Origin: an uncultured Actinomycetota bacterium
GTDB lineage: Bacteria > Actinomycetota > Actinomycetes > Propionibacteriales > Nocardioidaceae
Direction of reading: 5' to 3'
Assembly (NCBI GenBank): GCA_963781475.1
Contig: CAWAGJ010000006.1
Span: 5,580 to 69,579, forward strand
Length of the DNA stretch: 64,000 nt
A model generated the notes under the pieces. It was not told the origin of the DNA. It saw nothing but the letters and a program-made list of their open reading frames with translations, and did no database searches. Positions 1 through 64,000 of this stretch are shown one piece after another. The position numbers were made by a program, and so were the translations under genes. Numbering within the stretch: the first letter of the stretch is position 1; each line of letters begins with the position of its first letter.

Positions 1-1
1 G

Positions 2-343
2 GAATTCCAGCAGAACTTCATCCGGCTGCTGTTCGGCCTGATGGACCCCAACGCACTGCTCACGATGGGCTGGAAGTGGCAGCGCGGCGACGTGGCCCAC
101 AACACCGGCGGCGACCTCGCCGCGGCCCTGGGTCGGATCACAGCGAAAGTATTCGTGATGCCGATCGAGCAAGACATGTTCTTCCCGCCCCGCGACTGCC
201 AACCGGAGCAGGAACTCACTCCCGGGAGCGAGTTGCGCGTTCTACACAGCATCGCCGGGCACTTCGGTCTTTTCGGATTCGAGCAGTCCTACCTCGACGA
301 GGTCGACGGGCATCTGAAGGAACTGCTCACCACCGAGGCCTGA
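2..343 (+). CDS. alpha/beta-fold hydrolase, MetX (homoserine O-acetyltransferase)-like; C-terminal fragment, 5' end outside window
   Basis: Frame is open from nt 2 (EFQQNFIRLLFGL precedes listed ORF 41..343). The tail ...MPIEQDMFFPPRD...LHSIAGHFGLFG resembles the catalytic-His region of MetX-type hydrolases. TGA at 341-343. Confidence 0.6.
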   Translation, partial: EFQQNFIRLLFGLMDPNALLTMGWKWQRGDVAHNTGGDLAAALGRITAKVFVMPIEQDMFFPPRDCQPEQELTPGSELRVLHSIAGHFGLFGFEQSYLDEVDGHLKELLTTEA

Positions 344-458
344 ACGGTTGCGTCGCGCCGCCTGGAGCCAGTCGGGTCGCGCGCGACCCGGTATCCGATC
401 GGGTTTCGAGACGGCCGCATCTGCCGATGGGCGCGCGCAGGGGGGGCATGATGCACTC

Positions 459-1046
459 ATGGGCAACGCTTGGACCATGGAATGGGGGCACAGTTCCGAC
501 GACCCGGCCCCTCTGCTTCCGCACAGAGATTGGGAGCCTCAGCCTGTCGTCCCCGGCGCGGTACGTGCGGTCAGTGTCGCCATCGATGGCTTCCACGGCG
601 TCCCCGTCGACCCTTTGCTCGTCGCATGGGATAACCAACGAACATCCGTGCGGCTCGCCAATGGTGACCTTCGTTGGTACTCCGATGGGGTCCAGCAAGC
701 GTTCCCGCGGCGAGGCGAAATTGTGGTGGAAGCCGTCGTCGGAAGCGTCTATCCCCGTGACAACCGCTACATGGCCGCGCTCGCTGTGCGGTCGCTGGAG
801 GATCTTGTCGAGACCGTGAATGCGGAAGAGATCACCTTGATCGACGAGGACGGCACGATCCACATCTACGGCGAGCACGACAACAGTCGTGGCACAGCGG
901 TTCGTGCGCCGGACAGCGGGATCATCATTCGAGCCTCTGGGCTCGAGGGCACCAGTCCATGGAAGCTCGAGGTCCTAGCGACCCGCCTCCTCGAAGAAGC
1001 TCAGGGGCTGCTCAAACCGATGAACGTTGCGCCGCCGACACTCTGA
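459..1046 (+). CDS. hypothetical protein (no recognisable family)
   Basis: ORF 348..1046. The first ATG followed by balanced, non-Arg-rich composition is at 459 (MGNAWTMEWGH...). Lies in a visibly lower-G+C stretch. Confidence 0.55.
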   Translation: MGNAWTMEWGHSSDDPAPLLPHRDWEPQPVVPGAVRAVSVAIDGFHGVPVDPLLVAWDNQRTSVRLANGDLRWYSDGVQQAFPRRGEIVVEAVVGSVYPRDNRYMAALAVRSLEDLVETVNAEEITLIDEDGTIHIYGEHDNSRGTAVRAPDSGIIIRASGLEGTSPWKLEVLATRLLEEAQGLLKPMNVAPPTL

Positions 1047-1577
1047 GCACGGCACAGACGGTGGATTAAATTGGTCGTCGCAACACCTCGACCAGGAAAT
1101 GCGCAGCGGCAAGTTCGAGGAAGCCGATGCCGGATCGGCTCGCGTGCCAGTGACCGATCGGCCTACGGGACGTCACCGCAGGGTGAGGTGTCACCTATCC
1201 GTGCAGCAGCGCCCCAGGAGCAACCGCATCGCGCTGTGAGAGCCGTCCGGCGAACGCGCTCATCGCCTGGAACGCCCCCATCTCTGGTCCGTCCGCGACC
1301 ATCTCCTGCTGCAAGGGTTCCTCGAGCTCTGGGACCTGGGTGCGAGCCCTGGTGACGACGGAAGAACGGAGAGCGCCCGCCAGGCTGACTCGTCGTTCCT
1401 GAGAGCAAGACTTCCAGGAGCCTCATCAGACCGCACGCTCATGCCGCGCACCACGCGGTCGTTGCCGATGGGCGCTGCCACGCATCATTCCATTCCGTCA
1501 CGACCCGGACCGGTTCGAGCTAGCCTGCCCGGGTTGAGCGAGTCAGACGGGGTCGCTCGTCTCATGGGGGTCGTCTG

Positions 1578-2363
1578 ATGTCTGTACGGACCGCGATCGG
1601 CCGAGACCTTCGCACCACGGTGGTCGCGGTCATCGCGGCGTCGGTGGTGGCTGGCCCCTCCGCGGCTGCGGTCGCGTATGTCGTCAACGCCGACAAGGTC
1701 GACAACAAGCACGCTGTCGGCGCAGGTTCCGCTGTCTCGACGCGCGAGGGCAAGCTGGTCGCCACGAGCTCGAGGACCGGTCTCCTGCCCAACAACATCA
1801 TTGCGAAGGCGCCCAACAGCGAGAGCCTCGACGGCCTGGACTCCCGTGACTTCCTCCGCGCGAACGGCACGGCCGCGGACGCCGACAAGCTGGACGGCCG
1901 CGAGCTCGGCGACCTGCTACCCATGCAGGTGTCGGCGGAGTTCGGCAACCCGGAGGGCGGGCCGATCGCTCCCTTGTCCAACCGGCCCGACGACATCGCC
2001 CAGATCTCCATGACGGTCCCTGGACCAGGGCGCGTCCAGGTGGACGGTCAGACGGTGCTCTTCGGCAGTTTCCCGTCGACCTCGTACGCGCATGCTGACT
2101 TGTCGATCAGCTCGACACCCGATACCCACAATCCCTCGGACGCCGGCATCGCCATCTGGGCCGTCCCCGCGGAAGGGACCAGCGAGTCCACGACAGCTGT
2201 TCACTACGAGACCATTCCAACGACGCGTACCTTCGAGGTCACCGAAGCCGGCACCTACACGTACTACGTGGTCGCCAAGGGCGGCACCTCGGCCGCCTAT
2301 CCCGGCGACACGCTGTACCACTACTCGAGTCAAGTTCAGGCTCAGTACTTTCCAACCCCTTAG
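1578..2363 (+). CDS. secreted/membrane-anchored hypothetical protein with three tail-fibre-like xADKLDGxxxxxF motifs
   Basis: ORF 1578..2363. N-terminal hydrophobic segment TTVVAVIAASVVAGPSAAAVA. Motifs NADKVDNKHA, NSESLDGLDSRDF and DADKLDGRELGDL, followed by a Thr/Tyr-rich beta-type C-terminal domain. Confidence 0.7.
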   Translation: MSVRTAIGRDLRTTVVAVIAASVVAGPSAAAVAYVVNADKVDNKHAVGAGSAVSTREGKLVATSSRTGLLPNNIIAKAPNSESLDGLDSRDFLRANGTAADADKLDGRELGDLLPMQVSAEFGNPEGGPIAPLSNRPDDIAQISMTVPGPGRVQVDGQTVLFGSFPSTSYAHADLSISSTPDTHNPSDAGIAIWAVPAEGTSESTTAVHYETIPTTRTFEVTEAGTYTYYVVAKGGTSAAYPGDTLYHYSSQVQAQYFPTP

Positions 2364-2483
2364 GGCTCTGTCGGCCACCGGCGGCAAGAAGGCGGCACAC
2401 GTCGACGACCACGATGGGGGTCGCGCCATCCGTGCGGCCGAAGGGGCCACCGCCGTCGTGGACGCAGAACAGGCTCTGACCAG

Positions 2484-2744
2484 TCAGACCTGGCTCTTGC
2501 GCCGCCGCAGGCCCGCCCGGACCAGGGCGGCGACGAGCACGCGCGGCGACACCTCCACGGCGCCCCGCGCGACCATGTCGGCGTACCACTCCTGGGGCAC
2601 GTCGTAGTGGTCGCGGTCGAAGCCGCGCTCGGGGATCCCGACCTCCCGGGCGAAGGCGTGCAGCTCGGCGTAGGAGGTGTCCGAGGCCAGGTGCGACCAC
2701 CGCTTCCCGCGCCACTCCACCAGGGGCGGGTCGATCAGGATCAC
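2484..2744 (-). CDS. DUF4031 domain-containing protein
   Basis: C-terminal 86 codons of ORF 2484..3431. GTG start at 2744 overlaps the cutC stop (GTGA). The motif RWSHLASDT..ELHAFA..G....F...HYDV is typical of DUF4031. Confidence 0.75.
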   Translation of the reverse strand: MILIDPPLVEWRGKRWSHLASDTSYAELHAFAREVGIPERGFDRDHYDVPQEWYADMVARGAVEVSPRVLVAALVRAGLRRRKSQV

Positions 2745-3532
2745 GGAGCCGCCCGGTCGGTGCGCCCGTCGCGGTCGACGGCGTCGTCGAGCAGGCGGCG
2801 CCACGAGCGGACGTACCCCGCGTCGACGTAGGAGCGGTAGCTGGCGCCCGGGCGGACCTGGGTGCCCACGTGGAGCTGCCGCACGCCCGCGCGGGCGAGC
2901 CACGGGACGTGCTCGGCGGCCAGACCCCCGGCGGGCATCAGCAGCCGCGCCACCTCCGGCGAGCGGCGGGCCAGGGCCAGCAGGTCCTCGTAGCCCTGGG
3001 CCAAGCCCTGCGGCGACCCGGCGGAGCGCACCGAGGTGACCCCGGGCAGGTCGACCACGCGGCCCCAGGAGCGCACGGGGTCGAGGGTGTCGTCGAGGGC
3101 GCGGTGGAAGGTCCACGGCGTCCCCGGGACCGCCGACAGCAGCGTGCGGCAGGCCGGCACGTCGACCTCCAGGTCGGCGTCGAGGAAGCCGAGCACGACG
3201 CCCTCGGCGCCCAGCGCGACGTACTCCCGGGCGAGGTCGGCGAGGCGGTCCAGGGAGGACGCGTCGGCGGCGTACGGTGCCGCGCCGTCGGCCGGTGGCA
3301 GCCGGAGCAGGGCGCGCACCGGGAGCCCGCTGGACCGGGCGACGGACGAGACCAGGGCCGGCTCGGGCGCGGTGGCGTACGACGCCCCCGGCGCGACCAC
3401 CGCGAGCCGGTCCGCACCGCCCTCGACGCACCCCGGCACGTCGCGCGGGTGGGTGACCGCCACCTCGAGCAGGCCGCGCGCCTGCTGCGTCCCGGCGGGG
3501 TCGCGGGGCCCCCCGGCCGTGGCGTCGCTCAT
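2741..3532 (-). CDS. cutC: copper homeostasis protein CutC family
   Basis: ORF 2741..3712 with an internal ATG at 3532 (MSDATAGG...). LLEVAV....D...C.EGGADR..VV and later GV..LHVG are CutC TIM-barrel-like. The region upstream of M61 is Arg/Ala-rich junk. Confidence 0.8.
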   Translation of the reverse strand: MSDATAGGPRDPAGTQQARGLLEVAVTHPRDVPGCVEGGADRLAVVAPGASYATAPEPALVSSVARSSGLPVRALLRLPPADGAAPYAADASSLDRLADLAREYVALGAEGVVLGFLDADLEVDVPACRTLLSAVPGTPWTFHRALDDTLDPVRSWGRVVDLPGVTSVRSAGSPQGLAQGYEDLLALARRSPEVARLLMPAGGLAAEHVPWLARAGVRQLHVGTQVRPGASYRSYVDAGYVRSWRRLLDDAVDRDGRTDRAAP

Positions 3533-3596
3533 CGGGCCAGGGTAGACGGCGCGGCCGGCGGGGCGGCCGGTTTGCCCGGTCGCGCAGACTTGTCCC

Positions 3597-3953
3597 ATGG
3601 ACGTCGCCCTCATCCTCGCCGCCCGCGCGCGCGTCCTCGCCGACCTCGAGGCCCGTCGCGAGGCCAGCCCCGGCGCCGTGTCGGCGCTCGAGGAGGCGTG
3701 CTCGTCACGCACCTGGTGGGCCGAGCAGTGGCCGGCCGGCGAGGTGTACGTCGCCGGGCTCGTCGCGCAGGACGTCCAGGACGCGCTGGTCGAGGCGGGC
3801 GACCGGTGGCCGCTCTGCCTGGGCTGCGAGGACCTCCCGCAGCACGCGCTCTACATCCAGCCCGACCTCGGCGGGCCCGACCCGCACTGGGTCTGCGAGG
3901 AGAGCGCGACCGTCGCGGCCCCGCTCGGCGCCCTGGCCTCCTGGCGAGGCTGA
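3597..3953 (+). CDS. hypothetical protein
   Basis: ORF 3597..3953 with GC3-rich codon usage and balanced composition (WPLCLGCEDLPQHALYIQPD...). No family recognised. Confidence 0.6.
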   Translation: MDVALILAARARVLADLEARREASPGAVSALEEACSSRTWWAEQWPAGEVYVAGLVAQDVQDALVEAGDRWPLCLGCEDLPQHALYIQPDLGGPDPHWVCEESATVAAPLGALASWRG

Positions 3954-3960
3954 GCCCCAC

Positions 3961-4074
3961 CGCGAGCGTCACCTCGGGGCGTCGCCAGCGTCATCTCGGC
4001 CCATTTTCAGCGTCATCTCGGCGGGGTGCCGCCGTCATCTGGGCCGGGCGGGAGTGTCACCTCGGCAGGGCGGG
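3961..4074 (+). repeat. 22-bp phased tandem repeat array A (5 units, GTCAYCTSGG orientation)
   Basis: Cores start at 3968, 3990, 4012, 4034 and 4056, exactly 22 bp apart. The array fills the whole gap between convergent genes ending at 3953 and 4075. Confidence 0.9.
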
Positions 4075-4797
4075 TCAGCCGCAGATCTGGAGCCAGAGGG
4101 TGAAGCGGTCCGCGCGGTAGACGCTGCGGGAGACCTCGACGACCTTCTCGTCGGCCACGGCGCGGCGCGAGTGGCGCAGCACCACCGAGCCGGGCTCGAC
4201 CTCGAGCAGGCCCGCCTCCTCGACGCCGGCGACGTCGGCGGTGATCGAGTCCTCCGCCCAGGTCGGGCGCAGGCCGCGGGTGCCGAGGTCGGCGTACAGG
4301 CTGGTGGGCATGCCGCGCTGCAGGAAGCCGGGCAGCAGGATCTCGGTGAGGTAGGCGTCCTCGATGCAGACCGCGGTGCCGTCGCCGCGGCGCAGGCGGC
4401 GCCAGTGGATGACCGGGTCGCCCTCGGTCAGGCTCAGCGCCCGGGCGACACCGGGGCCGGCCTGCTCGCGGCGCGCCAGCAGCGTCTGCGACTCGGCGAG
4501 GACGCCGCGGCGGCGCAGGTCCTCGGTGAACCCGGTGATCCGGCCACGGTTGCGCTGGGGACGGGCCACGAAGGTGCCCCGCCCGGGGATCCGCTCGAGG
4601 ATGCCCTCGGTGACCAGCGTGTCCAGGGCCTGCCGCACGGTCATCCGGGCCACGCCGAACATCGCGACCAGCTCGCGCTCGGAGGGGGCGGCCGCGCCGG
4701 GGGCCGCACCGGCCACGAGGTCGCGGACGTACTCCCGCACCTGGACGTGCTTCAGGGCCCGGCCGTCGGAGCGGTGCTCGGTGGTGGTCTCGGTCAC
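4075..4797 (-). CDS. GntR-family transcriptional regulator, HutC subfamily (wHTH + UTRA)
   Basis: ORF 4075..4797. SERELVAMFGVARMTVRQALDTLVTEGILERIPGRGTFV is a GntR HTH. The C-terminal part is UTRA-like. Confidence 0.9.
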   Translation of the reverse strand: MTETTTEHRSDGRALKHVQVREYVRDLVAGAAPGAAAPSERELVAMFGVARMTVRQALDTLVTEGILERIPGRGTFVARPQRNRGRITGFTEDLRRRGVLAESQTLLARREQAGPGVARALSLTEGDPVIHWRRLRRGDGTAVCIEDAYLTEILLPGFLQRGMPTSLYADLGTRGLRPTWAEDSITADVAGVEEAGLLEVEPGSVVLRHSRRAVADEKVVEVSRSVYRADRFTLWLQICG

Positions 4798-4985
4798 GGG
4801 CGTCAGCCTAGGCGGCAGCGGGCCCTCCCGTCATCAGAACCCGACAACCCGGCCACGGCTCGACGCAGGAGTACGCCGCGCAGCGTCGTCGCAGGTCAGA
4901 CGGGTCGCCGCACCAGCCGCCGGGGGCCTCGCGGTCTCGTCGGCCAGAACACCGGTCCGCGCGCCCGCACCGACGCCGGACCGGG

Positions 4986-7541
4986 TCACTCGGTGCCGAT
5001 CGCCGCGAGCACGTCGAGCCGGGCCGCGCGGCGGGCCGGCAGGACCGCGGCGAGCATCCCGACCACCACCGACAGCGCGAGGAACAGCCCGAGCTGGCCC
5101 AGCGGCACGCTGATCACCTCCAGGCCCTCCTCGCGCAGCGCGTACATCAGCGCGACGCCGAACACGACGCCGAGCACCGTCCCGAGCACGGCGCCCAGCA
5201 CGGAGATGACCACCGACTCCAGCGTGACCATCCAGCGCAGCTGCACCCGGGTCACCCCGATGGCGCGCAGCAGGCCGATCTCGCGGGTGCGCTCGAGCAC
5301 CGACAGCGCCAGGGTGTTCACGATGCCGAGCACCGCGATCAGGAGCGCCAGGCCGAGCAGGGCGAAGACCAGCAGCACGAACTGGTCGACCGGCTCGCGC
5401 TGCTCGGCGGCGAACGCGGCCTGGTCCTTGACCGTCACGACGGGCTGGTCGGCCACCACGGCCTCGAGCCCGGCCTGCACGGCCTCGCGTCCCTCGGCGT
5501 CCAGCCGGTCGTCGGCGTCCACCACCACCAGGTTGTCCTGGGGCGCGACCCCGGCGGCGTCCAGGGTCGCCACCGAGGTCAGCACCGGGAAGAACACCAC
5601 CGGGTTGGCCGCGAACAGACCCACGACCCGCCACGACCGCTCCCCGGCCGGCAGCGCCGCCACCAGCCGGTCGCCGACGGCGAGGCCCTCGTCGGCGGCG
5701 AAGTCCTGCTCCAGCAGCACGCTGCCGCGCTCGAGGTCGCCGGCGTCGCCGTCCACCACGTCGAGCTCCAGGGTGCCGAGGCTGCCGGGGTCGGTGCCGA
5801 CGACGCCCTGGGTGCCGGCGCCGTCGATCACGGCGCGGGCCGCCCGCTGCCGCACGACCGAGGCGACGCCGTCGACCCGGACCATCTCGTCGGCCACCGT
5901 CGGGGAGAAGGCGCCCGCGACGACGTTGCCCACGACGAAGTCCCCGACGAAGCCCTCCTCCACCGCCCGGTCCACCGAGGCCTTCGCGGAGTCGCCGATG
6001 ATCGCCATCGTGCAGGCCAGGGTCAGCCCGATCATCAGCGCCGAGGCGGTGGCCGTCGTGCGCCGCGGGTTGCGCAACGAGTTCTGCCCGGCCAGGGCGC
6101 CGATGCTGCCGAAGGCCCGGGCGTAGCCGACCCGCGCGAGCACGAGCAGCGGGCGGCTCAGGACCGGGCTCGCCGCGGCCACCCCGAGCAGGACCAGCAG
6201 GACCCCGGCCCCGACCCACCAGCCCGCCCGGGGCACCGACGCGAACAGCCCCGCGACCAGCACGCCGGCGCCGACGGCGGCCAGCGCCAGCCCCCCGAGG
6301 AAGCGGGTGCGCAGGGAGCCCTCGGGCAGCGCCACGTCGTCGCCCAGCGCCTGGACCGGGACGATCCGCGCGGTGCGCAGGGCCGGGAGCAGGGCGGCGA
6401 GGAGCGTGACGACGACGCCCACCCCGTACGCCGCCAGGACCGTGCGGGGGGCGAGCACCAGCCCCTGGCCGGCCAGGTCCAGCCCGACGCGGGCGAAGAC
6501 GGCGCGGATCCCGCGCGCCAGGAGCACCCCCAGCCCCAGGCCGAGCGTCGACCCGAGGAGGCCGACGAGGAGCGCCTCGAGCAGCACCGAGGCGGTGACC
6601 TGGCGCTGGGAGGCGCCGAGCGCACGCAGCAGGGCCAGCTCGCGGCTGCGCTGGGCGACCAGGATGGAGAAGGTGTTGACGATCAGGAACGCCCCGACCA
6701 CCAGCGCGATGCCGGCGAAGATCAGCAGGAAGGTGGTCAGGAACGACACCGCCTCCAGCAGCCCGCTGGCGGCCTGGTCCGCGGCCCGCTCCCCCGTGAC
6801 GGCCTCGACGCCGGCGGGCAGCACCTCCTCGGCCTGCGCGACGAGCTCCTCCTGCGAGGTGCCGTCGGCGGCGGTGACCCACACGTCGGTGAAGGCGTCC
6901 TCGCCCCGCAGGAAGAGGTCCTGGGCCACGGGGGTGGAGAAGGAGGCCAGCGTGGCGCCGTTGAGGGAGCCGCCGCCCGGGAAGCCGGACAGCCCGACCA
7001 GCTCGGCCTCCAGCCGCGGGGTGGCGGTGGCGGTGAGGAGCGGCACGGCGTCGCCCACGGCGTACCCGGCCTGCTCGGCGGTGCGCGCGTCGAGGACCAC
7101 CTCGCCCTCCGCGGCCGGCGCGCGCCCCTCGACGATGCTGAGCCCCTGGAGCCCGCCCGCGGCGGGCGCGTCGCTGAAGCTCTCGCCGAGCGCCGGCGGA
7201 CCCACGCCGCCCACGACCTTGCCGTCGGTCCCGACGACGTAGACCCCGACGGCCCCGACGTTGCCGTCGGCGCGGGCGGCCCCGGGCAGGGCGGCCAGCT
7301 CGTCGACGAGTCCGGCCGGCACGGTCACCGTGCCCGGCCCGCCCTCCGCCGCCCCGGCCCCGGCCGGTCGGACCACGACGTCGCCGACGGTCGCGTCGAA
7401 CAGCGCGGTGAAGCTGCGGTCGAGGGTGTCGGAGAAGACCAGCGAGCCGACGACGAAGGCGACCCCGAGGACCACCGCGAACGTGCTCATCAGCAGGCGG
7501 ACCTTGCGCCCGAGCAGGCTCTTCAGGCTGGCGACCAGCAC
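4986..7541 (-). CDS. ABC transporter permease, FtsX/MacB-like with two FtsX domains
   Basis: ORF 4986..7541 (851 aa). N-terminal TM, large extracytoplasmic domains and two 4-TM FtsX-type blocks (...LRALGASQRQV..., ...LRAIGVTRVQL...). Confidence 0.9.
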   Translation of the reverse strand: MLVASLKSLLGRKVRLLMSTFAVVLGVAFVVGSLVFSDTLDRSFTALFDATVGDVVVRPAGAGAAEGGPGTVTVPAGLVDELAALPGAARADGNVGAVGVYVVGTDGKVVGGVGPPALGESFSDAPAAGGLQGLSIVEGRAPAAEGEVVLDARTAEQAGYAVGDAVPLLTATATPRLEAELVGLSGFPGGGSLNGATLASFSTPVAQDLFLRGEDAFTDVWVTAADGTSQEELVAQAEEVLPAGVEAVTGERAADQAASGLLEAVSFLTTFLLIFAGIALVVGAFLIVNTFSILVAQRSRELALLRALGASQRQVTASVLLEALLVGLLGSTLGLGLGVLLARGIRAVFARVGLDLAGQGLVLAPRTVLAAYGVGVVVTLLAALLPALRTARIVPVQALGDDVALPEGSLRTRFLGGLALAAVGAGVLVAGLFASVPRAGWWVGAGVLLVLLGVAAASPVLSRPLLVLARVGYARAFGSIGALAGQNSLRNPRRTTATASALMIGLTLACTMAIIGDSAKASVDRAVEEGFVGDFVVGNVVAGAFSPTVADEMVRVDGVASVVRQRAARAVIDGAGTQGVVGTDPGSLGTLELDVVDGDAGDLERGSVLLEQDFAADEGLAVGDRLVAALPAGERSWRVVGLFAANPVVFFPVLTSVATLDAAGVAPQDNLVVVDADDRLDAEGREAVQAGLEAVVADQPVVTVKDQAAFAAEQREPVDQFVLLVFALLGLALLIAVLGIVNTLALSVLERTREIGLLRAIGVTRVQLRWMVTLESVVISVLGAVLGTVLGVVFGVALMYALREEGLEVISVPLGQLGLFLALSVVVGMLAAVLPARRAARLDVLAAIGTE

Positions 7542-7548
7542 GGCGGCC

Positions 7549-8301
7549 TCAGCCGGCCCGGGGGGCGGCGGCCAGGTCGGCCATCACCGCGAGGACCAGG
7601 TCGCGGTCGGGCCGTTCCAGGTCGTGCACCACCCGGCCGTCGGCCAGGAACAGCACCCGGTCGCAGTACGCCGCCGCGACCGGGTCGTGGGTCACCATGA
7701 CCACGGTCTGCCCGTGGTCGTCGACCGCGGCCCGGAGCAGGGAGAGGACCTCGGCGCCCGAGCGGGAGTCCAGGTTGCCGGTGGGCTCGTCGGCGAAGAC
7801 GATCCGCGGGCGGCTCACCAGGGCCCGGGCGACGGCCACGCGCTGCTGCTGGCCGCCGGAGAGCTCGCGCGGCTTGTGCCCCAGCCGCGGGCGCAGGTCG
7901 ACGGTGTCGACGACGGCGTCGAACCAGCCCGGGTCGGGCCGGCGGCCGGCGATGGACAGCGGCAGCAGGATGTTCTCCTGCGCGGTCAGGGTCGGCACGA
8001 GGTTGAAGGACTGGAACACGAAGCCGACCTCCTCGCGGCGCAGCCGCGTCAGCGCGGCGTCCCGCATCGTGGTCAGCTCCTGGTCCCCGATCAGCACCGA
8101 GCCGGTGTCGCCCCGGTCGAGCGCCGCGCAGCAGTGCATCAGCGTCGACTTGCCCGACCCGCTCGGCCCCATCACCGCGGTGAACCGACCCGCCTCGAGG
8201 TCCACGCTCACGTCGTCCAGCGCGACCACCCGCGCGTCGCCGGTGCCGTAGGACTTGGTCAGGTTCCGCACCCGGGCGGCGACCTGCGGGCCGGTGGTCA
8301 T
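7549..8301 (-). CDS. ABC transporter ATP-binding protein (MacB/LolD-like)
   Basis: ATG at 8301 inside ORF 7549..8985. Walker A GPSGSGKST, signature LSGGQQQR, Walker B IVFADEPT. 7-nt gap to the permease start. Confidence 0.93.
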   Translation of the reverse strand: MTTGPQVAARVRNLTKSYGTGDARVVALDDVSVDLEAGRFTAVMGPSGSGKSTLMHCCAALDRGDTGSVLIGDQELTTMRDAALTRLRREEVGFVFQSFNLVPTLTAQENILLPLSIAGRRPDPGWFDAVVDTVDLRPRLGHKPRELSGGQQQRVAVARALVSRPRIVFADEPTGNLDSRSGAEVLSLLRAAVDDHGQTVVMVTHDPVAAAYCDRVLFLADGRVVHDLERPDRDLVLAVMADLAAAPRAG

Positions 8302-8383
8302 GACCCCAGCCTGCCGCTCACCCCCAACCGCACCCGGCCCACCCCGCCCCCGACGCACCGGCCACGACACACCGGCCGTGACG

Positions 8384-8399
8384 TCGAACACCTGTTCGA
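8384..8399. promoter_or_regulatory. LexA (SOS) box TCGAAC-N4-GTTCGA
   Basis: TCGAACACCTGTTCGA matches the actinobacterial/Gram-positive LexA consensus perfectly. It sits 22 nt upstream of the alkB-like ATG, in a divergent promoter region. Confidence 0.7.
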
Positions 8400-8421
8400 C
8401 CCGGGGCGTAGGCTGCCCCGC

Positions 8422-9054
8422 ATGGACTTCCAGACCACCCTCTTCGCCGACGCCGCCGACGGGGCCGCCCCGACCGCCGGCGACCTGGTCCTCGACGGGG
8501 TCGAGCGGGTCGGGCTGGACCACGGCGCCTGGGTCGACGTACGACGCAGCTGGCTGCCCCGCGCCGACGAGGTGCTGGCCGCGCTGGTGCGGGAGGTGCC
8601 GTGGCGCTCCGAGCGGCGCCAGATGTACGACCGGCTGGTCGAGGTCCCCCGCCTCGTGCACACCTACATGATCGGCGAGGAGCTCCCCCACGAGGTCCTG
8701 ACGGCGGCGCGCGAGGCGCTGAGCGCGTACTACCTCCCCGAGCTCGGCGAACCGTTCCGCACCGCCGGGTGCTGCTACTACCGCGACGGCCGCGACTCCG
8801 TCGCCTGGCACGGCGACACGATCGGGCGCGGGAGCACGCACGACACGATGGTGGCGATCGTGTCCGTCGGCGACCCACGGCGGCTGGCCCTGCGCCCGCG
8901 GGGCGGCGGCGCGTCCCGGTCCTTCGAGATGGGCCACGGCGACCTGGTGGTGATGGGCGGGTCCTGCCAGCGCACCTGGGAGCACGCGGTGCCCAAGGTG
9001 GCCTCGGCCGGGCCCCGGGTGTCGGTGCAGTTCCGTCCGCTCAACGTGTTCTGA
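8422..9054 (+). CDS. alkB: alpha-ketoglutarate/Fe(II)-dependent dioxygenase, AlkB-like
   Basis: ATG at 8422 within ORF 7261..9054. HxD (WHGDT), distal His (WEHAVPK) and RVSVQFR (RxSxxFR) motifs. Confidence 0.8.
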   Translation: MDFQTTLFADAADGAAPTAGDLVLDGVERVGLDHGAWVDVRRSWLPRADEVLAALVREVPWRSERRQMYDRLVEVPRLVHTYMIGEELPHEVLTAAREALSAYYLPELGEPFRTAGCCYYRDGRDSVAWHGDTIGRGSTHDTMVAIVSVGDPRRLALRPRGGGASRSFEMGHGDLVVMGGSCQRTWEHAVPKVASAGPRVSVQFRPLNVF

Positions 9055-9089
9055 GGAACACCGGGCGGGCCTGCGGGGTTGGGGCGGAC

Positions 9090-10547
9090 ATGGCTGACTC
9101 CACCTCCACGACCGACGCCCGCGCCACCATCGGCCTGACCGGCCTGGCGGTGATGGGGCGCAACCTCGCCCGGAACATCGCCCGGCAGGGTCACACCATC
9201 GCGGTGCACAACCGGACCACCGAGAAGATGACGAGCCTCGTCGAGGAGTTCGGCGACGAGGGCGACTTCGTGCCCGCCGAGAGCCTCGAGGAGCTGGTCG
9301 CGGCCATCGAGCGGCCCCGGGCCGTGGTGATCATGGTCAAGGCCGGCGCCCCGACCGACGCCGTGATCGACGAGCTGGTCCCGCTGCTCGACCCCGACGA
9401 CATCGTCGTGGACGCCGGCAACGCGCACTACGACGACACCGTGCGCCGCGAGGCCGCCCTGGCCGAGAAGGACCTCCACTTCGTGGGCATGGGCGTCTCG
9501 GGCGGCGAGGAGGGCGCGCTGAACGGGCCCTCGATCATGCCCGGCGGCTCCGCGGCCGCCTGGGAGCGGCTGCGGCCGGTGCTGACCTCCATCGCCGCCG
9601 AGGTCGACGGCACGCCCTGCACGACCCACGTCGGTCCCGGCGCGGCCGGCCACTTCGTGAAGATGGTGCACAACGGCATCGAGTACGCCGACATGCAGCT
9701 GATCGCGGAGTCCTACGACCTGCTGCGCGCCGTCGGCGGCCTCGAGCCCGCCGAGATCGCGCAGGTCTTCCGGGAGTGGAACGACGGCGACCTGGAGTCG
9801 TTCCTGATCGACATCACCGCCGACGTCCTGGCCCACACCGACGGCGCCACCGGCGCCCCGTTCGTCGACGTGGTCCGCGACGCCGCCGAGCAGAAGGGCA
9901 CCGGTCGCTGGACCGTGCAGAACGCGCTCGACCTCGGAGTCCCGGTCACCGGCATCGCCGAGGCCACCTTCGCCCGCAGCATCTCGGGCCACACCGAGCA
10001 GCGCGCCGCCGCGGCCGAGACCTTCGGCTCCGCCCTGAACGGGGTCGAGGTCGACCGCGACGCCTTCGTCGAGAAGGTGCGGGCGGCGCTGTACGCCTCC
10101 AAGGTGGTCGCCTACGCCCAGGGCTTCGACCAGATCAAGGCCGGCAGCGTGGAGCACGACTGGGACGTCGACCTCGGCGCGATGGCCACCATCTGGCGCG
10201 GCGGCTGCATCATCCGGGCCCAGTTCCTGAACCGGATCGTGGAGGCGTACGCCGAGCGGGCCGACCTGCCCTCGCTGCTGGTCGACCCCTACTTCGCCGA
10301 CGCCGTCCGGGACGGGCTCGAGGCGTGGCGCGACGTGGTCGCGGTGGCGGCGCGGGTCGGCGTACCGACCCCCGGCTTCGCCTCGTCGCTGTCCTACTTC
10401 GACGCCCTGCGCCGCGACCGGCTGCCGGCCGCCCTGATCCAGGGCCTGCGCGACAACTTCGGGGCGCACACCTACGAGCGCACCGACCGCGAGGGCACGT
10501 TCCACACGCTGTGGGCCGGGGACCTGTCCGAGGAGGACCAGTCCTGA
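9090..10547 (+). CDS. gnd: 6-phosphogluconate dehydrogenase (decarboxylating)
   Basis: ATG at 9090 within ORF 8601..10547. Rossmann GLTGLAVMGRNLA and the MVHNGIEYADMQLIAE signature. 485 aa. Confidence 0.95.
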   Translation: MADSTSTTDARATIGLTGLAVMGRNLARNIARQGHTIAVHNRTTEKMTSLVEEFGDEGDFVPAESLEELVAAIERPRAVVIMVKAGAPTDAVIDELVPLLDPDDIVVDAGNAHYDDTVRREAALAEKDLHFVGMGVSGGEEGALNGPSIMPGGSAAAWERLRPVLTSIAAEVDGTPCTTHVGPGAAGHFVKMVHNGIEYADMQLIAESYDLLRAVGGLEPAEIAQVFREWNDGDLESFLIDITADVLAHTDGATGAPFVDVVRDAAEQKGTGRWTVQNALDLGVPVTGIAEATFARSISGHTEQRAAAAETFGSALNGVEVDRDAFVEKVRAALYASKVVAYAQGFDQIKAGSVEHDWDVDLGAMATIWRGGCIIRAQFLNRIVEAYAERADLPSLLVDPYFADAVRDGLEAWRDVVAVAARVGVPTPGFASSLSYFDALRRDRLPAALIQGLRDNFGAHTYERTDREGTFHTLWAGDLSEEDQS

Positions 10548-10574
10548 CCGGACCCGCCCGGGGCCAGAGATGCC

Positions 10575-10637
10575 GATGGTCCCTGACGAGATCGCTCTGG
10601 ATCGAGGTGATCCGCGACGATCCCGTCAGGGACCATC
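10575..10637. terminator. large hairpin between convergent gnd and coxG
   Basis: Perfect 14-bp arms GATGGTCCCTGACG (10575-10588) and CGTCAGGGACCATC (10624-10637). No U-tract, which is common for high-G+C terminators. Confidence 0.5.
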
Positions 10638-10641
10638 CGCG

Positions 10642-11415
10642 TCAGCGGCGCCGGCCCAGCAGGTAGGCCAGCACCGCGACCACCAGGGTGATCGCGGCCT
10701 GCGGGCCGTAGGTCTTGACCAGGATCGGGATGACGGCCGCGCCGAGGTCCAGCGCGTCGTCCTCCTTCGCCGCCGCGGGGCGGGGGGCCGCCCGCGGGGG
10801 GTCCGGCACGGCCTGCGGGCCGGACGGTGCCGCCGAGGCGCCCTCGCCCGCCGGGGCCGCCACGGCCGCCGGGGAGGCCGCCACGGTGGGCGGCTCCCCC
10901 TGCGCCTCGTCGCCGGCCGAGGTGCCGGCCACCGACTCCGTCGTCGCCGCGTCGGCCGGAGCCGGGGCGGGTCCGTCGGACAGCGTCTTCTCCAGGCACG
11001 CCACGAACTGGCCCAGCAGCTTGTCCGAGACGTCCTGCATCACCCCGCGCCCGAACTGCGCCGGCTTGCCGGTGACGTTCAGGTCGGTGAGGACCTGCAC
11101 GTCGGTGGCGCCCGCCGCGTCCTGCATGGACAGGGTGACCTTGGCGCCCGCGGTGCCGTTGCCGCGCTTGTCCTTGCCCTTGGCGTCCACGACGAAGCGG
11201 TGGGCCTCGTCGTCCTTCTCCACGAAGGTGCCGCTCCCCGAGTACACCAGGGCGATCGGACCGAGCTTGACCTTCACCGTGCCGGAGAAGTTCTGCTCGT
11301 CGTAGTCGCCGATGGTGGCCCCGGGGAAGCACTCCGCGAGCGCTCCCAGGTCCTGGAAGTGCGCCCAGGTCGCCTCGACCGGGGTGGGGACGGTGAAGGA
11401 GTGGGACAGGTCCAT
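10642..11415 (-). CDS. coxG: CoxG-like SRPBCC protein with Ala/Pro-rich linker and C-terminal TM anchor
   Basis: ATG at 11415 (MDLSHSFTVPTPVEATWAHF...) in ORF 10642..11451. CoxG/SRPBCC fold motifs. Tail ...AVIPILVKTYGPQAAITLVVAVLAYLLGRRR. Confidence 0.85.
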   Translation of the reverse strand: MDLSHSFTVPTPVEATWAHFQDLGALAECFPGATIGDYDEQNFSGTVKVKLGPIALVYSGSGTFVEKDDEAHRFVVDAKGKDKRGNGTAGAKVTLSMQDAAGATDVQVLTDLNVTGKPAQFGRGVMQDVSDKLLGQFVACLEKTLSDGPAPAPADAATTESVAGTSAGDEAQGEPPTVAASPAAVAAPAGEGASAAPSGPQAVPDPPRAAPRPAAAKEDDALDLGAAVIPILVKTYGPQAAITLVVAVLAYLLGRRR

Positions 11416-11422
11416 CGAGCGA

Positions 11423-12277
11423 TCAGCCCCCCGCCGCGGTGAGCACGGCACGCCGCGTCAGCACCGTCGCCAGGTGCTTGCGGTACGACGCCTCGCCGTT
11501 GAGGTCCGAGGGCGGGTTGGTGCCGTCGGCGGCCTTGGCGGCCGCCTCCCGCACCGCGTCCTCGGTGGCCTCGACACCGACCAGGGCCTCCTCCACGGTG
11601 CGCGCCCGCAGCGGGGTCGAGCCCATGTTGGTGAGCCCGACCCGCGCCTCGGCGATCCTGCCGCCCTCGACGCGCACGGCGGCGGCCACGGCCACGATCG
11701 ACCACTGGTGCTCGACGCGGACGAACTTCTCGTAGTGCGCGCCCCACCCGGTGTGCTTGGGGATCCGGACCTCGGTGAGGATCTCGTCCTCGCCGATCGC
11801 GGTCTCGAACAGGTCGACGAAGAAGTCGTCGGCCCCCACGGTGCGCGTCCCGCCCGGTCCGGCGATGACGAACTCCGCGCCGAGCGCGAGCACCGGGGCA
11901 CCCAGGTCGCCGGCCGGGTCGGCGTGGGCCAGGGCCCCGCCGAAGGTGCCGCGGTGGCGGATCTGGGCGTCGGCGAGGTGCTTGACCGCCCCGGTCACCA
12001 GGGCGGCGTGCTCGGCCACGAGCGGGTCCGCGCCGACCGCGGCGTGCGTGGTCATCGCGCCCACGACGATGGCGTCGCCGTCGTCGCGGATGCCGCGCAT
12101 CGACTCGATCTTGCCGAGGTCGATGACCATCTCGGGTGCGTTGAGACGCATCCGCAGGACCGGCAGCAGGCTCTGGCCGCCGCCGAGGATCTTGGCGTCG
12201 TCGCCGTGCTCGGCCAGGGCCGCCAGGGCGTCCTCGACGGTGGTGGGAGCCAGGTACTCGAACGGTGCGGGGATCAT
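11423..12277 (-). CDS. coxM: molybdoenzyme (CODH-family) medium subunit, FAD-binding
   Basis: 284 codons at the 3' end of ORF 11423..13339. MIPAPFEY... and GGGQSLLP FAD motif. The ATG overlaps the coxL stop (ATGA). Confidence 0.92.
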   Translation of the reverse strand: MIPAPFEYLAPTTVEDALAALAEHGDDAKILGGGQSLLPVLRMRLNAPEMVIDLGKIESMRGIRDDGDAIVVGAMTTHAAVGADPLVAEHAALVTGAVKHLADAQIRHRGTFGGALAHADPAGDLGAPVLALGAEFVIAGPGGTRTVGADDFFVDLFETAIGEDEILTEVRIPKHTGWGAHYEKFVRVEHQWSIVAVAAAVRVEGGRIAEARVGLTNMGSTPLRARTVEEALVGVEATEDAVREAAAKAADGTNPPSDLNGEASYRKHLATVLTRRAVLTAAGG

Positions 12278-14759
12278 GCCTGCGTCCCTCCAGTGGTGCG
12301 GTCGGTGGTGCCTTCCATGCCGGTCGAGGGGTCGAAGTGCGGGACGGCGGCACCCTCGGTCGGGTCCGCGCCCCCCGCCTTGATCCCGTTGACGGCCTTC
12401 CAGACGCGCTCGGGCGTGCAGGGCATCTGGATGTCGTCGACCCCGAGGTGGCGCACGGCGTCCACGATCGCGTTCACCACGGCCGGGGTGGAGGCGATGG
12501 TGCCGGCCTCGCCCACGCCCTTGGTGCCCAGCGTGTTGGTGATCGAGGGGGTCGAGGTGTGGTCGATCTCGTAGTTCATCGTGTCGGCCGCCGTCGGCAG
12601 CAGGTAGTCCACGAACGAGCCGGAGACCAGCGTCCCGGAGTCGTCGTAGACCGCCTCCTCCCACAACGCCTGCGCGATGCCCTGGACCAGGCCGCCGTGC
12701 ACCTGGCCGGAGACGATCAGCGGGTTGATCACGGTGCCGATGTCGTCCACGCAGACGTACTTGCGCATCTTCACCGCACCGGTCTCGGTGTCGACCTCCA
12801 TCGCGCACAGGTGCGTGCCGTGGGGGTAGTTGAAGTTCACCGGGTCGTAGGTGGCCTCGGAGTCCAGCGACGGCTCCATGCCCTCGGGGTAGTCGTGCGC
12901 CGAGAACATCGCCGCGGAGATCTCGCCGATGGCCATGCCCTGGTCGGTGCCGCGCACGGTGAACCGGCCGCCGGAGAACTCGATGTCGTCCACCGAGGCC
13001 TCGAGCAGGTGGGCCGCGACCGGCTTGGCCTTCTCGACGACCTTGTCGGCCGCCTTGACCAGCGCCTCGCCGCCGACGACCAGCGAGCGCGAGCCGTAGG
13101 TGTCCAGACCCTTGTGCGCGATCTGGGTGTCGCCGTGCAGCACCTCGACGTCCTCGAAGGCGACCCCGAGCCGGTCGGCGACGATCTGGCTGAACGCCGT
13201 CTCGTGGCCCTGCCCGTGGGCGGAGGCGCCGGTGACGACCTCGACCTTGCCGGTGGCCAGCATCCGCACGCTCGCGTGCTCCCAGCCGCCCGCGCCGTAG
13301 TTGAGCTGGCCGAGCACCCGCGAGGGGGCCAGGCCGCACATCTCGGTGAAGGTCGACACGCCGAGCCCGAGCTGGACCGTGTCGCCCGCGTCACGCCGGC
13401 GCTTCTGCTCGGCGCGCAGCTCGTCGTAGCCGAACATCTCGCGGGCCCGCGCGGTCGCGGCCTCGTAGTTGCCGGTGTCGTACTCGAGACCGGCGACCGT
13501 GGTGAACGGGAACTCCTCGTGCTTGATCCAGTTCTTCTCACGGACCTCGAGGGGGTCCATGTCCAGCTCGGCGGCCAGCTCGCTCATCAGCCGCTCGATC
13601 GCGAACGTGGCCTCGGGGCGCCCGGCGCCGCGGTACGCGTCGGTCCAGGTCTTGTTGGTCAGCACCGTCTGGCAGTTGAACTGGTAGGCCGGGAACTTGT
13701 AGATCGCGTTGAACATGAACGCGCCCAGCACCGGCACGCCGCCGCCGACCAGCGAGACGTACGAGCCGAGGTCGGCGAGCAGGTCGACCTTGAGGCCGGT
13801 GACGTTGCCCTCCTTGTCGGCGGCCAGGGTGAGCTTCTGCCACTGGTCGCGGCCGTGGTGGCCGGCCATCAGGCTCTCCGAGCGGGTCTCGGTGAACTTC
13901 ACCGGCTTGCCCAGCCGGTTGGCGATGGCGAAGGTCAGCCACTCCTCCGGCGTGGTCTGGAGCTTGCCGCCGAAGCCGCCGCCCACGTCGGGGGCGATGA
14001 CCCGGATCTTGGACTCCGACACGCCCGTGGTCGCGGCGAGCGCGAACCGCAGGATGTGGGGGACCTGGGTCGCCGACCACATGGTGATCTGCTCGCCGGT
14101 GGGGTCCACCACGGTCGAGCGCGGCTCCATGAAGGCCGGGATCAGTCGCTGCTGGCGGTACTCGCGCTCGATGACGACGCCGTCGGTGCGGGCCTTCTCG
14201 ATGGCCTCGTCCACGCTGGTGCCGGTGCCGGCGTCGACGGAGTCGAACTGCCAGAACGCCGACTTGTTGGTGCCCAGGTCGGGGTGGGCCAGCACCTCGT
14301 CGGCGGCGGACTTCTTCAGGTCCAGCGCGGCGGGGAGCTCGTCGTACTCGACGTCGACCAGCTCGGCGGCGTCGCGGGCCTCGGTCTGCGTGCGGGCGAC
14401 CACGATCGCCACGATCTCGCCGGCGAAGGTGACCCGGTCCGCGGGGCACGGCACGTGGGTCGGGGTGACCTGGTCGGGGGTGATCGCCCAGGCGTTGATC
14501 AGCACGCCCTGGCTCTCGCCGAGGTCGGCGCCGGTGAACACCGCGACCACGTTCGGCGAGGCCTCGGCCTCGGACTTGTCGATGGAGGTGATGGTGGCGT
14601 GCGCGAAGGGGCTGCGCACCATGGCGAGGTGCAGCATGCCGGGCAGCGTGATGTTGTCGGTCCAGCGGGTGCGACCGGTGATCAGGCGCTGGTCCTCCTT
14701 GCGGAGCCGCTCCTGCCCGATCTCCGGGATGGCCTCGGTGGACCGGTCCTGGGTGGTGG

Positions 14760-14763
<4 letters not shown>
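12274..14763 (-). CDS. coxL: form-II CODH-family large subunit (molybdopterin-binding), substrate unknown
   Basis: ATG at 14763 (MTTTQDRS...) in ORF 12274..15339, 829 aa. The active-site loop reads AYRGAGR (form II), not AYxCSFR (form I). S-L-M gene order also fits form II. Confidence 0.92.
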
Positions 14764-15266
<503 letters not shown>

Positions 15267-15283
15267 GGCCTGCTCGCTCCCTT

Positions 15284-15319
15284 GCGTGGGCTGTGGTGCG
15301 TGGGCTGTCGTGCGTGAGC
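15284..15319. repeat. 14-bp tandem repeat upstream of coxS
   Basis: GCGTGGGCTGTGGT, GCGTGGGCTGTCGT and a partial GCGTGAGC, 18-55 nt upstream of the coxS start. Confidence 0.6.
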
Positions 15320-15332
15320 ACGGAGGTCGCCG

Positions 15333-15353
15333 GACCCACGTGTGACGTGGGTC
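15333..15353. promoter_or_regulatory. perfect palindrome GACCCACGT-GTG-ACGTGGGTC (candidate operator or regulator-gene terminator)
   Basis: 9-bp arms with a 3-nt centre, between the regulator stop (15421) and the coxS start (15266). Confidence 0.35.
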
Positions 15354-15420
15354 TCTCGTGCCGGTGACGCTAGGCCGCCACGGTTGGCCGATGGTTGGAG
15401 CCCCCCGGGCCGGCGGCGCC

Positions 15421-16692
15421 TCAGCGGGTCGCGGCCGCGAGCTTGCCCTTGAGCAGGGGCTTCGCGGCGTGGTGGCGGTCGCCGAGGACCTCCAGGCACT
15501 TCTCGACGACCTCGATGTCGTACGGCGCCAGGTCGGCGTAGCGCAGCACCGCGGCCGGCTCGGGGTCGACCAGCAGCGCCTCGCGCACGGCGACCGCGAC
15601 GTAGTCGGCCAGCTCGGCCAGGGCGGGGCTGTTGGTGCCGGGCAGCAGGTCCCCGCCGTACGCCCGGACGGCGCGGGCGACCTGGCCCGCGCGCAGCAGG
15701 TCCAGCACCCGGTCGACGTCGGTGGTGACCGGCATCGTGAGCCGGTAGGGCCGCGAGGCCAGCTGTCCGCCGAGGGCGGCCCGCAGGTGGGAGACCTCGG
15801 CCTTGAGCGTGGAGAGCGTGACGGCCTGGTCGCCGTAGACGAGGGCGTGCAGCCGGTCCAGCGAGAGCCCCTCGGGGTGCAGCGCGAGCAGCGCCAGGAT
15901 CTCGGTCTGGCGGCGGTTCAGCAGCAGCCGCTGACCGTCGTGGCGCACCTCGGCGGTGCCGAGCAGGCGCATCACCAGGCCCGGCTCGGAGTCCAGCGCG
16001 TCGCCGACCGGGACGCCGTCGGCCTGCCCGATCAGGTCCTCCAGGGCGGTCGGCTGGTAGGCCGAGCGCGGCATCGCGGACTCGATCAGCCGCGCCATCA
16101 CCCGGGCCGTGGCCAGGCCGATCGGGTGGCTGCGGTCCCAGGTCGTCGACAGGTCGATGACGCCGATCTGGCGACCGCTGTGCGGGTCGAAGACGGGCGC
16201 GGCCCAGCACACCCAGTTGTGCACGATCGGGGCGTAGTGCTCGGCCGAGAAGACCATCGACGGCGTGGCCATCCTGGTGGCCAGGTCGAGGGCGTTGGTC
16301 CCGACCGACTGGTCGTCCCACCGGGCGCCGGGGGCGAAGTTCACGCTCTCGGCCTTGCGGCGCATCACCCGACCGCCGTAGGTCCACAGGATCCGGGTCT
16401 GGGCGTCGGTGACGGCCAGCACCAGGTCGCCGTCCTCGGCGGTGCGCCGCAGCTCGGCCTCGACCCCGGCCACCGCCTCCTGGAGCGGGGAGTCCTGCCA
16501 CAGCGACGCGGTCTCGTCCTCGTCGGACATCGGCGCGGCCTCGACCCCGGTCGGCACGGCGGCGACCGAGCGGGTCCAGCTGGAGAGGATCTCGGGCCGC
16601 ACCCGCGACTGCGCGGAGTCGCCGTGCTCGACGAACGAGGTCCACGCCTTGAGCGTCTCGACCTTCCGGGTGTGCAGCTCGTCGGTGACCAT
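15421..16692 (-). CDS. GAF-domain transcriptional regulator with SARP-type wHTH + BTAD-like C-terminus
   Basis: ORF 15421..16692. Central GAF-like region ([14 protein letters not shown]...IGVIDLS). [39 protein letters not shown]...LKAEVSHLR is an OmpR/SARP wHTH. The start shares one nt with the mftF-like stop (TGATG). Confidence 0.85.
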
Positions 16693-18380
16693 CAGCTCCC
16701 CTGGTGCCCTTCCCTCGTCGCCGCGAACATAGCACCGGGCCTGTGACCGTCCTCACGTGCTCGTGGCGGCGTCCCGCCGACCGGACGACCGCTCGACCGG
16801 CCGCGGAGCAGCACCGGCAGCAGCGCCCGCGGCGAGCGGGCGCGGGCCGCGCCGGCCCACACGCCCGCGCCGTAGGCCAGGTCGTCGAGGCGGTGGGCCA
16901 GGACGTACGCCGCCCGGGGCTGGGAGGACCCGACCCGGTGGTGGTCCCACAGGCCCTCCCCCACCGCCGCGACCAGCAGCGCCCGCCGCGCGCGGCGGGA
17001 GCCGGTGGCGGCGAGGACGGCCAGCGGCCAGTGGTGCCGGGTCAGCGACGCGGCGGTCTGGCTCAGCACCGCCCCGACCCCGCGGGTGGCCAGGCCCGCG
17101 GCGTCCCGGCCGGGGCGGTCGCCGGGCAGCCGGCGCGCCAGCACCACGGTCGCGGTCCCCCAGGCCGCCACCACGACGGGCACCGACCAGCGCCGCTGGG
17201 CCAGCAGCGCGACCGCGGTCACCGCCGCCCACGGGGTCAGCACGACCGGGGCGACGGCGTCGCCGTGGCGGTCGGCGAGGTCCGCGGCCGAGCCGCCGTA
17301 GAAGGCCTTGCGGCGCAGCCAGGCCACCGGCCCCGCGCGGTGGTCGTGGCGCACCCGCGCCGCGGGCTCGTACCGCACCCGCCACCCCGCACCGACCAGC
17401 CGCCAGACCAGGTCGACGTCCTCCCCGCTGCGCAGCTCCTCGGCGAACCCGTCCCCCAGGGCCGCCACCCGGGCGACCCAGCAGGCGCTCGGCACGTAGG
17501 AGACCGGGGCCCGCGGGCGCACCTGGGCCGCGCGGGCCCCCAGGTCGAGCGAGGAGCGGTCGGCCTCGTACGCCCCCACCCACCGTGCGAGACGACCCGC
17601 CGAGGGTGCCCCCGCCAGCGCGAGCACCCGGGGCGCGGCGAGCGCGACCAGCGGGTCCTCGAGGTGCCGCACCAGGGTGGCCAGCCAGCCCGGCTCGGGG
17701 ACGACGTCGGAGTCGACGAACGCCACCAGCGGGGTGCCCACGGCGGCCAGACCGGTGTTGCGGGCCGCGGCGGGACCCCGGTTGACGGGGTGCCGCAGCA
17801 GCCGGGCGCCGTGCGCCGCCGCGAGCGCCGCCACCGGGCCGGGGTCGCCCGAGGCGTCGTCGACCACCAGCACCGGCACCCCGGCCGGCAGCGCGTCCAG
17901 CAGCCGGGCCAGCTCCGTCGGACGGTCGTGCACGGGCACCACGACCGTCACGCCGGCGACGCCGGCGACGCCGGCGTCGGAGTGGTCGGTGGCGTCGCCC
18001 GCTGCCTCGGGCCACCACGGCTCCGCCACGCCGGCGTCGAGCAGGGTGCGGGCCAGCCGCCGGGTCGCGGGGTCCTCGGCAAGGGCGGGCAGCCCGACCA
18101 CGAAGTCGGCGGCGGGCGGGGACAGCCGCAGGACGCGGTCGGCGCCGTGGCCCCGCAGCGTCCGGGTCCCGTCGGCCGCGCGGGCCCCCAGCCGGGCGCC
18201 GGGCAGCAGCCGCAGGCCGGTGCCGGCGGGCACGGGCGGCGCGGGCCCGGGCGAGCCGGGCAGGCCGGGCCGGGCGGGCCGGGCGGGCCGGGCGCGGGAG
18301 TGGTCATCGCGGCCATCGTGGCCGGTCGGGGCCCCGGCGGACCACCGGACCCCGGGCGCGCCGTCCGGGGGACCCGGCAC
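16692..18380 (-). CDS. mftF: family-2 glycosyltransferase, mycofactocin-system MftF-like (start uncertain)
   Basis: ORF 16692..18380. GT2 core VTVVVPVHDRP..LARLLDAL....VLVVDDAS and FVDSDV. The N-terminal LRL.P.A..F...L....ATRRLARTLLDAGVAEP region and the C-terminal membrane segment match my recollection of MftF architecture. The Pro-rich first ~40 codons may not be translated. Confidence 0.6.
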   Translation of the reverse strand: MPGPPDGAPGVRWSAGAPTGHDGRDDHSRARPARPARPGLPGSPGPAPPVPAGTGLRLLPGARLGARAADGTRTLRGHGADRVLRLSPPAADFVVGLPALAEDPATRRLARTLLDAGVAEPWWPEAAGDATDHSDAGVAGVAGVTVVVPVHDRPTELARLLDALPAGVPVLVVDDASGDPGPVAALAAAHGARLLRHPVNRGPAAARNTGLAAVGTPLVAFVDSDVVPEPGWLATLVRHLEDPLVALAAPRVLALAGAPSAGRLARWVGAYEADRSSLDLGARAAQVRPRAPVSYVPSACWVARVAALGDGFAEELRSGEDVDLVWRLVGAGWRVRYEPAARVRHDHRAGPVAWLRRKAFYGGSAADLADRHGDAVAPVVLTPWAAVTAVALLAQRRWSVPVVVAAWGTATVVLARRLPGDRPGRDAAGLATRGVGAVLSQTAASLTRHHWPLAVLAATGSRRARRALLVAAVGEGLWDHHRVGSSQPRAAYVLAHRLDDLAYGAGVWAGAARARSPRALLPVLLRGRSSGRPVGGTPPRAREDGHRPGAMFAATREGHQGS

Positions 18381-18507
18381 ACCTGACCGGACGGGCAGGT
18401 CCGGCCCTCACCCGCGGAGCAGTCTTCGGATCCTCGTCTGGTGCCTGCGGTGGGTCGCTCCTAGCGTCCGCCGTGAGCCCATCGCCACACCCCCAGGAGG
18501 ATCCGAC

Positions 18508-19800
18508 ATGCAGGTCGACGAGCTGCTCAAGCCGTTCCCGATCAAGGAGTTCCACCCGTTCCCCCGAGCCCTGATGGGCCCGGGGGCGCACGAGATGATC
18601 GGTCCGGAGGCCCTGAAGATGGGCTTCCGCAAGACGCTGGTGATGACGTCCGGCCTGCGCGGCACCGACATCGTCCACAAGATCGTGGAGTCGATGAAGT
18701 ACCACGGCCTCGAGGTGGTGGTCTACGACAAGGTCGAGTCCAACCCCAAGGACTACAACGTCATGGACTCGGTGACGATGTACCAGGAGAACGCCTGCGA
18801 CTCGTTCGTCTCCATCGGCGGCGGCTCCTCGCACGACGCCTGCAAGGGCGCCCGCGTCTCGGTGGCCCACGACGGCCGGAACGTGAACGAGTTCGAGGGC
18901 TTCAACATGTCCGAGAACCCGAAGAACCCGCCGCACATCGCCGTCTCCACGACGGCCGGCACCGGCTCGGAGACGTCCTGGGCCTACGTCATCACCGACA
19001 CCACGACCGACCCCGACAACCCCCACAAGTACGTCGCCTTCGACGACGCCTCGGTGACCTCCCTGGCCATCGACGACCCGGTCCTCTACTTCGACTGCCC
19101 CGTCGACTACACCGCCCAGTGCGGCTTCGACGTGCTGGCCCACGCCAGCGAGCCGTACGTCTCGCGGATCAACTTCGAGCCCTCGCTCGGCAACGCGCTG
19201 CACGCGATCAAGCTGACCAACCAGAGCCTGCGCCAGGCCGTGTGGAACGGCCAGGACCTCGCCGGCCGCGAGGGCATGATGTACGCCCAGTACATCGCCG
19301 CCCAGGCGTTCAACTCCGGCGGGCTCGGGATCATCCACTCGATCTCGCACGCCATCAGCGCCTTCTACGACACCCACCACGGCCTGAACAACGCCATCGC
19401 GCTCCCCCGGGTGTGGGCCTTCAACATGCCCACGCAGTACAAGCGCTTCGCCGACATCGCGCGGGCGATGGACATCGACACCCACGGGATGACCGACGTC
19501 CAGGCTGCCGACGCCGCGCTCGGGGCGGCGATCCGGCTGCTGCGCGACGTGGGCATCACCGAGAAGTTCACCGACGTCAACGCCGACACCTACTCCAAGA
19601 ACCGTCTCGGTCAGGGGCCCACGAAGTACTACGAGAACGCCGGCACCATCAGCGGTGACGGGGCCGACGTCGACCGGATCACCCACCACGTCCTCGGCGA
19701 CGCCTGCACCCCGGGCAACGCCAAGGAGTGCACCTTCGAGACCGTGCGGCCCGTGGTCGACCACTGCATGAACGGCGACCTGGACGACCTGCTCGGCTGA
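18508..19800 (+). CDS. mno: NDMA-dependent (mycofactocin-linked) methanol/alcohol dehydrogenase, type III ADH
   Basis: ATG at 18508, 7 nt after AGGAGG. PIKEFHPFPRALMG, YDKVESNPKDYNV, GGGSSHDA.KGARV, STTAGTGSETSWAYVITD, SGGLGIIHSISHA and HHGLNNAIALPRVW closely track Mno/ThcE-type enzymes. Confidence 0.92.
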   Translation: MQVDELLKPFPIKEFHPFPRALMGPGAHEMIGPEALKMGFRKTLVMTSGLRGTDIVHKIVESMKYHGLEVVVYDKVESNPKDYNVMDSVTMYQENACDSFVSIGGGSSHDACKGARVSVAHDGRNVNEFEGFNMSENPKNPPHIAVSTTAGTGSETSWAYVITDTTTDPDNPHKYVAFDDASVTSLAIDDPVLYFDCPVDYTAQCGFDVLAHASEPYVSRINFEPSLGNALHAIKLTNQSLRQAVWNGQDLAGREGMMYAQYIAAQAFNSGGLGIIHSISHAISAFYDTHHGLNNAIALPRVWAFNMPTQYKRFADIARAMDIDTHGMTDVQAADAALGAAIRLLRDVGITEKFTDVNADTYSKNRLGQGPTKYYENAGTISGDGADVDRITHHVLGDACTPGNAKECTFETVRPVVDHCMNGDLDDLLG

Positions 19801-19831
19801 ACCACCCCTCCCCCCGGGGCGGTCGCCCGCG

Positions 19832-19870
19832 GGCCGGTCGTACCTCCGCACGTGCGGGGTACGACCGGCC
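19832..19870 (+). terminator. intercistronic stem-loop after mno (attenuator or mRNA-stabilising hairpin)
   Basis: GGCCGGTCGTACC-TCCGCACGTGCGGG-GTACGACCGGCC. 13-bp outer stem plus the inner palindrome CCGCACGTGCGG. 32 nt after the mno stop and 79 nt before the moxR-like start. Confidence 0.55.
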
Positions 19871-19948
19871 TCGCGGGCTCGACCCGGTCACCACCCCGCC
19901 ACCGCGCTGGATCGACCACCCGCCACCCACCACCCACCGGAGCTGACG

Positions 19949-21148
19949 TTGACCCTCGCCGCCCCCGAACCCGACTTCGCCGACGTCGCCGACACCAAGG
20001 CCCGCTTCGCCGAGCACGGCTACCTCGTCGACGACCGGCTGGCCACCACGGTGTTCCTGCAGACCCGGCTCGAGAAGCCGGTGCTGCTCGAGGGTCCTGC
20101 CGGGGTCGGCAAGACGCAGCTCGCGCTCAGCCTGGCCCAGGCCACCGGCCGCAGGCTGCTGCGGCTGCAGTGCTACGAGGGCCAGGACGAGACCAAGGCG
20201 CTCTACGAGTGGGACTACGGCAAGCAGCTGCTCTACACCCAGATCCTGCGGGAGAAGATCGGCCAGGTCGTCGCCGACACCAGCACCCTCGCCGAGGCCG
20301 TCGACAAGATCGCGGCCCAGGACTCGGTGTTCTTCTCCGAGCGGTTCCTGGCCCCCCGCCCCCTGCTCGAGGCGATCGACTCCGACCAGCCCTGCGTGCT
20401 GCTCATCGACGAGGTCGACCGGGCCGACGAGGCGCTCGAGGCGGTGCTGCTCGAGCTGCTGGCCGAGTTCCAGATCTCGATCCCGGAGATCGGCACCGTG
20501 GTGGCCAAGCACAAGCCGTACGTGGTGCTGACCTCGAACAACACCCGCGACCTCTCCGCGGCGCTCAAGCGGCGCTGCCTGCACCTGTTCCTGGACTACC
20601 CCGGCGCCCAGCGCGAGCTCGAGATCATCCGCTCCAAGGACACCGGGCTCTCGGAGTCGCTGGCCGTCCGCCTGGTGGGCATCGTCCGGTCCCTGCGCGA
20701 GCTGGAGCTGCGCAAGGCGCCGAGCATCTCCGAGACCATCGACTGGGCCCGCACGCTCGCCGTCCTCGGCGTCGAGGAGCTGACCGCCGAGGTGCTCTCC
20801 TCCACCCTCAACGTCGTGGTCAAGTACGAGCGCGACCTCACCAAGGCGCTGGACGCGATCCCCCGGATGGTCGACCCGAACGCGACCGTGCCCGACTCGC
20901 TGACCGGGCACGGCCACGGCCACGGGCACGGCCACGACGAGGAGCCCGTCACACCGGCCCCCCGGCGTACGCCCCCGGCCGACGACGGCGACGTGGACGG
21001 CAGGGCCAGGCGGGCCGCGAAGGACCAGCCCGGCCGTCACGACCTCGGCTACAACGGGCAGCAGACCAAGCCCACCGGCGGCGCGTCGAAGAAGGTCTCG
21101 AGCAGCCAGGGGTCCCGCTCGTTCCCGACCCGCCGCCGCCCGGTCTGA
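19949..21148 (+). CDS. MoxR/CoxD-like AAA+ ATPase with His-Gly repeat and disordered C-terminal tail
   Basis: ORF 19949..21148 with TTG start. Walker A GPAGVGKT, Walker B LLIDEVDRA, and the CoxD-like RLQCYEGQDE..ALYEWDY. The tail contains GHGHGHGHGH. Confidence 0.88.
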   Translation: MTLAAPEPDFADVADTKARFAEHGYLVDDRLATTVFLQTRLEKPVLLEGPAGVGKTQLALSLAQATGRRLLRLQCYEGQDETKALYEWDYGKQLLYTQILREKIGQVVADTSTLAEAVDKIAAQDSVFFSERFLAPRPLLEAIDSDQPCVLLIDEVDRADEALEAVLLELLAEFQISIPEIGTVVAKHKPYVVLTSNNTRDLSAALKRRCLHLFLDYPGAQRELEIIRSKDTGLSESLAVRLVGIVRSLRELELRKAPSISETIDWARTLAVLGVEELTAEVLSSTLNVVVKYERDLTKALDAIPRMVDPNATVPDSLTGHGHGHGHGHDEEPVTPAPRRTPPADDGDVDGRARRAAKDQPGRHDLGYNGQQTKPTGGASKKVSSSQGSRSFPTRRRPV

Positions 21149-21160
21149 GGGGGCCGGGTC

Positions 21161-22711
21161 GTGGAGGGCGCCCTGCACCGGTTCGTCCGCCTGCTGCGCC
21201 TGCACGGCGTCCGGGTCAGCACCGCCGAGGTGATCGACGCCATGCACGCCGTCGCCCAGCCCAGCATCCTGGAGGACCGGGGCGTGCTGCACGCCGCGCT
21301 CGCGGTGAGCCTGGTCAAGGACCGCCGCGACCAGGAGGTCTTCGACGACGTCTTCGCCAAGTTCTTCGGCCTGCGGGCGGTCGTCGAGGACGAGACCGGG
21401 CACGGCCACGGCCACGCGCACGACGACCTCACCGACGACGGGGACCTGCACGACTTCACGCTCTCCGAGGAGCCCGGCGACGTCCCCGAGGACGGGCACT
21501 CGCACGGCAAGCCCGACGACATCAAGGAGTTCTTCAAGCCCGAGGACATGGCCCAGCAGTTCAACCTGCACCAGGAGGCCAACAAGATCGACGTCGCGGC
21601 GCTCACCGACGAGATCGTGCTGTCCAACGACACCACCGACGAGGCCGGGGAGATGGCCCGGGTGCAGCTCTCCACGAGCCGGATGCACAACCCCGGCAAC
21701 CCCGGCGACCTCGTCTCGGCGCCCGGGCTGCGCCTGGACGTCGAGCTGTCGGTGGCCGAGGAGATCGCGCTGCTGTCGTGGATCGACGAGCGGGTCAACG
21801 AGATCGCCGAGGAGGACACGACCGACGACGAGAAGGGCGCCAGCCTGGCCGCGCTCCGCGAGGCGCTGGCCCCGTGGATGGAGAAGCTGCCCGAGACCCT
21901 GCGCGACCACCTCGAGCGGCTGATGTCGCTGGACCGCGACCTGGAGGGCCGCGAGATCGAGGCCGCGCAGGCCGAGACCGTCGACGAGCGCGAGCGCGCC
22001 GACCTCGAGGAGGCGCTGCGCCGGCTGCTGCGCAGCCTCCACGGAGCACCCCGGCCGCGACGCCGGGCCGCCGCGCGCGGGGTGGTCGACGGGCGGCGCA
22101 CGATGCGCTCGAACATGAAGTACGACGGCGTCCCCTTCCGCCCGGTCACCGTGGCCAAGGTCGAGGACCGGCCCCGCCTGCTCGTGCTCGCCGACGTCTC
22201 GCTGTCGGTGCGCTCGACGGCCCGGTTCACCCTGCACCTGGTCCACAGCCTGCAGTCGGTGGCCTCGTCCGTGCGCAGCTTCGCCTTCGTCCAGGACCTG
22301 GTCGAGATCAGCGACCTGTTCGCCGAGCACCGCATCGAGGACGCGCTGTCGCTGGTGATGGCCGGGCTGCCCGCCGGGGGCGTGCTCGACGTGGACGCCG
22401 ACTCCCACTACGGCTCGGCGTTCGAGACGTTCCTCGAGCAGTTCGGCTCGGTCGTCACCCGCCGGACCACCCTGCTGGTCCTGGGCGACGGCCGCGGGAA
22501 CGGCAACGACCCCGGCCTGCGCGCCTTCGAGGAGCTGACCCGTCGCGCCCGGTCCACGATCTGGCTGACCCCCGAGCCCCGCTACAGCTGGGGCCTGGGC
22601 GGGTGCGACCTGCCGGCGTACGCCGAGCTCTGCGACCGGGTCCAGGTCGTGCGCAACCTGTCCGGGCTGGAGCGGGCCTCGACCTCCCTGCGGGTGACGG
22701 GGGCACCGTGA
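21161..22711 (+). CDS. CoxE-like VWA-domain protein with acidic His-rich insertion
   Basis: ORF 21161..22711. CoxE-type N-terminus (HRFVRLLRLHGVRVSTAEVIDA). Insertion with ETGHGHGHAHDD and EDGHSHGKPDD. C-terminal VWA with MIDAS DVSLSV. Confidence 0.88.
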   Translation: MEGALHRFVRLLRLHGVRVSTAEVIDAMHAVAQPSILEDRGVLHAALAVSLVKDRRDQEVFDDVFAKFFGLRAVVEDETGHGHGHAHDDLTDDGDLHDFTLSEEPGDVPEDGHSHGKPDDIKEFFKPEDMAQQFNLHQEANKIDVAALTDEIVLSNDTTDEAGEMARVQLSTSRMHNPGNPGDLVSAPGLRLDVELSVAEEIALLSWIDERVNEIAEEDTTDDEKGASLAALREALAPWMEKLPETLRDHLERLMSLDRDLEGREIEAAQAETVDERERADLEEALRRLLRSLHGAPRPRRRAAARGVVDGRRTMRSNMKYDGVPFRPVTVAKVEDRPRLLVLADVSLSVRSTARFTLHLVHSLQSVASSVRSFAFVQDLVEISDLFAEHRIEDALSLVMAGLPAGGVLDVDADSHYGSAFETFLEQFGSVVTRRTTLLVLGDGRGNGNDPGLRAFEELTRRARSTIWLTPEPRYSWGLGGCDLPAYAELCDRVQVVRNLSGLERASTSLRVTGAP

Positions 22712-23664
22712 CGCTCGCACCCGGTCCGGTGCCGCCGATCGACCCCCTCGCCCCCGGCCCCCCGGGCGAGCAGGGCGTCTACCGCGACGACGTGGTGGAG
22801 GTGCGGGCGGTCGGTCCGCAGCGTCCGCGCCGGGCGCTGCGCACCGTGCGTACCGCGCACTTCGACCTCGGGGTCCGCGGCGACCTGGTCCACCTCGACC
22901 ACGTGCTGCTGCCCGGGGAGGTCGACGACGACCTGGCCGGCCTGCTGGCCGCCGAGCTCTTCGGGCCGGGCTGGCTGCGCGGCGCGGACCTCTTCGAGCG
23001 GCTCTTCACCGGGGTGGTGCTCTCGGGGGCCGCGGACCCGCTGACCGCCTGGGAGGGGTTCTACCGCGCGACGATGACGCGGGTCGAGCAGGACGTGGCC
23101 CGCGCCAGGGCGCCGGGAGCCGGGACGGGCGGCGGCGGGTCGGGGCACGGCACGATCGAGGAGTACGCCCCCGTCTACGCCCGCGCCACCGCGCTGGTCG
23201 TCGGGCACGACGTGCTGGAGCTCGGCTCGTGCTTCGGGTTCCTCTCCCTGCGCCTGGCCCGCGCCGGGTGGCGGGTGACCGCCTCCGACGTCTCGGCCGG
23301 CACCGTGGCGCTGCTGGCCAGGGTGGCCGGGCGCCTGGACGTGCCGCTGCGGACCGTGGTCGCGGACGCCGCCCACTACCCCGGCCCGCCCCGCAGCGCG
23401 GACACCGTCCTGGCCCTGCACCTGCTGGAGCACCTCGAGCCCGCGCACGGCGACCGGGTCGTCACCGAGGCGCTGCGCCTGGCGCGCCACCGCGTGGTCG
23501 TCGCGGTCCCCCTCGAGGACGAGGCCGACGAGACCTGGGGGCACGTGCGCACCGTCGGCGTCGCCGACCTGGTCGCCTGGGGCGAGGACGCGGTGCGGGC
23601 CGGCCGCGCCCGGGCGTACACCGTCGACGAGCACCACGGCGGGTGGCTGGTCCTCGACCGCTGA
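22708..23664 (+). CDS. class I SAM-dependent methyltransferase (candidate MftM-type by context only)
   Basis: GTG at 22708 overlaps the VWA stop (GTGA). Frame of ORF 19852..23664. Motif I VLELGSCFGFLS, acidic ASDVS, and post-I/II motifs. Confidence 0.8.
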   Translation: MTLAPGPVPPIDPLAPGPPGEQGVYRDDVVEVRAVGPQRPRRALRTVRTAHFDLGVRGDLVHLDHVLLPGEVDDDLAGLLAAELFGPGWLRGADLFERLFTGVVLSGAADPLTAWEGFYRATMTRVEQDVARARAPGAGTGGGGSGHGTIEEYAPVYARATALVVGHDVLELGSCFGFLSLRLARAGWRVTASDVSAGTVALLARVAGRLDVPLRTVVADAAHYPGPPRSADTVLALHLLEHLEPAHGDRVVTEALRLARHRVVVAVPLEDEADETWGHVRTVGVADLVAWGEDAVRAGRARAYTVDEHHGGWLVLDR

Positions 23665-23701
23665 GGGGGCTCTGTCGGGTCCTCCACAGGGGTACGTCGC
23701 G

Positions 23702-23756
23702 CGTTGTCACCGCTCGCAGGTCCGTGACCGTGATGAGGATGCGTGCGGTGACAACG
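23702..23756 (+). terminator. nested inverted repeat after the methyltransferase gene
   Basis: Perfect 12-bp arms CGTTGTCACCGC (23702-23713) and GCGGTGACAACG (23745-23756). These are flanked by the outer arms CCACAGGG (23684-) and CCCTGTGG (23767-). Confidence 0.45.
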
Positions 23757-23816
23757 TGCCCGGGGTCCCTGTGGACGACGCCGGACACGCCGTCCCCGGA
23801 CCCGGCAGGCTCCGGG

Positions 23817-24868
23817 ATGCACCGCTGGGACCCCCGCTGTCCGCCCCGGCGCGACGTCGTCCACCCGGTCGCGGTCGACCCCACGGGCCGGACGGGCCCG
23901 ACGAGGGGCAGGCGGCCGGGCCGGGCTGGCGCCGGACGTCCCGGGGCCTGTTCGTCCCGAGCGCCGTCGGCGACGGCCTCCCCGAGCAGCGCGTCCTGAG
24001 CAGGCCGCACGGTTGCCGGCCGGGGGCGCGGTGACGGGCTGGGCGGCCTGCCGCCTGTGGGGCGGCACCTTCTTCGACGGGCTCGCACCCGATGGGCGCA
24101 CCCGCCTGCCGGTGCCCCTCGACCTCGGCCCGACCGGCTTCGCTCGCGCCGGGCCGGGCGTCCTGGTCGTCCGGTACCCGGCTCGGGCCCGGATCAGGTC
24201 GTCGGGGACCCGGTCCCGCGGACGCTCCGCGCGACCGCGCGGTCGTCGACGCGATGCGGCTGGCCCCCGACCTGGTCGAGGCGGTGGTCGCGGCCGACAT
24301 GGCGATGGCCGCTCGATCAGCAGCCCCGTGCGCCTCGCCCGCGGAGCTGCGGGCCGGCTGCGGCGCTGCCCGGGGTCCGCAGGCCAGGGCGCGATGCGGC
24401 GTCCTGGCCTGCGAGCACAGCCGCTCCCCGGCGGAGACGCGGGTCCGGCTGCTCGCCGTCGCGGGGGCGGGCTGCCCCGGACATCCGTCGTGGTCAACTG
24501 CGTCGGTGCGGGACCGGCCGGGTCGTCTGCTCGGGGTCGCCGACCTGCTCGACCTCGAGGCGGGCCTCGTGGTCGAGTACGACGGCGCGGAGCACCGAGC
24601 GAGGGCCTGCGTCAGGCGCGAGACGCCGTCAAGGAGCGAGGACCTCCGCGACGTGGGGCTGGAGGTCACCCGCGTCACCGGCCGGGACATGCGGGACCCG
24701 ACCTGGTGGTGGACCGCCTGGTCCGGGCCCGCGACCGGGCACGTCGCCGTCGGGGACCGCCCCGTCCTGGGTCGTGGTGTCCGCCCGACCCTGGGTCGAG
24801 AGCGAGATCGCCGAGCGGGAGGCGTGGTCGCAGTGGCACGACCGCTCGATCCGGAGAACGTGTCATGA
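23817..24868 (+). pseudogene. decayed DUF559/Vsr-like endonuclease-domain gene (multiple frameshifts)
   Basis: Family-typical blocks occur in different frames. VDPTGRTGPTRG is in frame 0 and GPGWRRTSRGLFVP...EQRVL in frame 2. QAARLPAGGAVTGWAACRLWGG...VPLDLGP is in frame 1. LVEAVVAADMAM...SPAETRVRLL...GRLLGVADLLDLEAGLVVEYDGAEHR is in frame 2, and PDLVVDRLVRARDRA in frame 1. Confidence 0.6.
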
Positions 24869-24945
24869 GAAGCAGGTCCTCAGGCCCTCGGAGCCTGCGT
24901 CTCATGACATCTCGGACCGCACCGCCCGTCCGCGCGACGGAGCCC

Positions 24946-25644
24946 CTAGATCACGCCGAGCTTGCTGGCCTCGTAGACCGCCTCGGCGCGGCGGGAGACG
25001 CCCAGCTTGCGCAGGATGTTGCCGACGTGGAACTTCGCGGTCGTCTCGGAGATGAACAGCGACCTGCCGATCTCGCCGTTGGACTGGCCCCGGGCCAGCA
25101 GGGCCATCACCTCGGTCTCGCGGGCGGTCAGCGAGGTGGTGGCCTCCTGGGGCGCGGGGGCGTTCAGGCCGCGCACCATGGCCGCGGCCGAGCGGGGGTC
25201 GAAGGCGCTCTCGCCGCGGGCCACGTCGCGGATGGCGCGGATCAGCCCGGTGGTGTCGACGTCCTTGACCACGTACCCCTTGGCCCCGAGCCGGATCGCG
25301 GTCAGCACCAGCTGCTCGTCGAGGAAGGTGGTCAGCACCAGCACCCGCACCTCCGGGTGCTCGGCGACCAGCTGCGCGCAGAGCTCGAGCCCCTCGGCGT
25401 CGGAGGACGTGGAGAGCTTGAGGTCCAGGAGCACGATCTGGGGGCGGGCGTGGCGCACGACGACCAGCGCCTCGGGCGCGGTGGAGGCCTCGGCCACCAC
25501 GTCGAGGTCGGGCTCGCGGCCGAGGATGGAGCGCAGGCCCTGCCGGACGATCGCGTGGTCGTCGACGAGCATGATCCGCACGGGGTCCGTCGGGGTCTCC
25601 CCGGCGGCGTGGGGTGTGCGGGGTCGGGTCGAGGTGGGGCTCAT
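24946..25644 (-). CDS. two-component response regulator, NarL/LuxR family
   Basis: ORF 24946..25644. Receiver (IMLVDDH...VLLDLKL...) plus LuxR HTH (LTARETEVMALLARGQSNGEIG..LFISETTAKFHVGNILRKLG). The ATG overlaps the kinase stop (ATGA). Confidence 0.93.
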   Translation of the reverse strand: MSPTSTRPRTPHAAGETPTDPVRIMLVDDHAIVRQGLRSILGREPDLDVVAEASTAPEALVVVRHARPQIVLLDLKLSTSSDAEGLELCAQLVAEHPEVRVLVLTTFLDEQLVLTAIRLGAKGYVVKDVDTTGLIRAIRDVARGESAFDPRSAAAMVRGLNAPAPQEATTSLTARETEVMALLARGQSNGEIGRSLFISETTAKFHVGNILRKLGVSRRAEAVYEASKLGVI

Positions 25645-27128
25645 GCGGTGCTCCCTGGGTGGTCGTGCACAGGCGGTACGGCGGGGCGCGCCGTGGCGGG
25701 CGCGGTGGTGTCGAGCAGGCCCGAGATGGTGCCGGCGGTGGCCGGCACGTCGATCGGCAGCGGGACGCGCAGCTCCACCCGGACGCCGCCGAGGCGGGCG
25801 CGGCGGAAGGCGATCCGGCCACCGAGCTCGAGCACGCGGCTCTCGATGTTGGCCAGGCCCCGGTGCCGGCCGCTGGTGTCGGTGCGCTGCACGCGCAGCA
25901 CCCGGCTCAGCGCCGTCGGGTCGCCGCTGCCGTCGTCGGCCACGTGCACCCTCAGCTCGTCGGGGGCGTAGCGCAGCCGCACGACCGCGCGCGTGGCGCG
26001 GGCGTGGGTGGCGGTGTTGAAGAGGGCCTCGGCCACCGCGCGGGCGATCTCGTGGTCGGCGTCGACCGGCAGGCCCTGGACGTCGCCCTCGACCCGGACC
26101 TGGACCTTGAGGTGGCCGCGGTGGTGCTCGGCGACGTCGGCCAGCAGCTCGGGCAGGGTGGAGACGGTGTCGCGGGAGGGCTGGCTGAGGGCGTAGATGG
26201 CCCGGCGCAGCTGCTCGACGGCCTGGGCCGCGAGCTGCTTGGCGGTGGTCACGGAGAGCGTCGCGGCGCCCGCGCCGGACCCCAGCGCGGCCAGCTCGCC
26301 GCGGGCGACCTCGAGCTGCATGCCGGCCGACAGGACGTACTGGGTGACGCTGTCGTGCAGCTCGCGGGCGATCCGGTGCCGCTCGGCGTCGACGATCTCG
26401 CGCTGGTGGGCCAGCAGGAGCCGCTGCTCGACGCGGCGCAGCTCGTCGGTGCGCAGCGCGAGGTCACGGGCCTGGGCCTGCGCCTCGTCGTAGACGCGCT
26501 GGGCACGGCGGTGCAGCGCGACACCGGCCTGGTACTGCTCGGAGGTGTGCAGGGAGACGGCCGCCTGGTTGGCCAGGATCCGCAGCACCGACAGGTCGCT
26601 GGGCTCGGGGTCGACGCTCAGGCCGTGCCGGGCGGCGAGGCTGCCGATCGGGCGGCCCTCCAGCGACATCGGGACCCGGACCCAGCCGGTGTCGTCGGTG
26701 TGGCGGGCGTGCCCGGCACGCACGGCGGACAGCTCGCGGCGTACGGGCGCGGGAAGCAGCCGCTCGTCGTCGACGGGCACCCCGTCGCGGTGCAGGGCCA
26801 GGAAGCGGGGTCGCGCGCCGGGCAGCTGGCCGTCGGCCAGGGCGAGGACGACCCACTCGGCGGAGAGGTGGGAGCCGACCGCGCGGACCACCTCCTCGAG
26901 CAGGCCACGGGGGCCCTGGACGGTGCGCACCAGCGCCCGGGAGATCGAGTCCATCGCGCGCACGGCCTGCTGCAGCCGCTCGTCGGAGCGGACGTAGGCG
27001 CGGTAGTAGGAGCCCTTGCCGGAGCGGACCCCGGTCAGCGTGGCCAGGTCCGGGGGTGGTGGGTCCGGGCGTGGTGGGTCCGGGCGTGGCGGGTCCGACC
27101 AGGGCGGGCCGACCCGCTGCTCGCTCAC
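25641..27128 (-). CDS. GAF-domain sensor histidine kinase (HisKA_3/HATPase_c)
   Basis: 3' part of ORF 25641..28139. GTG at 27128 overlaps the Fe-ADH stop (GTGA). GAF region, H-box ARELHDSVTQ, and ATPase motifs EALFNT...ADDGSG. The N-terminus carries PDPPRPDPPRPDPPPPD. Confidence 0.85.
   Translation of the reverse strand: MSEQRVGPPWSDPPRPDPPRPDPPPPDLATLTGVRSGKGSYYRAYVRSDERLQQAVRAMDSISRALVRTVQGPRGLLEEVVRAVGSHLSAEWVVLALADGQLPGARPRFLALHRDGVPVDDERLLPAPVRRELSAVRAGHARHTDDTGWVRVPMSLEGRPIGSLAARHGLSVDPEPSDLSVLRILANQAAVSLHTSEQYQAGVALHRRAQRVYDEAQAQARDLALRTDELRRVEQRLLLAHQREIVDAERHRIARELHDSVTQYVLSAGMQLEVARGELAALGSGAGAATLSVTTAKQLAAQAVEQLRRAIYALSQPSRDTVSTLPELLADVAEHHRGHLKVQVRVEGDVQGLPVDADHEIARAVAEALFNTATHARATRAVVRLRYAPDELRVHVADDGSGDPTALSRVLRVQRTDTSGRHRGLANIESRVLELGGRIAFRRARLGGVRVELRVPLPIDVPATAGTISGLLDTTAPATARPAVPPVHDHPGSTA
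27057..27101. repeat. 15-bp tandem repeat (about 3 units) inside the kinase 5' end
   Basis: GGTGGGTCCGGGCGT x2, then the diverged GGCGGGTCCGACCAG. Encodes the PDPPR repeats on the minus strand. Confidence 0.8.
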
Positions 27129-28369
27129 AGCGCCGCGCGGAACAGCGCTTCGACGTCGTCGGCCGACGCCGCCCGGGGGTTGGTGGACAGGCAGGCGTCG
27201 CCCAGCGTGGTCAGCGCCAGGCCGGGGACGTCCTCCTCGGTGACCCCGAGCGAGCGCAGGCCCCGGGGGACGCCGATGTCGTCGGCGAGCTGGCGTACGT
27301 GCTGGGCCAGGAGCTCGGCGGCCTCCTCGCCCGGGATGCCGAAGACCGGCAGCCCGGCCTGGGCGGCCAGCGCCACGAACCGGTCGGGCGTGGCGCGGGC
27401 GTTGTAGCGGATCACGTGCGGCAGGAGCACCCCGTTGACCACGCCGTGCGGCGCGTCCAGCAGCCCGCCGACCTGGTGGCTCATCGCGTGGGTCGCCCCG
27501 AGGATGGCGTTGGTGAAGGCCAGGCCGGCCTCCAGGCTGGCCTGCGCCATCTTCGCCCGGGCCGGCTCGGACCGGGGGTGCGTCATGGTCGAGCGCAGGT
27601 GCCGGCAGACCAGCCCCACGGCGTTCAGGGCGTGCACGTCGGCGAGCGGGTTGTGGGCCAGCGAGACGTACGCCTCGATCCCGTGGGTCAGCGCGTCGAG
27701 CCCGGTCGCGGCGTTGAGGTCCTCGGGCATCGTCACCAGCAGGCGGGGGTCGGTGATCGAGATGTCGGGCACCAGGGCGCGGCCCATGATGGTGATCTTC
27801 ACCGACCGCGCGGTGTCGGTGACGATGCAGAACTGGGAGACGTCGGCGCCGGTGCCCGAGGTGCTCGGGATCATCACCAGGGGCGGGATCGGCCTCGTGG
27901 CCCGGTCGACGCCGGCGTAGTCGAGGATGTCGCCGCCGTTGCCCTGCAGCACCGCGACCCCCTTCGCGGCGTCGATGACCGAGCCGCCGCCGATCCCGAC
28001 CACCACGTCGGCGCCGGACTCGACGTAGCGGGCGAACGCGGCGCGCACCTCGTGGTCCTTGGGGTTGGGCGTCACCGCGTGCCAGAGCACCGGGTCCAGG
28101 CCGGCGTCGCGGAGGTGGCGCAGCAGCTCGTCGGCCCACCCGGCCTCGATGATGCCGGGGTCGGTGACCACGAACGGGCGCCGGGCGCCGAGCCTGGCCG
28201 CGCTGAACCCGGCCTCGGCCAGCGACCCGTGACCGACCACCAGCTCGGGGGCGTGGAACTTCACCACGCCGGGCCGTCCCGACGGGATCGCGTCGAGGGC
28301 GGGAGGTGCGTGCGGCAGGTGCGGCTCGGGCCCGGTGCCGGACGAGCCGTGGGCGGCGGTGACGGTCAT
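27125..28369 (-). CDS. iron-containing (type III) alcohol dehydrogenase
   Basis: ATG at 28369, preceded by GGGGAG, within ORF 27125..28399. GGGSVIDAAKG, PSTSGTGADVS, and the His cluster LTHGIEAY...THAMSH. Confidence 0.9.
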   Translation of the reverse strand: MTVTAAHGSSGTGPEPHLPHAPPALDAIPSGRPGVVKFHAPELVVGHGSLAEAGFSAARLGARRPFVVTDPGIIEAGWADELLRHLRDAGLDPVLWHAVTPNPKDHEVRAAFARYVESGADVVVGIGGGSVIDAAKGVAVLQGNGGDILDYAGVDRATRPIPPLVMIPSTSGTGADVSQFCIVTDTARSVKITIMGRALVPDISITDPRLLVTMPEDLNAATGLDALTHGIEAYVSLAHNPLADVHALNAVGLVCRHLRSTMTHPRSEPARAKMAQASLEAGLAFTNAILGATHAMSHQVGGLLDAPHGVVNGVLLPHVIRYNARATPDRFVALAAQAGLPVFGIPGEEAAELLAQHVRQLADDIGVPRGLRSLGVTEEDVPGLALTTLGDACLSTNPRAASADDVEALFRAAL

Positions 28370-28465
28370 CGGTGGCTCCCCCTGGCAGGTCCGGTCCACG
28401 CTACGCCCGTAGGGATGAGGCGTCGAGACGGCCGCCGTCGGGTCGTCATCGGGTCGCCATCGGGG

Positions 28466-29587
28466 TCAGTGGTGGATCCGGCCGTCGCGGGTGGCGAGCC
28501 GGTCGCCCGTGCCACCCCACTGCGCGGCGACGATCTCGGCGGCGATGCTGATCGCGGTCTCCTCGGGGGTGCGCGCGCCGAGGTCCAGGCCGATCGGGCT
28601 GGAGAGCCGGGCGAGCTCCGCGTCGGTCAGGCCGGCCTCGCGCAACCGGTCGGTGCGGTCCTCGTGGGTGCGCCGCGAGCCCATCGCGCCGACGAAGGCC
28701 ACGGCCGGGAGCCGCAGGGCGACCTCGAGCAGCGGCACGTCGAACTTCGGGTCGTGGGTGAGCACCGTGACCACGGTCCGCTGGTCGACGCGGCCGGCCT
28801 CCTGCTCGGCGGCGAGGTAGCGGTGCGGCCAGTCGACGACCACCTCGTCGGCGTGGGCGAAGCGGCTGCGGGTGGCGAAGACGGGCCGGGCGTCGCAGAC
28901 CGTGACGTGGTAGCCCAGGAACGCCCCGACCCGGGCCACGGCGGCGGCGAAGTCGATGGCGCCGAAGACCAGCATCCGGGGCTTGGGGGCGAAGGCCCAC
29001 ACGAAGACCCGCATGCCCTCGCCGCGCCGCTCCCCGTCGGGGCCGTAGGTCAGGGTGGCGTTCGAGCCGGCGGCGAGCAGCCCGAGGGCGTCGTCGCGGA
29101 CCGCGTCGTCGGCGCGTGCCGAGCCCGTCCCGAACCCGGCGCCGGGCTCGTCGGGCCGCACCACCAGGCGACGACCGACCCAGGCGGGGTCCGGGTGGTC
29201 GACGACCGTCGCCAGGGCGACCGGCCGCCCGGCCCGGACGTCCTCGGCGATCCCGCCGAGCTCGGGGAAGGTCTCGCGCGAGACCTTCTCGACGAACACG
29301 TCGAGGATGCCGCCGCAGGTCAGGCCCACCGCGAAGGCGTCGTCGTCGGAGACGCCGTAGCGCTCCAGCACGGGCTCGCCGGAGCCGACCACGCTGCCCG
29401 CGAGGTCGTACACCGCGCCCTCGACGCAGCCGCCGGACACGGAGCCGACGGCGCTCTGGTCGGGGCCCACCAGCATGGAGGCGCCCGGGGGGCGGGGTGC
29501 GGAGCGGAACGTCGCGACGACGGTGCCGACGCCGACGGTCTCACCGGCCTCCCACCAGGTCATCAGCTCCTCGAGGACCTCACGCAC
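28466..29587 (-). CDS. XdhC/CoxF/CoxI-family molybdoenzyme maturation protein
   Basis: ORF 28466..29587. GTG start overlaps coxE by 8 nt; an alternative ATG is at 29563. XdhC_CoxI N-domain (GTVVATFRSAPRPPGA) and a Rossmann-like C-domain (MLVFGAIDFA). Confidence 0.88.
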   Translation of the reverse strand: MREVLEELMTWWEAGETVGVGTVVATFRSAPRPPGASMLVGPDQSAVGSVSGGCVEGAVYDLAGSVVGSGEPVLERYGVSDDDAFAVGLTCGGILDVFVEKVSRETFPELGGIAEDVRAGRPVALATVVDHPDPAWVGRRLVVRPDEPGAGFGTGSARADDAVRDDALGLLAAGSNATLTYGPDGERRGEGMRVFVWAFAPKPRMLVFGAIDFAAAVARVGAFLGYHVTVCDARPVFATRSRFAHADEVVVDWPHRYLAAEQEAGRVDQRTVVTVLTHDPKFDVPLLEVALRLPAVAFVGAMGSRRTHEDRTDRLREAGLTDAELARLSSPIGLDLGARTPEETAISIAAEIVAAQWGGTGDRLATRDGRIHH

Positions 29588-30725
29588 GGGCCAGCACCTC
29601 CACCAGCTCCGAGAAGGTGGCCAGGGAGTGCCCGGCGAGGAAGTCGTCCACGTGGGGCAGCACCGCCAGCACGCCGGCCTGCACCGGCTCGTAGCCGTCC
29701 TTGCCCCGGTGCGGGTTCACCCACACCACGCGGTGCGACACCCGCCGCAGCCGGCGCACCTGCTCGCCCAGCAGCCGGCAGTCGCCCCGCTCCCAGCCGT
29801 CGCTGAAGATCACCACGACCGAGCCACGGGCCAGGCCGCGCCGGCCCCAGCGGTCGACGAACACCTTGAGCGTCTCGCCCAGGCGGGTCCCGCCGGACCA
29901 GTCCGAGACGGCGTCCCCGGCGGCGACCAGCGCCCGCTCGGGGTCGCGCAGCCGCATCGCGCGGGTCAGGTGGGTCAACCGGGTGCCGACGGTGAAGGTC
30001 TCGACCCGCCCGCCCCGGGCGGCGAGCACGGTGGTGGTGCGGTGGGCCAGGCGCAGGAGCGCGTCGGCGTACCCGCTCATCGAGCCGGAGACGTCGACCA
30101 GCAGCACCACCCGGCGGGGCTTGGTGGTCCGGCGCCGCCACACGATCTCGGTCGGCTCGCCGAGGCGGCGCAGGCTGGCGCGCAGGGTGCGCGAGGCGTC
30201 GACCTCACCGCGGTGCCAGCGCTGGTGGCGCGCGGTGCGCCGACGCGGAGGGCGCGGCTGGAGGGTGGCGAACATCGCCGCCAGGCGGCTCTTCTCCCCC
30301 GCGTCGAGCGTGGCGACGTCGCGGTGACGCAGCACCTCGGCCCCGCTGGCCTTGGCCCGCACCACGTCGTCGTCCTCCTCGCCGGCCCCGCCGCCGGCGG
30401 GGTCGTCGAGCGGCAGCGTGGTCGGCACGGGCTGGGAGGCCGGGGACGCGGCCCTGGCGCGGGGCAGGCCGGCGCGGTGGTCGAAGAACGCCTCGAAGAC
30501 CTGGTCGTAGCGGTCGAGGTCGTCGGGCGAGCCGCACAGCGTGGCGCGTCCGGCGGCGTAGGTCGCCGACACGTCGTCGAGCCCGACCACCGCCGTCGCG
30601 GCCAGGAACGTCTGGGAGCGGTCGGAGGTGACCGGGACCCCCGCCGCGCGGAGCGCGGTGGTGAAGGCGAGCAGCACCTCGTCGGGGCCGTGGCCCAGCA
30701 GCCCGGCGCTGATCGAGACGGTCAT
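29580..30725 (-). CDS. coxE: CoxE-like VWA-domain protein
   Basis: ORF 29580..30725. CoxE N-terminus (LLAFTTALRAAGVPVTSDRSQTFL) and MIDAS VDVSGSM. Overlaps coxD by 4 nt. Confidence 0.9.
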   Translation of the reverse strand: MTVSISAGLLGHGPDEVLLAFTTALRAAGVPVTSDRSQTFLAATAVVGLDDVSATYAAGRATLCGSPDDLDRYDQVFEAFFDHRAGLPRARAASPASQPVPTTLPLDDPAGGGAGEEDDDVVRAKASGAEVLRHRDVATLDAGEKSRLAAMFATLQPRPPRRRTARHQRWHRGEVDASRTLRASLRRLGEPTEIVWRRRTTKPRRVVLLVDVSGSMSGYADALLRLAHRTTTVLAARGGRVETFTVGTRLTHLTRAMRLRDPERALVAAGDAVSDWSGGTRLGETLKVFVDRWGRRGLARGSVVVIFSDGWERGDCRLLGEQVRRLRRVSHRVVWVNPHRGKDGYEPVQAGVLAVLPHVDDFLAGHSLATFSELVEVLARA

Positions 30726-31621
30726 GCGCGCATCACCTGGTCGAGCGCGTGACGCACCTTGTCGGCGTCCTCCCGGTACTTCACCAGGGCGCCCAGGGTG
30801 GCCGCGGACGTCTCGAGGTCGAGCTCGGTGGCGCCGAGGTGGGCCAGCGCCCGCGCCCAGTCGAGGGTCTCGGCCACGCCCGGCGGCTTCTCCAGGTCGT
30901 CGCGGGCGCGCAGGTCCTGGACGAGGGAGACGACCTGACGGGCCAGCACCTGACCGATCTCGGGCGCCCGGGACCGCATGATCTCCACCTCGCGCTCGAG
31001 ACCCGGGTGGTCGATCCAGTGGTACAGGCAGCGCCGCTTCAGCGCGTCGTGCAGCTCACGGGTCCGGTTGGAGGTCAGCACCACCAGCGGCGGCTCGGCC
31101 GCGGCGACCGTGCCGAGCTCGGGGATCGAGACCCGGTAGGTCGACAGCACCTCCAGCAGGAAGGCCTCGAACTCGTCGTCGGCGCGGTCCACCTCGTCGA
31201 CCAGCAGCACCGCGGGGCTCTGCTGGAGCGCGGCCAGGATCGGGCGCGCCAGCAGGAAGCGCTCGTCGTAGAGGCTCTTCTCGGCCTCCTCCACGCCGCT
31301 GTCCGCCCCGGCGGCCTCGAGGGCGCGCAGGTGGAGGACCTGGCGCGGGAAGTCCCAGTCGTACAGCGCCTGGCTGGCGTCGATCCCCTCGTAGCACTGC
31401 AGCCGCACCAGCGGCAGCCCGAACGACTCGGCGAGCGCCTCGGCCAGGGCGGTCTTGCCGGTGCCCGGCTCGCCCTCGAGCAGCAGCGGGCGCTGCATCC
31501 GTACGGCCAGGAACGCCACCGTCGCCAGCTCGGGGTCGGCGAGGTAGCCCGTCGCACCCAGGCGCGCGGCCATCGAGGCCGGGGACAGGTCCGGGGAGGA
31601 CGCGAGTGTCACCATGGTCAC
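30722..31621 (-). CDS. coxD: CoxD/MoxR-like AAA+ ATPase
   Basis: ORF 30722..31621 (GTG start; in-frame ATG two codons later). Walker A GEPGTGKT, Walker B LLVDEVDRA, and RLQCYEGIDASQALYDWDF. Confidence 0.92.
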   Translation of the reverse strand: MTMVTLASSPDLSPASMAARLGATGYLADPELATVAFLAVRMQRPLLLEGEPGTGKTALAEALAESFGLPLVRLQCYEGIDASQALYDWDFPRQVLHLRALEAAGADSGVEEAEKSLYDERFLLARPILAALQQSPAVLLVDEVDRADDEFEAFLLEVLSTYRVSIPELGTVAAAEPPLVVLTSNRTRELHDALKRRCLYHWIDHPGLEREVEIMRSRAPEIGQVLARQVVSLVQDLRARDDLEKPPGVAETLDWARALAHLGATELDLETSAATLGALVKYREDADKVRHALDQVMRA

Positions 31622-31649
31622 AATCTAGGTCGGTGCTGTTGGCGGCTGG

Positions 31650-31705
31650 TTGGTCACCCGCCGAGGTGACGCCCGCAACGCATCGAGGTGACGCTCGCGG
31701 CGCGG
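31650..31705 (+). repeat. 22-bp repeat array F (2 units, GAGGTGAC orientation, plus an abutting inverted half-unit)
   Basis: Cores CCGAGGTGAC at 31661 and TCGAGGTGAC at 31683 (22-bp spacing). GGTCACC at 31653 forms GTCACC-N6-GGTGAC with the first core. Confidence 0.7.
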
Positions 31706-31757
31706 CCGGACGTACGACCCACCCCGGCGGGCCGCACACCGGAGGCAGACTGGGCCG

Positions 31758-32135
31758 GTGAGCACGCCCGAGCCGAAGACCTGCGCGTCCTGCGGGCGCA
31801 CCATCGAGTGGCGCAAGAAGTGGGAGCGCGACTGGGACCAGGTGCGCTACTGCTCCACGGCGTGCCGCAAGCGGGGTGTGAGCAGGACCGACGAGGCGCT
31901 CGAGCAGAGCATCCGCGACCTGCTCGCCGCCCGGTCCCGCGGCAGCACCATCTGTCCCTCCGACGCGGCCCGGGCGGTCGGTCCGGCCGAGGACGAGGGG
32001 TGGCGCGAGCTGATGGAGCCGGCGCGCCGGGCCGCGCGCCGGATGGTGGCCGCCGGGGAGGTGGTCGTCACCCAGGGCGGCCGGGTCGTCGACCCGTCGA
32101 CGGCGAAGGGCGCGATCCGCATCCGTCGGGCCTGA
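31758..32135 (+). CDS. DUF2256 zinc-ribbon + DUF3253 fusion protein
   Basis: ORF 31758..32135. [29 protein letters not shown] is the DUF2256 signature. ...[10 protein letters not shown]....[28 protein letters not shown]....GAIRIR is DUF3253-like. Confidence 0.8.
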
Positions 32136-32148
32136 CGTGCCGGGCCGC

Positions 32149-33123
32149 TCAGCGGGCCCGGATGCGGGTCACCCAGAACCGCTTCGCGTCCGGCGTGCTG
32201 AAGCGCGCGTTCGGGAGGTAGAGCCCACCCCGCGCGGACGCCACCGTCGTCGGGACGTCGAAGTCCGGGCTGCTGCCCCGCTCCAGCAGCACCGCGCGGC
32301 GCCCACCGGGCGAGACGCGCAGGGCCGCCACGAGGTTGCGGGCGTTCTGCACGGCGTAGAGCGTGCGGCCCTCCAGCAGCAGGCCGTCGCCGTCGGCCAG
32401 CCGCACCCCCCCGGTGCGCACCCGGGTGGCCTCACCGGTGCCGGGGTCGACCCGGAACAGCAGCCCGGTCGAGGTCTGGACCACCAGCAGGGCGCGCTCG
32501 TTCGGCGTGGGCGCGATCCCGTTCGCGTTCAGGCCCTCGGTCTGCTCCCACTCGCCGGTCAGCGGGACCGTGCGCAGCGCGCCCTGCGCGCGCAGGTCCC
32601 GGCGTACGGGCACCCGGTAGAGCTGCGGCTGCAGGCTGTCGGTGAACCAGGCGGCGTGGCCGGTGAGGACCACGTCGTTGACGAAGCTGGGTTCGGCACC
32701 GACGTCGTAGGTGGCCAGCACCTCCCCGTCGGCGGTGTCGACGACGCGCGCGTCCCCTCCGCTGCCACCGGCGACCCAGAGCCGCTTGCGGCGGTCCAGC
32801 TTCAGGCCCAGCGACGGGGTGCCCGGTCCCTCGCTGAGGACGCGGGTGCGACCCGTGCGCAGCTGCAGCCGCAGGAGGTCACCGTTCTCCCGGTTCCCGA
32901 GGTAGGCGACCGGACGTCGGCGGTCCGTGGCGATCCCCTCGGGGGCGAACGAGCGCGGGAGGTCGAGGTGGCGCGGGTACGCGGGCCGCGCCGCGTCGTC
33001 CGCGGCGCCGGCAGCTGCCACGGGGCTCGCCGACGACACGGTCAGCGCGAGCGTCGCCGCGAGCAGGCCGCCGACGAGACGGGCGGGTCGGGGGCGGGGG
33101 CGGGCGGACGCGGTGCGGGTCAT
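32149..33123 (-). CDS. secreted beta-propeller protein (SMP-30/gluconolactonase/LRE-like)
   Basis: ORF 32149..33123. Signal peptide (LVGGLLAATLALTVSSASPVAAAGA). Repeated blade-like segments with PEGIA..., ...LWVAGG..., ANGIAPT.... Confidence 0.7.
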   Translation of the reverse strand: MTRTASARPRPRPARLVGGLLAATLALTVSSASPVAAAGAADDAARPAYPRHLDLPRSFAPEGIATDRRRPVAYLGNRENGDLLRLQLRTGRTRVLSEGPGTPSLGLKLDRRKRLWVAGGSGGDARVVDTADGEVLATYDVGAEPSFVNDVVLTGHAAWFTDSLQPQLYRVPVRRDLRAQGALRTVPLTGEWEQTEGLNANGIAPTPNERALLVVQTSTGLLFRVDPGTGEATRVRTGGVRLADGDGLLLEGRTLYAVQNARNLVAALRVSPGGRRAVLLERGSSPDFDVPTTVASARGGLYLPNARFSTPDAKRFWVTRIRAR

Positions 33124-33196
33124 GGTGCTCCTCGGGTCGGTGCGGCGAGGCTACCCACGGCGTACCACCCCCGGGGTCGACCGTCGCACCCCTCGG

Positions 33197-34117
33197 TCAC
33201 GACCCGTCGAGGACCGCGGCGGCCGCGGTCAGCATCGGGCGGCCGACCGTGCGCGAGCCGATCGAGGTGACGTACAGCCCGGTGGAGACCCGCTCGAGGA
33301 AGGCCCACTCCCCCACCGCCTCCGGGTCGGTGCCGGTGGCGGCGGCGGCCTGCGCGCACCAGCCGCGGAGGCGGCGGGCGGCCGTCGCCGGGTCCTGCAG
33401 GTGGGAGGAGAGGTCGCGCAGCGCGACCCCGACGTCGTGGGCCCGCTCGCCGGGGGTGCCCTCGGCGTCGACCAGCAGCCACCCGGTGGGGGCGTCGGGG
33501 GCGCGCAGCAGGTTGGCGGGGTGGGCGTCACCGTGGGTGACCACGCAGCGCGCGGGGTCGTGCGCCGCGGACCGGCGGGCGGCGCACCGGCGGGCGTGGT
33601 CGAGGACCGCCGGTGACGCGTCGTGCGGGGCGCGGGCGGCCAGGTCGTCCAGGCCGCGGGCCAGGTCGGCGGCACGGTCGGGGACGCACGCCGGCAGGGG
33701 CGGGGCCGGCGCGGACCACGCCTCGAGCAGCGTGGCCGCCAGCGCGGCCACCGCGTCCTCGACCGGCAGCGGCGTCTGCGCCAGCGACCGGCCGAGCCCG
33801 TCGAGCAGCAGCGCCTGCCGGCGGGGGTCGTACGCGCGCAGGCGGACGTGCCCCCGGCCCGCGGCGGCGGCCAGCACCTCCGCCTGGCGGGCGAGGTCCA
33901 CCCCGGGGGCGGCGACCTTGACCGCGCGGGCGGCACCCTGGGCGGTGCGGGCCGGGAGGACGACGCCGTTGCTGCCACCGGGCAGCGAGCGTCGCTCGAC
34001 CCGGACCTCCCACTGCTCCTCGACCTCGTCGAGGAGCCCGGGCAGCCCGGCGAGCCAGGCCTCCCCCGCGGCGCCCAGACCCGCCAGCCGGCGGCGCGCG
34101 AGCGGCTGCAGCCGCAC
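33197..34117 (-). CDS. aminoglycoside/streptomycin-kinase-like phosphotransferase (APH family)
   Basis: 3' part of ORF 33197..35596. GTG at 34117, 2 nt after the upstream stop. Brenner-type motif VVTHGDAHPANLL and LLVDAEG. Confidence 0.7.
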   Translation of the reverse strand: MRLQPLARRRLAGLGAAGEAWLAGLPGLLDEVEEQWEVRVERRSLPGGSNGVVLPARTAQGAARAVKVAAPGVDLARQAEVLAAAAGRGHVRLRAYDPRRQALLLDGLGRSLAQTPLPVEDAVAALAATLLEAWSAPAPPLPACVPDRAADLARGLDDLAARAPHDASPAVLDHARRCAARRSAAHDPARCVVTHGDAHPANLLRAPDAPTGWLLVDAEGTPGERAHDVGVALRDLSSHLQDPATAARRLRGWCAQAAAATGTDPEAVGEWAFLERVSTGLYVTSIGSRTVGRPMLTAAAAVLDGS

Positions 34118-34119
34118 CG

Positions 34120-34620
34120 TCAGAGGAGCCAGCGTCCGAGCACCGCGCCGAGCAGGACGACCCCGAGCGCGAGCAGGGCCACGATCCGCGGCAGCAGGCT
34201 GTGCGCGACGACGGGCGTCGCCCGTCCGGACGGGTCGACGTGCAGCGTCACCGGGGTTCCCGACGGGTGCGGGCGGCGTACGGCCGGCGGGACGGCGGTC
34301 TCGGTCTCCGCGCCGTCCTGGTCGCGGTGGCGCACGACCCGGTAGCGCGCCCCCTCCGTCACCCGCTGGTCGCCGGTGAACGCGCGCGGACGGCCCGTGG
34401 TGCCGACCACGACGCCCTCGACCGTGGGCCACTGACGGTGCGCCGGCCGCCCGGCGAGGAACGCCCGCAGCTGGCGACCACCGGCCACCAGGGCGACGAC
34501 GCCGCCGACGGTGGCGAGGACGCTCAGGACGATCCACCGCGCGTCGTCGGGCTCCAGCGCGGCGGGCAGCAGGGTCGGCAGCGCGGTCGGCAGCGAGATC
34601 GGGAGGAGCGTGGACGTCAC
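34120..34620 (-). CDS. membrane protein, DUF3592-like (two TM segments flanking a soluble domain)
   Basis: ORF 34120..34620. TM at WIVLSVLATVGGVVALVAGG and C-terminal TM RIVALLALGVVLLGAVLG. Confidence 0.6.
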   Translation of the reverse strand: MTSTLLPISLPTALPTLLPAALEPDDARWIVLSVLATVGGVVALVAGGRQLRAFLAGRPAHRQWPTVEGVVVGTTGRPRAFTGDQRVTEGARYRVVRHRDQDGAETETAVPPAVRRPHPSGTPVTLHVDPSGRATPVVAHSLLPRIVALLALGVVLLGAVLGRWLL

Positions 34621-34629
34621 GCTCCGATC

Positions 34630-35205
34630 CTAGGAGGGGGCCGGGTGGTCCTGGTCGGCCCCGCCGGCCAGGTCGCCGCACTCGACGAGGCGGACCTCGG
34701 TGCGGTGCGCACGCAGGTACGCCCGCGCGCCCTCGTCGCCCTCGGCGGTGGCCCTCACCCCGTCCCAGTGGTCGCGGCCCAGGACGACCGGGTGGCCGGG
34801 CTGCCCGTCGTACGCCGCGCGGGCCAGCGTCCCGGGGCCCGCGGCGGGCAGCAGGCGGGCGACGACGGCGGGGACGAGGTCGGGCAGGTCGACGAGGAGC
34901 ACCAGCACGGCGTCGGGGAGGTCGGGGCGGTCGGGGCGGTCGAGGTGGGCCAGTCCGGCGACCAGGGACGCGGAGAGCCCGTCGGACCACTGCTCGGCCA
35001 CGACCACCTCGACGCCGGCGGGCACCAGCGGGCGCGCCTCGTCGGCCCGGGCACCGAGGACGACGACCACCCGGTCGCAGCCGCCGTCGCGCAGCACGGT
35101 GACCGCGCGGTGCAGCCAGGGCCGGCCGTCGGCGTCGTGCACCAGCGCCTTGGGCATGCCCATCCGGCTGCCGGCGCCGGCGGCGAGCAGGAGCCCGGTG
35201 CTCAG
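34630..35205 (-). CDS. MobA/MocA-like nucleotidyltransferase (molybdenum cofactor cytidylyltransferase-like); start codon unresolved
   Basis: 3' part of ORF 34630..35976. GLLLAAGAGSRMGMPKAL glycine-rich NTP-binding motif. No in-frame ATG/GTG/TTG in about 40 codons upstream of the motif. The only nearby candidate is CTG at 35205, overlapping the upstream stop (CTGA). Confidence 0.7.
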   Translation of the reverse strand: MSTGLLLAAGAGSRMGMPKALVHDADGRPWLHRAVTVLRDGGCDRVVVVLGARADEARPLVPAGVEVVVAEQWSDGLSASLVAGLAHLDRPDRPDLPDAVLVLLVDLPDLVPAVVARLLPAAGPGTLARAAYDGQPGHPVVLGRDHWDGVRATAEGDEGARAYLRAHRTEVRLVECGDLAGGADQDHPAPS

Positions 35206-35942
35206 GAGAACGCCCGGTCGTAGAGGGCGCGCCGGCGCGGGTCGGCCTCGCCGCTGAAGCCGCAGAGCGTGACCGAGCCGCCGGACGCCGAGACCAGGTA
35301 GCTGCTGCCCTCGGTGAACTCGGGGGCCAGCAGCAGCCCGCGCAGGCGGTCGTCGACGGGGTCGACCTCGACGGTCGCGGCGTCCCCGCCGCGGAACCAG
35401 GTGCCGACACTGAAGGTGAGCGCCTCGTCGGTGGCCTCGACCAGGGTCCCCTCGAAGGCGAGGTCCTGGTTCTGCAGGACGCCGACGTCGGGGACCATGC
35501 ACCGCGCCCCGGCGGCGTCGGCGTCCGGCAGGGCCAGCCGGACGACGTCGGTGGGCGCGTCGGTGGGCGCGTCGGGGGGCCCGTCGGTGGTCGCATCGGG
35601 GTCGGTGGTGGGGGTGGTGCTGGTGGGCGCGCCGGCCGTGGTCCCGGCGACCTCCTCCGGCCCGCTGAGCGCGCGGACCCCCGCCCATCCTGCCCCGGCG
35701 ACGACCAGGACGGCCGCCGCGGCCCCGACCCAGGCCAGGGGGTGCCGGTGCCGGGTGCCGGCCTCGCGGGTGGCGTGCCCGTCGGGGGTGCGGTGCGGGT
35801 CGTGCTCGGTCATGGCGGCCTCCAGGGAGCGGGTGCGCTCGGCGTCGGTCAGGGGCGGCAGGGCGCGGACCGGGTCGGCGGCGCGGAGCAGCGCGCGCAG
35901 CCCGTCCCGGTCGTCGTGGTCGCGGTCGTGCTCGTCGGTCAT
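35202..35942 (-). CDS. putative anti-sigma factor / membrane protein downstream of ECF sigma
   Basis: ATG at 35942 (MTDEHDRDHDD...) in ORF 35202..36650. Single TM (LAWVGAAAAVLVVAGAGWAGV) and a Thr/Pro/Asp-rich linker. ATGA overlap with the sigma gene stop. Confidence 0.65.
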   Translation of the reverse strand: MTDEHDRDHDDRDGLRALLRAADPVRALPPLTDAERTRSLEAAMTEHDPHRTPDGHATREAGTRHRHPLAWVGAAAAVLVVAGAGWAGVRALSGPEEVAGTTAGAPTSTTPTTDPDATTDGPPDAPTDAPTDVVRLALPDADAAGARCMVPDVGVLQNQDLAFEGTLVEATDEALTFSVGTWFRGGDAATVEVDPVDDRLRGLLLAPEFTEGSSYLVSASGGSVTLCGFSGEADPRRRALYDRAFS

Positions 35943-36478
35943 CGGTCCTCCCCCGTCGTGCTCCCATGTCCGGCACCGGCGTCGTCGTGTCGCGCCAGCT
36001 CGGCGGCGAGCCGGGACCGGGCGCGGACCAGCCGGGAGGACACCGCGTTGGGCGTCGTGCCGAGCACGACCGCGATCTCGCGGGGTGCCAGCTGCTCCCA
36101 GGCCCAGAGCCGCAGCACCTCCGCGTCGGTGGGTGGCAGCGCGGCCAGCGCGGGTCCGACCCGGTCCGCGCGCGGGTCGGCCGGTCCCGGGTCGGTCCGG
36201 GCGGTCGGCGGCGGGTCGAGGACCGCCACCCGGGCCGCGAGGCGCCGTCGGCGACGGGCGGACCGGTCGGCGTTGGCCAGGCAGTGCCGCGCGACCGCGT
36301 ACGCCCAGGGCAGCGCCCCCTCCCCCGCCGGCAGCGCGTCCCGCCGCCGCCAGAGGACCAGCAGGGTCTCGGCGAGCACGTCCTCGGCGGTGTCGGGGTC
36401 GGTCCGGCGCACCAGGAACCGCCGCAGCGGCTCCAGCAGCGGTCCTACCCGGGCCTCGAACCCGTCGCCGCCCACCAC
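35939..36478 (-). CDS. ECF (group 4) RNA polymerase sigma factor
   Basis: ORF 35939..36628 trimmed to GTG at 36478 (VVGGDGFEARVGPLLEPLRRFL...). Region 2 (AEDVLAETLLVLW) and region 4 HTH (LAPREIAVVLGTTPNAVSSRLVRARSRL). The longer N-terminus reads through repeat array B (..VMSAGWERHLGG..), so I rejected it. Confidence 0.85.
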   Translation of the reverse strand: MVGGDGFEARVGPLLEPLRRFLVRRTDPDTAEDVLAETLLVLWRRRDALPAGEGALPWAYAVARHCLANADRSARRRRRLAARVAVLDPPPTARTDPGPADPRADRVGPALAALPPTDAEVLRLWAWEQLAPREIAVVLGTTPNAVSSRLVRARSRLAAELARHDDAGAGHGSTTGEDR

Positions 36479-36495
36479 CCGACCACCCTGGCACA

Positions 36496-36563
36496 GCCCG
36501 CCGAGATGACGCTCCCAGCCGGCCGACATGACGCTCGCAGCGCCCCGAGATGACACTTGCGGG
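36496..36563 (+). repeat. 22-bp repeat array B, left arm (3 units, GAGATGAC orientation)
   Basis: Cores at 36501 (CCGAGATGAC), 36523 (CCGACATGAC) and 36545 (CCGAGATGAC), exactly 22 bp apart. Confidence 0.9.
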
Positions 36564-36618
36564 CGCCTGCCGGCCCGTGGTCGCGTACGCACGGCGACCT
36601 GCCGGCGACGGCCCCACA

Positions 36619-36732
36619 CAGCCGTCATCTCGACCCCACGCGACCGTCATCTCGGCCCTGCGCGACCGTCATCTCGGCCCTGCGCGGCCGTCATCTCGGC
36701 GGTGCGCGGCGGTCATCTCGGCGGTGCGGGGG
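36619..36732 (+). repeat. 22-bp repeat array B, right arm (5 units, GTCATCTCG orientation)
   Basis: GTCATCTCG cores at 36624, 36646, 36668, 36690 and 36712, exactly 22 bp apart. Units 2 and 3 are identical (ACCGTCATCTCGGCCCTGCGCG). Confidence 0.95.
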
Positions 36733-36827
36733 CCGGCGTCCCCGGGTGTCCCCCACAATGGGCCGTGCCGACGCTCCCCGGGGTGCGCCGGTGCCCCTGG
36801 TCCCCCGGAGCATGAGGAGCGTGGCCG

Positions 36828-37862
36828 ATGTCGCTCGCCAGCACCCGTCCCGCCACCGACCTCCGCACCACGGCCCCGCTGGACGAGGACGACCTGGCCG
36901 GTGCCGCGGAGGTGCTGGGACGCATCACCACCGCCTTCGCCAGCCGCGTCGTGGGGCAGGAGCGGCTGCGTACCGCGCTGCTGGTGGCCCTGATGGCCGA
37001 GGGGCACCTGCTGGTCGAGAGCGTGCCCGGGCTGGCCAAGACCCTGGCGTCCTCGACGCTCGCCGAGGCCGTGGGGGCCTCCTTCAACCGCATCCAGTGC
37101 ACGCCGGACCTGCTGCCCAGCGACATCGTCGGCACCCAGGTCTACGACCCGCGCCACCACACCTTCACCACCCAGCTCGGCCCCGTGCACGCCCACGTCG
37201 TGCTGCTGGACGAGATCAACCGGGCCAGCGCCAAGACGCAGTCGGCGATGCTGGAGGCGATGCAGGAGCGGCAGACCTCGATCGCCGGGGAGGTCCACCC
37301 GCTGCCCCGTCCCTTCCTGGTCCTGGCCACCCAGAACCCGCTGGAGGAGGAGGGCACCTACGTGCTGCCCCAGGCGCAGCTCGACCGGTTCCTGCTCCAG
37401 GAGGTGCTCGACTACCCCACGGCCGCCGAGGAGGTCGGCGTGCTGGACCGCGTGGACTCCGGCACGCTCGGGCGCGAGACGAGCCCCGTCGCCGCGGTGG
37501 TCGGTCCGGGTGAGGTGGAGGCGCTGCAGGCCCTGGTGGACCGGGTCTACGTCGACCCGGCCGTGCGCCGCTACATCGTCGACGTGGTCGGCGGCACCCG
37601 TGCGGTCGGCCGCCTCGTGGGCCCCGAGCTGGGCGCCTACGTCGAGACCGGCGCCAGCCCGCGCGCCTCGATCGCCTTCTTCCAGGTCGCCCGCGCGCTG
37701 GCGGTGCTGCACGGTCGTCACTACGTCGTGCCCGAGGACGTGCGCGAGATGGCCCACGGGGTGCTGCGGCACCGGCTGCACCTCTCCTTCGAGGCCGTGG
37801 CCGACCGGGTGCGCCCCGAGGTCGTCGTCGACGCGGTCCTCGCGGCCGTACCGACCCCCTGA
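36828..37862 (+). CDS. MoxR-family AAA+ ATPase (AAA_3 type)
   Basis: ORF 36828..37862, with GAGGAG upstream of the ATG. Walker A-like ESVPGLAKT, Walker B VLLDEINRA, ATQNPLEEEGTY.LP.AQLDRF. Confidence 0.93.
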   Translation: MSLASTRPATDLRTTAPLDEDDLAGAAEVLGRITTAFASRVVGQERLRTALLVALMAEGHLLVESVPGLAKTLASSTLAEAVGASFNRIQCTPDLLPSDIVGTQVYDPRHHTFTTQLGPVHAHVVLLDEINRASAKTQSAMLEAMQERQTSIAGEVHPLPRPFLVLATQNPLEEEGTYVLPQAQLDRFLLQEVLDYPTAAEEVGVLDRVDSGTLGRETSPVAAVVGPGEVEALQALVDRVYVDPAVRRYIVDVVGGTRAVGRLVGPELGAYVETGASPRASIAFFQVARALAVLHGRHYVVPEDVREMAHGVLRHRLHLSFEAVADRVRPEVVVDAVLAAVPTP

Positions 37863-37871
37863 CCCGCGTCG

Positions 37872-38783
37872 GTGACCGCCCTCGTCCCCCGGGTCCAGGC
37901 CCGGCTGGCCCTGCCCGCGCACCGGCTGGTGCGCGGGATGCTCGAGGGCGGGTACGCCGCGGTGCACACCGGCCGCGGCATCGAGCTGGCCGACCTGCGG
38001 CCCTACGTGCGCGGCGACGACCCCAAGGACCTCGAGCCGAAGGCCTCCGCGCGCAGCGGGGAGCTGCTGGTCAAGCGGTACGTCGCCGACCGGCGTCACA
38101 CCGCCCTGCTGGTGGTGCCCACCGGCCGGTCGATGGCCGCCCACCGGCGACCCGGACCCGACGGCACCGCCGCCGACGCGACCACCAAGCGCGACCTCGC
38201 CGCCCTGGTCGCCGGTCTGGTCGGCTGGCTCGCGGTACGCCACGGCGACGCGGTCTCCCTGGCCCACGGCGACGCCGACGGTCACCACGTGCTGCGCCCG
38301 GCCGGCGGGGCCGCCCACCTCGAGCGGTGCCTGCAGGCCGCCCACGCCGCGACCACGCCCGACGCCGCCCCCACCGACCTCGTCGGACTGCTGCAGCACG
38401 TGGCCCGCACCGTGCGCCGCCGCACGATCCTGCTCGTGGTCTGCGACGACGAGGACGCCTCCCCCGCCCTGCTGGGCGTGCTGCGGCGCCTGGTCGCCCA
38501 GCACGAGGTGCTGGTCGCGGGCATCGGCGAGCTCGACCCGACCGCCCCCGACCTGCGCGGGAGCACCTGGGACCTCGACGCCGGTGCGCCCCTGCCCGCC
38601 TGGGTCCGCCGCGACCGGCGGCTGACCGCCGAGCACGCCGCCGCCACGGGCGTGCGCACCCGGGCCCTGGCCGACGTCGCCGCGGCGGCCGGGGCCTCCT
38701 TCGAGCGGGTCGGCGACCAGGACGACGCCGTCCGGGCCGTGCTGCGCCTGCTGGAGAGGCACCGGCGTGGCCGCCGTCGCTGA
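37872..38783 (+). CDS. DUF58 domain-containing protein (MoxR partner)
   Basis: ORF 37872..38783 with GTG start. GIELADLRPYVRGDDPKDLEPKASARSGELLVKRY is the DUF58 signature. Confidence 0.88.
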   Translation: MTALVPRVQARLALPAHRLVRGMLEGGYAAVHTGRGIELADLRPYVRGDDPKDLEPKASARSGELLVKRYVADRRHTALLVVPTGRSMAAHRRPGPDGTAADATTKRDLAALVAGLVGWLAVRHGDAVSLAHGDADGHHVLRPAGGAAHLERCLQAAHAATTPDAAPTDLVGLLQHVARTVRRRTILLVVCDDEDASPALLGVLRRLVAQHEVLVAGIGELDPTAPDLRGSTWDLDAGAPLPAWVRRDRRLTAEHAAATGVRTRALADVAAAAGASFERVGDQDDAVRAVLRLLERHRRGRRR

Positions 38784-39264
38784 GCTGGTCGCCGCCCAGG
38801 ACGTCGCCGGCCCGGTCGGGTACGGCGTGCCGTGGGCGCTGCTCGCCGCCGGCGCCGTCGTGCTGGTGCTCGTCTACTACGCCGTGGTGCTCGCGGCGAC
38901 CCGCCCGCGACGTCCCGCCGGCGACGGGGGGCGGCCGGTCGCGGCGCGCGCCCGGCGTACCGCCCGCGAGCTGGCCCTGGCCCGCCTCGACGAGGTCGGT
39001 GCCGCCGTCGCCGCCGGACGCACCTCGCCCCGGGCCGGCCACCTGGAGGTCAGCGACGCCGTCCGCGCCTACCTGGCGGCCGTGACCGGCCGCCCGGCGA
39101 GGGTGATGACCCTGGCCGACGCGCGACGCGACGGCCCGGAGGAGCTCGCGGCGCTGCTCGCGGAGGTCTACCCGCCCGAGTTCGCCCCCGGCGAGGCCCT
39201 GGCGCGGGACCGGTTCGCCGGCTCCCTCGCGGGCGCCCGGGGCCTGGTGACGACGTGGGGCTGA
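38767..39264 (+). CDS. small membrane protein of the Bat-like operon (DUF4381-like)
   Basis: ORF 38767..39264. One TM (VPWALLAAGAVVLVLVYYAVVLA). Overlaps the DUF58 gene by 17 nt and the next gene by 10 nt. Confidence 0.6.
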   Translation: MAAVAELVAAQDVAGPVGYGVPWALLAAGAVVLVLVYYAVVLAATRPRRPAGDGGRPVAARARRTARELALARLDEVGAAVAAGRTSPRAGHLEVSDAVRAYLAAVTGRPARVMTLADARRDGPEELAALLAEVYPPEFAPGEALARDRFAGSLAGARGLVTTWG

Positions 39265-41378
39265 TCGACCTGCAGCGCCCCGAGGAGCTGGCCTGGCCGG
39301 TCGTGCTGCCCGGGACGGCCGTCGCGGTGGCGCTCCTGCTCGGGTGGTGGGCCTGGCGGGTCCGGCGGTCGCGCCGTCCGGCACGGACCGGACGGACCGA
39401 CCCCGTGCTGGCCGCGCACGTCGCCCGGCTGCGGGCGCTGCCGCGCCACCGGGTGCTGGCGCGGCGCCGGCGCCTGCTCGGTGCGCTGCTGGCGGTGGGC
39501 TCGCTGGTCGCGGTGGCCGGCGCCGCGGTCGTGGTGGCGCGACCGCAGGTCGAGCGGACCGAGCGGGGCGAGGAGCGCAGCCGCGACATCATGCTGTGCC
39601 TGGACGCCTCCGCGTCGATGGACGACGACAACGTCGAGGTGGTGCGCGCGGTCCGCGACGTGGTCGACGGCCTCGAGGGCGACCGGGTCGGGCTGACGCT
39701 GTGGAGCGGCGCCGCGGTGACGGTGTTCCCGCTGACCGAGGACCGCGCCTACGTCCTGGACCAGCTCGCCGTCGCGGAGCGGGCGTTCGCGCGGGGCGAC
39801 GAGTCGTACTTCGCCGGGGTCCAGCTGTCCGACCCGCGGGCCTCCCTGATCGGGGACGGCCTGGTCTCCTGCGCGCAGCGCTTCGACCGGCCGGAGGAGG
39901 AGCGGGCCCGTGCGGTCGTGCTGTCCTCCGACAACAAGCCCCTCGGCCAGTCGGTCTACGACCTCGACACGGCCGCGGCCTACGCCGCCCGCCGCGACGT
40001 CCTCGTCTACGCCGTCGGCGCCCCGGACCTCGCCGGGTCGGGACGGGTCGCCGCCCGGGAGGAGCTGGCCGGGGCCGCGGAGGCCACCGGTGGGCTGCTC
40101 GCCCTGGTCGGCGACGACCGTGACGCCGAGACCGTCGTGGAGCGGATCGACGCGCTCGAGCGGGCCCGGGTGGACCTGCCGCCCCGGACCGTGCGGGCCG
40201 ACGCCCCGGGGTGGGCCGCGGCGGTCGCGGGTGCCGGGGTGCTGCTGGTCGTGCTGGCCTGGCTGGTGGGCGCGGCGCTCGCCCTCGGTGACCGGGTGGC
40301 CGGACGCCGCACCCGGGCGGACCGGACGGACCGGACGGCCCCGACGGCCCCGACGGCCCCGGACGGCCCCGACGGCCCCGACGGCCCCGACGGGTGGCGG
40401 GCGATGAGGCGCGCGGCGGTCCTGGTGCTGACCGGCCTGCGGCGGGCGCTGCTGCTCGGCGTGCTGGCGGCGCTGCTGCTCGGGGTCGGTGACGTGACCG
40501 CCTCCGACCAGACCCGTCTGCCCGCGCTCGAGGTGGTCGTCGCCGTCGACCGGACCACCTCGATGGCCGCCGAGGACGACCCGGCGGGCTCGCGGATGGT
40601 GGCGGCCCGGGCCGACGTCGGCGCCCTGGCCGAGGCGCTGCCGTCGGCGCGCTTCTCCGTGGTCGCCTTCGGCGCGCGGGCCGAGGTGGAGCTGCCCCCC
40701 ACGACCGACCGGGTGGCGCTGGGCGCCGAGCTCGCGGCGCTCCGACCGGAGGCACCGACGACCGGGGCCGGCTCCGCGCTGGCGCGCCCGGTACCCCTGC
40801 TGGCCGGGGTGCTCGGCGGCGCGGAGGACCGGGCGGCCGCCGGGCCGGCGGGGTCACCGGGCCCGGCGCCCCGGCAGGTGCTGGTCGTGCTCAGCGACGG
40901 CGAGGACACCGCCCCGGGACCGGCCGGGTCGTGGGCGGCGCTGGCCGGCTCCACCGACGCGGCGCTCGTGCTCGGCTACGGCACCCCGGGGGGCGGGACG
41001 ATGCCGCTGCCCGACGGCACCGGGCCGGTGACCGACCCCGCGACGGGAGCACCCGCGGTGTCGCGGCGCGACGACGCCGCGCTGGCCCGGATCGCCGACG
41101 AGGTCGGCGGCGACTACGTCCCGCGCACCGGGGCCGCCGGTGCCGCGCCGACCGATGCGGCGACCGATACGGCGATCGACGCGGCGGCGGGCCGGCTGCG
41201 GGGAGACGCGTACGCCGACCTGCCCGGCGCGGTCCCCGGTCGCCAGGCCGGCTGGGTCTGGGGCGCGCTGCTCCTGCTGCTGGTGCTGCCCGAGCTGCGC
41301 CTGGGCTGGCGTCGGTGGCTGGAGGGCCGCCACGAGACCCGGCTCGGTCGCGCCGCGCGACAGGCGGTGTCCCGGTGA
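39255..41378 (+). CDS. fused double VWA-domain membrane protein (BatA-like + BatB-like in one frame)
   Basis: GTG at 39255 in ORF 38832..41378. First VWA has MIDAS LCLDASASM and a C-terminal TM. Repeat linker RTDRTDRTAPTAPTAPDGPDGPDGPDG. Then a second N-terminal-looking TM (MRRAAVLVLTGL...) and a second VWA (VAVDRTTSM). An in-frame ATG lies at 40404. Confidence 0.8.
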   Translation: MGLIDLQRPEELAWPVVLPGTAVAVALLLGWWAWRVRRSRRPARTGRTDPVLAAHVARLRALPRHRVLARRRRLLGALLAVGSLVAVAGAAVVVARPQVERTERGEERSRDIMLCLDASASMDDDNVEVVRAVRDVVDGLEGDRVGLTLWSGAAVTVFPLTEDRAYVLDQLAVAERAFARGDESYFAGVQLSDPRASLIGDGLVSCAQRFDRPEEERARAVVLSSDNKPLGQSVYDLDTAAAYAARRDVLVYAVGAPDLAGSGRVAAREELAGAAEATGGLLALVGDDRDAETVVERIDALERARVDLPPRTVRADAPGWAAAVAGAGVLLVVLAWLVGAALALGDRVAGRRTRADRTDRTAPTAPTAPDGPDGPDGPDGWRAMRRAAVLVLTGLRRALLLGVLAALLLGVGDVTASDQTRLPALEVVVAVDRTTSMAAEDDPAGSRMVAARADVGALAEALPSARFSVVAFGARAEVELPPTTDRVALGAELAALRPEAPTTGAGSALARPVPLLAGVLGGAEDRAAAGPAGSPGPAPRQVLVVLSDGEDTAPGPAGSWAALAGSTDAALVLGYGTPGGGTMPLPDGTGPVTDPATGAPAVSRRDDAALARIADEVGGDYVPRTGAAGAAPTDAATDTAIDAAAGRLRGDAYADLPGAVPGRQAGWVWGALLLLLVLPELRLGWRRWLEGRHETRLGRAARQAVSR
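40319..40393. repeat. 9-bp coding tandem repeat (GACGGCCCC / GGACCGGAC variants)
   Basis: ggaccggacggaccggacggccccgacggccccgacggccccggacggccccgacggccccgacggccccgac. In frame, it forms the linker between the two VWA halves. Confidence 0.85.
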
Positions 41379-42127
41379 GCGGGCGGTCCGCGGGCCGGGA
41401 GGCGTGGCGTCGGCGCCTGCTGCTGCTCGGGACCGTGCCGGCGCTGGCCGCGGCCGGGTTCGCCGTGGAGGTCGCGGTCGTGCTGCACCACGACGCGCAG
41501 GGTCGGGCCGCGCTGGAGGACGGCGAGCCCGCCCGCGCCGCGGAGTCGTACGCCGCGAACCGGTCGCTGAACCTGCTCGAGCCGTGGGTGGCGCCGTACG
41601 ACGAGGCCACCGCCCGCTTCCGCGCCGGCGACCCCGCCGGGGCCGTCCGGGGCTACGCCGACGCGCTGCCGCTGGCGCCTGCGGCGCGGGAGTGCCGGGT
41701 GCGCACCGACCTCGCCCTGGCCCACGGCGCCGTGGCGGCGCTCGCCACCACCGCCGACGACCCGGGGTCGGCCCGCAGGGCGCTCGCGCGGGGCGTCGCC
41801 GCGCTGGCCGACTGCCCGAGCACCGACGACCGGGCCGCCGAGGTGCTCTCGACGCTGCAGGACGACCAGGCCGCGTCCGACGGGACCGACGAGCAGGCCG
41901 GGTCGCCGGACGGACCGCCCGACGGGCCGCCGCAGGGACCCCCGGACGACTCGCCGGGTCAGGGCGAGGCGGCCGGGCAGCAGCAGGAGCTGGGCGAGCG
42001 CAACGACCGCGGCCGGGAGAAGCGGCAGCGGGCCGAGGACCGGGCCGACGGGACGGGGCTCGCGCGCGGTCCGGGGCAGGGTGACCCGGGCCCGGGCCCG
42101 ACCGGCCCGCCCGCGTACTCCTGGTAG
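41375..42127 (+). CDS. TPR-like protein with Pro/Gly/Asp-rich tail (BatC-like)
   Basis: GTG at 41375 overlaps the upstream stop (GTGA). Frame of ORF 40931..42127. N-terminal TM, then TPR-like helices (EDGEPARAAESYAAN...FRAGDPAGAVRGYADAL). Confidence 0.65.
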   Translation: MSGRSAGREAWRRRLLLLGTVPALAAAGFAVEVAVVLHHDAQGRAALEDGEPARAAESYAANRSLNLLEPWVAPYDEATARFRAGDPAGAVRGYADALPLAPAARECRVRTDLALAHGAVAALATTADDPGSARRALARGVAALADCPSTDDRAAEVLSTLQDDQAASDGTDEQAGSPDGPPDGPPQGPPDDSPGQGEAAGQQQELGERNDRGREKRQRAEDRADGTGLARGPGQGDPGPGPTGPPAYSW

Positions 42128-42258
42128 CCCAGATGACGCTCCCGCACGGCCGAGATGACGGCGGGAGACGGCCGAGATGACGATTCCTCACGGCCAGGCT
42201 CGCGCGCTGCGGCCGCGAGCGTCACCTCGAGGCGCTGCGAGCGTCACCTCGGCGTGGC
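42125..42258 (+). repeat. 22-bp repeat array C (3 units GAGATGAC orientation + 2 units GTCACCTCG orientation)
   Basis: Left cores at 42128, 42150 and 42172. Right cores at 42221 and 42243. All intra-arm spacings are 22 bp. The array starts at the stop codon of the upstream gene. Confidence 0.9.
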
Positions 42259-42293
42259 GACGGCCCGCCCGAGCACTGCTCGGACGGGCCGTC
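42259..42293. terminator. 17-bp-stem hairpin between the Bat-like operon and groEL
   Basis: GACGGCCCGCCCGAGCA-C-TGCTCGGACGGGCCGTC with one mismatch. About 120 nt downstream of the groEL stop. Confidence 0.55.
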
Positions 42294-42300
42294 TGGTCAC

Positions 42301-42347
42301 GCTGTGGTGCTGGTGCTGCTGGTCGAGCTGTGGTGCTGGTGCTGCTG
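42301..42347. repeat. 21-bp direct repeat x2 (period 26) downstream of groEL
   Basis: GCTGTGGTGCTGGTGCTGCTG at 42301-42321 and 42327-42347. Followed by GGGCCTGAC x2 near 42376. Confidence 0.75.
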
Positions 42348-42412
42348 CTCACGCAGCGGCGGGACCCTGCGAGTCGGGCCTGACGGGCCTGACGGCCCTG
42401 CTCAGGTCAGGC

Positions 42413-44053
<1,641 letters not shown>

Positions 44054-44166
44054 TCACGCTTAGAGTCGGTGGGACCGACTCGGTGGGCTGCCCGCGACGG
44101 ACGGTCCAGCGGCCCCGGCGAACCCTTTCTCGCCGGTGCGTGGACCTCAGCTTGCACCGCTTCGGT

Positions 44167-44193
44167 TTGTCACTCTCATGGTAAGAGTGCCAG
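44167..44193. promoter_or_regulatory. CIRCE-like HrcA operator (distal, degenerate)
   Basis: TTGTCACTC-tcatggtaa-GAGTGCCAG, compared with the consensus TTAGCACTC-N9-GAGTGCTAA. Confidence 0.6.
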
Positions 44194-44201
44194 CGAAATG
44201 T

Positions 44202-44228
44202 CTAGCACTCGGCCCCGTCGAGTGCAAA
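44202..44228. promoter_or_regulatory. CIRCE HrcA operator (proximal in sequence to the upstream gene end)
   Basis: CTAGCACTC-ggccccgtc-GAGTGCAAA. Overlaps the last codons and the TAG stop of the ATP-grasp gene. Confidence 0.8.
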
Positions 44229-45134
44229 CGACCCGCGGGCCCGCGCCGGTCTGCGGGCCAGCGCGCGCACCACCGTGGAGGCGAACGCCGTGGCGTTGCC
44301 GGGCACCAGGTCGAGGTACAGCCCGGGCTCGATCACCTCGACCTCGCTGACGCACAGCGTGCCCTCGACCTCGAGCAGGTCCACCCGCCCGTACGGGAGT
44401 GGCCCGCCGTGGCGCTCCCCCACGACCGCCAGGGCGCGCTCGGCCAGCTCGACCGCGGCCGGGTCCGGATCGACCGGCCGCATCACGCCGCCGTAGCGCG
44501 GGTGCACCCGCACCTCGTCGTCCTCGCCCGCGGCGACCTTGTCGACCTGTGACACGACCCGGCCGTCCAGCACGAACAGCGAGCGCTCCCCGCTGGTGCG
44601 CACCGAGGCCACCAGCGGCTGCAGCAGCCAGGCCTCGCCGCCGAGCGCGGAGAGCCGCGGGTCGTCGGGCCGCGACGCCACCACGACACCGGCGCCGCCG
44701 GCCCCCGTACGGGGCTTGAGCACGACCTCGCCGTAGCGCGCGAGGCCGGTCCTCAGCGCCGCGACCAGGTCGGTCGCCTCCACGAGGACGGTGGGCACGA
44801 CCGGCAGGTCCTCGGCCAGGTCGAGCAGGTAGGACTTGTCGGCGTTCCAGGCCATCACCGCGGCGCCGCCCCACAGGTGCCCGCCGGCCTCGACCCGGCG
44901 GGTCCAGGCGAGGAACGCCGGCAGCCGGCGGTGGTAGTCCCAGGTCGAGCGCACCGCCACGAGGTCCGCCGCGTGCCAGGCGACCTGCGGATCGCTCCAG
45001 ACCGCCCAGGAGGCGTCGACCCCGGCGTCCTCCAGGGCCTCGAGCAGCAGGTGTCCGCCGGCCTCTCCCCCGGGCAGGAGGTCGAAGGTGGCCAGCAGGA
45101 CGGTCGGCCTCGTGCTCGCGCCGCCCGTCCTCAC
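44202..45134 (-). CDS. ATP-grasp domain protein (RimK/glutathione-synthetase-like)
   Basis: ORF 44202..45134 with GTG start. Pre-ATP-grasp N-domain, then ...GEVVLKPRTGAGGAGV..., ...LLQPLV..., ...GRVDLLEVEG.L.VSEVEVIEPGL. Confidence 0.8.
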   Translation of the reverse strand: MRTGGASTRPTVLLATFDLLPGGEAGGHLLLEALEDAGVDASWAVWSDPQVAWHAADLVAVRSTWDYHRRLPAFLAWTRRVEAGGHLWGGAAVMAWNADKSYLLDLAEDLPVVPTVLVEATDLVAALRTGLARYGEVVLKPRTGAGGAGVVVASRPDDPRLSALGGEAWLLQPLVASVRTSGERSLFVLDGRVVSQVDKVAAGEDDEVRVHPRYGGVMRPVDPDPAAVELAERALAVVGERHGGPLPYGRVDLLEVEGTLCVSEVEVIEPGLYLDLVPGNATAFASTVVRALARRPARARGSFALDGAEC

Positions 45135-45181
45135 CGTCCGTCGTCGCGCTGCGCGGTGCGCGAGCAGGTCCGCCCCACCAC

Positions 45182-45457
45182 TCAGCCGCCCGCGACCGCG
45201 GGGATGACCGAGACCTGGACGCCGTCGGGCGTCGGGGTCGCCAGGTCCTCGAGGAAGCGCACGTCCTCGTTGCCGACGTAGACGTTCACGAAGCGGCGCA
45301 GCGTGCCGTTGTCGTCGAGGATCCGCGCGCGGATCCCGGCGTACGACGCCTCGAGGTCGTCGAGCACCTCGGCCAGGGTGGACCCCTCGGCGCTGACCTC
45401 GGAGTCACCCCCGGTGTAGCTGCGCAGGATGGTGGGGACGCGGACGGACACGCTCAC
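45182..45457 (-). CDS. MoaD/ThiS-family ubiquitin-like sulfur carrier (CysO/MetO-like)
   Basis: ORF 45182..45457 (91 aa). The beta-grasp pattern ends in ...VSVIPAVAGG (C-terminal Gly-Gly). Confidence 0.9.
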   Translation of the reverse strand: MSVSVRVPTILRSYTGGDSEVSAEGSTLAEVLDDLEASYAGIRARILDDNGTLRRFVNVYVGNEDVRFLEDLATPTPDGVQVSVIPAVAGG

Positions 45458-45528
45458 GGGTGCTGGTCTCCTCGTGGGTCGGGGATACGGGCGGGTCGGG
45501 GGTACGGCGGGCCGGCGGTGCGGCCGGC

Positions 45529-46830
45529 TCAGGCGATGCCGGTGGCGACGAACGCGGCGTACGACGGGGCGATCGTGGCGGCCGGACCGACGTGGTCGGC
45601 GACCGCGTCGAGGGTCTTCAGACCCATCCCGGTGTTGATCACCACGGTCTCGGCGTCGGGGTCCAGCTGGCCGGTCTCGACCAGCTTCTTCAGCACGCCG
45701 ACCGTGGTGCCGCCGGCGGTCTCGGTGAAGATGCCCTCGGTGCGCGCCAGCAGCAGGATGCCCTGGCGCACCTCGTCGTCGGTGATGTCCTCGACCGCGC
45801 CGCCGGTGGAGCGGCAGACGTCGAGGACGTAGATGCCGTCAGCAGGGTTGCCGATGGCCAGGCTCTTGGCGATGGTGTCCGGCTTGACCGGGCGGATCGC
45901 GTCGACGCCGTCCTTGAAGGCGACCGAGACCGGCGAGCAGCCGGTGGCCTGGGCGCCGAAGATCTTCACCGGCTTGTCCTCGACCAGGCCGAGGCGGACC
46001 AGCTCGCCGAAGGCCTTGTGCACCTTGGTCAGCTGGGAGCCGGACGCGACCGGGATGACGACCTGGTCGGGCAGCCGCCAGCCGAGCTGCTCGGCGATCT
46101 CGTAGCCCAGGGTCTTGGAGCCCTCGGCGTAGAACGGGCGGACGTTGACGTTCACGAACGCCCAGCCGTCCTCCTCGCCGGCGATCTCGGAGGCGAGCTT
46201 GTTGACGTCGTCGTAGTTGCCGTCGACGGCGACCAGCTGCTCGGTGTAGACCGCCGAGTTGACCTGCTTGGGCTTCTCGAGGTTGCTGGGGATGAAGACC
46301 ACGGTCTTGATCCCGGCCCGGGCGCCGGCGGCGGCCACGGCGTTGGCCAGGTTGCCGGTCGAGGGGCAGGCGAAGACCTTGGCCTTGAACTCGGTCGCGG
46401 CGCTCAGCGCGCAGGCCACGACGCGGTCCTTGAAGGAGTTGGTGGGGTTGGTCGAGTCGTCCTTGACCCACAGGTTGCTCAGGCCGAGCTCGCGACCGAG
46501 GTTGCCGGCCCGGAGCAGCCGGGTGAAGCCGGGCTCCATGTTCGGGCTCTGCTCGATGTCGTCGGGCACCGGCAGCAGCGCCTTGTAGCGCCAGATGTTG
46601 CGCGGGCCGGCCTCGATCTCCTCGCGGGTCACGGCCGGGAAGTCGTAGGCCACCTCGAGGGGCCCGAAGCACTGCGGACACGCGTAGTGCGGGCCGAGCT
46701 CGACCTCGTGGCCGCACTCGCGACAGCTCAGTCCGGTGGCGTTGCCGAACGCGCGCTCGCGCAGTCCGGTCGTCCCACCGTTCGTGGCGGGGTCGGGGAC
46801 CCCGGTCTTCTCGGCAGTCAGGGCGCTCAT
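45529..46830 (-). CDS. threonine-synthase-family PLP enzyme with N-terminal zinc ribbon (ThrC/MetM-like)
   Basis: ATG at 46830, preceded by GAGGAGGAGG, in ORF 45529..46896. CRECGHEVELGPHYACPQCFG zinc ribbon. PLP-lysine motif NPTNSFKDR. GNLANA and IPVASGS. Confidence 0.92.
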   Translation of the reverse strand: MSALTAEKTGVPDPATNGGTTGLRERAFGNATGLSCRECGHEVELGPHYACPQCFGPLEVAYDFPAVTREEIEAGPRNIWRYKALLPVPDDIEQSPNMEPGFTRLLRAGNLGRELGLSNLWVKDDSTNPTNSFKDRVVACALSAATEFKAKVFACPSTGNLANAVAAAGARAGIKTVVFIPSNLEKPKQVNSAVYTEQLVAVDGNYDDVNKLASEIAGEEDGWAFVNVNVRPFYAEGSKTLGYEIAEQLGWRLPDQVVIPVASGSQLTKVHKAFGELVRLGLVEDKPVKIFGAQATGCSPVSVAFKDGVDAIRPVKPDTIAKSLAIGNPADGIYVLDVCRSTGGAVEDITDDEVRQGILLLARTEGIFTETAGGTTVGVLKKLVETGQLDPDAETVVINTGMGLKTLDAVADHVGPAATIAPSYAAFVATGIA

Positions 46831-46843
46831 GAGAAACCTCCTC

Positions 46844-46999
46844 CTCATCTTCCCCGGGCGGCTTTCGCACCGGGACGGAGTTAGCACCGTTTCCACGATC
46901 CGACTGCGCGCCGTCCGGGATCGGACGGTCCGCTGGGCGGAGGCTCGTGGCGGTTGCCGGGACTTCGACGGGCCGTTCCCTCAGTCCCTCTTGATGAGC
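46844..46999 (-). promoter_or_regulatory. SAM-I (S-box) riboswitch
   Basis: The minus strand reads GCTCATCAAGAGGGACTGAGGGAACGGCCCGTCGAAGTCCCGGCAACC...GGTGCTAACTCC...GAAGATGAGGAGG. This matches the conserved S-box blocks CUUAUCAAGAG..GAGGGA..GGCCC..GAA..CCGGCAACC, GGUGCUAAUUCC and AAGAUAAG. The 3' P1 strand GAUGAG abuts or overlaps the SD. Confidence 0.88.
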
Positions 47000-47118
47000 T
47001 GTGCTCGACAGTACAGGCCGTCGTCTCAGCATGCGTCACCCCGTACCACGATGCGGACGTGTAGCCCGGGGACTGTGCTGGCTCGCAGGGCACCCTCACC
47101 GCCGGCCGGGTGGCGTCG

Positions 47119-47150
47119 TCAGAAGTCCCCGGCCGGCCGGGGACTTCTGA
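47119..47150 (-). terminator. perfect 32-nt palindrome downstream of otsB
   Basis: TCAGAAGTCCCCGGCC|GGCCGGGGACTTCTGA (16+16). Confidence 0.6.
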
Positions 47151-47153
47151 ACC

Positions 47154-47177
47154 TGTCGGCCTTTGCAAGGGCCGACA
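47154..47177 (-). terminator. second hairpin downstream of otsB
   Basis: TGTCGGCC-tttgcaa-GGGCCGACA. Confidence 0.5.
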
Positions 47178-47273
47178 AGCTCGAAACCCGCCCGTCAAGC
47201 ACCGAGGGCGCCAGACCCCCGCCCGAGGGCCGGGCCTCCGCCCGAGCCTGCCGGGTACGGGTGCCGGCGCGGG

Positions 47274-48122
47274 TCAGTCGCCCCGGAGGGGGCCGGCGTC
47301 CGCGGCGAGCCGGCGCAGCAGGTCGAGCACGCCGTCGGGCCCGTGCACCACGACGTCGGCGTGCGGCAGCAGGGCGCTCTCCTCGTCGGAGGCGGAGCAG
47401 ACCCGCAGCGTGCTCAGCCCGGCCCCGTCCAGCCGGCCGAGCGCCTCGAAGGCCTCCAGGTCGCCGAGGTCGTCGCCGGCGAAGGCGAACCCGCGGGGGT
47501 CGAGGTCCTCCACGAGCCGTTCGACGGCCTGGCCCTTGTGGGCGCCCGGGGTGCGCACCTCGATGACGTTGCGGCCCGGCTCGAGGGTCAGGTCGTGGGC
47601 CTGGGCCAGCTCGCGCAGCGCGGGCAGCAGCCGCTCGAAGGCCTCCTTGGCGTCCGGCAGCCGCCGGGTGTGCACGGCGACCGCGAGGCCCTTCTCCTCC
47701 ACCCACGCCTCGGCGGCGTCGTGGCGGCGCAGCACCGCGGGCAGGTCCCGCTCGAACGCGGCCAGGACCTCCGGCGGTCGCGGGGAGTCCACGTGCTCGG
47801 TCACCGAGCTCCAGTGCTCGTGGCCGTACTGGCCGAAGACGTGCAGCTCGGACCCCCGCTCGGCGAACCCCCGGCCGACCTCCTCGAGGCCGCCGAGGTC
47901 GAGCACCTGCCGCGCCGGACGGCCGGTGATCACCGCGACCGCCAGCACGTGCCCGGCCAGCCCCAGGAGCGCGTCGGCGGCGTCGGGGTGGATGCAGGCG
48001 GACTGCGGGTCCGCCACGATCGGGGCCAGCGTGCCGTCGAAGTCGAGGCCGACCACGACGTCGGGCAGGGCGCGCACGAGGCGGTCGTAGCGCTGCTCGC
48101 CGCGCTCGGTGGTGAACTCCAC
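47274..48122 (-). CDS. otsB: trehalose-6-phosphate phosphatase
   Basis: ORF 47274..48122 with GTG start. HAD motif I GLDFDGTLAP. KG (motif III) and GDDLGD (motif IV). Confidence 0.9.
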   Translation of the reverse strand: MEFTTERGEQRYDRLVRALPDVVVGLDFDGTLAPIVADPQSACIHPDAADALLGLAGHVLAVAVITGRPARQVLDLGGLEEVGRGFAERGSELHVFGQYGHEHWSSVTEHVDSPRPPEVLAAFERDLPAVLRRHDAAEAWVEEKGLAVAVHTRRLPDAKEAFERLLPALRELAQAHDLTLEPGRNVIEVRTPGAHKGQAVERLVEDLDPRGFAFAGDDLGDLEAFEALGRLDGAGLSTLRVCSASDEESALLPHADVVVHGPDGVLDLLRRLAADAGPLRGD

Positions 48123-48172
48123 GGGTGGTAGCCAACCACGTGCCGGGCCCCGCCGGAGCGGGGGTGCGGCGA

Positions 48173-48721
48173 TCAGCCCAGGGGTGCGGTCAGGATCAGG
48201 GTGAGGCGGTCGCCGCCCATGCCCTCGACGGCCGGCTGGACCCGGTCGACACCCACGTCGAGCGCCAGCTGGCGAGCCGCCCGCTCGAGCTGCGGCGGGT
48301 GGTAGACGGTGGTGGCCGGCACGGAGCCGTACCAGTTGTCGGTGCCCACGACCTGCCAGCCGGCCTCGGACACCGTGCCGCCGACCTGGCCCGCGAGCCC
48401 GGTGACGCCGGAGTTGTTGAACACCACCACGAACGTCTCGCCCCGGTTCACCGGCGGCGGGGTCTTCTTCTCCGGTTCCGCACGGGCCTCGCGGCTGGGG
48501 GCCGGGGACTCCGCCGGCGTGGGTGCGGCGCTGGGCGTCTGGTCGCGGCTGACGATCGCGATCTCGCGCTCGGTCTCGGTCGAGCCCTGCGTGAACAGGT
48601 AGGCGACCGCGGCCATGGCGACGGCCACGATCGACAGCAGCACCACCGGGGACGGCAGGGCCACCCCGCGCTCGTCACGGGCGGGACGGGCGTGCGGGGA
48701 CGGGGTACGGCGGGCGGCCAC
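48173..48721 (-). CDS. LytR_C domain-containing membrane protein
   Basis: ORF 48173..48721. N-terminal TM (VVLLSIVAVAMAAVAYLF), Pro-rich linker, and C-terminal VVVFNNSGVTGLAG......G..V....N (LytR_C). Confidence 0.8.
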   Translation of the reverse strand: MAARRTPSPHARPARDERGVALPSPVVLLSIVAVAMAAVAYLFTQGSTETEREIAIVSRDQTPSAAPTPAESPAPSREARAEPEKKTPPPVNRGETFVVVFNNSGVTGLAGQVGGTVSEAGWQVVGTDNWYGSVPATTVYHPPQLERAARQLALDVGVDRVQPAVEGMGGDRLTLILTAPLG

Positions 48722-48724
48722 GGC

Positions 48725-49027
48725 TCAGACCTCGAAACCGAGGCGACGTGCCGAGCGCTGGCGCTGGCGCTGCGAGCGCAGCCGGCGCAGCCGGCGGACC
48801 AGCAGCGGGTCGGCCTCGAGGGCGTCCGGACGGTCGATGAGGGCGTTCAGCACCTGGTAGTAGCGCGTCGAGCTCATGTCGAACTGCTCGCGGACCGCGG
48901 TCTCCTTGGCGCCGGCGTACTTCCACCACTGCCGCTCGAACTCGAGGATCGCCTGGTCGCGGTCGCTGAGCAGGGGCTGCGGCAGGCCGCCGGCCTGCGC
49001 GGCCCCGGTGTCGCGCTGAGCGTCCAT
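48725..49027 (-). CDS. DUF3263 domain-containing protein
   Basis: ATG at 49027 in the frame of ORF 48725..51688. LSDRDQAILEFERQWWKYAGAKE..VRE.F.MS.TRYYQ.LN.LID is the DUF3263 signature. Confidence 0.85.
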   Translation of the reverse strand: MDAQRDTGAAQAGGLPQPLLSDRDQAILEFERQWWKYAGAKETAVREQFDMSSTRYYQVLNALIDRPDALEADPLLVRRLRRLRSQRQRQRSARRLGFEV

Positions 49028-49147
49028 CGCGGTGTTCTCCCTGATCGTCCGGCGGGTGCGGGGCCCACTGTAGGGGCCGAACCACACCCGTGTCATTCGC
49101 AACGCCGCACCGCCTCCCCCCGTGCCGGGTCGGTTAGCGTCCGGTGC

Positions 49148-50206
49148 GTGAGCACCCCCACCCCGGACCCGGACCGCCCGATCGGCTGGGGGCTCCTGGC
49201 CGCCGGCAAGATCGCCCGCACCTTCGCCGCCGACCTCGCCCACGTCCCGGGCGCCCGGCTGGCCGCGGTCGGGGCGCGCTCCGCCGAGCGCGCCGCTGCG
49301 CTGGTGCTCGACGTCCTGGGCCCGGACCCGGCCGACCCGCCCGCGGTGCACGGGACGTACGCCGCGCTGGTCGCCGACCCCGACGTCGACGTCGTCTACG
49401 TCGCCTCGCCGCACTCCCTGCACCTGGCGCACGTGCGCCTCGCGCTGGAGGCCGGCAAGCACGTGCTCTGCGAGAAGCCGGTCGCCCTGCGGGCCGCCGA
49501 CTGGGACACGATGGTCGCGCTGGCCGCCGAGCACGACCGCTTCCTGATGGAGGCGATGTGGACCGCCTGCCACCCGGTCGTCCTGGGCCTGGTCGAGGCG
49601 CTGGCCACCGGGGCGTACGGCACCCCGCGCCACCTGCGCGCCGAGCTCGGCTTCCGGGTCGACGCCGGGCCCGAGGACCGCCTGGTCGACCCCGCCCTGG
49701 GCGCGGGGGCGCTGCTGGACATGGGCGTCTACCCGCTGACCCTGGCCCACCTCCTGCTCGGCCCGGCCGAGGAGACGACCGCCCTGGCCGCGGTGACCGA
49801 CGACCACGTCGACCTCGACGTCACCGTGCTCTCCCGGCATCCCGGCGGCGCGCTCGCCTCGTCCTCGGCGTCGCTGACGTCGTGGTCGGACCGCACCGCG
49901 GCGCTGGCCACCGACCTCGGGCGGATCGACCTCCTCGGCTCCTTCCACCACCCCGACGCCGCCGTGTTCACCCCGGCCGGCGCGGAGCAGGAGCAGGGTG
50001 AGTCGGGCGGCGGTCACGCCGAGCGCCTCGCGCCGGTCGGCGAGGTGCTCGGGCGCGGCTACGGCAACGAGGCCGCCGAGGTCGGCCGCTGCCTGCGCGC
50101 CGGGCTGCGCGAGAGCCCGATGGTCCCGCACGCGCAGACCACGGCCCTGATGCGCCAGCTCGACGCGGTGCGCGCGCAGGTCGGGATCCGCTACCCGGGC
50201 GACTGA
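49148..50206 (+). CDS. Gfo/Idh/MocA-family oxidoreductase
   Basis: GTG at 49148 in the frame of ORF 48125..50206. IGWGLLAAGKIA Rossmann, and EKPVAL after ...HVLCEKP. Confidence 0.88.
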   Translation: MSTPTPDPDRPIGWGLLAAGKIARTFAADLAHVPGARLAAVGARSAERAAALVLDVLGPDPADPPAVHGTYAALVADPDVDVVYVASPHSLHLAHVRLALEAGKHVLCEKPVALRAADWDTMVALAAEHDRFLMEAMWTACHPVVLGLVEALATGAYGTPRHLRAELGFRVDAGPEDRLVDPALGAGALLDMGVYPLTLAHLLLGPAEETTALAAVTDDHVDLDVTVLSRHPGGALASSSASLTSWSDRTAALATDLGRIDLLGSFHHPDAAVFTPAGAEQEQGESGGGHAERLAPVGEVLGRGYGNEAAEVGRCLRAGLRESPMVPHAQTTALMRQLDAVRAQVGIRYPGD

Positions 50207-50253
50207 CGCCCCGCGTACCCCCGTGACCCGCCGTCCCCCGGTCACCCCCAGGA

Positions 50254-50271
50254 GTGCACCGGGCGGTGCAC
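50254..50271. promoter_or_regulatory. perfect palindrome GTGCACCG-GG-CGGTGCAC upstream of otsA
   Basis: 8-bp arms, 23 nt upstream of the otsA GTG. Could instead be the terminator of the preceding gene. Confidence 0.3.
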
Positions 50272-50293
50272 GGGGAGGCCCTAGGGTGACGAG

Positions 50294-51718
50294 GTGACCT
50301 CCGACCTGCTGATCGTGGCCAACCGCCTGCCCGTGGACCGGGTGAAGAACGACGACGGGACCACCACCTGGCGCAAGTCCCCCGGTGGTCTCGTGACGGC
50401 GATCGAGCCGGTGATGCGCGCCAACGACGGCACCTGGATCGGCTGGCCGGGCGGCACCGACCAGGACCTCGAGCCGTTCGAGGACGACGGGATGAACCTG
50501 GTCCCGCTGAGCATGACCGCGGAGGAGATCGAGGGCTTCTACGAGGGCTTCTCGAACGGCTGCCTGTGGCCGCTGTACCACGACCTCGTCGCCAAGCCCG
50601 AGTTCCACCGCGAGTGGTGGGAGGTCTACGTCGCGGTGAACCGGCGCTTCGCCGAGAAGGCCGCGTCGCTGGCCTCCGAGGGCGCCACGGTGTGGGTGCA
50701 CGACTACCAGCTGCAGCTGGTCCCGCAGATGCTGCGCGAGCTGCGCCCCGACCTGCGCATCGGCTTCTACCTGCACATCCCCTTCCCGCCGGCCGAGCTG
50801 TTCCAGCAGCTGCCGTGGCGCCGCCAGATCCTCGAGGGCCTGCTCGGCGCCGACCTGCTCGGCTTCCAGCTGCCCGGCGGCGCACAGAACTTCGTACGCC
50901 TGGTGCGCCAGCGGGTCGGGCACAAGACGCACAAGGAGCTGGTCTACCTCCCCGACGGGCGCACGGTGCGCGCCGAGGCGTTCCCCATCTCGATCGACGC
51001 CAAGGGCTTCGAGACCCTCGCCCGCTCCGAGCCGGTGGCCGAGCGGGCCGCGGCCATCCGCGAGCAGCTCGGCAACCCGCGCAAGGTCTTCCTCGGCATC
51101 GACCGGCTCGACTACACCAAGGGCATCGTGGCCCGGCTGCGCGCCTTCTCCGAGCTGGTGCGCGACGGGCACCTCGACGTGGAGGACGCGGTCTTCGTGC
51201 AGGTGGCGGTGCCCTCGCGCGAGCAGGTCGAGGACTACCGGATCCTGCGCGACGAGATCGACCGCCTGGTCGGCCGGATCAACGGCGACCTCGGCCGGAT
51301 CGGGCGCCCGGTGATCAGCTACCTGCACTCCTCCTACCCGCGCGAGGAGATGGCCGCGCTCTACCGGATGGCCGACGTCATGGTGGTCACGCCGTACCGC
51401 GACGGGATGAACCTCGTCGCCAAGGAGTACGTCGCCTGCCGCCTCGACGACGACGGCGCGCTGGTGCTCTCGGAGTTCGCCGGGGCCGCCGCCGAGCTCC
51501 GCCAGGCCTGGCTGGTCAACCCGCACGACATCGACGGCATGAAGACCGCGCTGCTCCAGGCCTTCGAGGCCGGCGACAAGGAGCTGGGCAAGCGGATGAA
51601 GGCCATGCGCAAGACCATCCTGAACCACGACGTGGCCGCCTGGGCCGCGGAGTTCATGGAGAGCCTGCGCGACGTGGGCACCGGCCACGACAAGGAGCTC
51701 AACCCTCCGGGGCGCTGA
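50294..51718 (+). CDS. otsA: alpha,alpha-trehalose-phosphate synthase (GT20)
   Basis: ORF 50294..51718. [46 protein letters not shown]. Confidence 0.95.
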
Positions 51719-53255
51719 GGCTCCCGCCGTCGGCCATCAGCGTCCGCAGACCGGCCGCCAGGTCGTCGCCGAGCCGGCCACCGCCGGGGGCGTAGCCGTA
51801 CAGCTCGCCCAGGCCGGTGCGGCGGCGGTCGCCCTCCAGCACGTCCAGGTCGTCGGCGGTGATCAGGGCCGGGTGCGGCACGCCCACGGCGCTGGCGACC
51901 TTGGAGAGGTCGCCCCGCAGCGAGCGCAGGTAGTTCGCGACCCGCACGCTCTTCTCGGTCGGGTCCAGGCCACGGGTGTAGCGGACCTTCTGCGTGGCCA
52001 CACCGGTCGGGCAGTGGTCGGTGTGGCACTTCTGGGCCTGGATGCACCCCACGGCCAGCATCGCCTCGCGGCCCACGTTGATCAGGTCGACGCCGAGCGC
52101 CAGCGCGACCAGCGCGTTCTCGGGGATGCCGAGCTTGCCGGAGCCCACGAAGGTCACCCGGTCGCCGATCCCGGCCTCGTCGAAGCGGCGGCGCACCTCG
52201 GCGAAGCCCAGCCGGAACGGGTAGGCCACCGAGTCGGAGAACAGCATCGGCGCGGCGCCCGTGCCGCCCTCGCCGCCGTCGACGGTCACGAAGTCGACGC
52301 CGCGGGTGCCGTCGGCCATCGCGGCGACGAGGTCGTCCCAGAAGCCGAGGTGGCCGACCGCCGACTTGATGCCGACCGGCAGGCCGGTGCGCTCCGCGAT
52401 CCGCTCGACCAGGTCGAGCATCGAGTCGACGTCGTGGAAGGCGGTGTGCCGGGCCGGGGAGGCGCAGTCCTCACCGACCTCGATGCCGCGCGCCTCGGCG
52501 ATCTCGTGGTTCACCTTCGCGCCGGGCAGCATGCCGCCCAGCCCGGGCTTGGCGCCCTGGGAGAGCTTGATCTCGATCGCCACGACCGGGTTCGCGGCGA
52601 CCAGGTCGGCCAGCGCCTCGAGGTCGAAGCGGCCCTCCTCGTCGCGGCAGGCGAAGTAGGCGGTGCCGATCTGGAAGACCAGGTCGCCGCCGTGCTGGTG
52701 GTGGCGCGACAGGCCGCCCTCGCCGGTGTTGTGCCACGCCCCCGCGGCGTGCGCGCCGCGGTTCATCGCCTCCAGGGCCGGGCCCGACAGCGAGCCGAAG
52801 CTCATCCCGGAGATGTTGACCAGCGAGGCCGGACGGAAGGCGTGCCGGCGCCCGCGGGGCCCCCCGAGCACCTTGGCGCCGGGCAGCCGTACGTCGTCGT
52901 CGTCGTGCGGCATCACCCCGATCGGCTGGTCGGGGAAGGTGCGGTGCCGCACGACCGGGTAGCCGACGGCCCGCTCCACGTCGTTGTCGGTGCCGAAGCC
53001 GACGTAGGCGTTCTCCCTCTTGGCCGAGGCGTAGACGAAGCGGCGCTGGTCGCGGCTGAAGGGCCGCTCCTCGTCGTTGGACGCCACGACGTACTGGCGC
53101 AGCTCGGGGCCGAGCCGCTCCACGAGGTAACGCGCGTGGCCGACCACCGGGAAGTTGCGGAGCACGGCGTGCTTGTTCTGGACCAGGTCGTGGACGGCCA
53201 CGGCGCCGAGCGCGGCCAGCGCCCCGAGGGCCGTACGACGCGCGGGGGTGCTCAT
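51699..53255 (-). CDS. FMN-binding glutamate-synthase-family protein (GltB domain-2-like) with N-terminal TM
   Basis: ATG at 53255 ([19 protein letters not shown]...) in ORF 51699..53294. [37 protein letters not shown]. Its 3' end overlaps the otsA 3' end by 20 nt. Confidence 0.9.
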
Positions 53256-53325
53256 GGAGGGTTGTCTACTCCCCCGTGCCGTCGGCGGCACCACCCGGCA
53301 CCCCCGGCTCGGCTACCGTCGGAGC

Positions 53326-54486
53326 ATGGACCTGGTGCCCAAGCCCGATCAGCTCGTCTCCGCGGCCGGCACCCTGGGCCGCCGGGTGCTGCGGGGCGGC
53401 GTCGCCGACCTGCGGCCCTTCCCCCGGACCACGGTGCACGAGGACGACCGGGCCACCGTGCACCACTACCGGCCCGGCTCGGCGCACACCGACGGCGACC
53501 CCGTCCTGCTGGTCGCCTCGCTGGCCGCGCCCGACGTCGCCTACGACCTGCGGCGTGGCTGCTCCCTGGTCCAGCACCTGGTGGGGACGGGCCGGCCGAC
53601 CTACCTGGTGGAGTACGGCCGGGTGCCCTTCCGCGACCGTGACCTGTCCCTGGCCCCGTTCGTCGGCGACGTGGTGCCGACCGCGGTCCGCGAGGTCTCC
53701 GCGCACGCCGGCGACCGGCCGGTGCACCTGGTCGGCTGGAGCCTCGGCGGCACCCTGGCGCTGCTGGCCGCGGCCCACGACACGGGTCTGCCGATCGCCT
53801 CGATCACCGTGCTCGGCTCCCCGGTCGACCTCGACCGGGTGCCCCTGGTCGCGCCGCTCCGGCCGCTGGTCGACCCGACGCGGGGCGACGGGCTGCTCCG
53901 CAAGGGCTACCGCGCGCTCGGCGGCACCCCGCCGCTCGCCTCGTGGGCGGTGCAGCTGCCCCCCGTCCAGCGGCTGGTCGCCCGGCCGCTCGCCCTCGCC
54001 GTGCACGTCGACGACGGCGAGTTCTGGGCGCAGGTGCAGGCCGTCGAACGGTTCGGGCGGCGGATGGACGCCTACCCCGGCCGCGCCTACGGCCAGCTCT
54101 ACCACCGCTTCCTCGGGGGCACCGGCCTGGCGGAGGGCACCTACCGGGCCGACGGGCTGTCGCTGGCGCTGGCCGACGTGGGCGTGCCGGTCCTCGTCGT
54201 CGCCGGCGCCGCGGACCAGATCGCCCCCGTCGCGGCGGTCAAGGCGGTCCAGCCGCTGCTGACCGGGTCGCCGGAGACCCGCCTCGAGATCGTCCCCGGG
54301 GGGCACCTCGGCCTGCTCACCGGCCGCGCGGCGCGGACCACGACCTGGCCGGCCCTCGACGACTGGTTCGACCACACCTCGACCGACCCCGCCCCGGGCG
54401 ACCCCGCCCCGGGCGACCCGACGGCCCTCGGCACCAGCCCGCGGCGGCGGTACGGCTCCGGCGGCTCGCGCGCCCTCGCCACCTGA
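53326..54486 (+). CDS. alpha/beta hydrolase (PhaC-N-like)
   Basis: ATG at 53326 in ORF 53155..54486. Nucleophile elbow GWSLGG and a late GGHLG. The C-terminal DPAPGDPAPGDP comes from a 15-bp tandem repeat (54385-54420). Confidence 0.85.
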   Translation: MDLVPKPDQLVSAAGTLGRRVLRGGVADLRPFPRTTVHEDDRATVHHYRPGSAHTDGDPVLLVASLAAPDVAYDLRRGCSLVQHLVGTGRPTYLVEYGRVPFRDRDLSLAPFVGDVVPTAVREVSAHAGDRPVHLVGWSLGGTLALLAAAHDTGLPIASITVLGSPVDLDRVPLVAPLRPLVDPTRGDGLLRKGYRALGGTPPLASWAVQLPPVQRLVARPLALAVHVDDGEFWAQVQAVERFGRRMDAYPGRAYGQLYHRFLGGTGLAEGTYRADGLSLALADVGVPVLVVAGAADQIAPVAAVKAVQPLLTGSPETRLEIVPGGHLGLLTGRAARTTTWPALDDWFDHTSTDPAPGDPAPGDPTALGTSPRRRYGSGGSRALAT

Positions 54487-54507
54487 CGGGTCGGGTCAGG
54501 GGGCGGG

Positions 54508-55026
54508 TCAGGGGGCGGGCGGTGCGAAGGCGTACTGCTCGACGGGCTCCCACGGCCCGCCGACGTAGCGCCAGACCGCGAGCGCCTCGGCGGTCGCGGT
54601 GAACGGGCGGAAGGCGGCCCGCAGGTCCGTCACCGTGGCGCGGGCGACGTCGGGGTCGACCTTGTTCTGGACCGTGACGTGCGGGCGCAGCGGCTGACGG
54701 TCCTGCCTGGTCAGGTCCTCCCACCAGGCGCGCTGCAGCGCGGCGTGCAGGGCGGCGAGCTCGGGGCTGTCCACCCGGTACGCCGCGCCCCGGCCCAGCG
54801 CCATCACCTCGCTGACGGGCAGCCCGAACCGTGGCCGGTCCGCCTGCGCCCGCACCTGCGCACGGACGTCGTCGAGCCGCGCGCCCGGGACCGCGTGGAA
54901 CAGCGTGAGGTGCGCGCCGACCGCGGTCCGCCCGGGCGGGAAGAGCGCGGCCCGCTCGGCCTCGAACCGGGCGGTGGTCTCCTCGTCGAGCACCAGGGTG
55001 ACGACCAGCGGGGGCGGCAGCGTCAC
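54508..55026 (-). CDS. 2H-phosphoesterase / 2'-5' RNA ligase superfamily protein
   Basis: GTG at 55026 in ORF 54508..55182. Two HxT motifs (HLTL and HVTV). Confidence 0.8.
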   Translation of the reverse strand: MTLPPPLVVTLVLDEETTARFEAERAALFPPGRTAVGAHLTLFHAVPGARLDDVRAQVRAQADRPRFGLPVSEVMALGRGAAYRVDSPELAALHAALQRAWWEDLTRQDRQPLRPHVTVQNKVDPDVARATVTDLRAAFRPFTATAEALAVWRYVGGPWEPVEQYAFAPPAP

Positions 55027-55062
55027 GAGCAGCTCGGGCGGTCGGGACCGGCGGGCACGGCA

Positions 55063-55098
55063 GGCACGACGGGGATGGCGGGCACGACGGGGATGGCA
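55063..55098. repeat. 18-bp direct repeat x2
   Basis: GGCACGACGGGGATGGCG / GGCACGACGGGGATGGCA, immediately upstream of the 2H-phosphoesterase start. Confidence 0.7.
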
Positions 55099-55145
55099 TG
55101 CATGACGGCAACCTAGGCCGACCTCGGGCGGGGGTGCCTCGCCCT

Positions 55146-55257
55146 TCGCCGAGATGACACTCGCGCACGGCCCAGATGACACTCGCGCGCAGCCGAGATG
55201 ACACTCGCGCGCAGCCGAGATGACACTCGCGCGCGGCCGAGGTGACGGGTGCGGACA
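55146..55257 (+). repeat. 22-bp repeat array D (5 units, GAGATGAC orientation)
   Basis: Cores at 55149, 55171, 55193, 55215 and 55237, exactly 22 bp apart. Units 3 and 4 are near-identical (GCCGAGATGACACTCGCGCGC). Confidence 0.95.
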
Positions 55258-55295
55258 CCTCGGGGGTGGGCGGGCGCGCCGGTAGCGTCCGGGCC

Positions 55296-55988
55296 ATGAG
55301 CGCGCTGGCAGGTCTGGTCGAGAAGGGCCTGGTCGCTCCCGACTGGGCCGAGGCGCTGGCCCCGGTCGACGACCGCATCGGCGTGATGGGCCGGTTCCTG
55401 CGGGACGAGCTCGCCGCCGGCCGGCCGTACCTCCCCGCCGGCGACGCGGTCTTCCGCGCCTTCCAGCGCCCGCTGGCCGACGTACGCGTCCTGGTCGTCG
55501 GGCAGGACCCGTACCCGACCCCGGGGCACCCGATCGGCCTCAGCTTCGCCGTCGAGGAGCACGTACGGCCGCTGCCCCGCAGCCTGGTCAACATCTACCG
55601 CGAGCTCCGCGACGACCTCGGCATCGAACCGGCCCCGCACGGGGACCTGACCGCCTGGGCCGACCAGGGCGTGATGCTGCTGAACCGGTCCCTGACGGTG
55701 CGGCCCGGCGAGCCCGCCTCCCACCGCGGCAAGGGCTGGGAGGACGTCACCGGCGCCGCCATCCAGGCCCTGGTCCAGCGCGGCGGGCCGCTGGCCGCGA
55801 TCCTGTGGGGCAAGGACGCGCAGGCCCTCGAGCCCTGGCTCGGGGACGTGCCGTGCGTGACGTCGGCGCACCCCTCACCGCTGTCGGCGAGCCGCGGGTT
55901 CTTCGGCTCGCGACCGTTCAGCCGGGTCGACGCGCTGCTCGCGGAGCGAGGCGGCACGCCGCTCGACTGGCGCATCCCCCACTCCTGA
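55296..55988 (+). CDS. ung: uracil-DNA glycosylase, family 1
   Basis: ATG at 55296 in ORF 55242..55988. GQDPYP, LLLN, HPSPLS motifs. Confidence 0.93.
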
Positions 55989-55996
55989 GATCCGTC

Positions 55997-56063
55997 CGCG
56001 AAGGTCATCTGGGCCGGGCGCGAGCGTCATCTGGGCCGTGCGCGAGCGTCATCTCGGCCGGGG
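55997..56063 (+). repeat. 22-bp repeat array E (3 units, GTCATCTSGG orientation)
   Basis: Cores at 56004, 56026 and 56048, exactly 22 bp apart. The array begins 9 nt after the ung stop. Confidence 0.9.
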
Positions 56064-56100
56064 TTTGCGGGGGCGCAGGGCGGGGCGGGACGATCGGGCG

Positions 56101-56952
56101 GTGAAGATCCTCTCCATCCAGTCCTCGGTGGCCTACGGCCACGTCGGCAACTCCGCCGCCACCTTCCCGCTGCAGCGGCTGGGGCACGAGGTCTGGCCGG
56201 TGATCACCGTGCACTTCTCCAACCACACCGGGTACGGCGCCTGGCGCGGCCCGCTGCTGGCCCCCTCCGACGTGGCCGAGGTGATCGCCGGCATCGAGGA
56301 CCGCGGCGTGCTGGGCGAGGCCGACGCGGTGCTGTCGGGCTACCAGGGCGACCCGGCGGTCGGCCAGGTGGTCCTCGACGCGGTCGCCAAGGTCCGGGCG
56401 GCGAACCCGGCCGCGGTCTACTGCTGCGACCCGGTGATGGGCGACGTCGGCCGCGGCATGTTCGTGCGACCCGGCATCCCGGAGTACATGCGCGACACCG
56501 TCGTCCCGGCGGCCGACGTGGTGACCCCGAACCACTTCGAGCTCGACTTCCTCGCCGGCACCACCACCCGCACGCTGGAGGAGGTCCTCGCCGCGGTCGA
56601 CGTGGTCCGGGCGCGCGGGCCCCGCGACGTGCTGGTCACCAGCGTCCTGCACGACGCGACCGCCGAGGGCACGCTCGACGTGGTGGCGGTCTCCGACGAC
56701 GGCGCGTGGGTGGTCACCACCCCGCTGCTGCCGATCGCGCCGAACGGGTGCGGCGACGTCACGGCCGCGCTGTACCTCGCGCACCTGCGCACGACCGGCT
56801 CCCCGGAGCGCGCGCTGTCGCTGACCACCTCGGCGGTGTTCGCGGTCCTGGAGGCCACCGTCGCGGCCGGGACCCGCGAGATCGCCCTGGTCGCCGCGCA
56901 GGACGCCATCGCCGACCCCGGCGACCGGTTCGAGGTCCGCCGGCTCCGCTGA
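56101..56952 (+). CDS. pdxY: pyridoxal kinase
   Basis: GTG at 56101 in ORF 56038..56952. ILSIQSSVAYGHVGNSAATFPLQRLG, SNHTGYG, and the ribokinase-family GCGD motif. Confidence 0.85.
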   Translation: MKILSIQSSVAYGHVGNSAATFPLQRLGHEVWPVITVHFSNHTGYGAWRGPLLAPSDVAEVIAGIEDRGVLGEADAVLSGYQGDPAVGQVVLDAVAKVRAANPAAVYCCDPVMGDVGRGMFVRPGIPEYMRDTVVPAADVVTPNHFELDFLAGTTTRTLEEVLAAVDVVRARGPRDVLVTSVLHDATAEGTLDVVAVSDDGAWVVTTPLLPIAPNGCGDVTAALYLAHLRTTGSPERALSLTTSAVFAVLEATVAAGTREIALVAAQDAIADPGDRFEVRRLR

Positions 56953-56972
56953 GCGGGATGCTGCCGGGCGGC

Positions 56973-57842
56973 TCAGGTGCGGCGGGAGGCCAGGCGGAAG
57001 GCCGGGCCGACCACCCGGTCCCAGGCCCACGGGGCCAGCCCGAAGCCCAGCATCAGCCCGTAGTTGCTGAGCTGGGTCTGGCTCTGCGAGCGCGGCCACG
57101 CCAGCTGCGCCAGCACCGCGCCGGCCACCCGCTCCGGGCTGATCGCCGGCGGGGGCGCGGTGTTCACGCCACCGGCGGCGTCCAGCGCGCTGCTGTAGAT
57201 GGGAGTGTCCACGCTGCCCGGGGAGACCAGGCAGACGTGCACCTCGGGCAGGTCCAGGTTCTCGATGTGCAGCTGCCGGGCCAGCGCACGCACGCCCCAC
57301 TTCGACACGACGTACGGCGTCATCTCCGGCACCGCGACGTGCCCGAGCAGCGACCCGACGAGCACCAGCGTGCCGCGCTCCTGCTCCCGCATCAGGCGCA
57401 GCGCGTGCCGCGCCACGTTGGCCGCGCCCGAGAGGTTGGTGGCCAGCACCTGGTCGAAGTCCCCTGCGCCGGTCTCCTCGACCCGCCCGTAGGTGACCAC
57501 CCCGGCGCAGTGCAGGACGGCGTCGACCCGGCCGTGCGCCTCCTGCGTGGCCGCGAGCAGCGCCTCGACCTCGTCGTCGACGGCGACGTCGGTGACGAGC
57601 GTGGTCGTGGACGCGGCGCCCACCCGCTCGCACTCCTTCGCCACCTCGTCCAGGACCTCCTGTCGACGCGCCGCGAGGACCACGTGGTGCCCGCGACGGG
57701 CCGACTCGACCGCCGTGGCCCGACCGATCCCGCTCGAGGCGCCGGTCACCACGACGACCTGCCCGGCCGGCACGGAGCGCGGCAGGACCGGCATCGGGAG
57801 CAGGGTCCGCAGGGCGAGCCCGGCGATCTGGGGAGGCGTCAT
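56973..57842 (-). CDS. SDR-family oxidoreductase
   Basis: ATG at 57842 in ORF 56973..58169. TGASSGIG and the catalytic YVVSK. Confidence 0.88.
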   Translation of the reverse strand: MTPPQIAGLALRTLLPMPVLPRSVPAGQVVVVTGASSGIGRATAVESARRGHHVVLAARRQEVLDEVAKECERVGAASTTTLVTDVAVDDEVEALLAATQEAHGRVDAVLHCAGVVTYGRVEETGAGDFDQVLATNLSGAANVARHALRLMREQERGTLVLVGSLLGHVAVPEMTPYVVSKWGVRALARQLHIENLDLPEVHVCLVSPGSVDTPIYSSALDAAGGVNTAPPPAISPERVAGAVLAQLAWPRSQSQTQLSNYGLMLGFGLAPWAWDRVVGPAFRLASRRT

Positions 57843-57906
57843 CCCCCCAGCCTGCCCGCTCCCGGGTCCGCAGGGGGGTGAGCGGGGCGTCCCTAGTCTC
57901 GTCCGC

Positions 57907-58836
57907 ATGGCTTCCTCACCGTCCGCCCCGCGCGTCGTCCTGGTCGTCGGGGGCACCTCCGGGATCGGTCTGGCGACCGCCCACCTGCTGGCCGGGCGCG
58001 GCGACACGGTGGTCGTCGGCGCCCGGGACGCCGGGCGCACCACCGCGGTGGCAGCCGAGCTCGGCGGGCCCGCGACGGGGGTCGTCCTGGACCTCGCCGA
58101 CGCCGGGTCGGTCCGGGCCGCGGTCGAGCGCTGCGTGGCCGACCACGGTCGTCTCGACGCCGTGGTCACCTCCGCGCAGACGATGGCCTACGGCACCGTG
58201 GAGCAGGTCCCCGCCGACGTCTTCGCGGCCGTGGTCGACGTCGCCGTGATCGGCACCGTCCACCTCGCCCAGGCCGTCCTGCCGGTCTTCCGGCGCCAGG
58301 GCGGCGGACAGCTGGTCGTGGTGAGCTCGTTGCTGGCAGAGATCTCGGTGCCGTCGATGACGGCCTACTGCGCGGCCAAGTGGGGGCAGCTGGGGCTCGT
58401 GCGCGGGCTGCAGCTCGAGACCCGCCGCGAGCGCGGCATCGACGTCAGCCTGGTGCTCCCGGGCGCGGTGGACACCCCGATCTACCACCAGGCGGCCACG
58501 TACGGCGGCAGCCCCGGCTCCGCGCCGCCGCCGGTCGTCGGTCCCGAGCGGGTCGCCGCGGCGTGCGTCCGCGCGCTGGACCGCCCCCGCCGGATGACCC
58601 ACGTCGGCCCGGCCAACCTGCTGACCGTCACCGGCTTCCGGCTCGTGCCGGCCGTGTACGACCGGCTGGTCAACCCGCTGGTCGAGCGGGTCGCGGTGCG
58701 GGGCCCCCGGGTCGCCGACCACGACGGCAACGTCCGGGCGCCGCAGCCCGACGGCGAGGACCTGCGCGGCGGCTGGACCCCCGCGGGCCTCCTGCGCGAC
58801 CGCACCGGCCGCGCCCGGTGGCGCCGGCGGGCCTGA
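57907..58836 (+). CDS. SDR-family oxidoreductase (divergent paralogue)
   Basis: ATG at 57907 in ORF 57493..58836. GGTSGIG and the catalytic YCAAK. Confidence 0.88.
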   Translation: MASSPSAPRVVLVVGGTSGIGLATAHLLAGRGDTVVVGARDAGRTTAVAAELGGPATGVVLDLADAGSVRAAVERCVADHGRLDAVVTSAQTMAYGTVEQVPADVFAAVVDVAVIGTVHLAQAVLPVFRRQGGGQLVVVSSLLAEISVPSMTAYCAAKWGQLGLVRGLQLETRRERGIDVSLVLPGAVDTPIYHQAATYGGSPGSAPPPVVGPERVAAACVRALDRPRRMTHVGPANLLTVTGFRLVPAVYDRLVNPLVERVAVRGPRVADHDGNVRAPQPDGEDLRGGWTPAGLLRDRTGRARWRRRA

Positions 58837-58876
58837 GCGGGTACGCCACGCCGTAGACGGACGGGCACATGTCCGC

Positions 58877-58897
58877 GACGCTGCCCGGCGCAGCGTC
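58877..58897. terminator. hairpin GACGCTGC-ccggc-GCAGCGTC
   Basis: 8-bp stem, 41 nt after the SDR stop. Confidence 0.45.
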
Positions 58898-58977
58898 CTG
58901 ACCTGCAGAGATCCAGCCGGTCCTGCGAGCGTTCCTGGGTTGTGCCTGTCGGTGTACGACCGAGCAGGCGCTCGTCG

Positions 58978-59050
58978 AGCCGGTGACAGGAGTCGAACCC
59001 GCGACATCCTCTTTACAAGAGAGGCGCTCTACCTACTGAGCTACACCGGC
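58978..59050 (-). tRNA. tRNA-Thr (anticodon UGU)
   Basis: The minus strand reads GCCGGTG-TA-GCTC-AGTAGGTA-GAGC-G-CCTCT-CTTGTAA-AGAGG-ATGTC-GCGGG-TTCGACT-CCTGT-CACCGGC-T. Cloverleaf with a 7-bp acceptor stem and TGT in the anticodon loop. The T-stem has two G-U pairs. No encoded CCA. Confidence 0.88.
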
Positions 59051-59084
59051 GTGCCGCGCTCCGGCGCGACGGCCGGCGGCGGCC

Positions 59085-60020
59085 TCATCGTAGTGGCGGC
59101 CCTCCCGGGTCCGCCTCGCGGACCCGCTCCGCCCCGACCCGCAGCTCCCGCAGGGCGAAAGCGATCTCGGGCTGCCGTGCGGTGCCGCCCCGGACCAGGG
59201 TCCGCACGTGCCGCGCCGGCGTCGGGTCGCCCTGCAGGCGCACCCGCACCAGGTCGTCCTGGCCGGGCAACCGGGCCAGCCGGGGGATCAGCGCCACGCC
59301 GAACCCGGCCGCGACCAGCGCCGCACCGGTGTCCCACTCCACGACCCGGTGCAGGTGCCGCGGGGTGAAGCCGGCCGTCAGGCAGGCGCTGGCGACCAGC
59401 TCGTGGTGCGCCGATCCCGGGCGGTCCATGATCCAGGGCTCCTCGGCCGCCTCGGCCAACGGCACCGTCGACCGCCCGGCGAGCCGGTGACCGGCGGGGA
59501 CGAGCAGGTCGAGGGGGTCCTCCAGCAGCGGCTCCTGGTCGAAGCGCGGGTCGTCGGTCGGCGGCAGCCCGGTGGTGCCGACCACGACCGCGACGTCGAC
59601 CGCGCCGGCGAGCAGCATGTCGACGCACACGCTGGGGTCCGCCTCGACGATCTGCACGCGGGACTCGGGGAACTCCCGGATCGCCGCCGTCGCCACGGGC
59701 GGCAGCAGGGCGGAGGCCGCGGTGGAGAACCCGGCCAGCGCCAGCCGGCCGACCCCGCCGCCGGCGGCCTCGTGCAGCTCGCCGCGGATCGACTCCCACT
59801 GCGTGAACAGCGCCTCGGAGCGGCGCAGCAGGAGGGTGGCGACCGCGGTCAGCCGCACGTTGCGACCCTCCGGCTCCAGCAGGACCACCCCGAGGTCGCG
59901 ACCCAGGGTCCGGAGCTGGTGGGAGACCGCCGAGGGCGTGTAGCCGAGGTCGTGTGCCGCCGCCGTGATGGTGCCCGCGCGGGCGACCACCCGGAGGACG
60001 TGGAGCCGCTGGTCGATCAT
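59085..60020 (-). CDS. LysR-family transcriptional regulator
   Basis: ATG at 60020 (MIDQRLHVLRVVARAGTITAAAHDLGYTPSAVSHQLRTL) in ORF 59085..60077. Confidence 0.92.
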   Translation of the reverse strand: MIDQRLHVLRVVARAGTITAAAHDLGYTPSAVSHQLRTLGRDLGVVLLEPEGRNVRLTAVATLLLRRSEALFTQWESIRGELHEAAGGGVGRLALAGFSTAASALLPPVATAAIREFPESRVQIVEADPSVCVDMLLAGAVDVAVVVGTTGLPPTDDPRFDQEPLLEDPLDLLVPAGHRLAGRSTVPLAEAAEEPWIMDRPGSAHHELVASACLTAGFTPRHLHRVVEWDTGAALVAAGFGVALIPRLARLPGQDDLVRVRLQGDPTPARHVRTLVRGGTARQPEIAFALRELRVGAERVREADPGGPPLR

Positions 60021-60031
60021 GCGACATGGTT

Positions 60032-60046
60032 GCACGTTGACCGTGC
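60032..60046. promoter_or_regulatory. small inverted repeat GCACG-ttgac-CGTGC in the LysR/oxidoreductase divergent region (candidate LysR site)
   Basis: Lies 12 nt upstream of the LysR start and 48 nt upstream of the oxidoreductase start. An AT-richer tract follows (tttgcttttcttctg). Confidence 0.3.
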
Positions 60047-60093
60047 GGATCGTTTGCTTTTCTTCTGCAGTTCGCACCCCTCACGATGAGCAG

Positions 60094-62166
60094 GTGCCCC
60101 ACTTCGACCCGCTGCTCGACGGCTACCGGTTGCGCCACCTCGCGCTCCGCAACCGGGTGGTGAGCACCAGCCACGAGCCGGCGTACACCGAGGACGGGAT
60201 GCCCAAGGACCGCTACCGGCTCTACCACCTCGAGAAGGCCCGCGGCGGTGTCGGCCTGACCATGATCGGCGGCTCGGCCGTGGTCTCCCCCGACAGCCCG
60301 CCCGCCTTCGGCAACATGCTGCTCTACAAGGACGAGATCGTGCCGTGGCTGGCCCGGCTGGCCGACGACGTGCACGAGGCCGGGGCCGCGGTGATGTGCC
60401 AGGTCACGCACCTCGGTCGCCGCACGTCCAACTTCACCGGCGACTGGCTGCCGCTGGTCTACCCCTCGCCGCTGCGCGAGGCGCAGCACCGCTCGTTCCC
60501 CAAGACCGCCGAGGCCTGGGACGTCGACCGCATCGTGCGCCACTTCGCCGAGGCCGCCCAGCGCTGCCAGGCCGCCGGCCTGGACGGCATCGAGATCGCC
60601 TCGTACAGCCACCTCTTCGACGCCTGGGCCTCCCCCGCGACCAACCGCCGCGACGACGCGTTCGGCGGCGACCCCGAGGCCCGGCTGACCTTCCCGATGC
60701 GCGTGCTCGAGGCCGTGCGCGCGGCCGTCGGCCCGGACTTCGTCGTCGGCATCCGGATGGCGATGGACGAGGACCTGCCCGACGGCCTCGGCCTCGACGA
60801 CGCGGTCGCGGTGCTCCAGCGCTACCGCGAGCACGGCATCGACTTCCTGTCCGTCATCAAGGGCGGGCTCGAGTCCGACGCCCGCCTGGCCGCGGCCATC
60901 CCCTCGATGGGCACGCCGTCCTCTCCGTTCCTGGAGTTCGCCGGCCAGGTACGCCGGGCGCTGGTCGACCTGCCGGTCATGCACGCGGCGCGGATCGGTG
61001 ACGTCGCGACCGCCCGCCACGCGCTGCGCGAGGGCCTGCTCGACCTGGTCGGGATGACCCGGCCGCAGCTGGCCGACCCGCACCTGGTGGCGAAGGTCGC
61101 CCGCGGCGAGGAGGACCGGATCCGCCCCTGCGTGGGCGCCTCCTACTGCCTGGACGCGATCTACGAGTCCGGCGACGCCAAGTGCATCCACAACCCCGCG
61201 ACCGGGCGCGAGGCCACGATGCCCCACGTCGTGGCGACCACGGTCGGGCGCCGCAAGCGCGCCGTGGTCGTCGGCGCCGGCCCGGCCGGCCTCGAGGCCG
61301 CCCGCGTGCTCGGCGAGCGGGGCCACCAGGTCGTGCTGATGGAGGCCGCGGACCGGCCCGGCGGCCAGGTCCTGATCGCGTCCTCGACGCTGCGCCGGCG
61401 CGACCTCATCGGGGTCGTCGACTGGCGCGTCGCGGAGGTCAAGCACTCCGGCGTCGACCTCCGGTACGGCGTCTGGGCCGACGCCGCCACCGTGCTGGCC
61501 GAGGAGCCCGACGTGGTCGTCGTGGCCACCGGCGGCGTCCCCGACACCTCCTTCCTGCCCGTCGCGGCGCAGGGGCTGGTGCTCGACACCTGGGACGCCA
61601 TCGGCGGCACGGGTGCCGGCGGACCGCGCGCCGGCGACCGGGTGCTGGTCTTCGACGACCACGGCGGCGAGCCGGGTCTCGACGCCGCCGAGCACCTCGC
61701 CCGTCTCGGCGCCCGCGTCGAGCTGGTCACCCCCGAGCGGATGGTCGGGATCTCGGTCGGCTCGATGAACAGCCCGGCGTACCTCCAGGCCTTCGCCGAG
61801 CACGGCGTCGAGGTCACCGTCACCCGGCGCCTGGTCGACGTGCGCCGCGCGGAGCCGGGCTCCGGCGCCCGCCTGGTCGCGGTCCTGGCCAGCGACTACC
61901 TGCCCGGCGCGGAGGTCGAGCGCCTCGTCGACCACGTGGTCGTCGAGCACGGCACCGTGCCCAACGACGAGCTCTACCTCGACCTGGTCGCCGCGTCGCG
62001 GAACCTCGGCGAGGTCGACCACGACGCCCTGCTGGCAGGGCGTCCCCAGGAGGTCGTCTCCCACGGGGCCGGCCGCTTCGACCTCTGGCGCGTCGGCGAC
62101 GCCGTGACCAGCCGCAACATCCATGCCGCGATCTACGACTCGCTGCGCCTGTGCCAGACCGTCTGA
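60094..62166 (+). CDS. two-domain flavoenzyme: OYE-like FMN domain + FAD/NAD(P)-binding domain (DgcA/StcD/2,4-dienoyl-CoA-reductase-like demethylase/oxidoreductase)
   Basis: GTG at 60094 in ORF 59965..62166. N-terminus LRHLALRNRVVSTSHE, Cys-rich linker RPCVGASYCLD...KCIHNP, dinucleotide motif VVVGAGPAGLEAA. Confidence 0.88.
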   Translation: MPHFDPLLDGYRLRHLALRNRVVSTSHEPAYTEDGMPKDRYRLYHLEKARGGVGLTMIGGSAVVSPDSPPAFGNMLLYKDEIVPWLARLADDVHEAGAAVMCQVTHLGRRTSNFTGDWLPLVYPSPLREAQHRSFPKTAEAWDVDRIVRHFAEAAQRCQAAGLDGIEIASYSHLFDAWASPATNRRDDAFGGDPEARLTFPMRVLEAVRAAVGPDFVVGIRMAMDEDLPDGLGLDDAVAVLQRYREHGIDFLSVIKGGLESDARLAAAIPSMGTPSSPFLEFAGQVRRALVDLPVMHAARIGDVATARHALREGLLDLVGMTRPQLADPHLVAKVARGEEDRIRPCVGASYCLDAIYESGDAKCIHNPATGREATMPHVVATTVGRRKRAVVVGAGPAGLEAARVLGERGHQVVLMEAADRPGGQVLIASSTLRRRDLIGVVDWRVAEVKHSGVDLRYGVWADAATVLAEEPDVVVVATGGVPDTSFLPVAAQGLVLDTWDAIGGTGAGGPRAGDRVLVFDDHGGEPGLDAAEHLARLGARVELVTPERMVGISVGSMNSPAYLQAFAEHGVEVTVTRRLVDVRRAEPGSGARLVAVLASDYLPGAEVERLVDHVVVEHGTVPNDELYLDLVAASRNLGEVDHDALLAGRPQEVVSHGAGRFDLWRVGDAVTSRNIHAAIYDSLRLCQTV

Positions 62167-62198
62167 CCACCTCCTCACCCACCCGGGAGGACCCCGCC

Positions 62199-63512
62199 GT
62201 GACCCTGACCGACCCTGCCCCGGCCGCCCCCAGCGCCCCCAGCGCCCCGGCCGCCCGCGCCCCGCTCGCCCCGCCGCGCGAGGCCCTGCTGCGCGCCCTC
62301 GACGCCCGCACCCCCGGCCACAGCCTGCCGGCGGCGCTCTACACCGACCCCGACCTGCACCAGGTCGAGCTGGAGCTGCTCTGGCAGCGGCAGTGGGTCT
62401 TCGTCGGCACCACCGCCGAGGTCCCGGAGGCGGGCGACTACGTCACCGTCGACATCGGACGGGCCTCGGTCATGGTGCTGCGCGACGACGACGAGCAGGT
62501 CCGCGCCTTCCACAACGTCTGCCGCCACCGCGGGGCCCGCCTGGTCACCGAGGACAAGGGCTCGGTCGGCAACATCGTGTGCGGCTACCACCACTGGACC
62601 TACAGCACCGACGGCCGTCTCGTGCACGCCCCGCAGCTCGGGCCCGGCATCGACCCGGCCTGCCTGTCGCTGCTCTCGGTCCACGTCCGCGAGATCGAGG
62701 GCCTGCTGTTCTGCTGCCTGGCCGCCGACCCGCCCGACGACGTGGAGGACGTGGCGCGGGTGCTCGCGCCGTACTTCGCCCCCCACGGCCTGGGCCGCGC
62801 CAAGGTCGCCGCGCAGGTCGACCTGGTCGAGGACGGCAACTGGAAGCTCACCATGGAGAACAACCGGGAGTGCTACCACTGCGACGGCCACCCGGACCTG
62901 CTGCGCACCTACTTCCAGACCTGGGGGCTGGAGGAGCACCAGGTCCCGGACCGGTTGCGCGCCTCGCACGAGCGGTTCCTGCTCGCCGACGCCGAGCTCG
63001 CCCAGCGCTGCGCCGCGCAGGGCATGCCGTACCCCACGATCAGCGACCTGGTGGACCGCCCGCTGGGCTTCCGGGTCGAGCGCAGCCCGATGGACGCCGC
63101 CGGCGAGTCCTTCAGCCGCGACGGCACCCGCCTCGTGCAGCGCACCCTCGGCGACGTCGACGACTTCCGGATGGGCCGCCTGGGCCTGCACGCCCAGCCC
63201 AACCTGTGGCTGCACGTGTGCGCCGACCACGCGGTCACCTTCGCGGTCTTCCCGGTGGGCGTGGACCGGACGCTGGTGCGCACCACCTGGCTGGTCGACG
63301 CGGACGCCGTCGAGGGCGTCGACTACGACCTGGACACGCTGACCGAGGTGTGGCGCCACACCAACGAGGAGGACGCGGAGTTCGTCGCGCTCGCGCACCG
63401 CGGCGTCTCCGACCCGGCGTACGTCCCGGGGCCCTACACCGAGTCGGAGAGCCAGGTGGACTCGTTCGTCTCCTGGTACGCCGCCCGCCTGCGCGAGGAG
63501 GTCGTGCGATGA
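62199..63512 (+). CDS. Rieske [2Fe-2S] non-haem-iron oxygenase alpha subunit (GbcA/Stc2-like)
   Basis: GTG at 62199, 8 nt after GGGAGG, in ORF 61182..63512. Rieske CRHRG...CGYHHW. Mononuclear-iron region NNRECYHCDGHPD. Confidence 0.9.
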   Translation: MTLTDPAPAAPSAPSAPAARAPLAPPREALLRALDARTPGHSLPAALYTDPDLHQVELELLWQRQWVFVGTTAEVPEAGDYVTVDIGRASVMVLRDDDEQVRAFHNVCRHRGARLVTEDKGSVGNIVCGYHHWTYSTDGRLVHAPQLGPGIDPACLSLLSVHVREIEGLLFCCLAADPPDDVEDVARVLAPYFAPHGLGRAKVAAQVDLVEDGNWKLTMENNRECYHCDGHPDLLRTYFQTWGLEEHQVPDRLRASHERFLLADAELAQRCAAQGMPYPTISDLVDRPLGFRVERSPMDAAGESFSRDGTRLVQRTLGDVDDFRMGRLGLHAQPNLWLHVCADHAVTFAVFPVGVDRTLVRTTWLVDADAVEGVDYDLDTLTEVWRHTNEEDAEFVALAHRGVSDPAYVPGPYTESESQVDSFVSWYAARLREEVVR

Positions 63513-64000
63513 CCGAGCTGCGGTACGACGCCTGGACCGACCCGGGCCACACCCCGTCCCTGCGGCTGGTGCCCGACCTGCCCCGCGTGGTCGGCGACGG
63601 GCTGCTGGCGCCCGAGGCCGGCCTGGACCAGGAGATGGTCGTGCGCCGGCGGGTGCCGGTGACCCACGACGTGCTCACGCTGGTCCTGGAGCCGACCGTG
63701 CCCGGCACCTTCGCCTACGCCCCGGGGCAGTTCGTGACCCTGGTGGTCGACGTGGACGGCGTCGCGGTGGAGCGCTGCTACACGCTGTCCTCCCCCCCGA
63801 CCCGGCCGCACCTGCTGACGATCACCGTCAAGCGGATCGAGGGGGGCGCGCTCTCGCCGTACCTCCACGACCGGCTGGAGCCCGGCGACCGGGTCGCGGT
63901 CCGCGGTCCGCACGGCGACTTCACCGTCGCCGCCCACCCCGCCGCGCGCTACCTGCTGCTCTCGGCCGGCAGCGGCGTCACCCCGACCCTGTCGACCGTG
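63509..64000 (+). CDS. ferredoxin-NAD(P) reductase-type oxygenase reductase (GbcB-like), N-terminal fragment; 3' end outside window
   Basis: The ATG at 63509 overlaps the Rieske stop (ATGA). The frame is open to the window end. FAD motif RCYTLSS and NAD motif GSGVTP. Not in the ORF track because no stop is reached. Confidence 0.8.
   Translation, partial: MTELRYDAWTDPGHTPSLRLVPDLPRVVGDGLLAPEAGLDQEMVVRRRVPVTHDVLTLVLEPTVPGTFAYAPGQFVTLVVDVDGVAVERCYTLSSPPTRPHLLTITVKRIEGGALSPYLHDRLEPGDRVAVRGPHGDFTVAAHPAARYLLLSAGSGVTPTLSTV

Follow-up and report, generated by a model that had tools for sequence, protein, structure and literature searches.

The locus studied here raises the question of why two genes for decorating the redox cofactor mycofactocin (MFT) stand beside an alcohol dehydrogenase while the genes for the cofactor core stand elsewhere. 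It lies in a window of 64,000 nucleotides, the whole stretch of DNA that was analysed, on contig C6 of a Nocardioides-type genome; all coordinates refer to this window. The genome is a draft of 16 contigs (completeness 91%, contamination 0.75%) with a uniform contig GC content of 73-76%. The layout, with the sugar-decorating genes mftF and mftM beside the client dehydrogenase and the core genes at another locus, is uncommon and recurring. The mno locus probably serves as the alcohol-oxidation module in an MFT system that is complete, though divided between two loci, and which would have become chimeric via reciprocal gene loss.

Genes and control elements of the mno locus

The six genes of the locus were found at or near the positions given by an earlier sequence-only reading of this DNA, and their frames were backed by third-position GC content (Table 1). 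The family assignments of that reading held. The dehydrogenase, which had been taken for an NDMA-dependent methanol dehydrogenase, scored 661 bits with TIGR04266 (equivalog cut-off 625) and was 88-97% identical to 80 homologues. The divergent GT2 gene, read as an MftF, scored 403.4 bits with the MftF model (NCBIfam profile search; cut-off 280, model positions 8-465 of 467) and was the sole MftF above cut-off in the 91% complete draft. The methyltransferase, proposed to be of the MftM type, scored 308.8 bits with NF041255 (cut-off 200, model positions 7-289 of 289) and co-occurs with mdo/mno and mftC.

Table 1. Features of the mno locus and its surroundings (window coordinates)
Feature	Position	Strand	Basis or location
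coxS-coxL-coxM-coxG molybdenum hydroxylase operon, downstream of regulator	10642..15266	-	Pfam domains
GAF-like sensor plus SARP (winged helix plus BTAD) regulator, 423 aa, translationally coupled to mftF	15421..16692	-	
mftF, mycofactocin glycosyltransferase (GT2)	16692..18380	-	TIGR03965, Pfam Glycos_transf_2
Divergent mftF/mno control region	18381..18507	.	four conserved elements
Palindrome ACCTG-N10-CAGGT	18381-18400		in mftF/mno control region
Conserved block	18422-18443		in mftF/mno control region
-10-like TAGCGT	18462-18467		in mftF/mno control region
mno Shine-Dalgarno AGGAGG			in mftF/mno control region
mno/mdo, NDMA-dependent (mycofactocin-linked) methanol/alcohol dehydrogenase, Fe-ADH family, 430 aa	18508..19800	+	TIGR04266
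Strong RNA hairpin in 148-nt mno-moxR spacer	19821..19884	+	folding
MoxR/CoxD-type AAA+ ATPase, His-Gly-rich C-terminal tail	19949..21148	+	AAA_5
CoxE-like VWA protein, partner of ATPase	21161..22711	+	PF05762 (VWA_CoxE), E 5.7e-31
mftM, mycofactocin oligosaccharide 2-O-methyltransferase	22708..23664	+	NF041255

The MoxR-type ATPase and CoxE-like VWA protein that had been recognised downstream of mno were recovered by their AAA_5 and VWA_CoxE matches. The best NCBIfam match of the ATPase was MadB (NF047784; 370 bits, below the cut-off of 475) and that of the VWA protein was MadC (NF047783; 283 bits, below the cut-off of 600), so that neither was assigned to these families; the CoxD of the window also matches MadB (276 bits). 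A literature search for MadA, MadB and MadC returned only unrelated uses of these names. The spacer between mno and moxR (19801-19948) folded with a minimum free energy of -78.3 kcal/mol, compared with a mean of -62.7 kcal/mol for shuffled sequences (z-score -4.2), and the hairpin may stabilise the 3' end or act as a partial terminator. At the junction of vwa and mftM, stop and start share 4 nt (GTGA).

The stop codon of mftF overlaps the start of the regulator gene by 1 nt (TGATG). This overlap and the predicted fold of the product agree with the earlier view of a GAF/SARP regulator coupled to the glycosyltransferase. In its N-terminal region the regulator is similar to DhaR (NCBIfam NF008485, E 2.5e-18; PDB 4lrx by sequence). 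Pfam gave a sub-threshold winged helix (Trans_reg_C, 20.4 bits; gathering cut-off 26.2) and, at E <= 5, nothing further, BTAD included, and a fold search was therefore needed. The AlphaFold model (pLDDT 78.8) was matched by Foldseek to DhaR(N) (4lrx, E 1.3e-10) and, over about 220 columns comprising winged helix and BTAD, to AfsR (8k60/8hvr, E ~4e-6) and EmbR (2ff4, E 1.8e-5). The model supports a DhaR-like GAF sensor joined to a SARP output domain. Orthologues of the regulator follow mftF in L012, L014, L035, L037, L043, L048 and L060, and synteny of the cox operon with the regulator-mftF pair was seen in L012, L014, L035, L037, L048 and L060. The window CoxL matched best to a glyceraldehyde dehydrogenase alpha subunit, though at 670 bits it fell short of the cut-off of 790; the cox operon is likely the aldehyde-oxidising partner of the mno locus.

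The four elements of the control region between mftF and mno are conserved across six same-layout genomes (alignment A1). A scan of 15200-24000 for sigma-70 promoters and terminators, uninformative at 75% GC, gave no promoter and one chance-level terminator; since the consensus scan found nothing, the mftF/mno promoter is one that we infer.

The conserved body of mftF spans 16692-18233, and its 5' end is uncertain, with GTG codons at 18233 and 18380 as candidate starts. The closest relatives start at an ATG whose counterpart, at 18307, does not lie in the mftF frame of the window genome, so that mftF could be poorly expressed if no alternative start works. The out-of-frame ATG, together with the long branch (0.75-0.8) of the mno-linked copy in N. 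kribbensis, which hints at relaxed constraint given a second copy, would suit an mno-linked MftF that is decaying or serves another acceptor, in an organism using unglycosylated premycofactocin. That reading is nevertheless quite improbable in view of an uninterrupted frame of 562 codons (third-position GC ~0.96-1.0), a score 123 bits above the equivalog cut-off along the full model, a short terminal branch (0.089) and the retention of mftF at this place in nine other species. Moreover, MftM, which needs a glucan substrate, is retained in intact form, its gene being translationally coupled inside the block.

The core cluster on a second contig

Core biosynthetic genes had been reported as missing around mno. 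By tblastn, mftB/C/D/E were absent from the window (E <= 1e-20) and mftA/B/C/D/E from the whole of contig C6 (E < 1e-6). A genome-wide search located them on contig C3, where mftR-ABCDE and a mycofactocin-coupled SDR gene all scored above cut-off: MftR 252.6 bits (cut-off 224.9), MftA 50.6 (25), MftB 112.6 (33), MftC 640.8 (265), MftD 663.1 (470.85) and MftE 311.6 (172). The C-terminus of MftA reads IDGMCGVY. The core order is A-B-C-D-E-SDR and the cluster contains no mftF; at L011 the mftE-SDR-FGGY junction is contiguous, with a 12-bp gap that leaves no room for it. The MftF of C6 thus co-occurs with MftC (641 bits) and MftB (113 bits) on C3, outside the mftABCDE neighbourhood that is typical of the family (non-obligatory). 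No second mftB/C/D/E and no relic of a lineage-1 mftF were detected genome-wide by tblastn with the genome's own proteins and those of the type II locus L035, so that we infer losses from relatives only. For MftG (TIGR03970) no protein scored above cut-off, the best being a GMC oxidoreductase on C1 (228.5 + 80.4 bits; cut-off 387.45). According to PMC11778925, MftG, the mycofactocinol reoxidase, is absent from ~25% of mftC genomes.

A division of one pathway between two contigs might arise from assembly or binning, if C3 and C6 came from different organisms or if an mftF beside mftE had been lost in a gap. In a 16-contig draft of 91% completeness, a second mftF on unassembled DNA is conceivable. 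The low contamination, the uniform GC content and the contiguous mftE-SDR-FGGY junction speak against an artefact. In addition, G001, the nearest relative, shows the same arrangement of two loci, 156 kb apart on a single 3.96-Mb scaffold; the split is therefore not a binning artefact. Four further genomes share it, and an artefact is highly improbable.

Layouts of related loci and the origin of the split

The surroundings of mno were compared across 72 classifiable related loci, with the block genes counted over 71. Homologues of vwa, and of mftM downstream of it, were present in 71/71 and a MoxR homologue downstream of mno in 70/71; mno-moxR-vwa-mftM is a constant block. A complete mft cluster lies directly beside mno in 52 of the 72 loci, either as a divergent supercluster (type II, 38 loci) or co-directionally (type I, 14 loci). 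No mft gene was found near mno in 11 loci, and an orphan mftF, as in the window, in nine. The cultured strains Nocardioides sp. AX2bis and N. alkalitolerans DSM 16699 have this layout. In type II, mftA-B-C-E...F diverges from mno, and mftD and the SDR gene lie beyond mftM. Three loci (L035, L043 and L079) show the order CoxS-Reg-mftF-mftE-mftC-mftB followed by mno, and in two of them (L035 and L079) CoxL was matched as well; they have the layout of the window but retain the core genes.

These counts do not agree with the proposal of the sequence-only reading that the decoration genes had been relocated to the client dehydrogenase. Since mftM is always part of the mno block and the entire mft cluster normally sits beside mno in this family, mftF stands there for the same reason, and it is the core on the mno side that would have been lost.

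The source of the present core was sought in trees of MftC and MftF. In the MftC tree, the cores of the split genomes grouped with type I, G138 and the G004 core (support 100/100), and in the MftF tree the orphan copies, including that of the window, fell into the type II clade. With groups defined after inspection of the first trees, the AU test rejected both a grouping of the split MftC cores with local type II (dlnL 60.7, p-AU 0.0019) and one of the orphan MftF copies with lineage 1 (dlnL 152.7, p-AU 3.7e-5). A weaker MftC constraint (p 0.156), applied to an unrooted tree, only asked that the split-genome cores lie outside the rest of lineage 1. The lineage-1 cluster usually ends in ...E-SDR-F (L103, L105, L106), and those of the window genome and G001 stop at the SDR gene; the flanks of this cluster vary between genomes and do not allow a clean deletion of mftF to be mapped. 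Two full mft clusters occur in three genomes of the family, and N. kribbensis retains both mftF copies.

From the window genome alone, the most economical account would be a simple translocation, in which a single mno-adjacent cluster was split and mftABCDE moved away from an mftF left behind, with no second lineage involved; all mft genes are single-copy and relics are absent. This account is unlikely, however, given the rejection of local type II descent for MftC, a core order of A-B-C-D-E-SDR as in lineage 1 and unlike type II, MftB/C/D/E sequences that are nearer to type I while MftF is nearer to type II, and the presence of both mftF lineages in N. kribbensis. As MftC belongs to one lineage and MftF to the other, and as N. 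kribbensis has both mftF copies, mftF was not relocated.

Reciprocal loss, the preferred reading, would start from the usual state of the family, a supercluster mftA-B-C-E-F divergent from mno. The lineage of the window would also have held an unlinked second cluster of different descent (mftR and ABCDE-SDR-F). Redundant genes would then have been lost on both sides, the core beside mno and the mftF of the unlinked cluster. The outcome would be a chimeric pathway, in which the window mftF is the remnant of the mno-adjacent cluster, and the second cluster has replaced its core.

Proposed function and comparison with known systems

In the proposed pathway, aglycone premycofactocin would be made by the mftR-ABCDE products of C3. 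The activities of MftF and MftM are published (PMC9679996; MftF as summarised in PMC11778925), and by family membership the window MftF would glucosylate premycofactocin in this organism, adding a beta-1,4-glucose chain that MftM would methylate. Mno, a nicotinoprotein alcohol dehydrogenase, would oxidise methanol or ethanol and hand the electrons to the completed cofactor. Maturation or activation of Mno is the probable task of the MoxR/VWA chaperone pair. For the GAF-SARP regulator, the probable targets of activation are the divergent mftF/mno region and, downstream, the molybdenum aldehyde oxidoreductase.

The window clade and N. alkalitolerans are alike in having a core from lineage 1 and a glycosyltransferase from the mno side. 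A tentative and rather doubtful explanation is that the mno-linked MftF is adapted in function to the Mno/MftM module, for instance by setting a chain length or glycan pattern favoured by Mno or MftM; this would explain why the meeting of two mft clusters in one genome was resolved alike at least twice independently. Decoration of the cofactor would then also come under alcohol-responsive GAF-SARP control, apart from the control that MftR exerts on the core. The linkage of mftM to mdo was published in 2022 (PMC9679996), and whether the glycan is tuned to Mno is the question left over from that work. Orphan-mftF genomes, N. kribbensis with its two mftF copies and the two-cluster genomes offer natural 'experiments' on it. 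The finding shows mycofactocin biosynthesis to be modular, in that aglycone and glycan-tailoring genes can be drawn from different lineages and placed at different loci, and genome mining tools that use the mftC neighbourhood would score such genomes as lacking mftF.

The system is a known one in an undescribed layout, and all components belong to known families. In the literature searched, no prior description of an orphan mftF at mno or of two mft lineages was found. Compared with the canonical mftRABCDEF(G) cluster (M. tuberculosis Rv0691c-Rv0696), the window genome has the same families MftR/A/B/C/D/E/F above cut-off and keeps the CGVY terminus, but its glycosyltransferase gene lies apart from that of the radical-SAM protein and it has no MftG above cut-off. 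Haft 2011 (PMC3023750) describes the glycosyltransferase as a neighbour in a conserved gene neighbourhood that always co-occurs with the radical-SAM gene.

The mdo locus of M. smegmatis and A. methanolica likewise combines mdo/mno with mftM at a distance from the core genes. In Ellerhorst et al. 2022 (PMC9679996), mftM is given for 99% of mdo genomes, all of which also carry mftC. According to the Figure 1 legend of that paper, mftF of M. smegmatis lies within mftABCDEF, whereas that of the window is at mno and absent from the core.

The closest counterpart in layout is the type II supercluster of N. psychrotolerans L035, which has the same flanks (CoxL-CoxS-Reg-mftF and mno-moxR-vwa-mftM) and an MftF of the same clade; the window differs in lacking mftA/B/C/E between mftF and mno and the distal mftD-SDR pair. 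Finally, the ATPase and its VWA_CoxE partner resemble the CoxD/CoxE pairs of molybdenum hydroxylases, the ATPase sharing 46% identity with the CoxD paralogue in the window. Unlike those pairs, that of the window is attached to an Fe-ADH-family nicotinoprotein and has extra His-Gly-rich segments, and its client and role are putative.

Genes and control region of the mno locus

Genes were called by third-position GC instead of ORF length (GC content of the window about 75%). Proteins were scored against curated NCBIfam models with their cut-offs, and additionally against Pfam. Six genes lie within the span of the sequence-only reading, two on the minus and four on the plus strand. MftF, Mno and MftM all exceeded their curated cut-offs, which bears out the six-gene locus and identifies the methyltransferase, suggested earlier from context, as MftM. 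The ATPase and the VWA protein scored below the MadB and MadC models and thus fall short of the Mad cut-offs. All predicted enzyme functions at the locus rest on family membership and published mycobacterial work. His-Gly repeats were found at 20890-21520 in the ATPase tail (GHGHGHGHGHD) and the VWA protein (GHGHGHAHDD); they could bind metal.

Features of the mno locus and its flanks (window positions; scores in bits, cut-offs in brackets)
Feature	Position	Strand	Remarks
Regulator, 423 aa	15421-16692	-	ATG overlaps mftF stop by 1 nt (TGATG)
mftF	16692-18380	-	TIGR03965, 403.4 (280)
Palindrome ACCTG-N10-CAGGT	18381-18400		conserved in six genomes; candidate operator site
Block	18422-18443		conserved in six genomes
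-10-like TAGCGT	18462-18467		conserved in six genomes
Strong Shine-Dalgarno sequence	upstream of mno		conserved in six genomes
mno	18508-19800	+	TIGR04266, 661 (625)
mno-moxR spacer, 148 nt		+	strong hairpin, z-score -4.2
MoxR-type ATPase	19949-21148	+	best match MadB, 370 (475); Pfam AAA_5
CoxE-like VWA protein	21161-22711	+	best match MadC, 283 (600); Pfam VWA_CoxE
mftM	22708-23664	+	NF041255, 308.8 (200); GTG overlaps vwa stop (GTGA)
Fe-ADH, then GAF histidine kinase and LuxR response regulator	24946-28369	-	stop/start codons overlap
Second MoxR/VWA pair (coxD, coxE) and xdhC	28466-31624	-	

In three related loci (L014, L037 and L060), mftF starts at an ATG that corresponds to position 18307. 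In the window this position lies 74 nt from the GTG at 18233, not a multiple of three, and is therefore not in frame with the conserved mftF body. The body itself has an open frame and offers two GTG candidates, one at 18380 (not conserved) and one at 18233, directly before the conserved VPAGTGLRLLPG. The 5' end between these candidates (18233-18380) contains a GC-rich tract (about 18230-18300) of differing length among relatives, and the frame shift could stem either from a genuine indel or from misassembly of this tract.

By sequence methods, the regulator gave two weak signals, a DhaR-like N-terminus and a sub-threshold winged helix. An AlphaFold model was built on 15 orthologues (pLDDT 78.8). 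In Foldseek searches with this model, the N-terminal half resembled the GAF-like sensor of E. coli DhaR (4lrx, E 1.3e-10) and the C-terminal half the SARP regulators AfsR and EmbR, so that the label "GAF/SARP" is supported at the level of the predicted fold. The region upstream of mno was compared across six genomes of the same layout; its four conserved elements could serve as control sites for the neighbouring regulator.

Downstream of the regulator sits a coxS-L-M-G molybdenum hydroxylase operon, the large subunit of which is nearest to glyceraldehyde dehydrogenase and not to true CO dehydrogenase. Past mftM follow the ErcA-like Fe-ADH, the two signalling genes and xdhC-coxE-coxD; taken together, these flanking genes resemble an island for the oxidation of alcohols and aldehydes. 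The best match of the Fe-ADH is ErcA (457 bits, under the cut-off of 550), an ADH-like protein with a regulatory role in the ethanol cascade of Pseudomonas. Fe-ADH, kinase and response regulator may form a cascade next to mno that senses alcohol. CoxD and the mno-linked ATPase share 46% identity, and the window thus holds two paralogous chaperone pairs, presumably with different clients.

Core mycofactocin genes and layouts of mno loci

The locus had been described as lacking mftABCDE. These genes are present on another contig (C3) in the order mftR, mftA-mftB-mftC-mftD-mftE, followed by a mycofactocin-coupled SDR; mftC scored 641 bits, mftA ends in IDGMCGVY, and every member exceeded its curated cut-off. 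The operon ends with a 12-bp gap before a convergent FGGY kinase, and no mftF is located at this SDR-kinase junction. The mftF of the window encodes the only MftF over the cut-off in the genome. No MftG scored above its cut-off in the genome, the best candidate being a GMC oxidoreductase (G000:C1:25466-27061; 228 + 80 bits, cut-off 387); according to published work, about 25% of mftC genomes have no MftG.

The species-representative genome collection contained 563 mno loci, and the 80 most similar ones (88-97% identity, mostly Nocardioides) were taken with 10-kb flanks and scanned with the proteins of the window. The mno-moxR-vwa-mftM block was essentially invariant (MoxR in 70/71, VWA in 71/71, MftM in 71/71 loci). 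Upstream layouts were counted over 72 classifiable loci: mftB-C-D-E-F co-directional into mno (type I) in 14, mftF-E-C-B(-A) divergent from mno (type II) in 38, mftF divergent from mno without core genes (type III, the window layout) in nine, and no mft gene inside 10 kb in 11. In type II superclusters (L035, 19788-21286, and others), mftD and an SDR lie beyond mftM on the other strand, so that the mno block is flanked on both sides by biosynthetic genes. In Nocardioides sp. Root140 (L067), Reg-CoxS-CoxL adjoins mno without an intervening mftF, a further layout variant. In a second, evenly drawn sample of 301 genomes of the same family, 44 genomes had MftC, 41 had MftF and 24 had Mno; only two of these 24 (G000, the window genome, and G122) had the orphan-mftF layout, and three genomes of the sample carried two complete mft clusters.

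Origin of the split

Sequence identities placed MftB, MftC, MftD and MftE of the window genome nearer to type I clusters and MftF nearer to type II, which hinted at a hybrid origin. In the MftC tree, the cores of the split genomes, type I, both clusters of G138 (a genome of the window's genus) and the N. kribbensis core fell on one side of a branch (100/100). In the MftF tree, type I, G138 and the core-linked copy of N. kribbensis formed a 100/100 clade (lineage 1), and all orphan copies lay inside the type II clade. With AU-test groups set after the first trees had been seen, forcing the MftC of split genomes into the local type II clade cost 60.7 log-likelihood units (p-AU 0.0019), and joining the orphan MftF to lineage 1 was rejected (dlnL 152.7, p-AU 3.7e-5). 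The MftC of the split genomes groups with lineage 1 and the orphan MftF with type II.

The split is best explained by reciprocal loss in a genome where two cluster lineages had met; mftF would then be a remnant, contrary to the proposed relocation of decoration genes to the dehydrogenase. Unlinked lineage-1 clusters usually run mftR, then A-B-C-D-E-SDR-F; the clusters of the window genome and of G001, its nearest relative, stop at the SDR. N. kribbensis has two mftF genes from separate lineages, the last gene of the core operon (L103, C15) and a copy at mno (L019/L100, C14). The long branch of the mno-linked copy (0.75-0.8) may be due to constraint being relaxed as long as another copy is present. 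The orphan state is polyphyletic in the type II MftF clade, where well-supported branches force at least three changes; the same outcome thus arose more than once. An artefact is unlikely: in G001 the two loci share one scaffold at a distance of 156 kb, and four other genomes have the split as well. No relics of lost mft genes were found in the genome; which lineage was resident, which arrived, and the order of losses are inferred.

G138 contains two complete lineage-1 clusters (L105, L106; mftA-B-C-D-E-SDR-F) without mno. Their MftFs are mutual closest relatives (99/96), which suggests a recent duplication.

Comparison with known systems

According to Haft (2011), the glycosyltransferase gene neighbours the radical-SAM gene and always co-occurs with it. 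No published description of an mftF stranded at mno was found in a literature search, and the orphan mftF and its chimeric two-lineage origin appear undescribed. MftM was identified by Ellerhorst et al. (2022; PMC9679996), who reported that mftM of M. smegmatis and A. methanolica sits in a cluster with mdo (= mno), apart from the core genes, that 99% of mdo genomes carry mftM, and that all such genomes carry mftC; as far as mftM is concerned, the finding is therefore already published. The locus itself is real, correctly identified and part of a known system, and what appears new concerns gene organisation, not biochemistry. The arrangement of the window, with the core genes still in place, occurs in L035 (N. 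psychrotolerans), L043 and L079, where CoxS-Reg-mftF-mftE-mftC-mftB lie next to mno (with a CoxL match in L035 and L079).

Follow-up and report, generated by a model that had tools for sequence, protein, structure and literature searches.

The arrays analysed here belong to an interspersed non-coding repeat of one Nocardioides clade, comprising the organism of the window (the whole 64,000-nucleotide stretch of DNA that was analysed), N. aquaticus, Nocardioides sp. AX2bis and related MAGs; the window organism itself is an uncultured Nocardioides close to N. aquaticus. On balance, the family is best explained as a REP-derived, non-palindromic interspersed repeat that is inherited vertically and decays, with units gained and lost by slippage. 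The arrays are called half-REP arrays here, as from their sequence they look like the tag and one arm of a REP repeated head-to-tail, without closure into a palindrome.

Phased arrays in the window

Units were called with the core CCGAGATGAC at ≤2 mismatches. The original prediction of a 22-bp-phased tandem family was confirmed, since 20/20 adjacent unit pairs are spaced exactly 22 bp and the 28 predicted units form eight arrays at six intergenic sites, the exemplar (array C) and five others (Table 1). The exemplar cores lie where they had been placed, at 36501, 36523 and 36545 on the + strand and at 36624, 36646, 36668, 36690 and 36712 on the - strand, but the unique centre between them, put at about 55 nt, measures 47 bp between unit boundaries and 69 bp between cores. 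The claim that no unit lies inside a credible CDS also stood: one of the 616 array bases falls in a called gene in a window that is 86% coding by GC3-based calls. These calls come from our own GC3 heuristic, and their comparison with external annotation covered the surroundings of arrays C and D.

The phasing is far in excess of chance. At ≤1 mismatch the core occurs 39 times in the window compared with 7.1 ± 2.9 times in shuffles, and same-strand core pairs exactly 22 bp apart number 20, whereas 100 shuffles gave 0.05 on average and never more than 1, while all other core-pair distances within 15-30 are represented by 0-1 pairs each. Tandem Repeats Finder reports a period of 22 at the exemplar, 42127-42260, 55148-55246 (array E, 4.5 copies with 92% matches) and 55997-56062. 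Furthermore, a profile built from 37 related elements recovers exactly these window arrays, with no further match at E < 0.01.

Table 1. Half-REP arrays and the bracketed gene block in the window
Feature	Coordinates	Strand	Description
Array A	3957..4066	-	5 units
Array B	31660..31703	+	2 units
Array C left arm	36500..36565	+	3 units; profile 54 bits, E = 2.5e-15
Array C unique centre	36566..36612	.	47 bp between the two arms
Array C right arm	36613..36722	-	5 units, inverted
MoxR / DUF58 / VWA gene block	36828..42127	+	flanked by the right arm of array C and the left arm of array D; Pfam
Array D left arm	42127..42192	+	3 units
Array D right arm	42210..42253	-	2 units
Array E	55148..55257	+	5 nearly identical units, GACA (TGTC) tag variant
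Array F	55993..56058	-	3 units

Architecture of the unit and the 66-bp element

In N. aquaticus, AX2bis and a related MAG, the family takes the form of a discrete 66-bp element of three ordered 22-bp units. Thirty-seven three-unit copies from at least four genomes align without gaps at 92% mean identity and show position-specific unit types, with the consensus sequences GCCGAGATGACGCTCGCGGACA for U1, GCCGAGATGACGCTCGCGGCGC for U2 and sTCGAGgTGACGrTTsCGGmsm for U3. Exactly three units are found in 35 of the 55 arrays of AX2bis and the MAG. The complement of the unit core reads CGTC + AT + CTCGGC, the tag occupying unit positions 9-12. As 22 equals 1 modulo 3 and each core holds a TGA, a run of three units places a stop in every reading frame of one strand and in no frame of the other. 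The last unit of array E pairs with the downstream sequence CACCTCGG.

The same architecture bears on whether the arrays arose independently, as minisatellites formed by local slippage at each site with a core shared by coincidence or base composition. Units in the window are indeed more alike within an array than between arrays (array E is an example) and unit number varies, but neither point explains an ordered U1-U2-U3 element at 92% identity at dozens of unrelated sites in several genomes, nor the excess of phased pairs over the shuffles. Independent minisatellites can hardly be the origin of the family; the shared ordered element refutes them in that role, and slippage explains the changes in unit number only.

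Probable relationship to CGTC-tagged REPs

The CGTC-tagged REP superfamily was defined by Di Nocera, De Gregorio and Rocco (2013) and includes the Neisseria dRS3/NIME and the Rickettsia RPE-4 and RPE-6 repeats (PMC3733652). Its members carry an unpaired CGTC tag (variants TGTC and CCTC) and a stem of 8-9 bp that starts with complementary AT residues and closes on a loop of 4-5 nt (PMC3733652). The complement of the Nocardioides core, CGTC|AT|CTCGGC, is the tag and AT-initiated arm of this superfamily, so the original statement that the repeat is not a described family is half true: the sequence module is that of a described REP, which touches the prediction's own proviso about a match to a described REP family, and the direct-repeat form without a hairpin differs from CGTC-tagged REPs. 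The comparison with BIME or foldback elements had pointed in the right direction.

The base after the core (unit position 12), which was not used in selecting units, is G, completing CGTC, in 84/93 units of AX2bis, 68/74 of the MAG and 20/28 of the window; in 6/28 window units it is A, giving TGTC. The tag is followed by AT in U1 and U2 and by AC in most U3 units, and the chance of finding [CT]GTCAT on either strand of a random 22-bp unit is about 2%. The case for REP descent consists of a 6-10-nt match together with shared behaviour, as the units contain only a 4-bp mini-stem and no complete hairpin.

That behaviour is similar in several respects. Like CGTC REPs, the Nocardioides arrays carry a CGTC/TGTC tag followed by AT and a G+C-rich arm; they are high-copy, intergenic, a few bp from ORF 3' ends and stop-donating; and they favour gene pairs that are convergent or unidirectional. 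No transposase was found among their neighbours in about 420 kb of Nocardioides DNA. In the superfamily, convergent REPs lie ≤20 bp from both ORF 3' ends with termini that donate stop codons, unidirectional ones lie near the end of the upstream ORF, and no dedicated mobilising enzyme has been found (PMC3733652). Unlike CGTC REPs, the Nocardioides arrays have no 8-9-bp palindromic stem or 4-5-nt loop, their units run head-to-tail ('HT') in an ordered three-unit 66-mer, and their inverted doublets have the tags inside ('TT'), whereas CGTC REP dimers are mostly head-head (tags outside), with head-tail dimers negligible and 'TT' rare (PMC3733652). The host phylum differs as well, since the five phyla reported for the superfamily do not include Actinobacteria (PMC3733652).

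No complete CGTC hairpin beyond chance was found in about 420 kb of Nocardioides DNA, and the hairpin+GAC motif occurs once in the Nocardioides loci against 1.4 expected. In other phyla, however, the identical CGAGATGAC(A/G) module forms the 3' arm and tag of complete hairpins, 126 times compared with 5.4 in shuffles, the identity of the arm (CTCG) being partly ascertainment because the Nocardioides core was the search query. The stems of these cross-phylum hairpins co-vary (ATCTC/GAGAT, ATTTC/GAAAT, ATGCT/AGCAT, ATGTC/GACAT and ATCCC/GGGAT), and their gene-context pattern is the same as that of the Nocardioides arrays. Complete REPs with an identical arm and tag (CGAGATGACA/G) are followed in many phyla by head-to-tail arm+tag copies. 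A complete hairpin built on the half-REP arm would read CGTC-AT-CTCGGC...GCCGAGAT. ORF clustering across 60 cross-phylum loci gave no recurrent family, and literature searches by sequence (10-14-mers) returned unrelated primers only.

The 22-bp period is specific to the lineage. A universal 22-bp period was rejected, as only 8/173 adjacent pairs show it in a variable-gap metagenome scan; its initial appearance resulted from a first genome scan in which the gap was fixed at 13 nt. Related arm+tag arrays of other bacteria have periods of 17 to about 42 bp (17-28 or about 40 bp where linked to a hairpin).

Distribution and evolution

The enrichment elsewhere that the original prediction called for is present, the family being abundant in sister genomes: more than 20 loci across the 3.96-Mb AX2bis scaffold, together with 19 MAG contigs, are among the matches listed from the genome scan. 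Among 20 sampled AX2bis loci no pattern of replication-strand bias was apparent. Arrays also occupy orthologous sites in sister genomes, a conservation whose absence had been said to favour neutral slippage. Sites A, B, C, E and F have orthologous arrays in 2-3 species with differing unit numbers (2-5). Array A corresponds to 4713-4778 of MAG L016 (3 units), array B to 7709-7774 of AX2bis L029 (3 units), the left arm of array C to 2797-2884 of AX2bis L029 (4 units) and 1433-1498 of MAG L075 (3 units), the right arm of array D to 1080-1145 of MAG L075 (3 units), and arrays E and F to 9951-10016 and 10772-10837 of N. aquaticus L107 (3 units each). Arrays are absent from four loci of about 20 kb each in three more distant Nocardioides assemblies, and the site of array F is empty in Nocardioides L108, which reads TGA-CCC-GGGTTTGCGG.

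As a whole, the arrays evolve much like their surroundings, with between-species identities of 0.89, 0.71 and 0.80 for arrays compared with 0.90, 0.69 and 0.85 for other intergenic DNA. Within orthologous arrays, the 10-nt core differs at 10/110 positions and the other 12 positions at 28/132 (hand count). Core conservation and 20/20 exact spacings despite strongly diverged spacers hint at constraint on core and phase, the behaviour expected of a binding array; part of this signal is ascertainment, as ≤2 core mismatches were required, and part is accounted for by recent in-place duplication.

These observations can be set against the proposal that the arrays are iteron-like, a geometry suggested in the original prediction by the phasing of about two helical turns. 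A host protein (nucleoid-associated, roadblock/insulator or regulator) would bind the 10-11-bp core cooperatively on one face of the DNA, and the arrays would be retained for separating convergent transcription units or organising the chromosome. An exact 22-bp register in spite of diverged spacers, a core that is about 2-3 times less variable between orthologous arrays than the remaining unit positions, and the replacement of the entire intergenic region between many convergent genes all agree with this, and the lack of strand bias relative to transcription and of RNA structure is what a double-stranded DNA site would be expected to show. Nevertheless, the proposal is doubtful and has no direct support: no candidate protein, associated gene or recurrent neighbour gene was found, taken whole, the arrays diverge roughly as fast as other intergenic sequence, orthologous sites differ freely in unit number (2-5), the arrays stand in settings as different as promoter regions, operon spacers and gene ends, and sister Nocardioides lack arrays at the same gene junctions. 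Two-turn phasing is no property of the family either, given the range of periods of arm+tag arrays in other bacteria, so the predicted iteron-like phasing does not extend to related arrays elsewhere.

Under the favoured explanation of a decaying REP derivative, a trans-acting activity recognising the tag+arm module may have placed copies of the 66-bp element at numerous intergenic positions in the ancestor of the clade. This founder copying would have left no target-site duplication, and insertions would have survived mainly at gene 3' ends; the counts show that the upstream gene often has its end inside the first unit or directly at it. The copies are inherited vertically at orthologous sites and change at a pace about that of other intergenic DNA. 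Whole 22-bp units are gained or lost, and the lineage of the window has seen units homogenised or amplified in place, probably by slippage or unequal exchange, which keeps the register exact. Where arrays are inverted, the resulting long hairpin or cruciform could end or stabilise convergent transcripts and promote rearrangement. There is no need to assume a dedicated cellular function for the arrays. A more specific version of REP descent, which we put forward tentatively and do not expect to be the likelier outcome, is that the tag+arm module (CGTC-AT-CTCGGC), and not the palindrome, is the recognition target of the CGTC-REP machinery, the 66-bp element being its minimal substrate or binding array; this is hinted at by a core that is better conserved than the spacer and by the exact register.

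Placement relative to genes

Across the genomes examined, 63/65 arrays lie outside called genes. An array is present in 21/52 convergent, 20/156 tandem and 6/48 divergent intergenic regions, and ≤16 bp remain beyond the array in 13/21 of the convergent regions. The TGA of the first unit is the stop codon of the upstream gene in 9 cases. Between tandem genes, 9 arrays point with the genes and 12 against them, and array contexts as a whole are mixed (promoter regions, operon spacers and gene ends). No recurrent neighbour gene was found, the 30 neighbouring proteins from three Nocardioides genomes being unrelated housekeeping proteins with no transposase among them. Array flanks are not conserved, the 5' flank being merely C-rich; CGTACG and CCTAGG are enriched in them and look like ordinary intergenic or promoter features. 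Anti-Shine-Dalgarno pairing (GAGGTGA in U3) and a mini-ORF (a 15-codon ATG...TGA frame across three units) were both dropped, given the lack of spacer conservation and of any orientation bias.

The window arrays illustrate this variety. Array A fills the gap from the stop of an ORF (3597-3953, +) to the stop of a GntR/UTRA regulator gene (4075-4797, -), and array B stands between the start of an AAA ATPase gene (30722-31621, -) and a DUF2256/DUF3253 gene (31758-32135, +). The left arm of array C is upstream of a divergent ECF-type sigma factor gene (35939-36478, -) and the right arm upstream of a MoxR gene (36828-37862, +); its 47-bp centre shows no similarity to what follows the orthologous array in AX2bis or in the MAG. 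In array D, the TAG stop of an ORF (41375-42127) overlaps the left arm at its first base, and the right arm is followed by a hairpin (42259-42293) and then the 3' end of GroEL (42413-44038, -). Array E has a 2'-5' RNA ligase gene (54508-55026, -) and a UDG gene (ATG at 55296) as neighbours, and array F separates the UDG stop (55988) from a PfkB-type kinase gene that starts at 56065.

Folding of inverted doublets

The inverted arms of array C were predicted to form a long hairpin, and the region 36485-36740 does fold strongly, at -150.8 kcal/mol (z = -5.7), with 64-nt arms that are 70-73% complementary. By contrast, the predicted mini-palindrome CGAG-N6-CTCG confers no significant structure, as single-orientation arrays give z = +1.0, +1.1 and -0.4 against shuffles and 66-mers (z = +1.0 and +1.1) fold no better than shuffles. 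Inverted doublets are also the minority form, about 6 compared with more than 45 solitary single-orientation arrays. The predicted orientation rule, with the GAGATGAC arm on the left and the GTCATCTC arm on the right, holds in the window and in the 6/6 close doublets of three genomes, all of which have their tags facing inward ('TT'). The sole opposite juxtaposition of arms occurs in L089, where a doublet is tandemly duplicated and its two copies meet.

The arrays could alternatively act at the RNA level, as a 3' UTR terminator, a stabiliser against 3'-exonucleases, a processing site or a translation-stop module. REPs are generally thought to act in this way (PMC3733652), the arrays lie a few bases from stop codons and are enriched at gene 3' ends, their TGA-bearing strand stops all three frames, and the inverted doublets fold strongly. 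Set against this are the lack of an orientation preference in tandem contexts (9 vs 12), the predominance of single-orientation arrays with no significant fold, and the position of several arrays between divergent genes, outside any 3' UTR. Consensus scans of 36000-43000 detected no promoters or terminators, including U-tract terminators, and a search against Rfam 15 gave no match to the arrays, whether by the gathering threshold or with E ≤ 5, and likewise none to the cross-phylum loci. An RNA-level element therefore seems improbable.

Mobility signatures and other known systems

Mobility of the element is deduced from its dispersal, as no mobilising activity was identified and no lineage-specific new insertion was seen. 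Target-site duplications were not detected, with flank identity not above permuted controls at k = 3-8. Searches with tblastn using YafM and IS200 TnpA sequences found no Y1 transposase (E > 0.2) in about 420 kb of Nocardioides DNA and the other loci analysed. BLAST gave no match in plasmid and phage collections and one match in viral contigs. A REPtron was considered and rejected, since the gene flanked by the inverted arrays E and F encodes a uracil-DNA glycosylase (UDG) family protein and no transposase.

Transposons with Tn7/Mu/Tn402-type ends carry several 19-22-bp transposase sites per end, direct within an arm and with the arms inverted. The arrays could be such multi-site ends or cassette boundaries, with the MoxR-VWA and UDG blocks as mobile cassettes: their 22-bp sites, direct within inverted arms, resemble Tn7/Mu ends; U1 terminates in GGACA, which is TGTCC on the other strand; + and - arrays flank UDG in two species; and MAG L075 has no MoxR/DUF58/VWA block, the one bracketed by arrays C and D in the window, between its sigma factor gene and GroEL. 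However, most arrays are solitary and in one orientation, no target-site duplication accompanies them, no transposase or recombinase is found in or near the bracketed blocks, which consist of housekeeping genes, UDG orthologues occupy the same place in species without arrays, and the GGACA end is internal to the element. We regard transposon ends as highly improbable. The MoxR/DUF58/VWA block is a variable neighbour of the arrays and no part of the repeat, and in AX2bis L029 a different gene follows the array orthologous to the left arm of array C.

Several other systems share some of these features. Plasmid iterons, for example the 22-bp repeats of R6K, form an array that adjoins the gene for the protein binding it (Rep/Par) and is carried by a plasmid or located at an origin. 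The Nocardioides arrays resemble both iterons and Tn7/Mu ends in their direct repeats of about 22 bp, conserved core and arms that are inverted at some sites, but are dispersed along the chromosome at gene ends with no adjacent rep or transposase gene. Unlike a DDE-transposon MITE, which is bounded by terminal inverted repeats, the copies are mostly in one orientation and show no fixed-length target-site duplication. MIRU units measure about 40-100 bp, are operon-oriented and contain small ORFs overlapping flanking stop and start codons for translational coupling. The half-REP arrays are similar to MIRU-VNTR loci as actinobacterial intergenic tandem arrays with copy number variable between relatives and ends that touch or overlap stop codons; they differ in their 22-bp units, unbiased orientation (9 vs 12) and preference for convergent pairs. 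The pneumococcal BOX element has the form boxA-(boxB)n-boxC, in which boxA and boxC pair into a foldback. Here too one module is reiterated in tandem in variable number, as in the cross-phylum arrangement of a REP hairpin and n arm+tag units, but there is no sequence relation and the Nocardioides arrays have no closing module.

In REPINs the replicative unit is an inverted REP doublet with a hairpin, and doublets outnumber singlets (Bertels and Rainey, 2011; PMC3116915). Mobilisation of GTAG REPs and REPINs is by RAYT, a Y1 HUH transposase whose single-copy gene has REPs on both sides. Like GTAG REPs, REPINs and BIMEs, the half-REP family consists of short extragenic sequences in hundreds of copies with vertical inheritance, neutral singlet decay, tandem clusters and inverted pairs that form long hairpins (PMC3116915). 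It differs from GTAG REPs and REPINs in that its tag is not GTAG and its usual form is a single-orientation array without a hairpin, from the REPIN-RAYT system in that doublets are the minority, and from BIMEs, with their alternating REP orientation, in that its arrays are purely direct. No RAYT was found in the loci analysed.

Significance

Repeats of the REP type count among the most frequent non-coding features of bacterial genomes, and a lineage with only a tag and one arm, arranged as ordered head-to-tail triplets, in a phylum for which the 2013 survey listed no member of the superfamily, widens the range of REP forms. The Nocardioides arrays may isolate the recognised module of CGTC REPs. 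If so, the hairpin-less arrays would provide a handle on the mobiliser or binder of a superfamily in at least six phyla, and REP-type repeats could propagate or persist without a hairpin. If the arrays are simply relics, they would be ordinary, though neat, decaying selfish DNA; they look like an unusual variant of ordinary selfish or neutral DNA.

There are also practical aspects. Since unit number varies between species, the arrays could serve as VNTR-type typing markers for Nocardioides. Moreover, they supply genes with stop codons, at least one synteny breakpoint coincides with them, and they can mislead gene annotation, as in one database the N. aquaticus UDG gene is annotated with its start within array E.

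Phased units and their folding

A search with CCGAGATGAC that allowed up to two mismatches and demanded another unit 22 bp away on the same strand recovered 28 units in eight arrays at six sites, exactly the 28 phased units of the original prediction. Its exemplar at 36496-36732 is likewise borne out by the sequence, the + strand carrying three units (cores at 36501, 36523 and 36545) and the - strand five (cores at 36624, 36646, 36668, 36690 and 36712), all in 22-bp phase. The 10-nt core with at most one mismatch occurs 39 times in the window compared with 7.1 +/- 2.9 in shuffles, and 20 same-strand core pairs lie exactly 22 bp apart (0.05 in shuffles), with 0-1 pairs at each other distance from 15 to 30. 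Tandem Repeats Finder gives period 22 at the exemplar and three more sites, and a profile from 37 related elements matches these arrays and nothing besides in the window. Genes were called heuristically by third-position G+C (GC3), and the calls near arrays C and D match external annotation of the 981-kb metagenome contig that contains the window (ENA ERZ25039476 contig_5716). The window has 74.6% G+C and is 86% coding by these calls, yet gene calls cover just 1 of the 616 array bases, in keeping with the intergenic placement first proposed.

The suggestion that the repeats form hairpins holds in part. Folding is confined to sites with both orientations, where inverted arms do fold, as is inevitable (36485-36740, z = -5.7), whereas a canonical three-unit 66-mer, its complement, array E and a single unit fold no better than shuffles (z = +1.0, +1.1, -0.4 and -0.4/0.0, respectively). 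The proposed orientation rule stands, as close doublets run + then - in six of six cases.

Positions, settings and unit numbers of arrays and accompanying features (window coordinates unless a locus of another genome is named)
Feature	Position	Setting	Units in window	Units in relatives
Array A	3957-4066 (-)	Whole gap between two convergent stop codons	5	MAG 3
Array B	31660-31703 (+)	Adjoins start of a divergent gene	2	AX2bis 3
Array C	36500-36565 (+), 36613-36722 (-)	Between divergent genes	3 (left arm)	AX2bis 4, MAG 3 (left arm)
Array D	42127-42192 (+), 42210-42253 (-)	Between convergent genes; TAG of left gene overlaps first unit		
Array E	55148-55257 (+)	Between divergent genes	5	N. aquaticus 3
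Array F	55993-56058 (-)	Between UDG stop and start of next gene	3	N. aquaticus 3
G+C-rich hairpin GACGGCCCGCCCGAGCACTGCTCGGACGGGCCGTC	42259-42293	Between array D and GroEL stop; similar hairpin precedes arrays in L075 (MAG) and L089 (AX2bis)		
26-bp repeat CTGGTCAAGCTGTGGTGCTGGTGCTG, 2.3 copies	Within 42259-42351	Between array D and GroEL stop		
9-bp repeat GACGGCCCC, 7.6 copies	40325-40393	Within VWA gene		
G+C-rich 48-bp / 9-bp repeat block GGCGGGCCG	18192-18298			
SAM riboswitch (RF00162, 64 bits)	46842-47000 (-)	Upstream of gene 45529-46653 (-)		
tRNA-Thr, anticodon TGT	58977-59050 (-)			
-10-like hexamers	55105-55125; L107 (N. aquaticus) 9905-9925; L083 about 4500-4530	6-8 nt before start codons of genes diverging from arrays		
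Duplicated inverted doublet	L089 (AX2bis) 3889-4262	+3 units, -2 units; tandem, period 224 bp		
Second repeat GGGCGGYGCCCYGKYGGTCGAGGRGCG...	L026 1777-1840, 2006-2070; L034 beside array 3616-3681 (AX2bis)	Directly follows arrays		
Other short tandem repeats	L001 4196-4260; L088 about 1970-2030; L046 1555-1620	Directly adjoin arrays		
REP plus half-REP arrays, cross-phylum	L031 1440-2100; L050 3130-3450; L054 3160-3290; L091 7330-7450			
REP plus half-REP arrays, metagenome	L113, L116, L122, L134, L148, L167			
abiF RNA motif (RF03085, 52.7 bits)	L010 (Paratractidigestivibacter) 2058-2095	About 370 nt upstream of CGAGATGAC array		

A 66-bp element in related genomes

The uracil-DNA glycosylase family (UDG) protein encoded between arrays E and F shares 91% identity with its Nocardioides aquaticus counterpart. 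A genome scan using one genome per species and two phased cores at a fixed gap matched at least 20 loci of Nocardioides sp. AX2bis, at least 19 contigs of a Propionibacteriales MAG and at least two further Nocardioidaceae MAGs; genes shared between the window and these relatives are 82-94% identical. The repeat is far more regular in AX2bis and the MAGs than in the window; three units in fixed order make up a 66-bp element there, namely U1 (GCCGAGATGACGCTCGCGGACA), U2 (GCCGAGATGACGCTCGCGGCGC) and U3 (sTCGAGgTGACGrTTsCGGmsm). Exactly three units are present in 35 of 55 arrays, at loci selected for array content and surveyed as loci rather than complete genomes. As 37 copies of the element align without gaps at a mean identity of 92%, this regular three-unit family appears to have spread as a 66-bp unit, and the window arrays of two to five units are its decayed or expanded versions. 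Independent slippage, by which each array would have arisen at its own site, is refuted by the common ordered triplet U1-U2-U3 and retains practically no credence.

With moderate confidence, the arrays are read as a REP-derived, non-palindromic interspersed repeat. The 66-bp triplet would have been dispersed, by a presumed mechanism, in the ancestor of this Nocardioides clade; copies would be tolerated chiefly at gene ends, where a TGA-rich strand may limit damage, and would since have been inherited vertically while decaying. Arrays would expand and contract in 22-bp steps, which could account for their exact 22-bp register.

One AX2bis locus carries an inverted doublet that is itself tandemly duplicated, a second repeat directly follows arrays at three places in AX2bis, and other short tandem repeats, such as the 15-bp CGGCCCGTCTCAGTC in four copies, adjoin arrays elsewhere. 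Array-bearing intergenic regions seem to be slippage-prone.

Gene surroundings

The window arrays neighbour unrelated housekeeping genes, encoding a GntR regulator, an ECF sigma factor, MoxR, GroEL, UDG and a PfkB-type kinase. Of 65 arrays in all, 63 fall outside the gene calls. Arrays are present in 21 of the 52 convergent intergenic regions, in 20 of the 156 tandem ones and in 6 of the 48 divergent ones. Once the array is subtracted, at most 16 bp is left in 13 of the 21 convergent regions, compared with 8 of 31 array-free convergent regions that short. Stop codons adjoin arrays at both ends; TGA within the first core ends the upstream ORF in nine cases, and in one orthologous pair it is the second unit whose TGA provides that stop. 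Because 22 = 1 mod 3, three units place TGA in all three frames of one strand, and the opposite strand is open in all frames.

An RNA-level 3'-end element would be improbable given that orientation is unbiased in tandem gene contexts (9 arrays co-oriented, 12 anti-oriented) and that structure is lacking. Transposon ends or cassettes are more improbable still: most arrays are solitary, no target-site duplication was found at them and no transposase was found among neighbouring proteins. The three bases 5' of U1 are C-rich. Plasmid and phage collections gave no match to the arrays, and viral contigs gave one match only. No tRNA, riboswitch or Rfam family was found at the window arrays, the last being a comparison proposed with the original prediction. 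The -10-like hexamers (CCTAGG / TAGGTT-type) before genes diverging from arrays suggest leaderless transcripts, with the upstream promoter region abutting or overlapping the first unit.

Relation to CGTC-tagged REPs

In other phyla, the genome scan matched many loci with CGAGATGAC(A) units preceded by a conserved leader, gAGATCTCTCnCTnCGnT, including Desulfobulbaceae, Bacteroidales, Prevotella, Chlorobi, Treponema, proteobacteria, Parcubacteria and Chloroflexota; ATCTC of the leader pairs with GAGAT of the first unit. A search of the cross-phylum loci listed for 5-bp stems of any kind that begin with AT and have GAC after them gave at least 126 hairpins, compared with 5.4 in shuffles. The hairpins have co-varying stems (ATCTC/GAGAT 62, ATTTC/GAAAT 38, ATGCT/AGCAT 10, plus ATGTC/GACAT, ATCCC/GGGAT and others) and their consensus is GAG-ATNNN-TC-(inner stem)-TC-N'N'N'AT-GACAG. 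On the other strand they show a TGTC or CGTC tag, an AT-initiated stem, a short loop and a tail, which define the CGTC-tagged REP superfamily in the survey by Di Nocera et al. (2013; PMC3733652). The survey reports these REPs from Proteobacteria, Chlorobi, Bacteroidetes, Spirochaetes and Thermotogae, near ORF 3' ends and "apparently lacking a dedicated transposase", and names CGTC and TGTC as tag variants (PMC3733652).

The gene contexts of the cross-phylum hairpins (convergent 24, co-oriented 15, anti-oriented 13, divergent 8) are like those of the Nocardioides arrays, whose core reads CGTC-AT-CTCGGC on the other strand. The unselected tag base is G in 84/93 AX2bis, 68/74 MAG and 20/28 window units and A in six window units, and both tag variants named in the survey occur in Nocardioides units. 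Complete CGTC hairpins were absent from the Nocardioides DNA examined. Relative to the superfamily as described there, the Nocardioides family shares the tag and genomic behaviour but has neither the defining palindrome nor the usual orientation of dimers. On this link of short motif and behaviour, it acts like the superfamily and is probably descended from it, although not a regular member. The initial view of an undescribed family holds insofar as no description was found by sequence in the literature searched or in Rfam, but the core carries the CGTC REP tag and arm.

A universal 22-bp period, which the fixed gap of the first scan had built in, was rejected by a metagenome scan with a variable core gap of 3-33 nt. 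Spacings there are broad, with 22 bp in 8 of 173 adjacent pairs among the matches listed, and hairpin-linked arrays have periods of 17, 18, 20, 21, 22, 25, 27, 28 and 39 bp. In general, then, a complete REP precedes head-to-tail copies of its own 3' arm and tag, spaced at a lineage-specific period, and 22 bp is a property of the Nocardioides family and some others rather than a conserved constraint.

Complete TGTC/CGTC hairpins are often followed by such arm-and-tag copies only (half-REPs), at a period of 17-28 or about 40 nt; no mention of this architecture was found in the sections consulted of the Di Nocera survey (PMC3733652). The CGAGATGAC array of the Paratractidigestivibacter locus ends in a long perfect palindrome, TACTTTGACGAAAAATTCTCTAGAGAATTTTTCGTCAAAGTA.

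Orthologous sites and unit turnover

Conservation and unit numbers across relatives, put forward earlier for comparison, show arrays kept at orthologous sites A, B, C, E and F with differing numbers. Four loci of ~20 kb with the same UDG neighbourhood, from three more distant Nocardioides assemblies, have no arrays, and in one of them the position of array F is cleanly empty (TGA-CCC-GGGTTTGCGG). Between species, arrays diverge about as much as other intergenic DNA (identity of arrays vs other intergenic DNA 0.89 vs 0.90, 0.71 vs 0.69 and 0.80 vs 0.85). By hand count in orthologous arrays, 10 of the 110 core positions compared are different, as are 28 of 132 in the rest of the unit, a contrast partly inflated by the detection criterion. 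A better-kept core and an exact phase are what a binding array for a host protein might show, but this is rather unlikely in view of whole arrays without extra conservation, the lack of a period common to the wider family and the failure to find a partner protein. Units in the window lineage are closer to array-mates than to orthologues (e.g., array E and U3 of array F), a sign of in-place unit turnover.

Synteny also breaks three ways at array C (window 36500-36722, AX2bis L029 2524-2884, MAG L075 1080-1498). Beyond the shared sigma factor gene and array, the window continues with the second, inverted arm plus a MoxR-VWA block, the MAG with a 290-bp truncated PMT_2 glycosyltransferase fragment, an inverted arm and GroEL, and AX2bis with a full glycosyltransferase gene. 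The database UDG protein of N. aquaticus (248 aa, GTG start, L107 10001) starts within array E, and orthologue alignment favours a later ATG (window 55296, MSALAGLV...); the repeat has apparently led the annotation to a wrong start codon.

What the first reader, a model, noticed from the sequence alone, without database searches (positions are those of the whole stretch)
44202..46999. SAM-I riboswitch controls a ThrC-like enzyme + MoaD-like sulfur carrier (+ ATP-grasp): protein-thiocarboxylate route to homocysteine?
The leader at 46999-46844 (minus strand) contains all conserved S-box blocks. Its 3' P1 strand GAUGAG runs into the Shine-Dalgarno GAGGAGGAGG, which suggests translational control.

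SAM control argues that this threonine-synthase paralogue acts in methionine rather than threonine synthesis. It has a zinc ribbon and an SFKDR PLP site. It would use the adjacent Gly-Gly sulfur carrier.

That matches the ThrC-like/MoaD-like (MetM/MetO-type) homocysteine pathway proposed for streptomycetes, and protein-thiocarboxylate sulfur transfer in general.

A co-directional ATP-grasp gene follows after 47 nt. It has no assigned role in such pathways. No E1-like adenylyltransferase or JAMM protease is nearby.
Basis: partly seen in the sequence, partly recalled or inferred. Interest (0 to 1): 0.65.

Follow-up and report, generated by a model that had tools for sequence, protein, structure and literature searches.

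The report
SAM-controlled MetM/MetO homocysteine operon
This Nocardioides locus is an ordinary copy of the already published SAM-riboswitch-controlled MetM/MetO route to the methionine precursor homocysteine, and the ATP-grasp gene behind it is an unrelated neighbour brought next to it by a recent deletion.

Summary
A SAM-I riboswitch (RF00162, 64.2 bits against a cut-off of 44.4) lies at 47000-46842 on the minus strand. Its 3' P1 strand runs straight into the ribosome-binding site of a ThrC paralogue, which is followed by a GG-ended ThiS/MoaD carrier and, 47 nt later, an ATP-grasp gene.

The riboswitch-metM-metO reading is supported, but it is already known: Hasebe et al. 2024 described it in Streptomyces albulus and GapMind 2026 includes it. 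This scan has noted the same arrangement more than 200 times on other DNA.

- The genome also has the housekeeping hom-thrC-thrB operon, MoeZ, a mec-cysO-cysM cluster and MetH.
- It has no recognisable MetA, MetX or MetY.
- In a tree, the riboswitch-linked enzymes, including those of named Streptomyces, separate from ThrC with 100% support.

The ATP-grasp part is not supported. The gene is a DcsG-like ligase that sits in a variable island between metO and groEL. In 12 congeneric genomes it lies at least 1.3 kb from metO. It is absent from that locus in all 80 Streptomyces. The closest contig (91% nucleotide identity) has a GDSL hydrolase gene between metO and the ligase, and that gene is missing here.

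Interest is low.

The parts
46842..47000 (-). SAM-I riboswitch aptamer (S-box). P3 carries a long insertion: 64 nt lie between the GCAAC and GGUGC landmarks.
   Evidence: RF00162 at 64.2 bits against gathering score 44.4, model 1-108. It is the only copy in the genome. The same element lies upstream of metM in 18 of 18 relatives' loci and in 5 of 5 Streptomyces loci tested.
46837..46849 (-). 3' strand of P1 (GAUGAG, 46849-46844) running directly into the Shine-Dalgarno GGAGGAGG (46844-46837). The ATG follows 6 nt later at 46830.
   Evidence: Read from the sequence. The motif AGAUGAG, then a purine-rich SD, then a start codon a few to about 18 nt further on, is conserved in all 49 leaders compared. 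No terminator-like site is present.
45529..46830 (-). metM: ThrC-fold, PLP-dependent homocysteine synthase that would use O-phosphohomoserine and MetO-thiocarboxylate. 433 aa, with an N-terminal 4-Cys zinc ribbon and the PLP lysine K134 in SFKDR.
   Evidence: PALP 228 bits, TIGR00260 262 bits. It is 32% identical to the genome's own ThrC. It falls in the MetM clade with 100% SH-aLRT support. The four Cys are invariant in 52 of 52 covered MetM-clade rows, and the region is absent from ThrC. It is 61-65% identical to MetM of 80 named Streptomyces.
45182..45457 (-). metO: ThiS/MoaD-type sulfur-carrier protein, 91 aa, ending in Gly-Gly directly before the stop codon. It has its own SD (GAGGAG) 9 nt before the GTG start.
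   Evidence: PF02597 at 51.8 bits. Sequence. It is 64-73% identical to the gene after metM in 80 of 80 Streptomyces loci and 56% identical to the genome's own CysO.
45135..45181 (-). 47-nt spacer between metO and the ATP-grasp gene. It is the junction left where a segment of about 0.9 kb, carrying a GDSL-hydrolase gene, is missing relative to the closest relative.
   Evidence: blastn against contig L047 (91% identity): window 45699-45182 aligns to L047 32-543, and window 45132-43934 aligns to L047 1480-2684. L047 544-1479, which holds the GDSL gene at 646-1449, has no counterpart in the window. The spacer has no hairpin beyond chance (z = +1.5).
44202..45134 (-). DcsG-like ATP-grasp ligase (Pfam DcsG_N family PF27100), 310 aa from GTG 45134, substrate unknown. 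It is a neighbour, not a conserved member of the metM-metO operon.
   Evidence: NCBIfam DcsG model at 147 bits, below the 360 cut-off. PDB 6JIL (DcsG) E 2.7e-23. Homologues carry PF27100. The glycine-rich loop K140-G147 and the acidic residues D252, E264 and E266 are invariant. dN/dS against L047 is 0.32.
44167..44228 (-). Two CIRCE-like (HrcA operator) inverted repeats of the groEL promoter region. The ATP-grasp stop codon TAG (44204-44202) lies inside the first one. This marks the downstream boundary of the unit.
   Evidence: Sequence reads TTTGCACTC-N9-GAGTGCTAG and CTGGCACTC-N9-GAGTGACAA.
42413..44038 (-). groEL (context). The synteny metM-metO ... groEL is ancient in the class.
   Evidence: 541-aa ORF. 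groEL lies downstream of metO in most Nocardioides loci and in 79 of 80 Streptomyces loci.
47274..48122 (-). otsB trehalose-phosphatase (context). It is the upstream neighbour of the riboswitch.
   Evidence: PF02358 at 92 bits, TIGR00685 at 104 bits. It is syntenic in most Nocardioides loci.

Best explanation
The locus is the Nocardioides orthologue of the published MetM/MetO pathway.

**Pathway.** Homoserine kinase (thrB, in the hom-thrC-thrB operon elsewhere in the genome) makes O-phosphohomoserine. MetM is a ThrC-fold PLP enzyme with an extra zinc ribbon. It replaces the phosphate with sulfur delivered as the C-terminal thiocarboxylate of MetO, which gives homocysteine. MetH then methylates homocysteine to methionine. 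MetO would be charged by the genome's MoeZ (E1 plus rhodanese). The JAMM protease Mec is encoded in a mec-cysO-cysM cluster.

**Regulation.** When SAM is abundant it binds the SAM-I aptamer and locks helix P1. The 3' strand of P1 abuts the ribosome-binding site, so formation of P1 denies the ribosome access and translation of metM is shut off. This is direct translation attenuation, with no terminator involved.

**The ATP-grasp gene.** It encodes a DcsG-like carboxylate ligase of unknown substrate. It belongs to a variable gene island between metO and groEL. It became the immediate neighbour of metO only in this lineage, when the GDSL-hydrolase gene in front of it was lost.

**Shown and inferred.** Shown here: the sequence features, orthology, synteny, the missing GDSL segment and the genome's pathway complement. 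That the segment was lost rather than gained elsewhere is inferred by parsimony. Also inferred from the literature and by homology: the chemistry, the direction of regulation, and the absence of any role for the ligase in the pathway.
For: **Riboswitch.**
- It scores above threshold and is the only copy in the genome.
- It precedes metM in 18 of 18 relatives' loci.
- MetM lies immediately downstream in 29 of the 30 best SAM-I loci sampled across the class.
- It is present in 5 of 5 Streptomyces loci tested.
- The P1-SD-start layout is universal among 49 leaders. It matches the mechanism described for actinobacterial SAM-I riboswitches in PMC2258182.

**MetM and MetO.**
- MetM and ThrC form separate clades with 100% support.
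- The zinc-ribbon cysteines are invariant in the MetM clade and absent from ThrC.
- metM-metO occurs in 80 of 80 named Streptomyces loci.
- The pathway and its upstream SAM riboswitch in S. albulus are reported by GapMind 2026 and PMC12172450, both citing Hasebe et al. 2024.

**Genome complement.**
- MoeZ scores 671 against a cut-off of 647.
- mec-cysO-cysM is present, as is hom-thrC-thrB and MetH at 1700 bits.
- No MetA was found and no MetE.
- No MetX or MetY scores above its cut-off.

**ATP-grasp not linked to the operon.**
- An orthologue is present in only 12 of 24 congeneric genomes. It lies 1.3 to about 17 kb from metO or metM, or on another contig.
- The genes in between differ from genome to genome: a TylF methyltransferase or a GDSL lipase.
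- The nearest species representative, G008, has a permease there and no ligase.
- The Kribbella-like homologues lie megabases from metM.
- The closest contig has the order metO-GDSL-grasp-groEL.
- One assembly carries a GDSL-grasp fusion next to groEL with no metMO beside it.
Against:
- The S. albulus MetM sequence itself could not be fetched. Membership therefore rests on orthology to other Streptomyces sequences and on synteny.
- The primary paper was not held.
- No terminator or significant hairpin separates metO from the ATP-grasp gene. In this genome the ligase may therefore be read through from the riboswitch-controlled promoter.
- The ligase ORF is intact and under purifying selection (dN/dS 0.32).
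- The assembly is 91% complete, so the absence of MetA, MetX and MetY is not proven.
- A MetM homologue in Microcystis was reported to act on threonine rather than to supply methionine.
Confidence: 0.85

Rival explanations
1. The ATP-grasp ligase is a working part of the sulfur-carrier pathway in this organism. For example, it could activate the C-terminal glycine of MetO as an acyl-phosphate, bypassing the E1. Alternatively it could ligate or cyclise homocysteine or an O-phosphohomoserine-derived intermediate.
For: - It is co-directional with metO, 47 nt downstream, with no terminator-like structure between them.
- The ORF is intact, with conserved ATP-grasp motifs and dN/dS of 0.32.
- ATP-grasp chemistry does activate carboxylates (general knowledge).
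Against: - The adjacency is unique to this genome. In 12 congeners the gene lies at least 1.3 kb from metO, behind unrelated genes.
- It is absent from the locus in the nearest species representative and in 80 of 80 Streptomyces.
- The contig with 91% nucleotide identity has a GDSL gene in between.
- A bona fide MoeZ is present in the genome.
- A GDSL-grasp fusion exists away from metMO.
Confidence: 0.04
2. The ligase has no role in the pathway, but the deletion has made it a passive passenger of the metM-metO transcript. Its expression would now be repressed by SAM in this lineage, a regulatory accident rather than a designed operon.
For: - The deletion removed everything between the metO stop and the ligase start. 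That includes the hairpin-forming sequence found after metO in the relative.
- No promoter-like or terminator-like site was found in the 47-nt spacer.
- The start-codon context at 45134 is new and weak. The assembly's own gene call starts only at M94.
Against: - The riboswitch is inferred to act on translation of metM, so it would not necessarily lower downstream mRNA.
- The promoter scan uses an E. coli-type consensus, which is not informative for high-GC actinomycetes.
- No transcript data are available.
Confidence: 0.35
3. The ThrC-like gene is a second threonine synthase or a threonine-metabolising enzyme, as reported for the Microcystis homologue, and not a homocysteine synthase. The SAM riboswitch would then balance the threonine and methionine branches.
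For: - It scores above the TIGR00260 thrC cut-off, 262 against 167 bits.
- The Microcystis homologue, 51.6% identical to S. albulus MetM, showed threonine-related activities.
Against: - A canonical hom-thrC-thrB operon exists in the genome.
- The gene is only 32% identical to that ThrC and sits in a separate clade at 100% support, with 33 clade-specific invariant positions and an extra zinc ribbon.
- It is always paired with a GG-ended sulfur carrier and a SAM riboswitch.
- The genome has no other recognisable homocysteine-forming route.
- The Microcystis gene lacks the riboswitch.
Confidence: 0.04

Closest known systems
MetM/MetO O-phosphohomoserine route to homocysteine in Streptomyces albulus. 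Source: Hasebe, Adachi, Maruyama and Hamano 2024, Appl Environ Microbiol 90:e01247-24, as summarised in GapMind 2026 and PMC12172450.
   Same: - The gene order is the same: SAM riboswitch, ThrC-like metM, ThiS/MoaD-like metO.
- MoeZ and Mec are present in the genome but not at the locus.
- The window's MetM is 61-65% identical and its MetO 64-73% identical to the orthologues of 80 named Streptomyces species.
- The downstream groEL synteny is also the same.
   Different: - The genus is different (Nocardioides).
- P3 of the aptamer carries a long insertion.
- A DcsG-like ATP-grasp gene follows metO, which no Streptomyces locus shows.
- A direct comparison with the S. albulus protein itself could not be made.
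CysM/CysO/MoeZ/Mec cysteine pathway of Mycobacterium tuberculosis (protein-thiocarboxylate-dependent cysteine synthesis; my own knowledge of the literature).
   Same: - It uses the same logic: a ubiquitin-like GG carrier is thiocarboxylated by MoeZ and consumed by a fold-type-II PLP enzyme acting on an O-phospho amino acid.
- This genome carries its own mec-cysO-cysM cluster.
- The window's MetO is 56% identical to that CysO.
   Different: - The PLP enzyme here is ThrC-like, not CysM-like.
- The substrate is O-phosphohomoserine, not O-phosphoserine.
- The product is homocysteine.
- Regulation is by a SAM riboswitch.
SAM-I riboswitches with direct translation attenuation (Barrick and Breaker 2007, PMC2258182).
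   Same: - The ribosome-binding site merges with the 3' side of P1.
- There is no separate expression platform.
- The paper reports this design as most frequent in Actinobacteria.
   Different: Nothing essential differs. Here the best GGAGG lies 3-7 nt beyond the last canonical P1 pair rather than inside it.
DcsG, the D-cycloserine synthetase of Streptomyces lavendulae (PDB 6JIL).
   Same: - It has the ATP-grasp fold and the DcsG_N domain family PF27100.
- The sequence match is significant, E 2.7e-23.
   Different: - It scores 147 bits against the DcsG equivalog cut-off of 360.
- No dcs cluster genes were seen at the locus.
- Where it has a recurring neighbour, that neighbour is a GDSL hydrolase, not cycloserine-pathway enzymes.

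Membership tests
SAM-I riboswitch (RF00162) | Covariance-model score at or above the curated gathering score, over the full four-helix model | tested here: met
   64.2 bits against 44.4, model positions 1-108 of 108.
SAM-I riboswitch (RF00162) | Location in the 5' leader of a methionine or SAM metabolism gene, conserved across species | tested here: met
   It lies directly upstream of metM in 18 of 18 relatives' loci and in 5 of 5 Streptomyces loci tested. MetM lies downstream in 29 of the 30 best class-wide SAM-I loci.
SAM-I riboswitch (RF00162) | SAM binding and ligand-dependent switching | not testable with these tools
   This needs in-line probing, ITC or a reporter assay.
MetM (MetO-thiocarboxylate-dependent homocysteine synthase) | ThrC-fold PLP enzyme with the catalytic lysine, distinct from the housekeeping ThrC of the same genome | tested here: met
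   PALP 228 bits. K134 in SFKDR is invariant. The genome's own ThrC lies in hom-thrC-thrB and is 32% identical. The two clades split at 100% SH-aLRT.
MetM (MetO-thiocarboxylate-dependent homocysteine synthase) | Orthology to the Streptomyces enzyme | tested here: inconclusive
   It is 61-65% identical to, and in the same clade as, the riboswitch-linked enzyme of 80 named Streptomyces species. The S. albulus sequence itself was not available for comparison.
MetM (MetO-thiocarboxylate-dependent homocysteine synthase) | Adjacent metO sulfur-carrier gene and an upstream SAM riboswitch, as reported for S. albulus | tested here: met
   metO starts 71 nt after the metM stop. Riboswitch.
MetM (MetO-thiocarboxylate-dependent homocysteine synthase) | Conversion of O-phosphohomoserine to homocysteine; rescue of methionine auxotrophy | not testable with these tools
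   This needs an enzyme assay or genetics.
MetO (ThiS/MoaD-type sulfur carrier) | Beta-grasp ThiS/MoaD family match and a C-terminal Gly-Gly | tested here: met
   PF02597 at 51.8 bits against a cut-off of 22.5. The sequence ends AVAGG followed by the stop codon.
MetO (ThiS/MoaD-type sulfur carrier) | Activating E1/sulfurtransferase MoeZ and JAMM hydrolase Mec encoded in the genome | tested here: met
   MoeZ NF005902 at 671 bits against a cut-off of 647. The JAB protein carries HSHTATEAYPSRTD and lies next to cysO.
DcsG (D-cycloserine synthetase) | Score at or above the NCBIfam equivalog cut-off | tested here: not met
   NF058666 at 147.1 bits against a cut-off of 360. It is a relative within the DcsG_N family, not DcsG itself.
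ATP-grasp superfamily | Glycine-rich ATP loop and acidic Mg-binding residues conserved | tested here: met
   K140-P-R-T-G-A-G-G147, R250, D252, E264 and E266 are invariant in the alignment. PDB 6JIL E 2.7e-23.
metM-metO operon (ATP-grasp as a member) | Conserved adjacency or co-occurrence of the ATP-grasp gene with metO | tested here: not met
   Only this genome has the direct adjacency. Elsewhere the gap is at least 1.3 kb with unrelated genes in between, or the gene is absent from the locus. It was found in 0 of 80 Streptomyces loci.

The most novel reading that the evidence does not exclude
In this one Nocardioides lineage, the loss of the GDSL gene fused a DcsG-like ATP-grasp ligase onto the end of the SAM-riboswitch-controlled metM-metO unit. 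The ligase would then have been recruited to act on MetO, or on a homocysteine or O-phosphohomoserine-derived intermediate. One possibility is acyl-phosphate activation of the carrier's C-terminus, independent of the E1.
Probability: 0.04. Interest if true: 0.6.

Novelty: already known. Interest (0 to 1): 0.15.

Why it matters
The finding mainly has value for annotation.

- The gene is a MetM-type homocysteine synthase, but models such as TIGR00260 still score it as threonine synthase.
- In this genome it is probably the only route to homocysteine, because no MetA, MetX or MetY was recognised.
- The survey adds context. Among the sampled actinomycete genomes, the single SAM-I riboswitch almost always sits on metM-metO. 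The metM-metO...groEL synteny reaches from Streptomyces to Nocardioides.
- The ATP-grasp result is a caution. Tight spacing in one genome can come from a recent deletion and need not indicate an operon partner.

Tried and rejected
1. **Anti-SD in the P3 apex.** A CCUCC sits at the same P3 position in 14 of 19 Propionibacteriales leaders. It is absent from most of 30 leaders sampled across the class, which have short P3 hairpins. The variants are not compensatory. I rejected it as a general mechanism.
2. **Local hairpin AUGAGGAG/UUUCUCAU over the start codon.** The minimum-free-energy fold predicts it. Only two of the leaders have that sequence, so it is not conserved.
3. **Extension of P1 into the SD by the 5' flank.** The flank shows no complementarity.
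4. **Terminator or structured element between metO and the ligase.** None was found (z = +1.5).
5. **SAM-IV elsewhere in the genome.** No match.
6. **The ligase as DcsG proper.** It scores below the equivalog cut-off.
7. **A link between the ligase family and chaperone genes.** The genome's own paralogue lies upstream of dnaK, but this holds only here and in the nearest species.
9. **The primary paper (PMC11497804).** It was not held, so I relied on two papers that summarise it.

Full report
**Observation**

On the minus strand the window carries, in order:
- otsB (48122-47274);
- a SAM-I riboswitch aptamer (47000-46842);
- a ThrC-like gene (46830-45529);
- a 91-codon ThiS/MoaD-like gene ending in Gly-Gly (45457-45182);
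- an ATP-grasp gene (45134-44202);
- groEL (44038-42413).

The aptamer scores 64.2 bits against Rfam's gathering score of 44.4 over the whole model. It is the only SAM-I match in the 3.75-Mb, 91%-complete genome. No SAM-IV element was found.

The 3' strand of P1 (GAUGAG, 46849-46844) is followed at once by GGAGGAGG. Six bases further on is the ATG at 46830. Protein names of the nearest homologues identify the organism as a Nocardioides.

**What the first two genes are**

The genome has a second thrC in a canonical hom-thrC-thrB operon, so the riboswitch-linked gene is a paralogue. The two are 32% identical.

I built a maximum-likelihood tree from 53 riboswitch-linked enzymes and 30 housekeeping ThrCs. 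The first group came from Nocardioides, other Propionibacteriales, a class-wide sample and seven named Streptomyces species. The second came from the same class. The two groups fall on either side of one long branch with 100% SH-aLRT support. Four zinc-ribbon cysteines (C36, C39, C51, C54) are invariant in the first group, and the whole segment is absent from ThrC. The PLP lysine is shared by both, and 33 positions are fixed differently in the two groups.

The arrangement riboswitch-metM-metO was present in:
- all 18 relatives' loci I fetched;
- 29 of the 30 best SAM-I loci in a 151-genome sample of the class, judged by metM lying downstream; 119 of those genomes have the riboswitch, nearly always as a single copy;
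- 80 of 80 named Streptomyces loci for metM-metO, with the riboswitch confirmed in 5 of 5 tested.

**Comparison with the literature**

This is the pathway described by Hasebe, Adachi, Maruyama and Hamano (2024) in Streptomyces albulus. According to GapMind 2026 and PMC12172450, MetM converts O-phosphohomoserine to homocysteine using MetO-thiocarboxylate. MoeZ and Mec are accessory steps, a SAM riboswitch lies upstream of metM, and MetM is often misannotated as threonine synthase. The primary paper was not held.

Earlier notes of this scan record the same operon in more than 200 other genomes, so this part is known.

**Genome complement**

- MoeZ passes its NCBIfam equivalog cut-off, 671 against 647 bits.
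- A JAMM protein lies in a mec-cysO-cysM cluster.
- MetH is present.

No MetA or MetE was found. The two MetX-like proteins belong to the PRK07581 subfamily and fall far below the MetX cut-offs. None of the three Cys/Met-family PLP enzymes reaches an O-acetylhomoserine sulfhydrylase cut-off; the best of them is an MtbMetB-type cystathionine gamma-synthase. Subject to the 9% of the genome that is missing, MetM/MetO looks like the only route to homocysteine.

**How regulation most likely works**

P1 ends 13 nt before the start codon, and no terminator-like site exists. In all 49 leaders compared, the motif AGAUGAG is followed by a purine-rich Shine-Dalgarno sequence and a start codon a few to about 18 nt later. 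Barrick and Breaker (PMC2258182) describe this design for SAM-I: the ribosome-binding site merges with the 3' side of P1. They call it direct translation attenuation and report it as most frequent in Actinobacteria.

The inference is that SAM binding closes P1 and denies the 30S subunit its landing site. I looked for an additional masking partner:
- A CCUCC at the P3 apex is common in Propionibacteriales but not class-wide.
- A start-codon hairpin is not conserved.

The switching step itself is untested.

**The ATP-grasp gene**

It is a DcsG-like ligase:
- it belongs to the PF27100 (DcsG_N) family;
- it matches PDB 6JIL at E 2.7e-23;
- it scores 147 bits against a cut-off of 360 for the DcsG equivalog;
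- its ATP-grasp motifs are conserved.

Orthologues at 48-59% identity occur in 12 of 24 congeneric genomes. They always lie between metO and groEL where contigs allow, but 1.3 to about 17 kb from metO or metM. The genes in between vary and include a TylF-type methyltransferase and a GDSL hydrolase.

The nearest species representative, G008, is 93-94% identical in MetM and 97% in GroEL. It has an amino-acid permease there and no ligase. The Kribbella-like homologues are megabases away from metM. None of the 80 Streptomyces loci has the ligase.

The closest sequence available is a metagenomic contig 91% identical in DNA. It reads metO-GDSL hydrolase-ligase-groEL. Homology with the window is continuous on both sides, but the 936 bases that carry the GDSL gene are replaced by 49 bases in the window. 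Two further close contigs also have the GDSL gene directly upstream of the ligase. One assembly encodes a GDSL-ligase fusion next to groEL with no metMO beside it.

The junction also replaced the ligase's original start region. The orthologous GTG is GCG here, and the assembly's own gene call begins only at M94. The gene is still under purifying selection, with dN/dS of 0.32 against 0.19 for metO.

Nothing between metO and the ligase looks like a terminator, so passive read-through is possible.

**Verdict**

The riboswitch-MetM-MetO interpretation is correct but already published and widely conserved. The ATP-grasp link is not supported, and a lineage-specific deletion within a variable island explains it. 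Interest is low.

Noticed in passing
window 44167-44228 (minus strand): Two CIRCE-like HrcA operators lie upstream of groEL: TTTGCACTC-N9-GAGTGCTAG and CTGGCACTC-N9-GAGTGACAA. The ATP-grasp ORF's last codons and its TAG stop lie inside the first operator. The 12-residue C-terminal tail (..ARGSFALDGAEC) is shared with only one close homologue.
   Followed up: partly
L024 (G008:C5) 3474-5057, immediately after metO: In the nearest species representative, an amino-acid permease gene (AA_permease_2, 188 bits) follows metO within 200 nt, in place of the GDSL and ATP-grasp genes. It is a candidate SAM-riboswitch-controlled transporter.
   Followed up: no
G000:C3:35567-36457 (L192 4586-5482, minus strand) and L193: A 40%-identical paralogue of the ATP-grasp ligase lies just upstream of dnaK, with a GrpB gene on the opposite strand between them. 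In this genome, therefore, both copies of the family sit next to chaperone genes. The dnaK adjacency recurs only in the nearest species (G008), not in five other genomes checked.
   Followed up: partly
L191 1346-2845 (GCA_001628555.1 contig) and L016, L029, L047, L049, L050: A GDSL/SGNH hydrolase gene lies directly upstream of the DcsG-like ligase in several Nocardioides. In L016 the two overlap by about 10 nt. One assembly has them called as a single 499-aa fusion protein. This suggests an uncharacterised two-enzyme module.
   Followed up: partly
L008 (G017:C65) 1504-2340 and 3116-3814: Two diverged copies of the DcsG-like ligase (57% and 52% identical to the window's protein) lie about 0.8 kb apart on the same strand in one congeneric genome.
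   Followed up: no
window 46939-46943 (minus strand), and the aligned position in 14 of 19 Propionibacteriales leaders: A CCUCC, complementary to the Shine-Dalgarno sequence, sits at the start of the apical part of helix P3 of the SAM-I aptamer. In the shortest leader (L018) it forms the P3 loop. P1 and P3 lie side by side in SAM-I structures, so a loop-SD contact is conceivable. The motif is not present class-wide, and no compensatory changes were seen.
   Followed up: partly
window 1-343 (plus strand; G000:C6:4780-5922) and G000:C1:425499-426059: Two MetX-like alpha/beta hydrolases belong to the NCBIfam PRK07581 'hypothetical protein' subfamily (477 and 541 bits). They score well below the MetX cut-offs, in a genome that otherwise lacks a homoserine acyltransferase. 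Their function is unknown.
   Followed up: no
class-wide sample: 119 of 151 sampled genomes of the class carry a SAM-I riboswitch, almost always exactly one. In 29 of the 30 best-scoring cases it sits on metM. In these genomes the SAM-I regulon seems to be essentially this one operon.
   Followed up: partly
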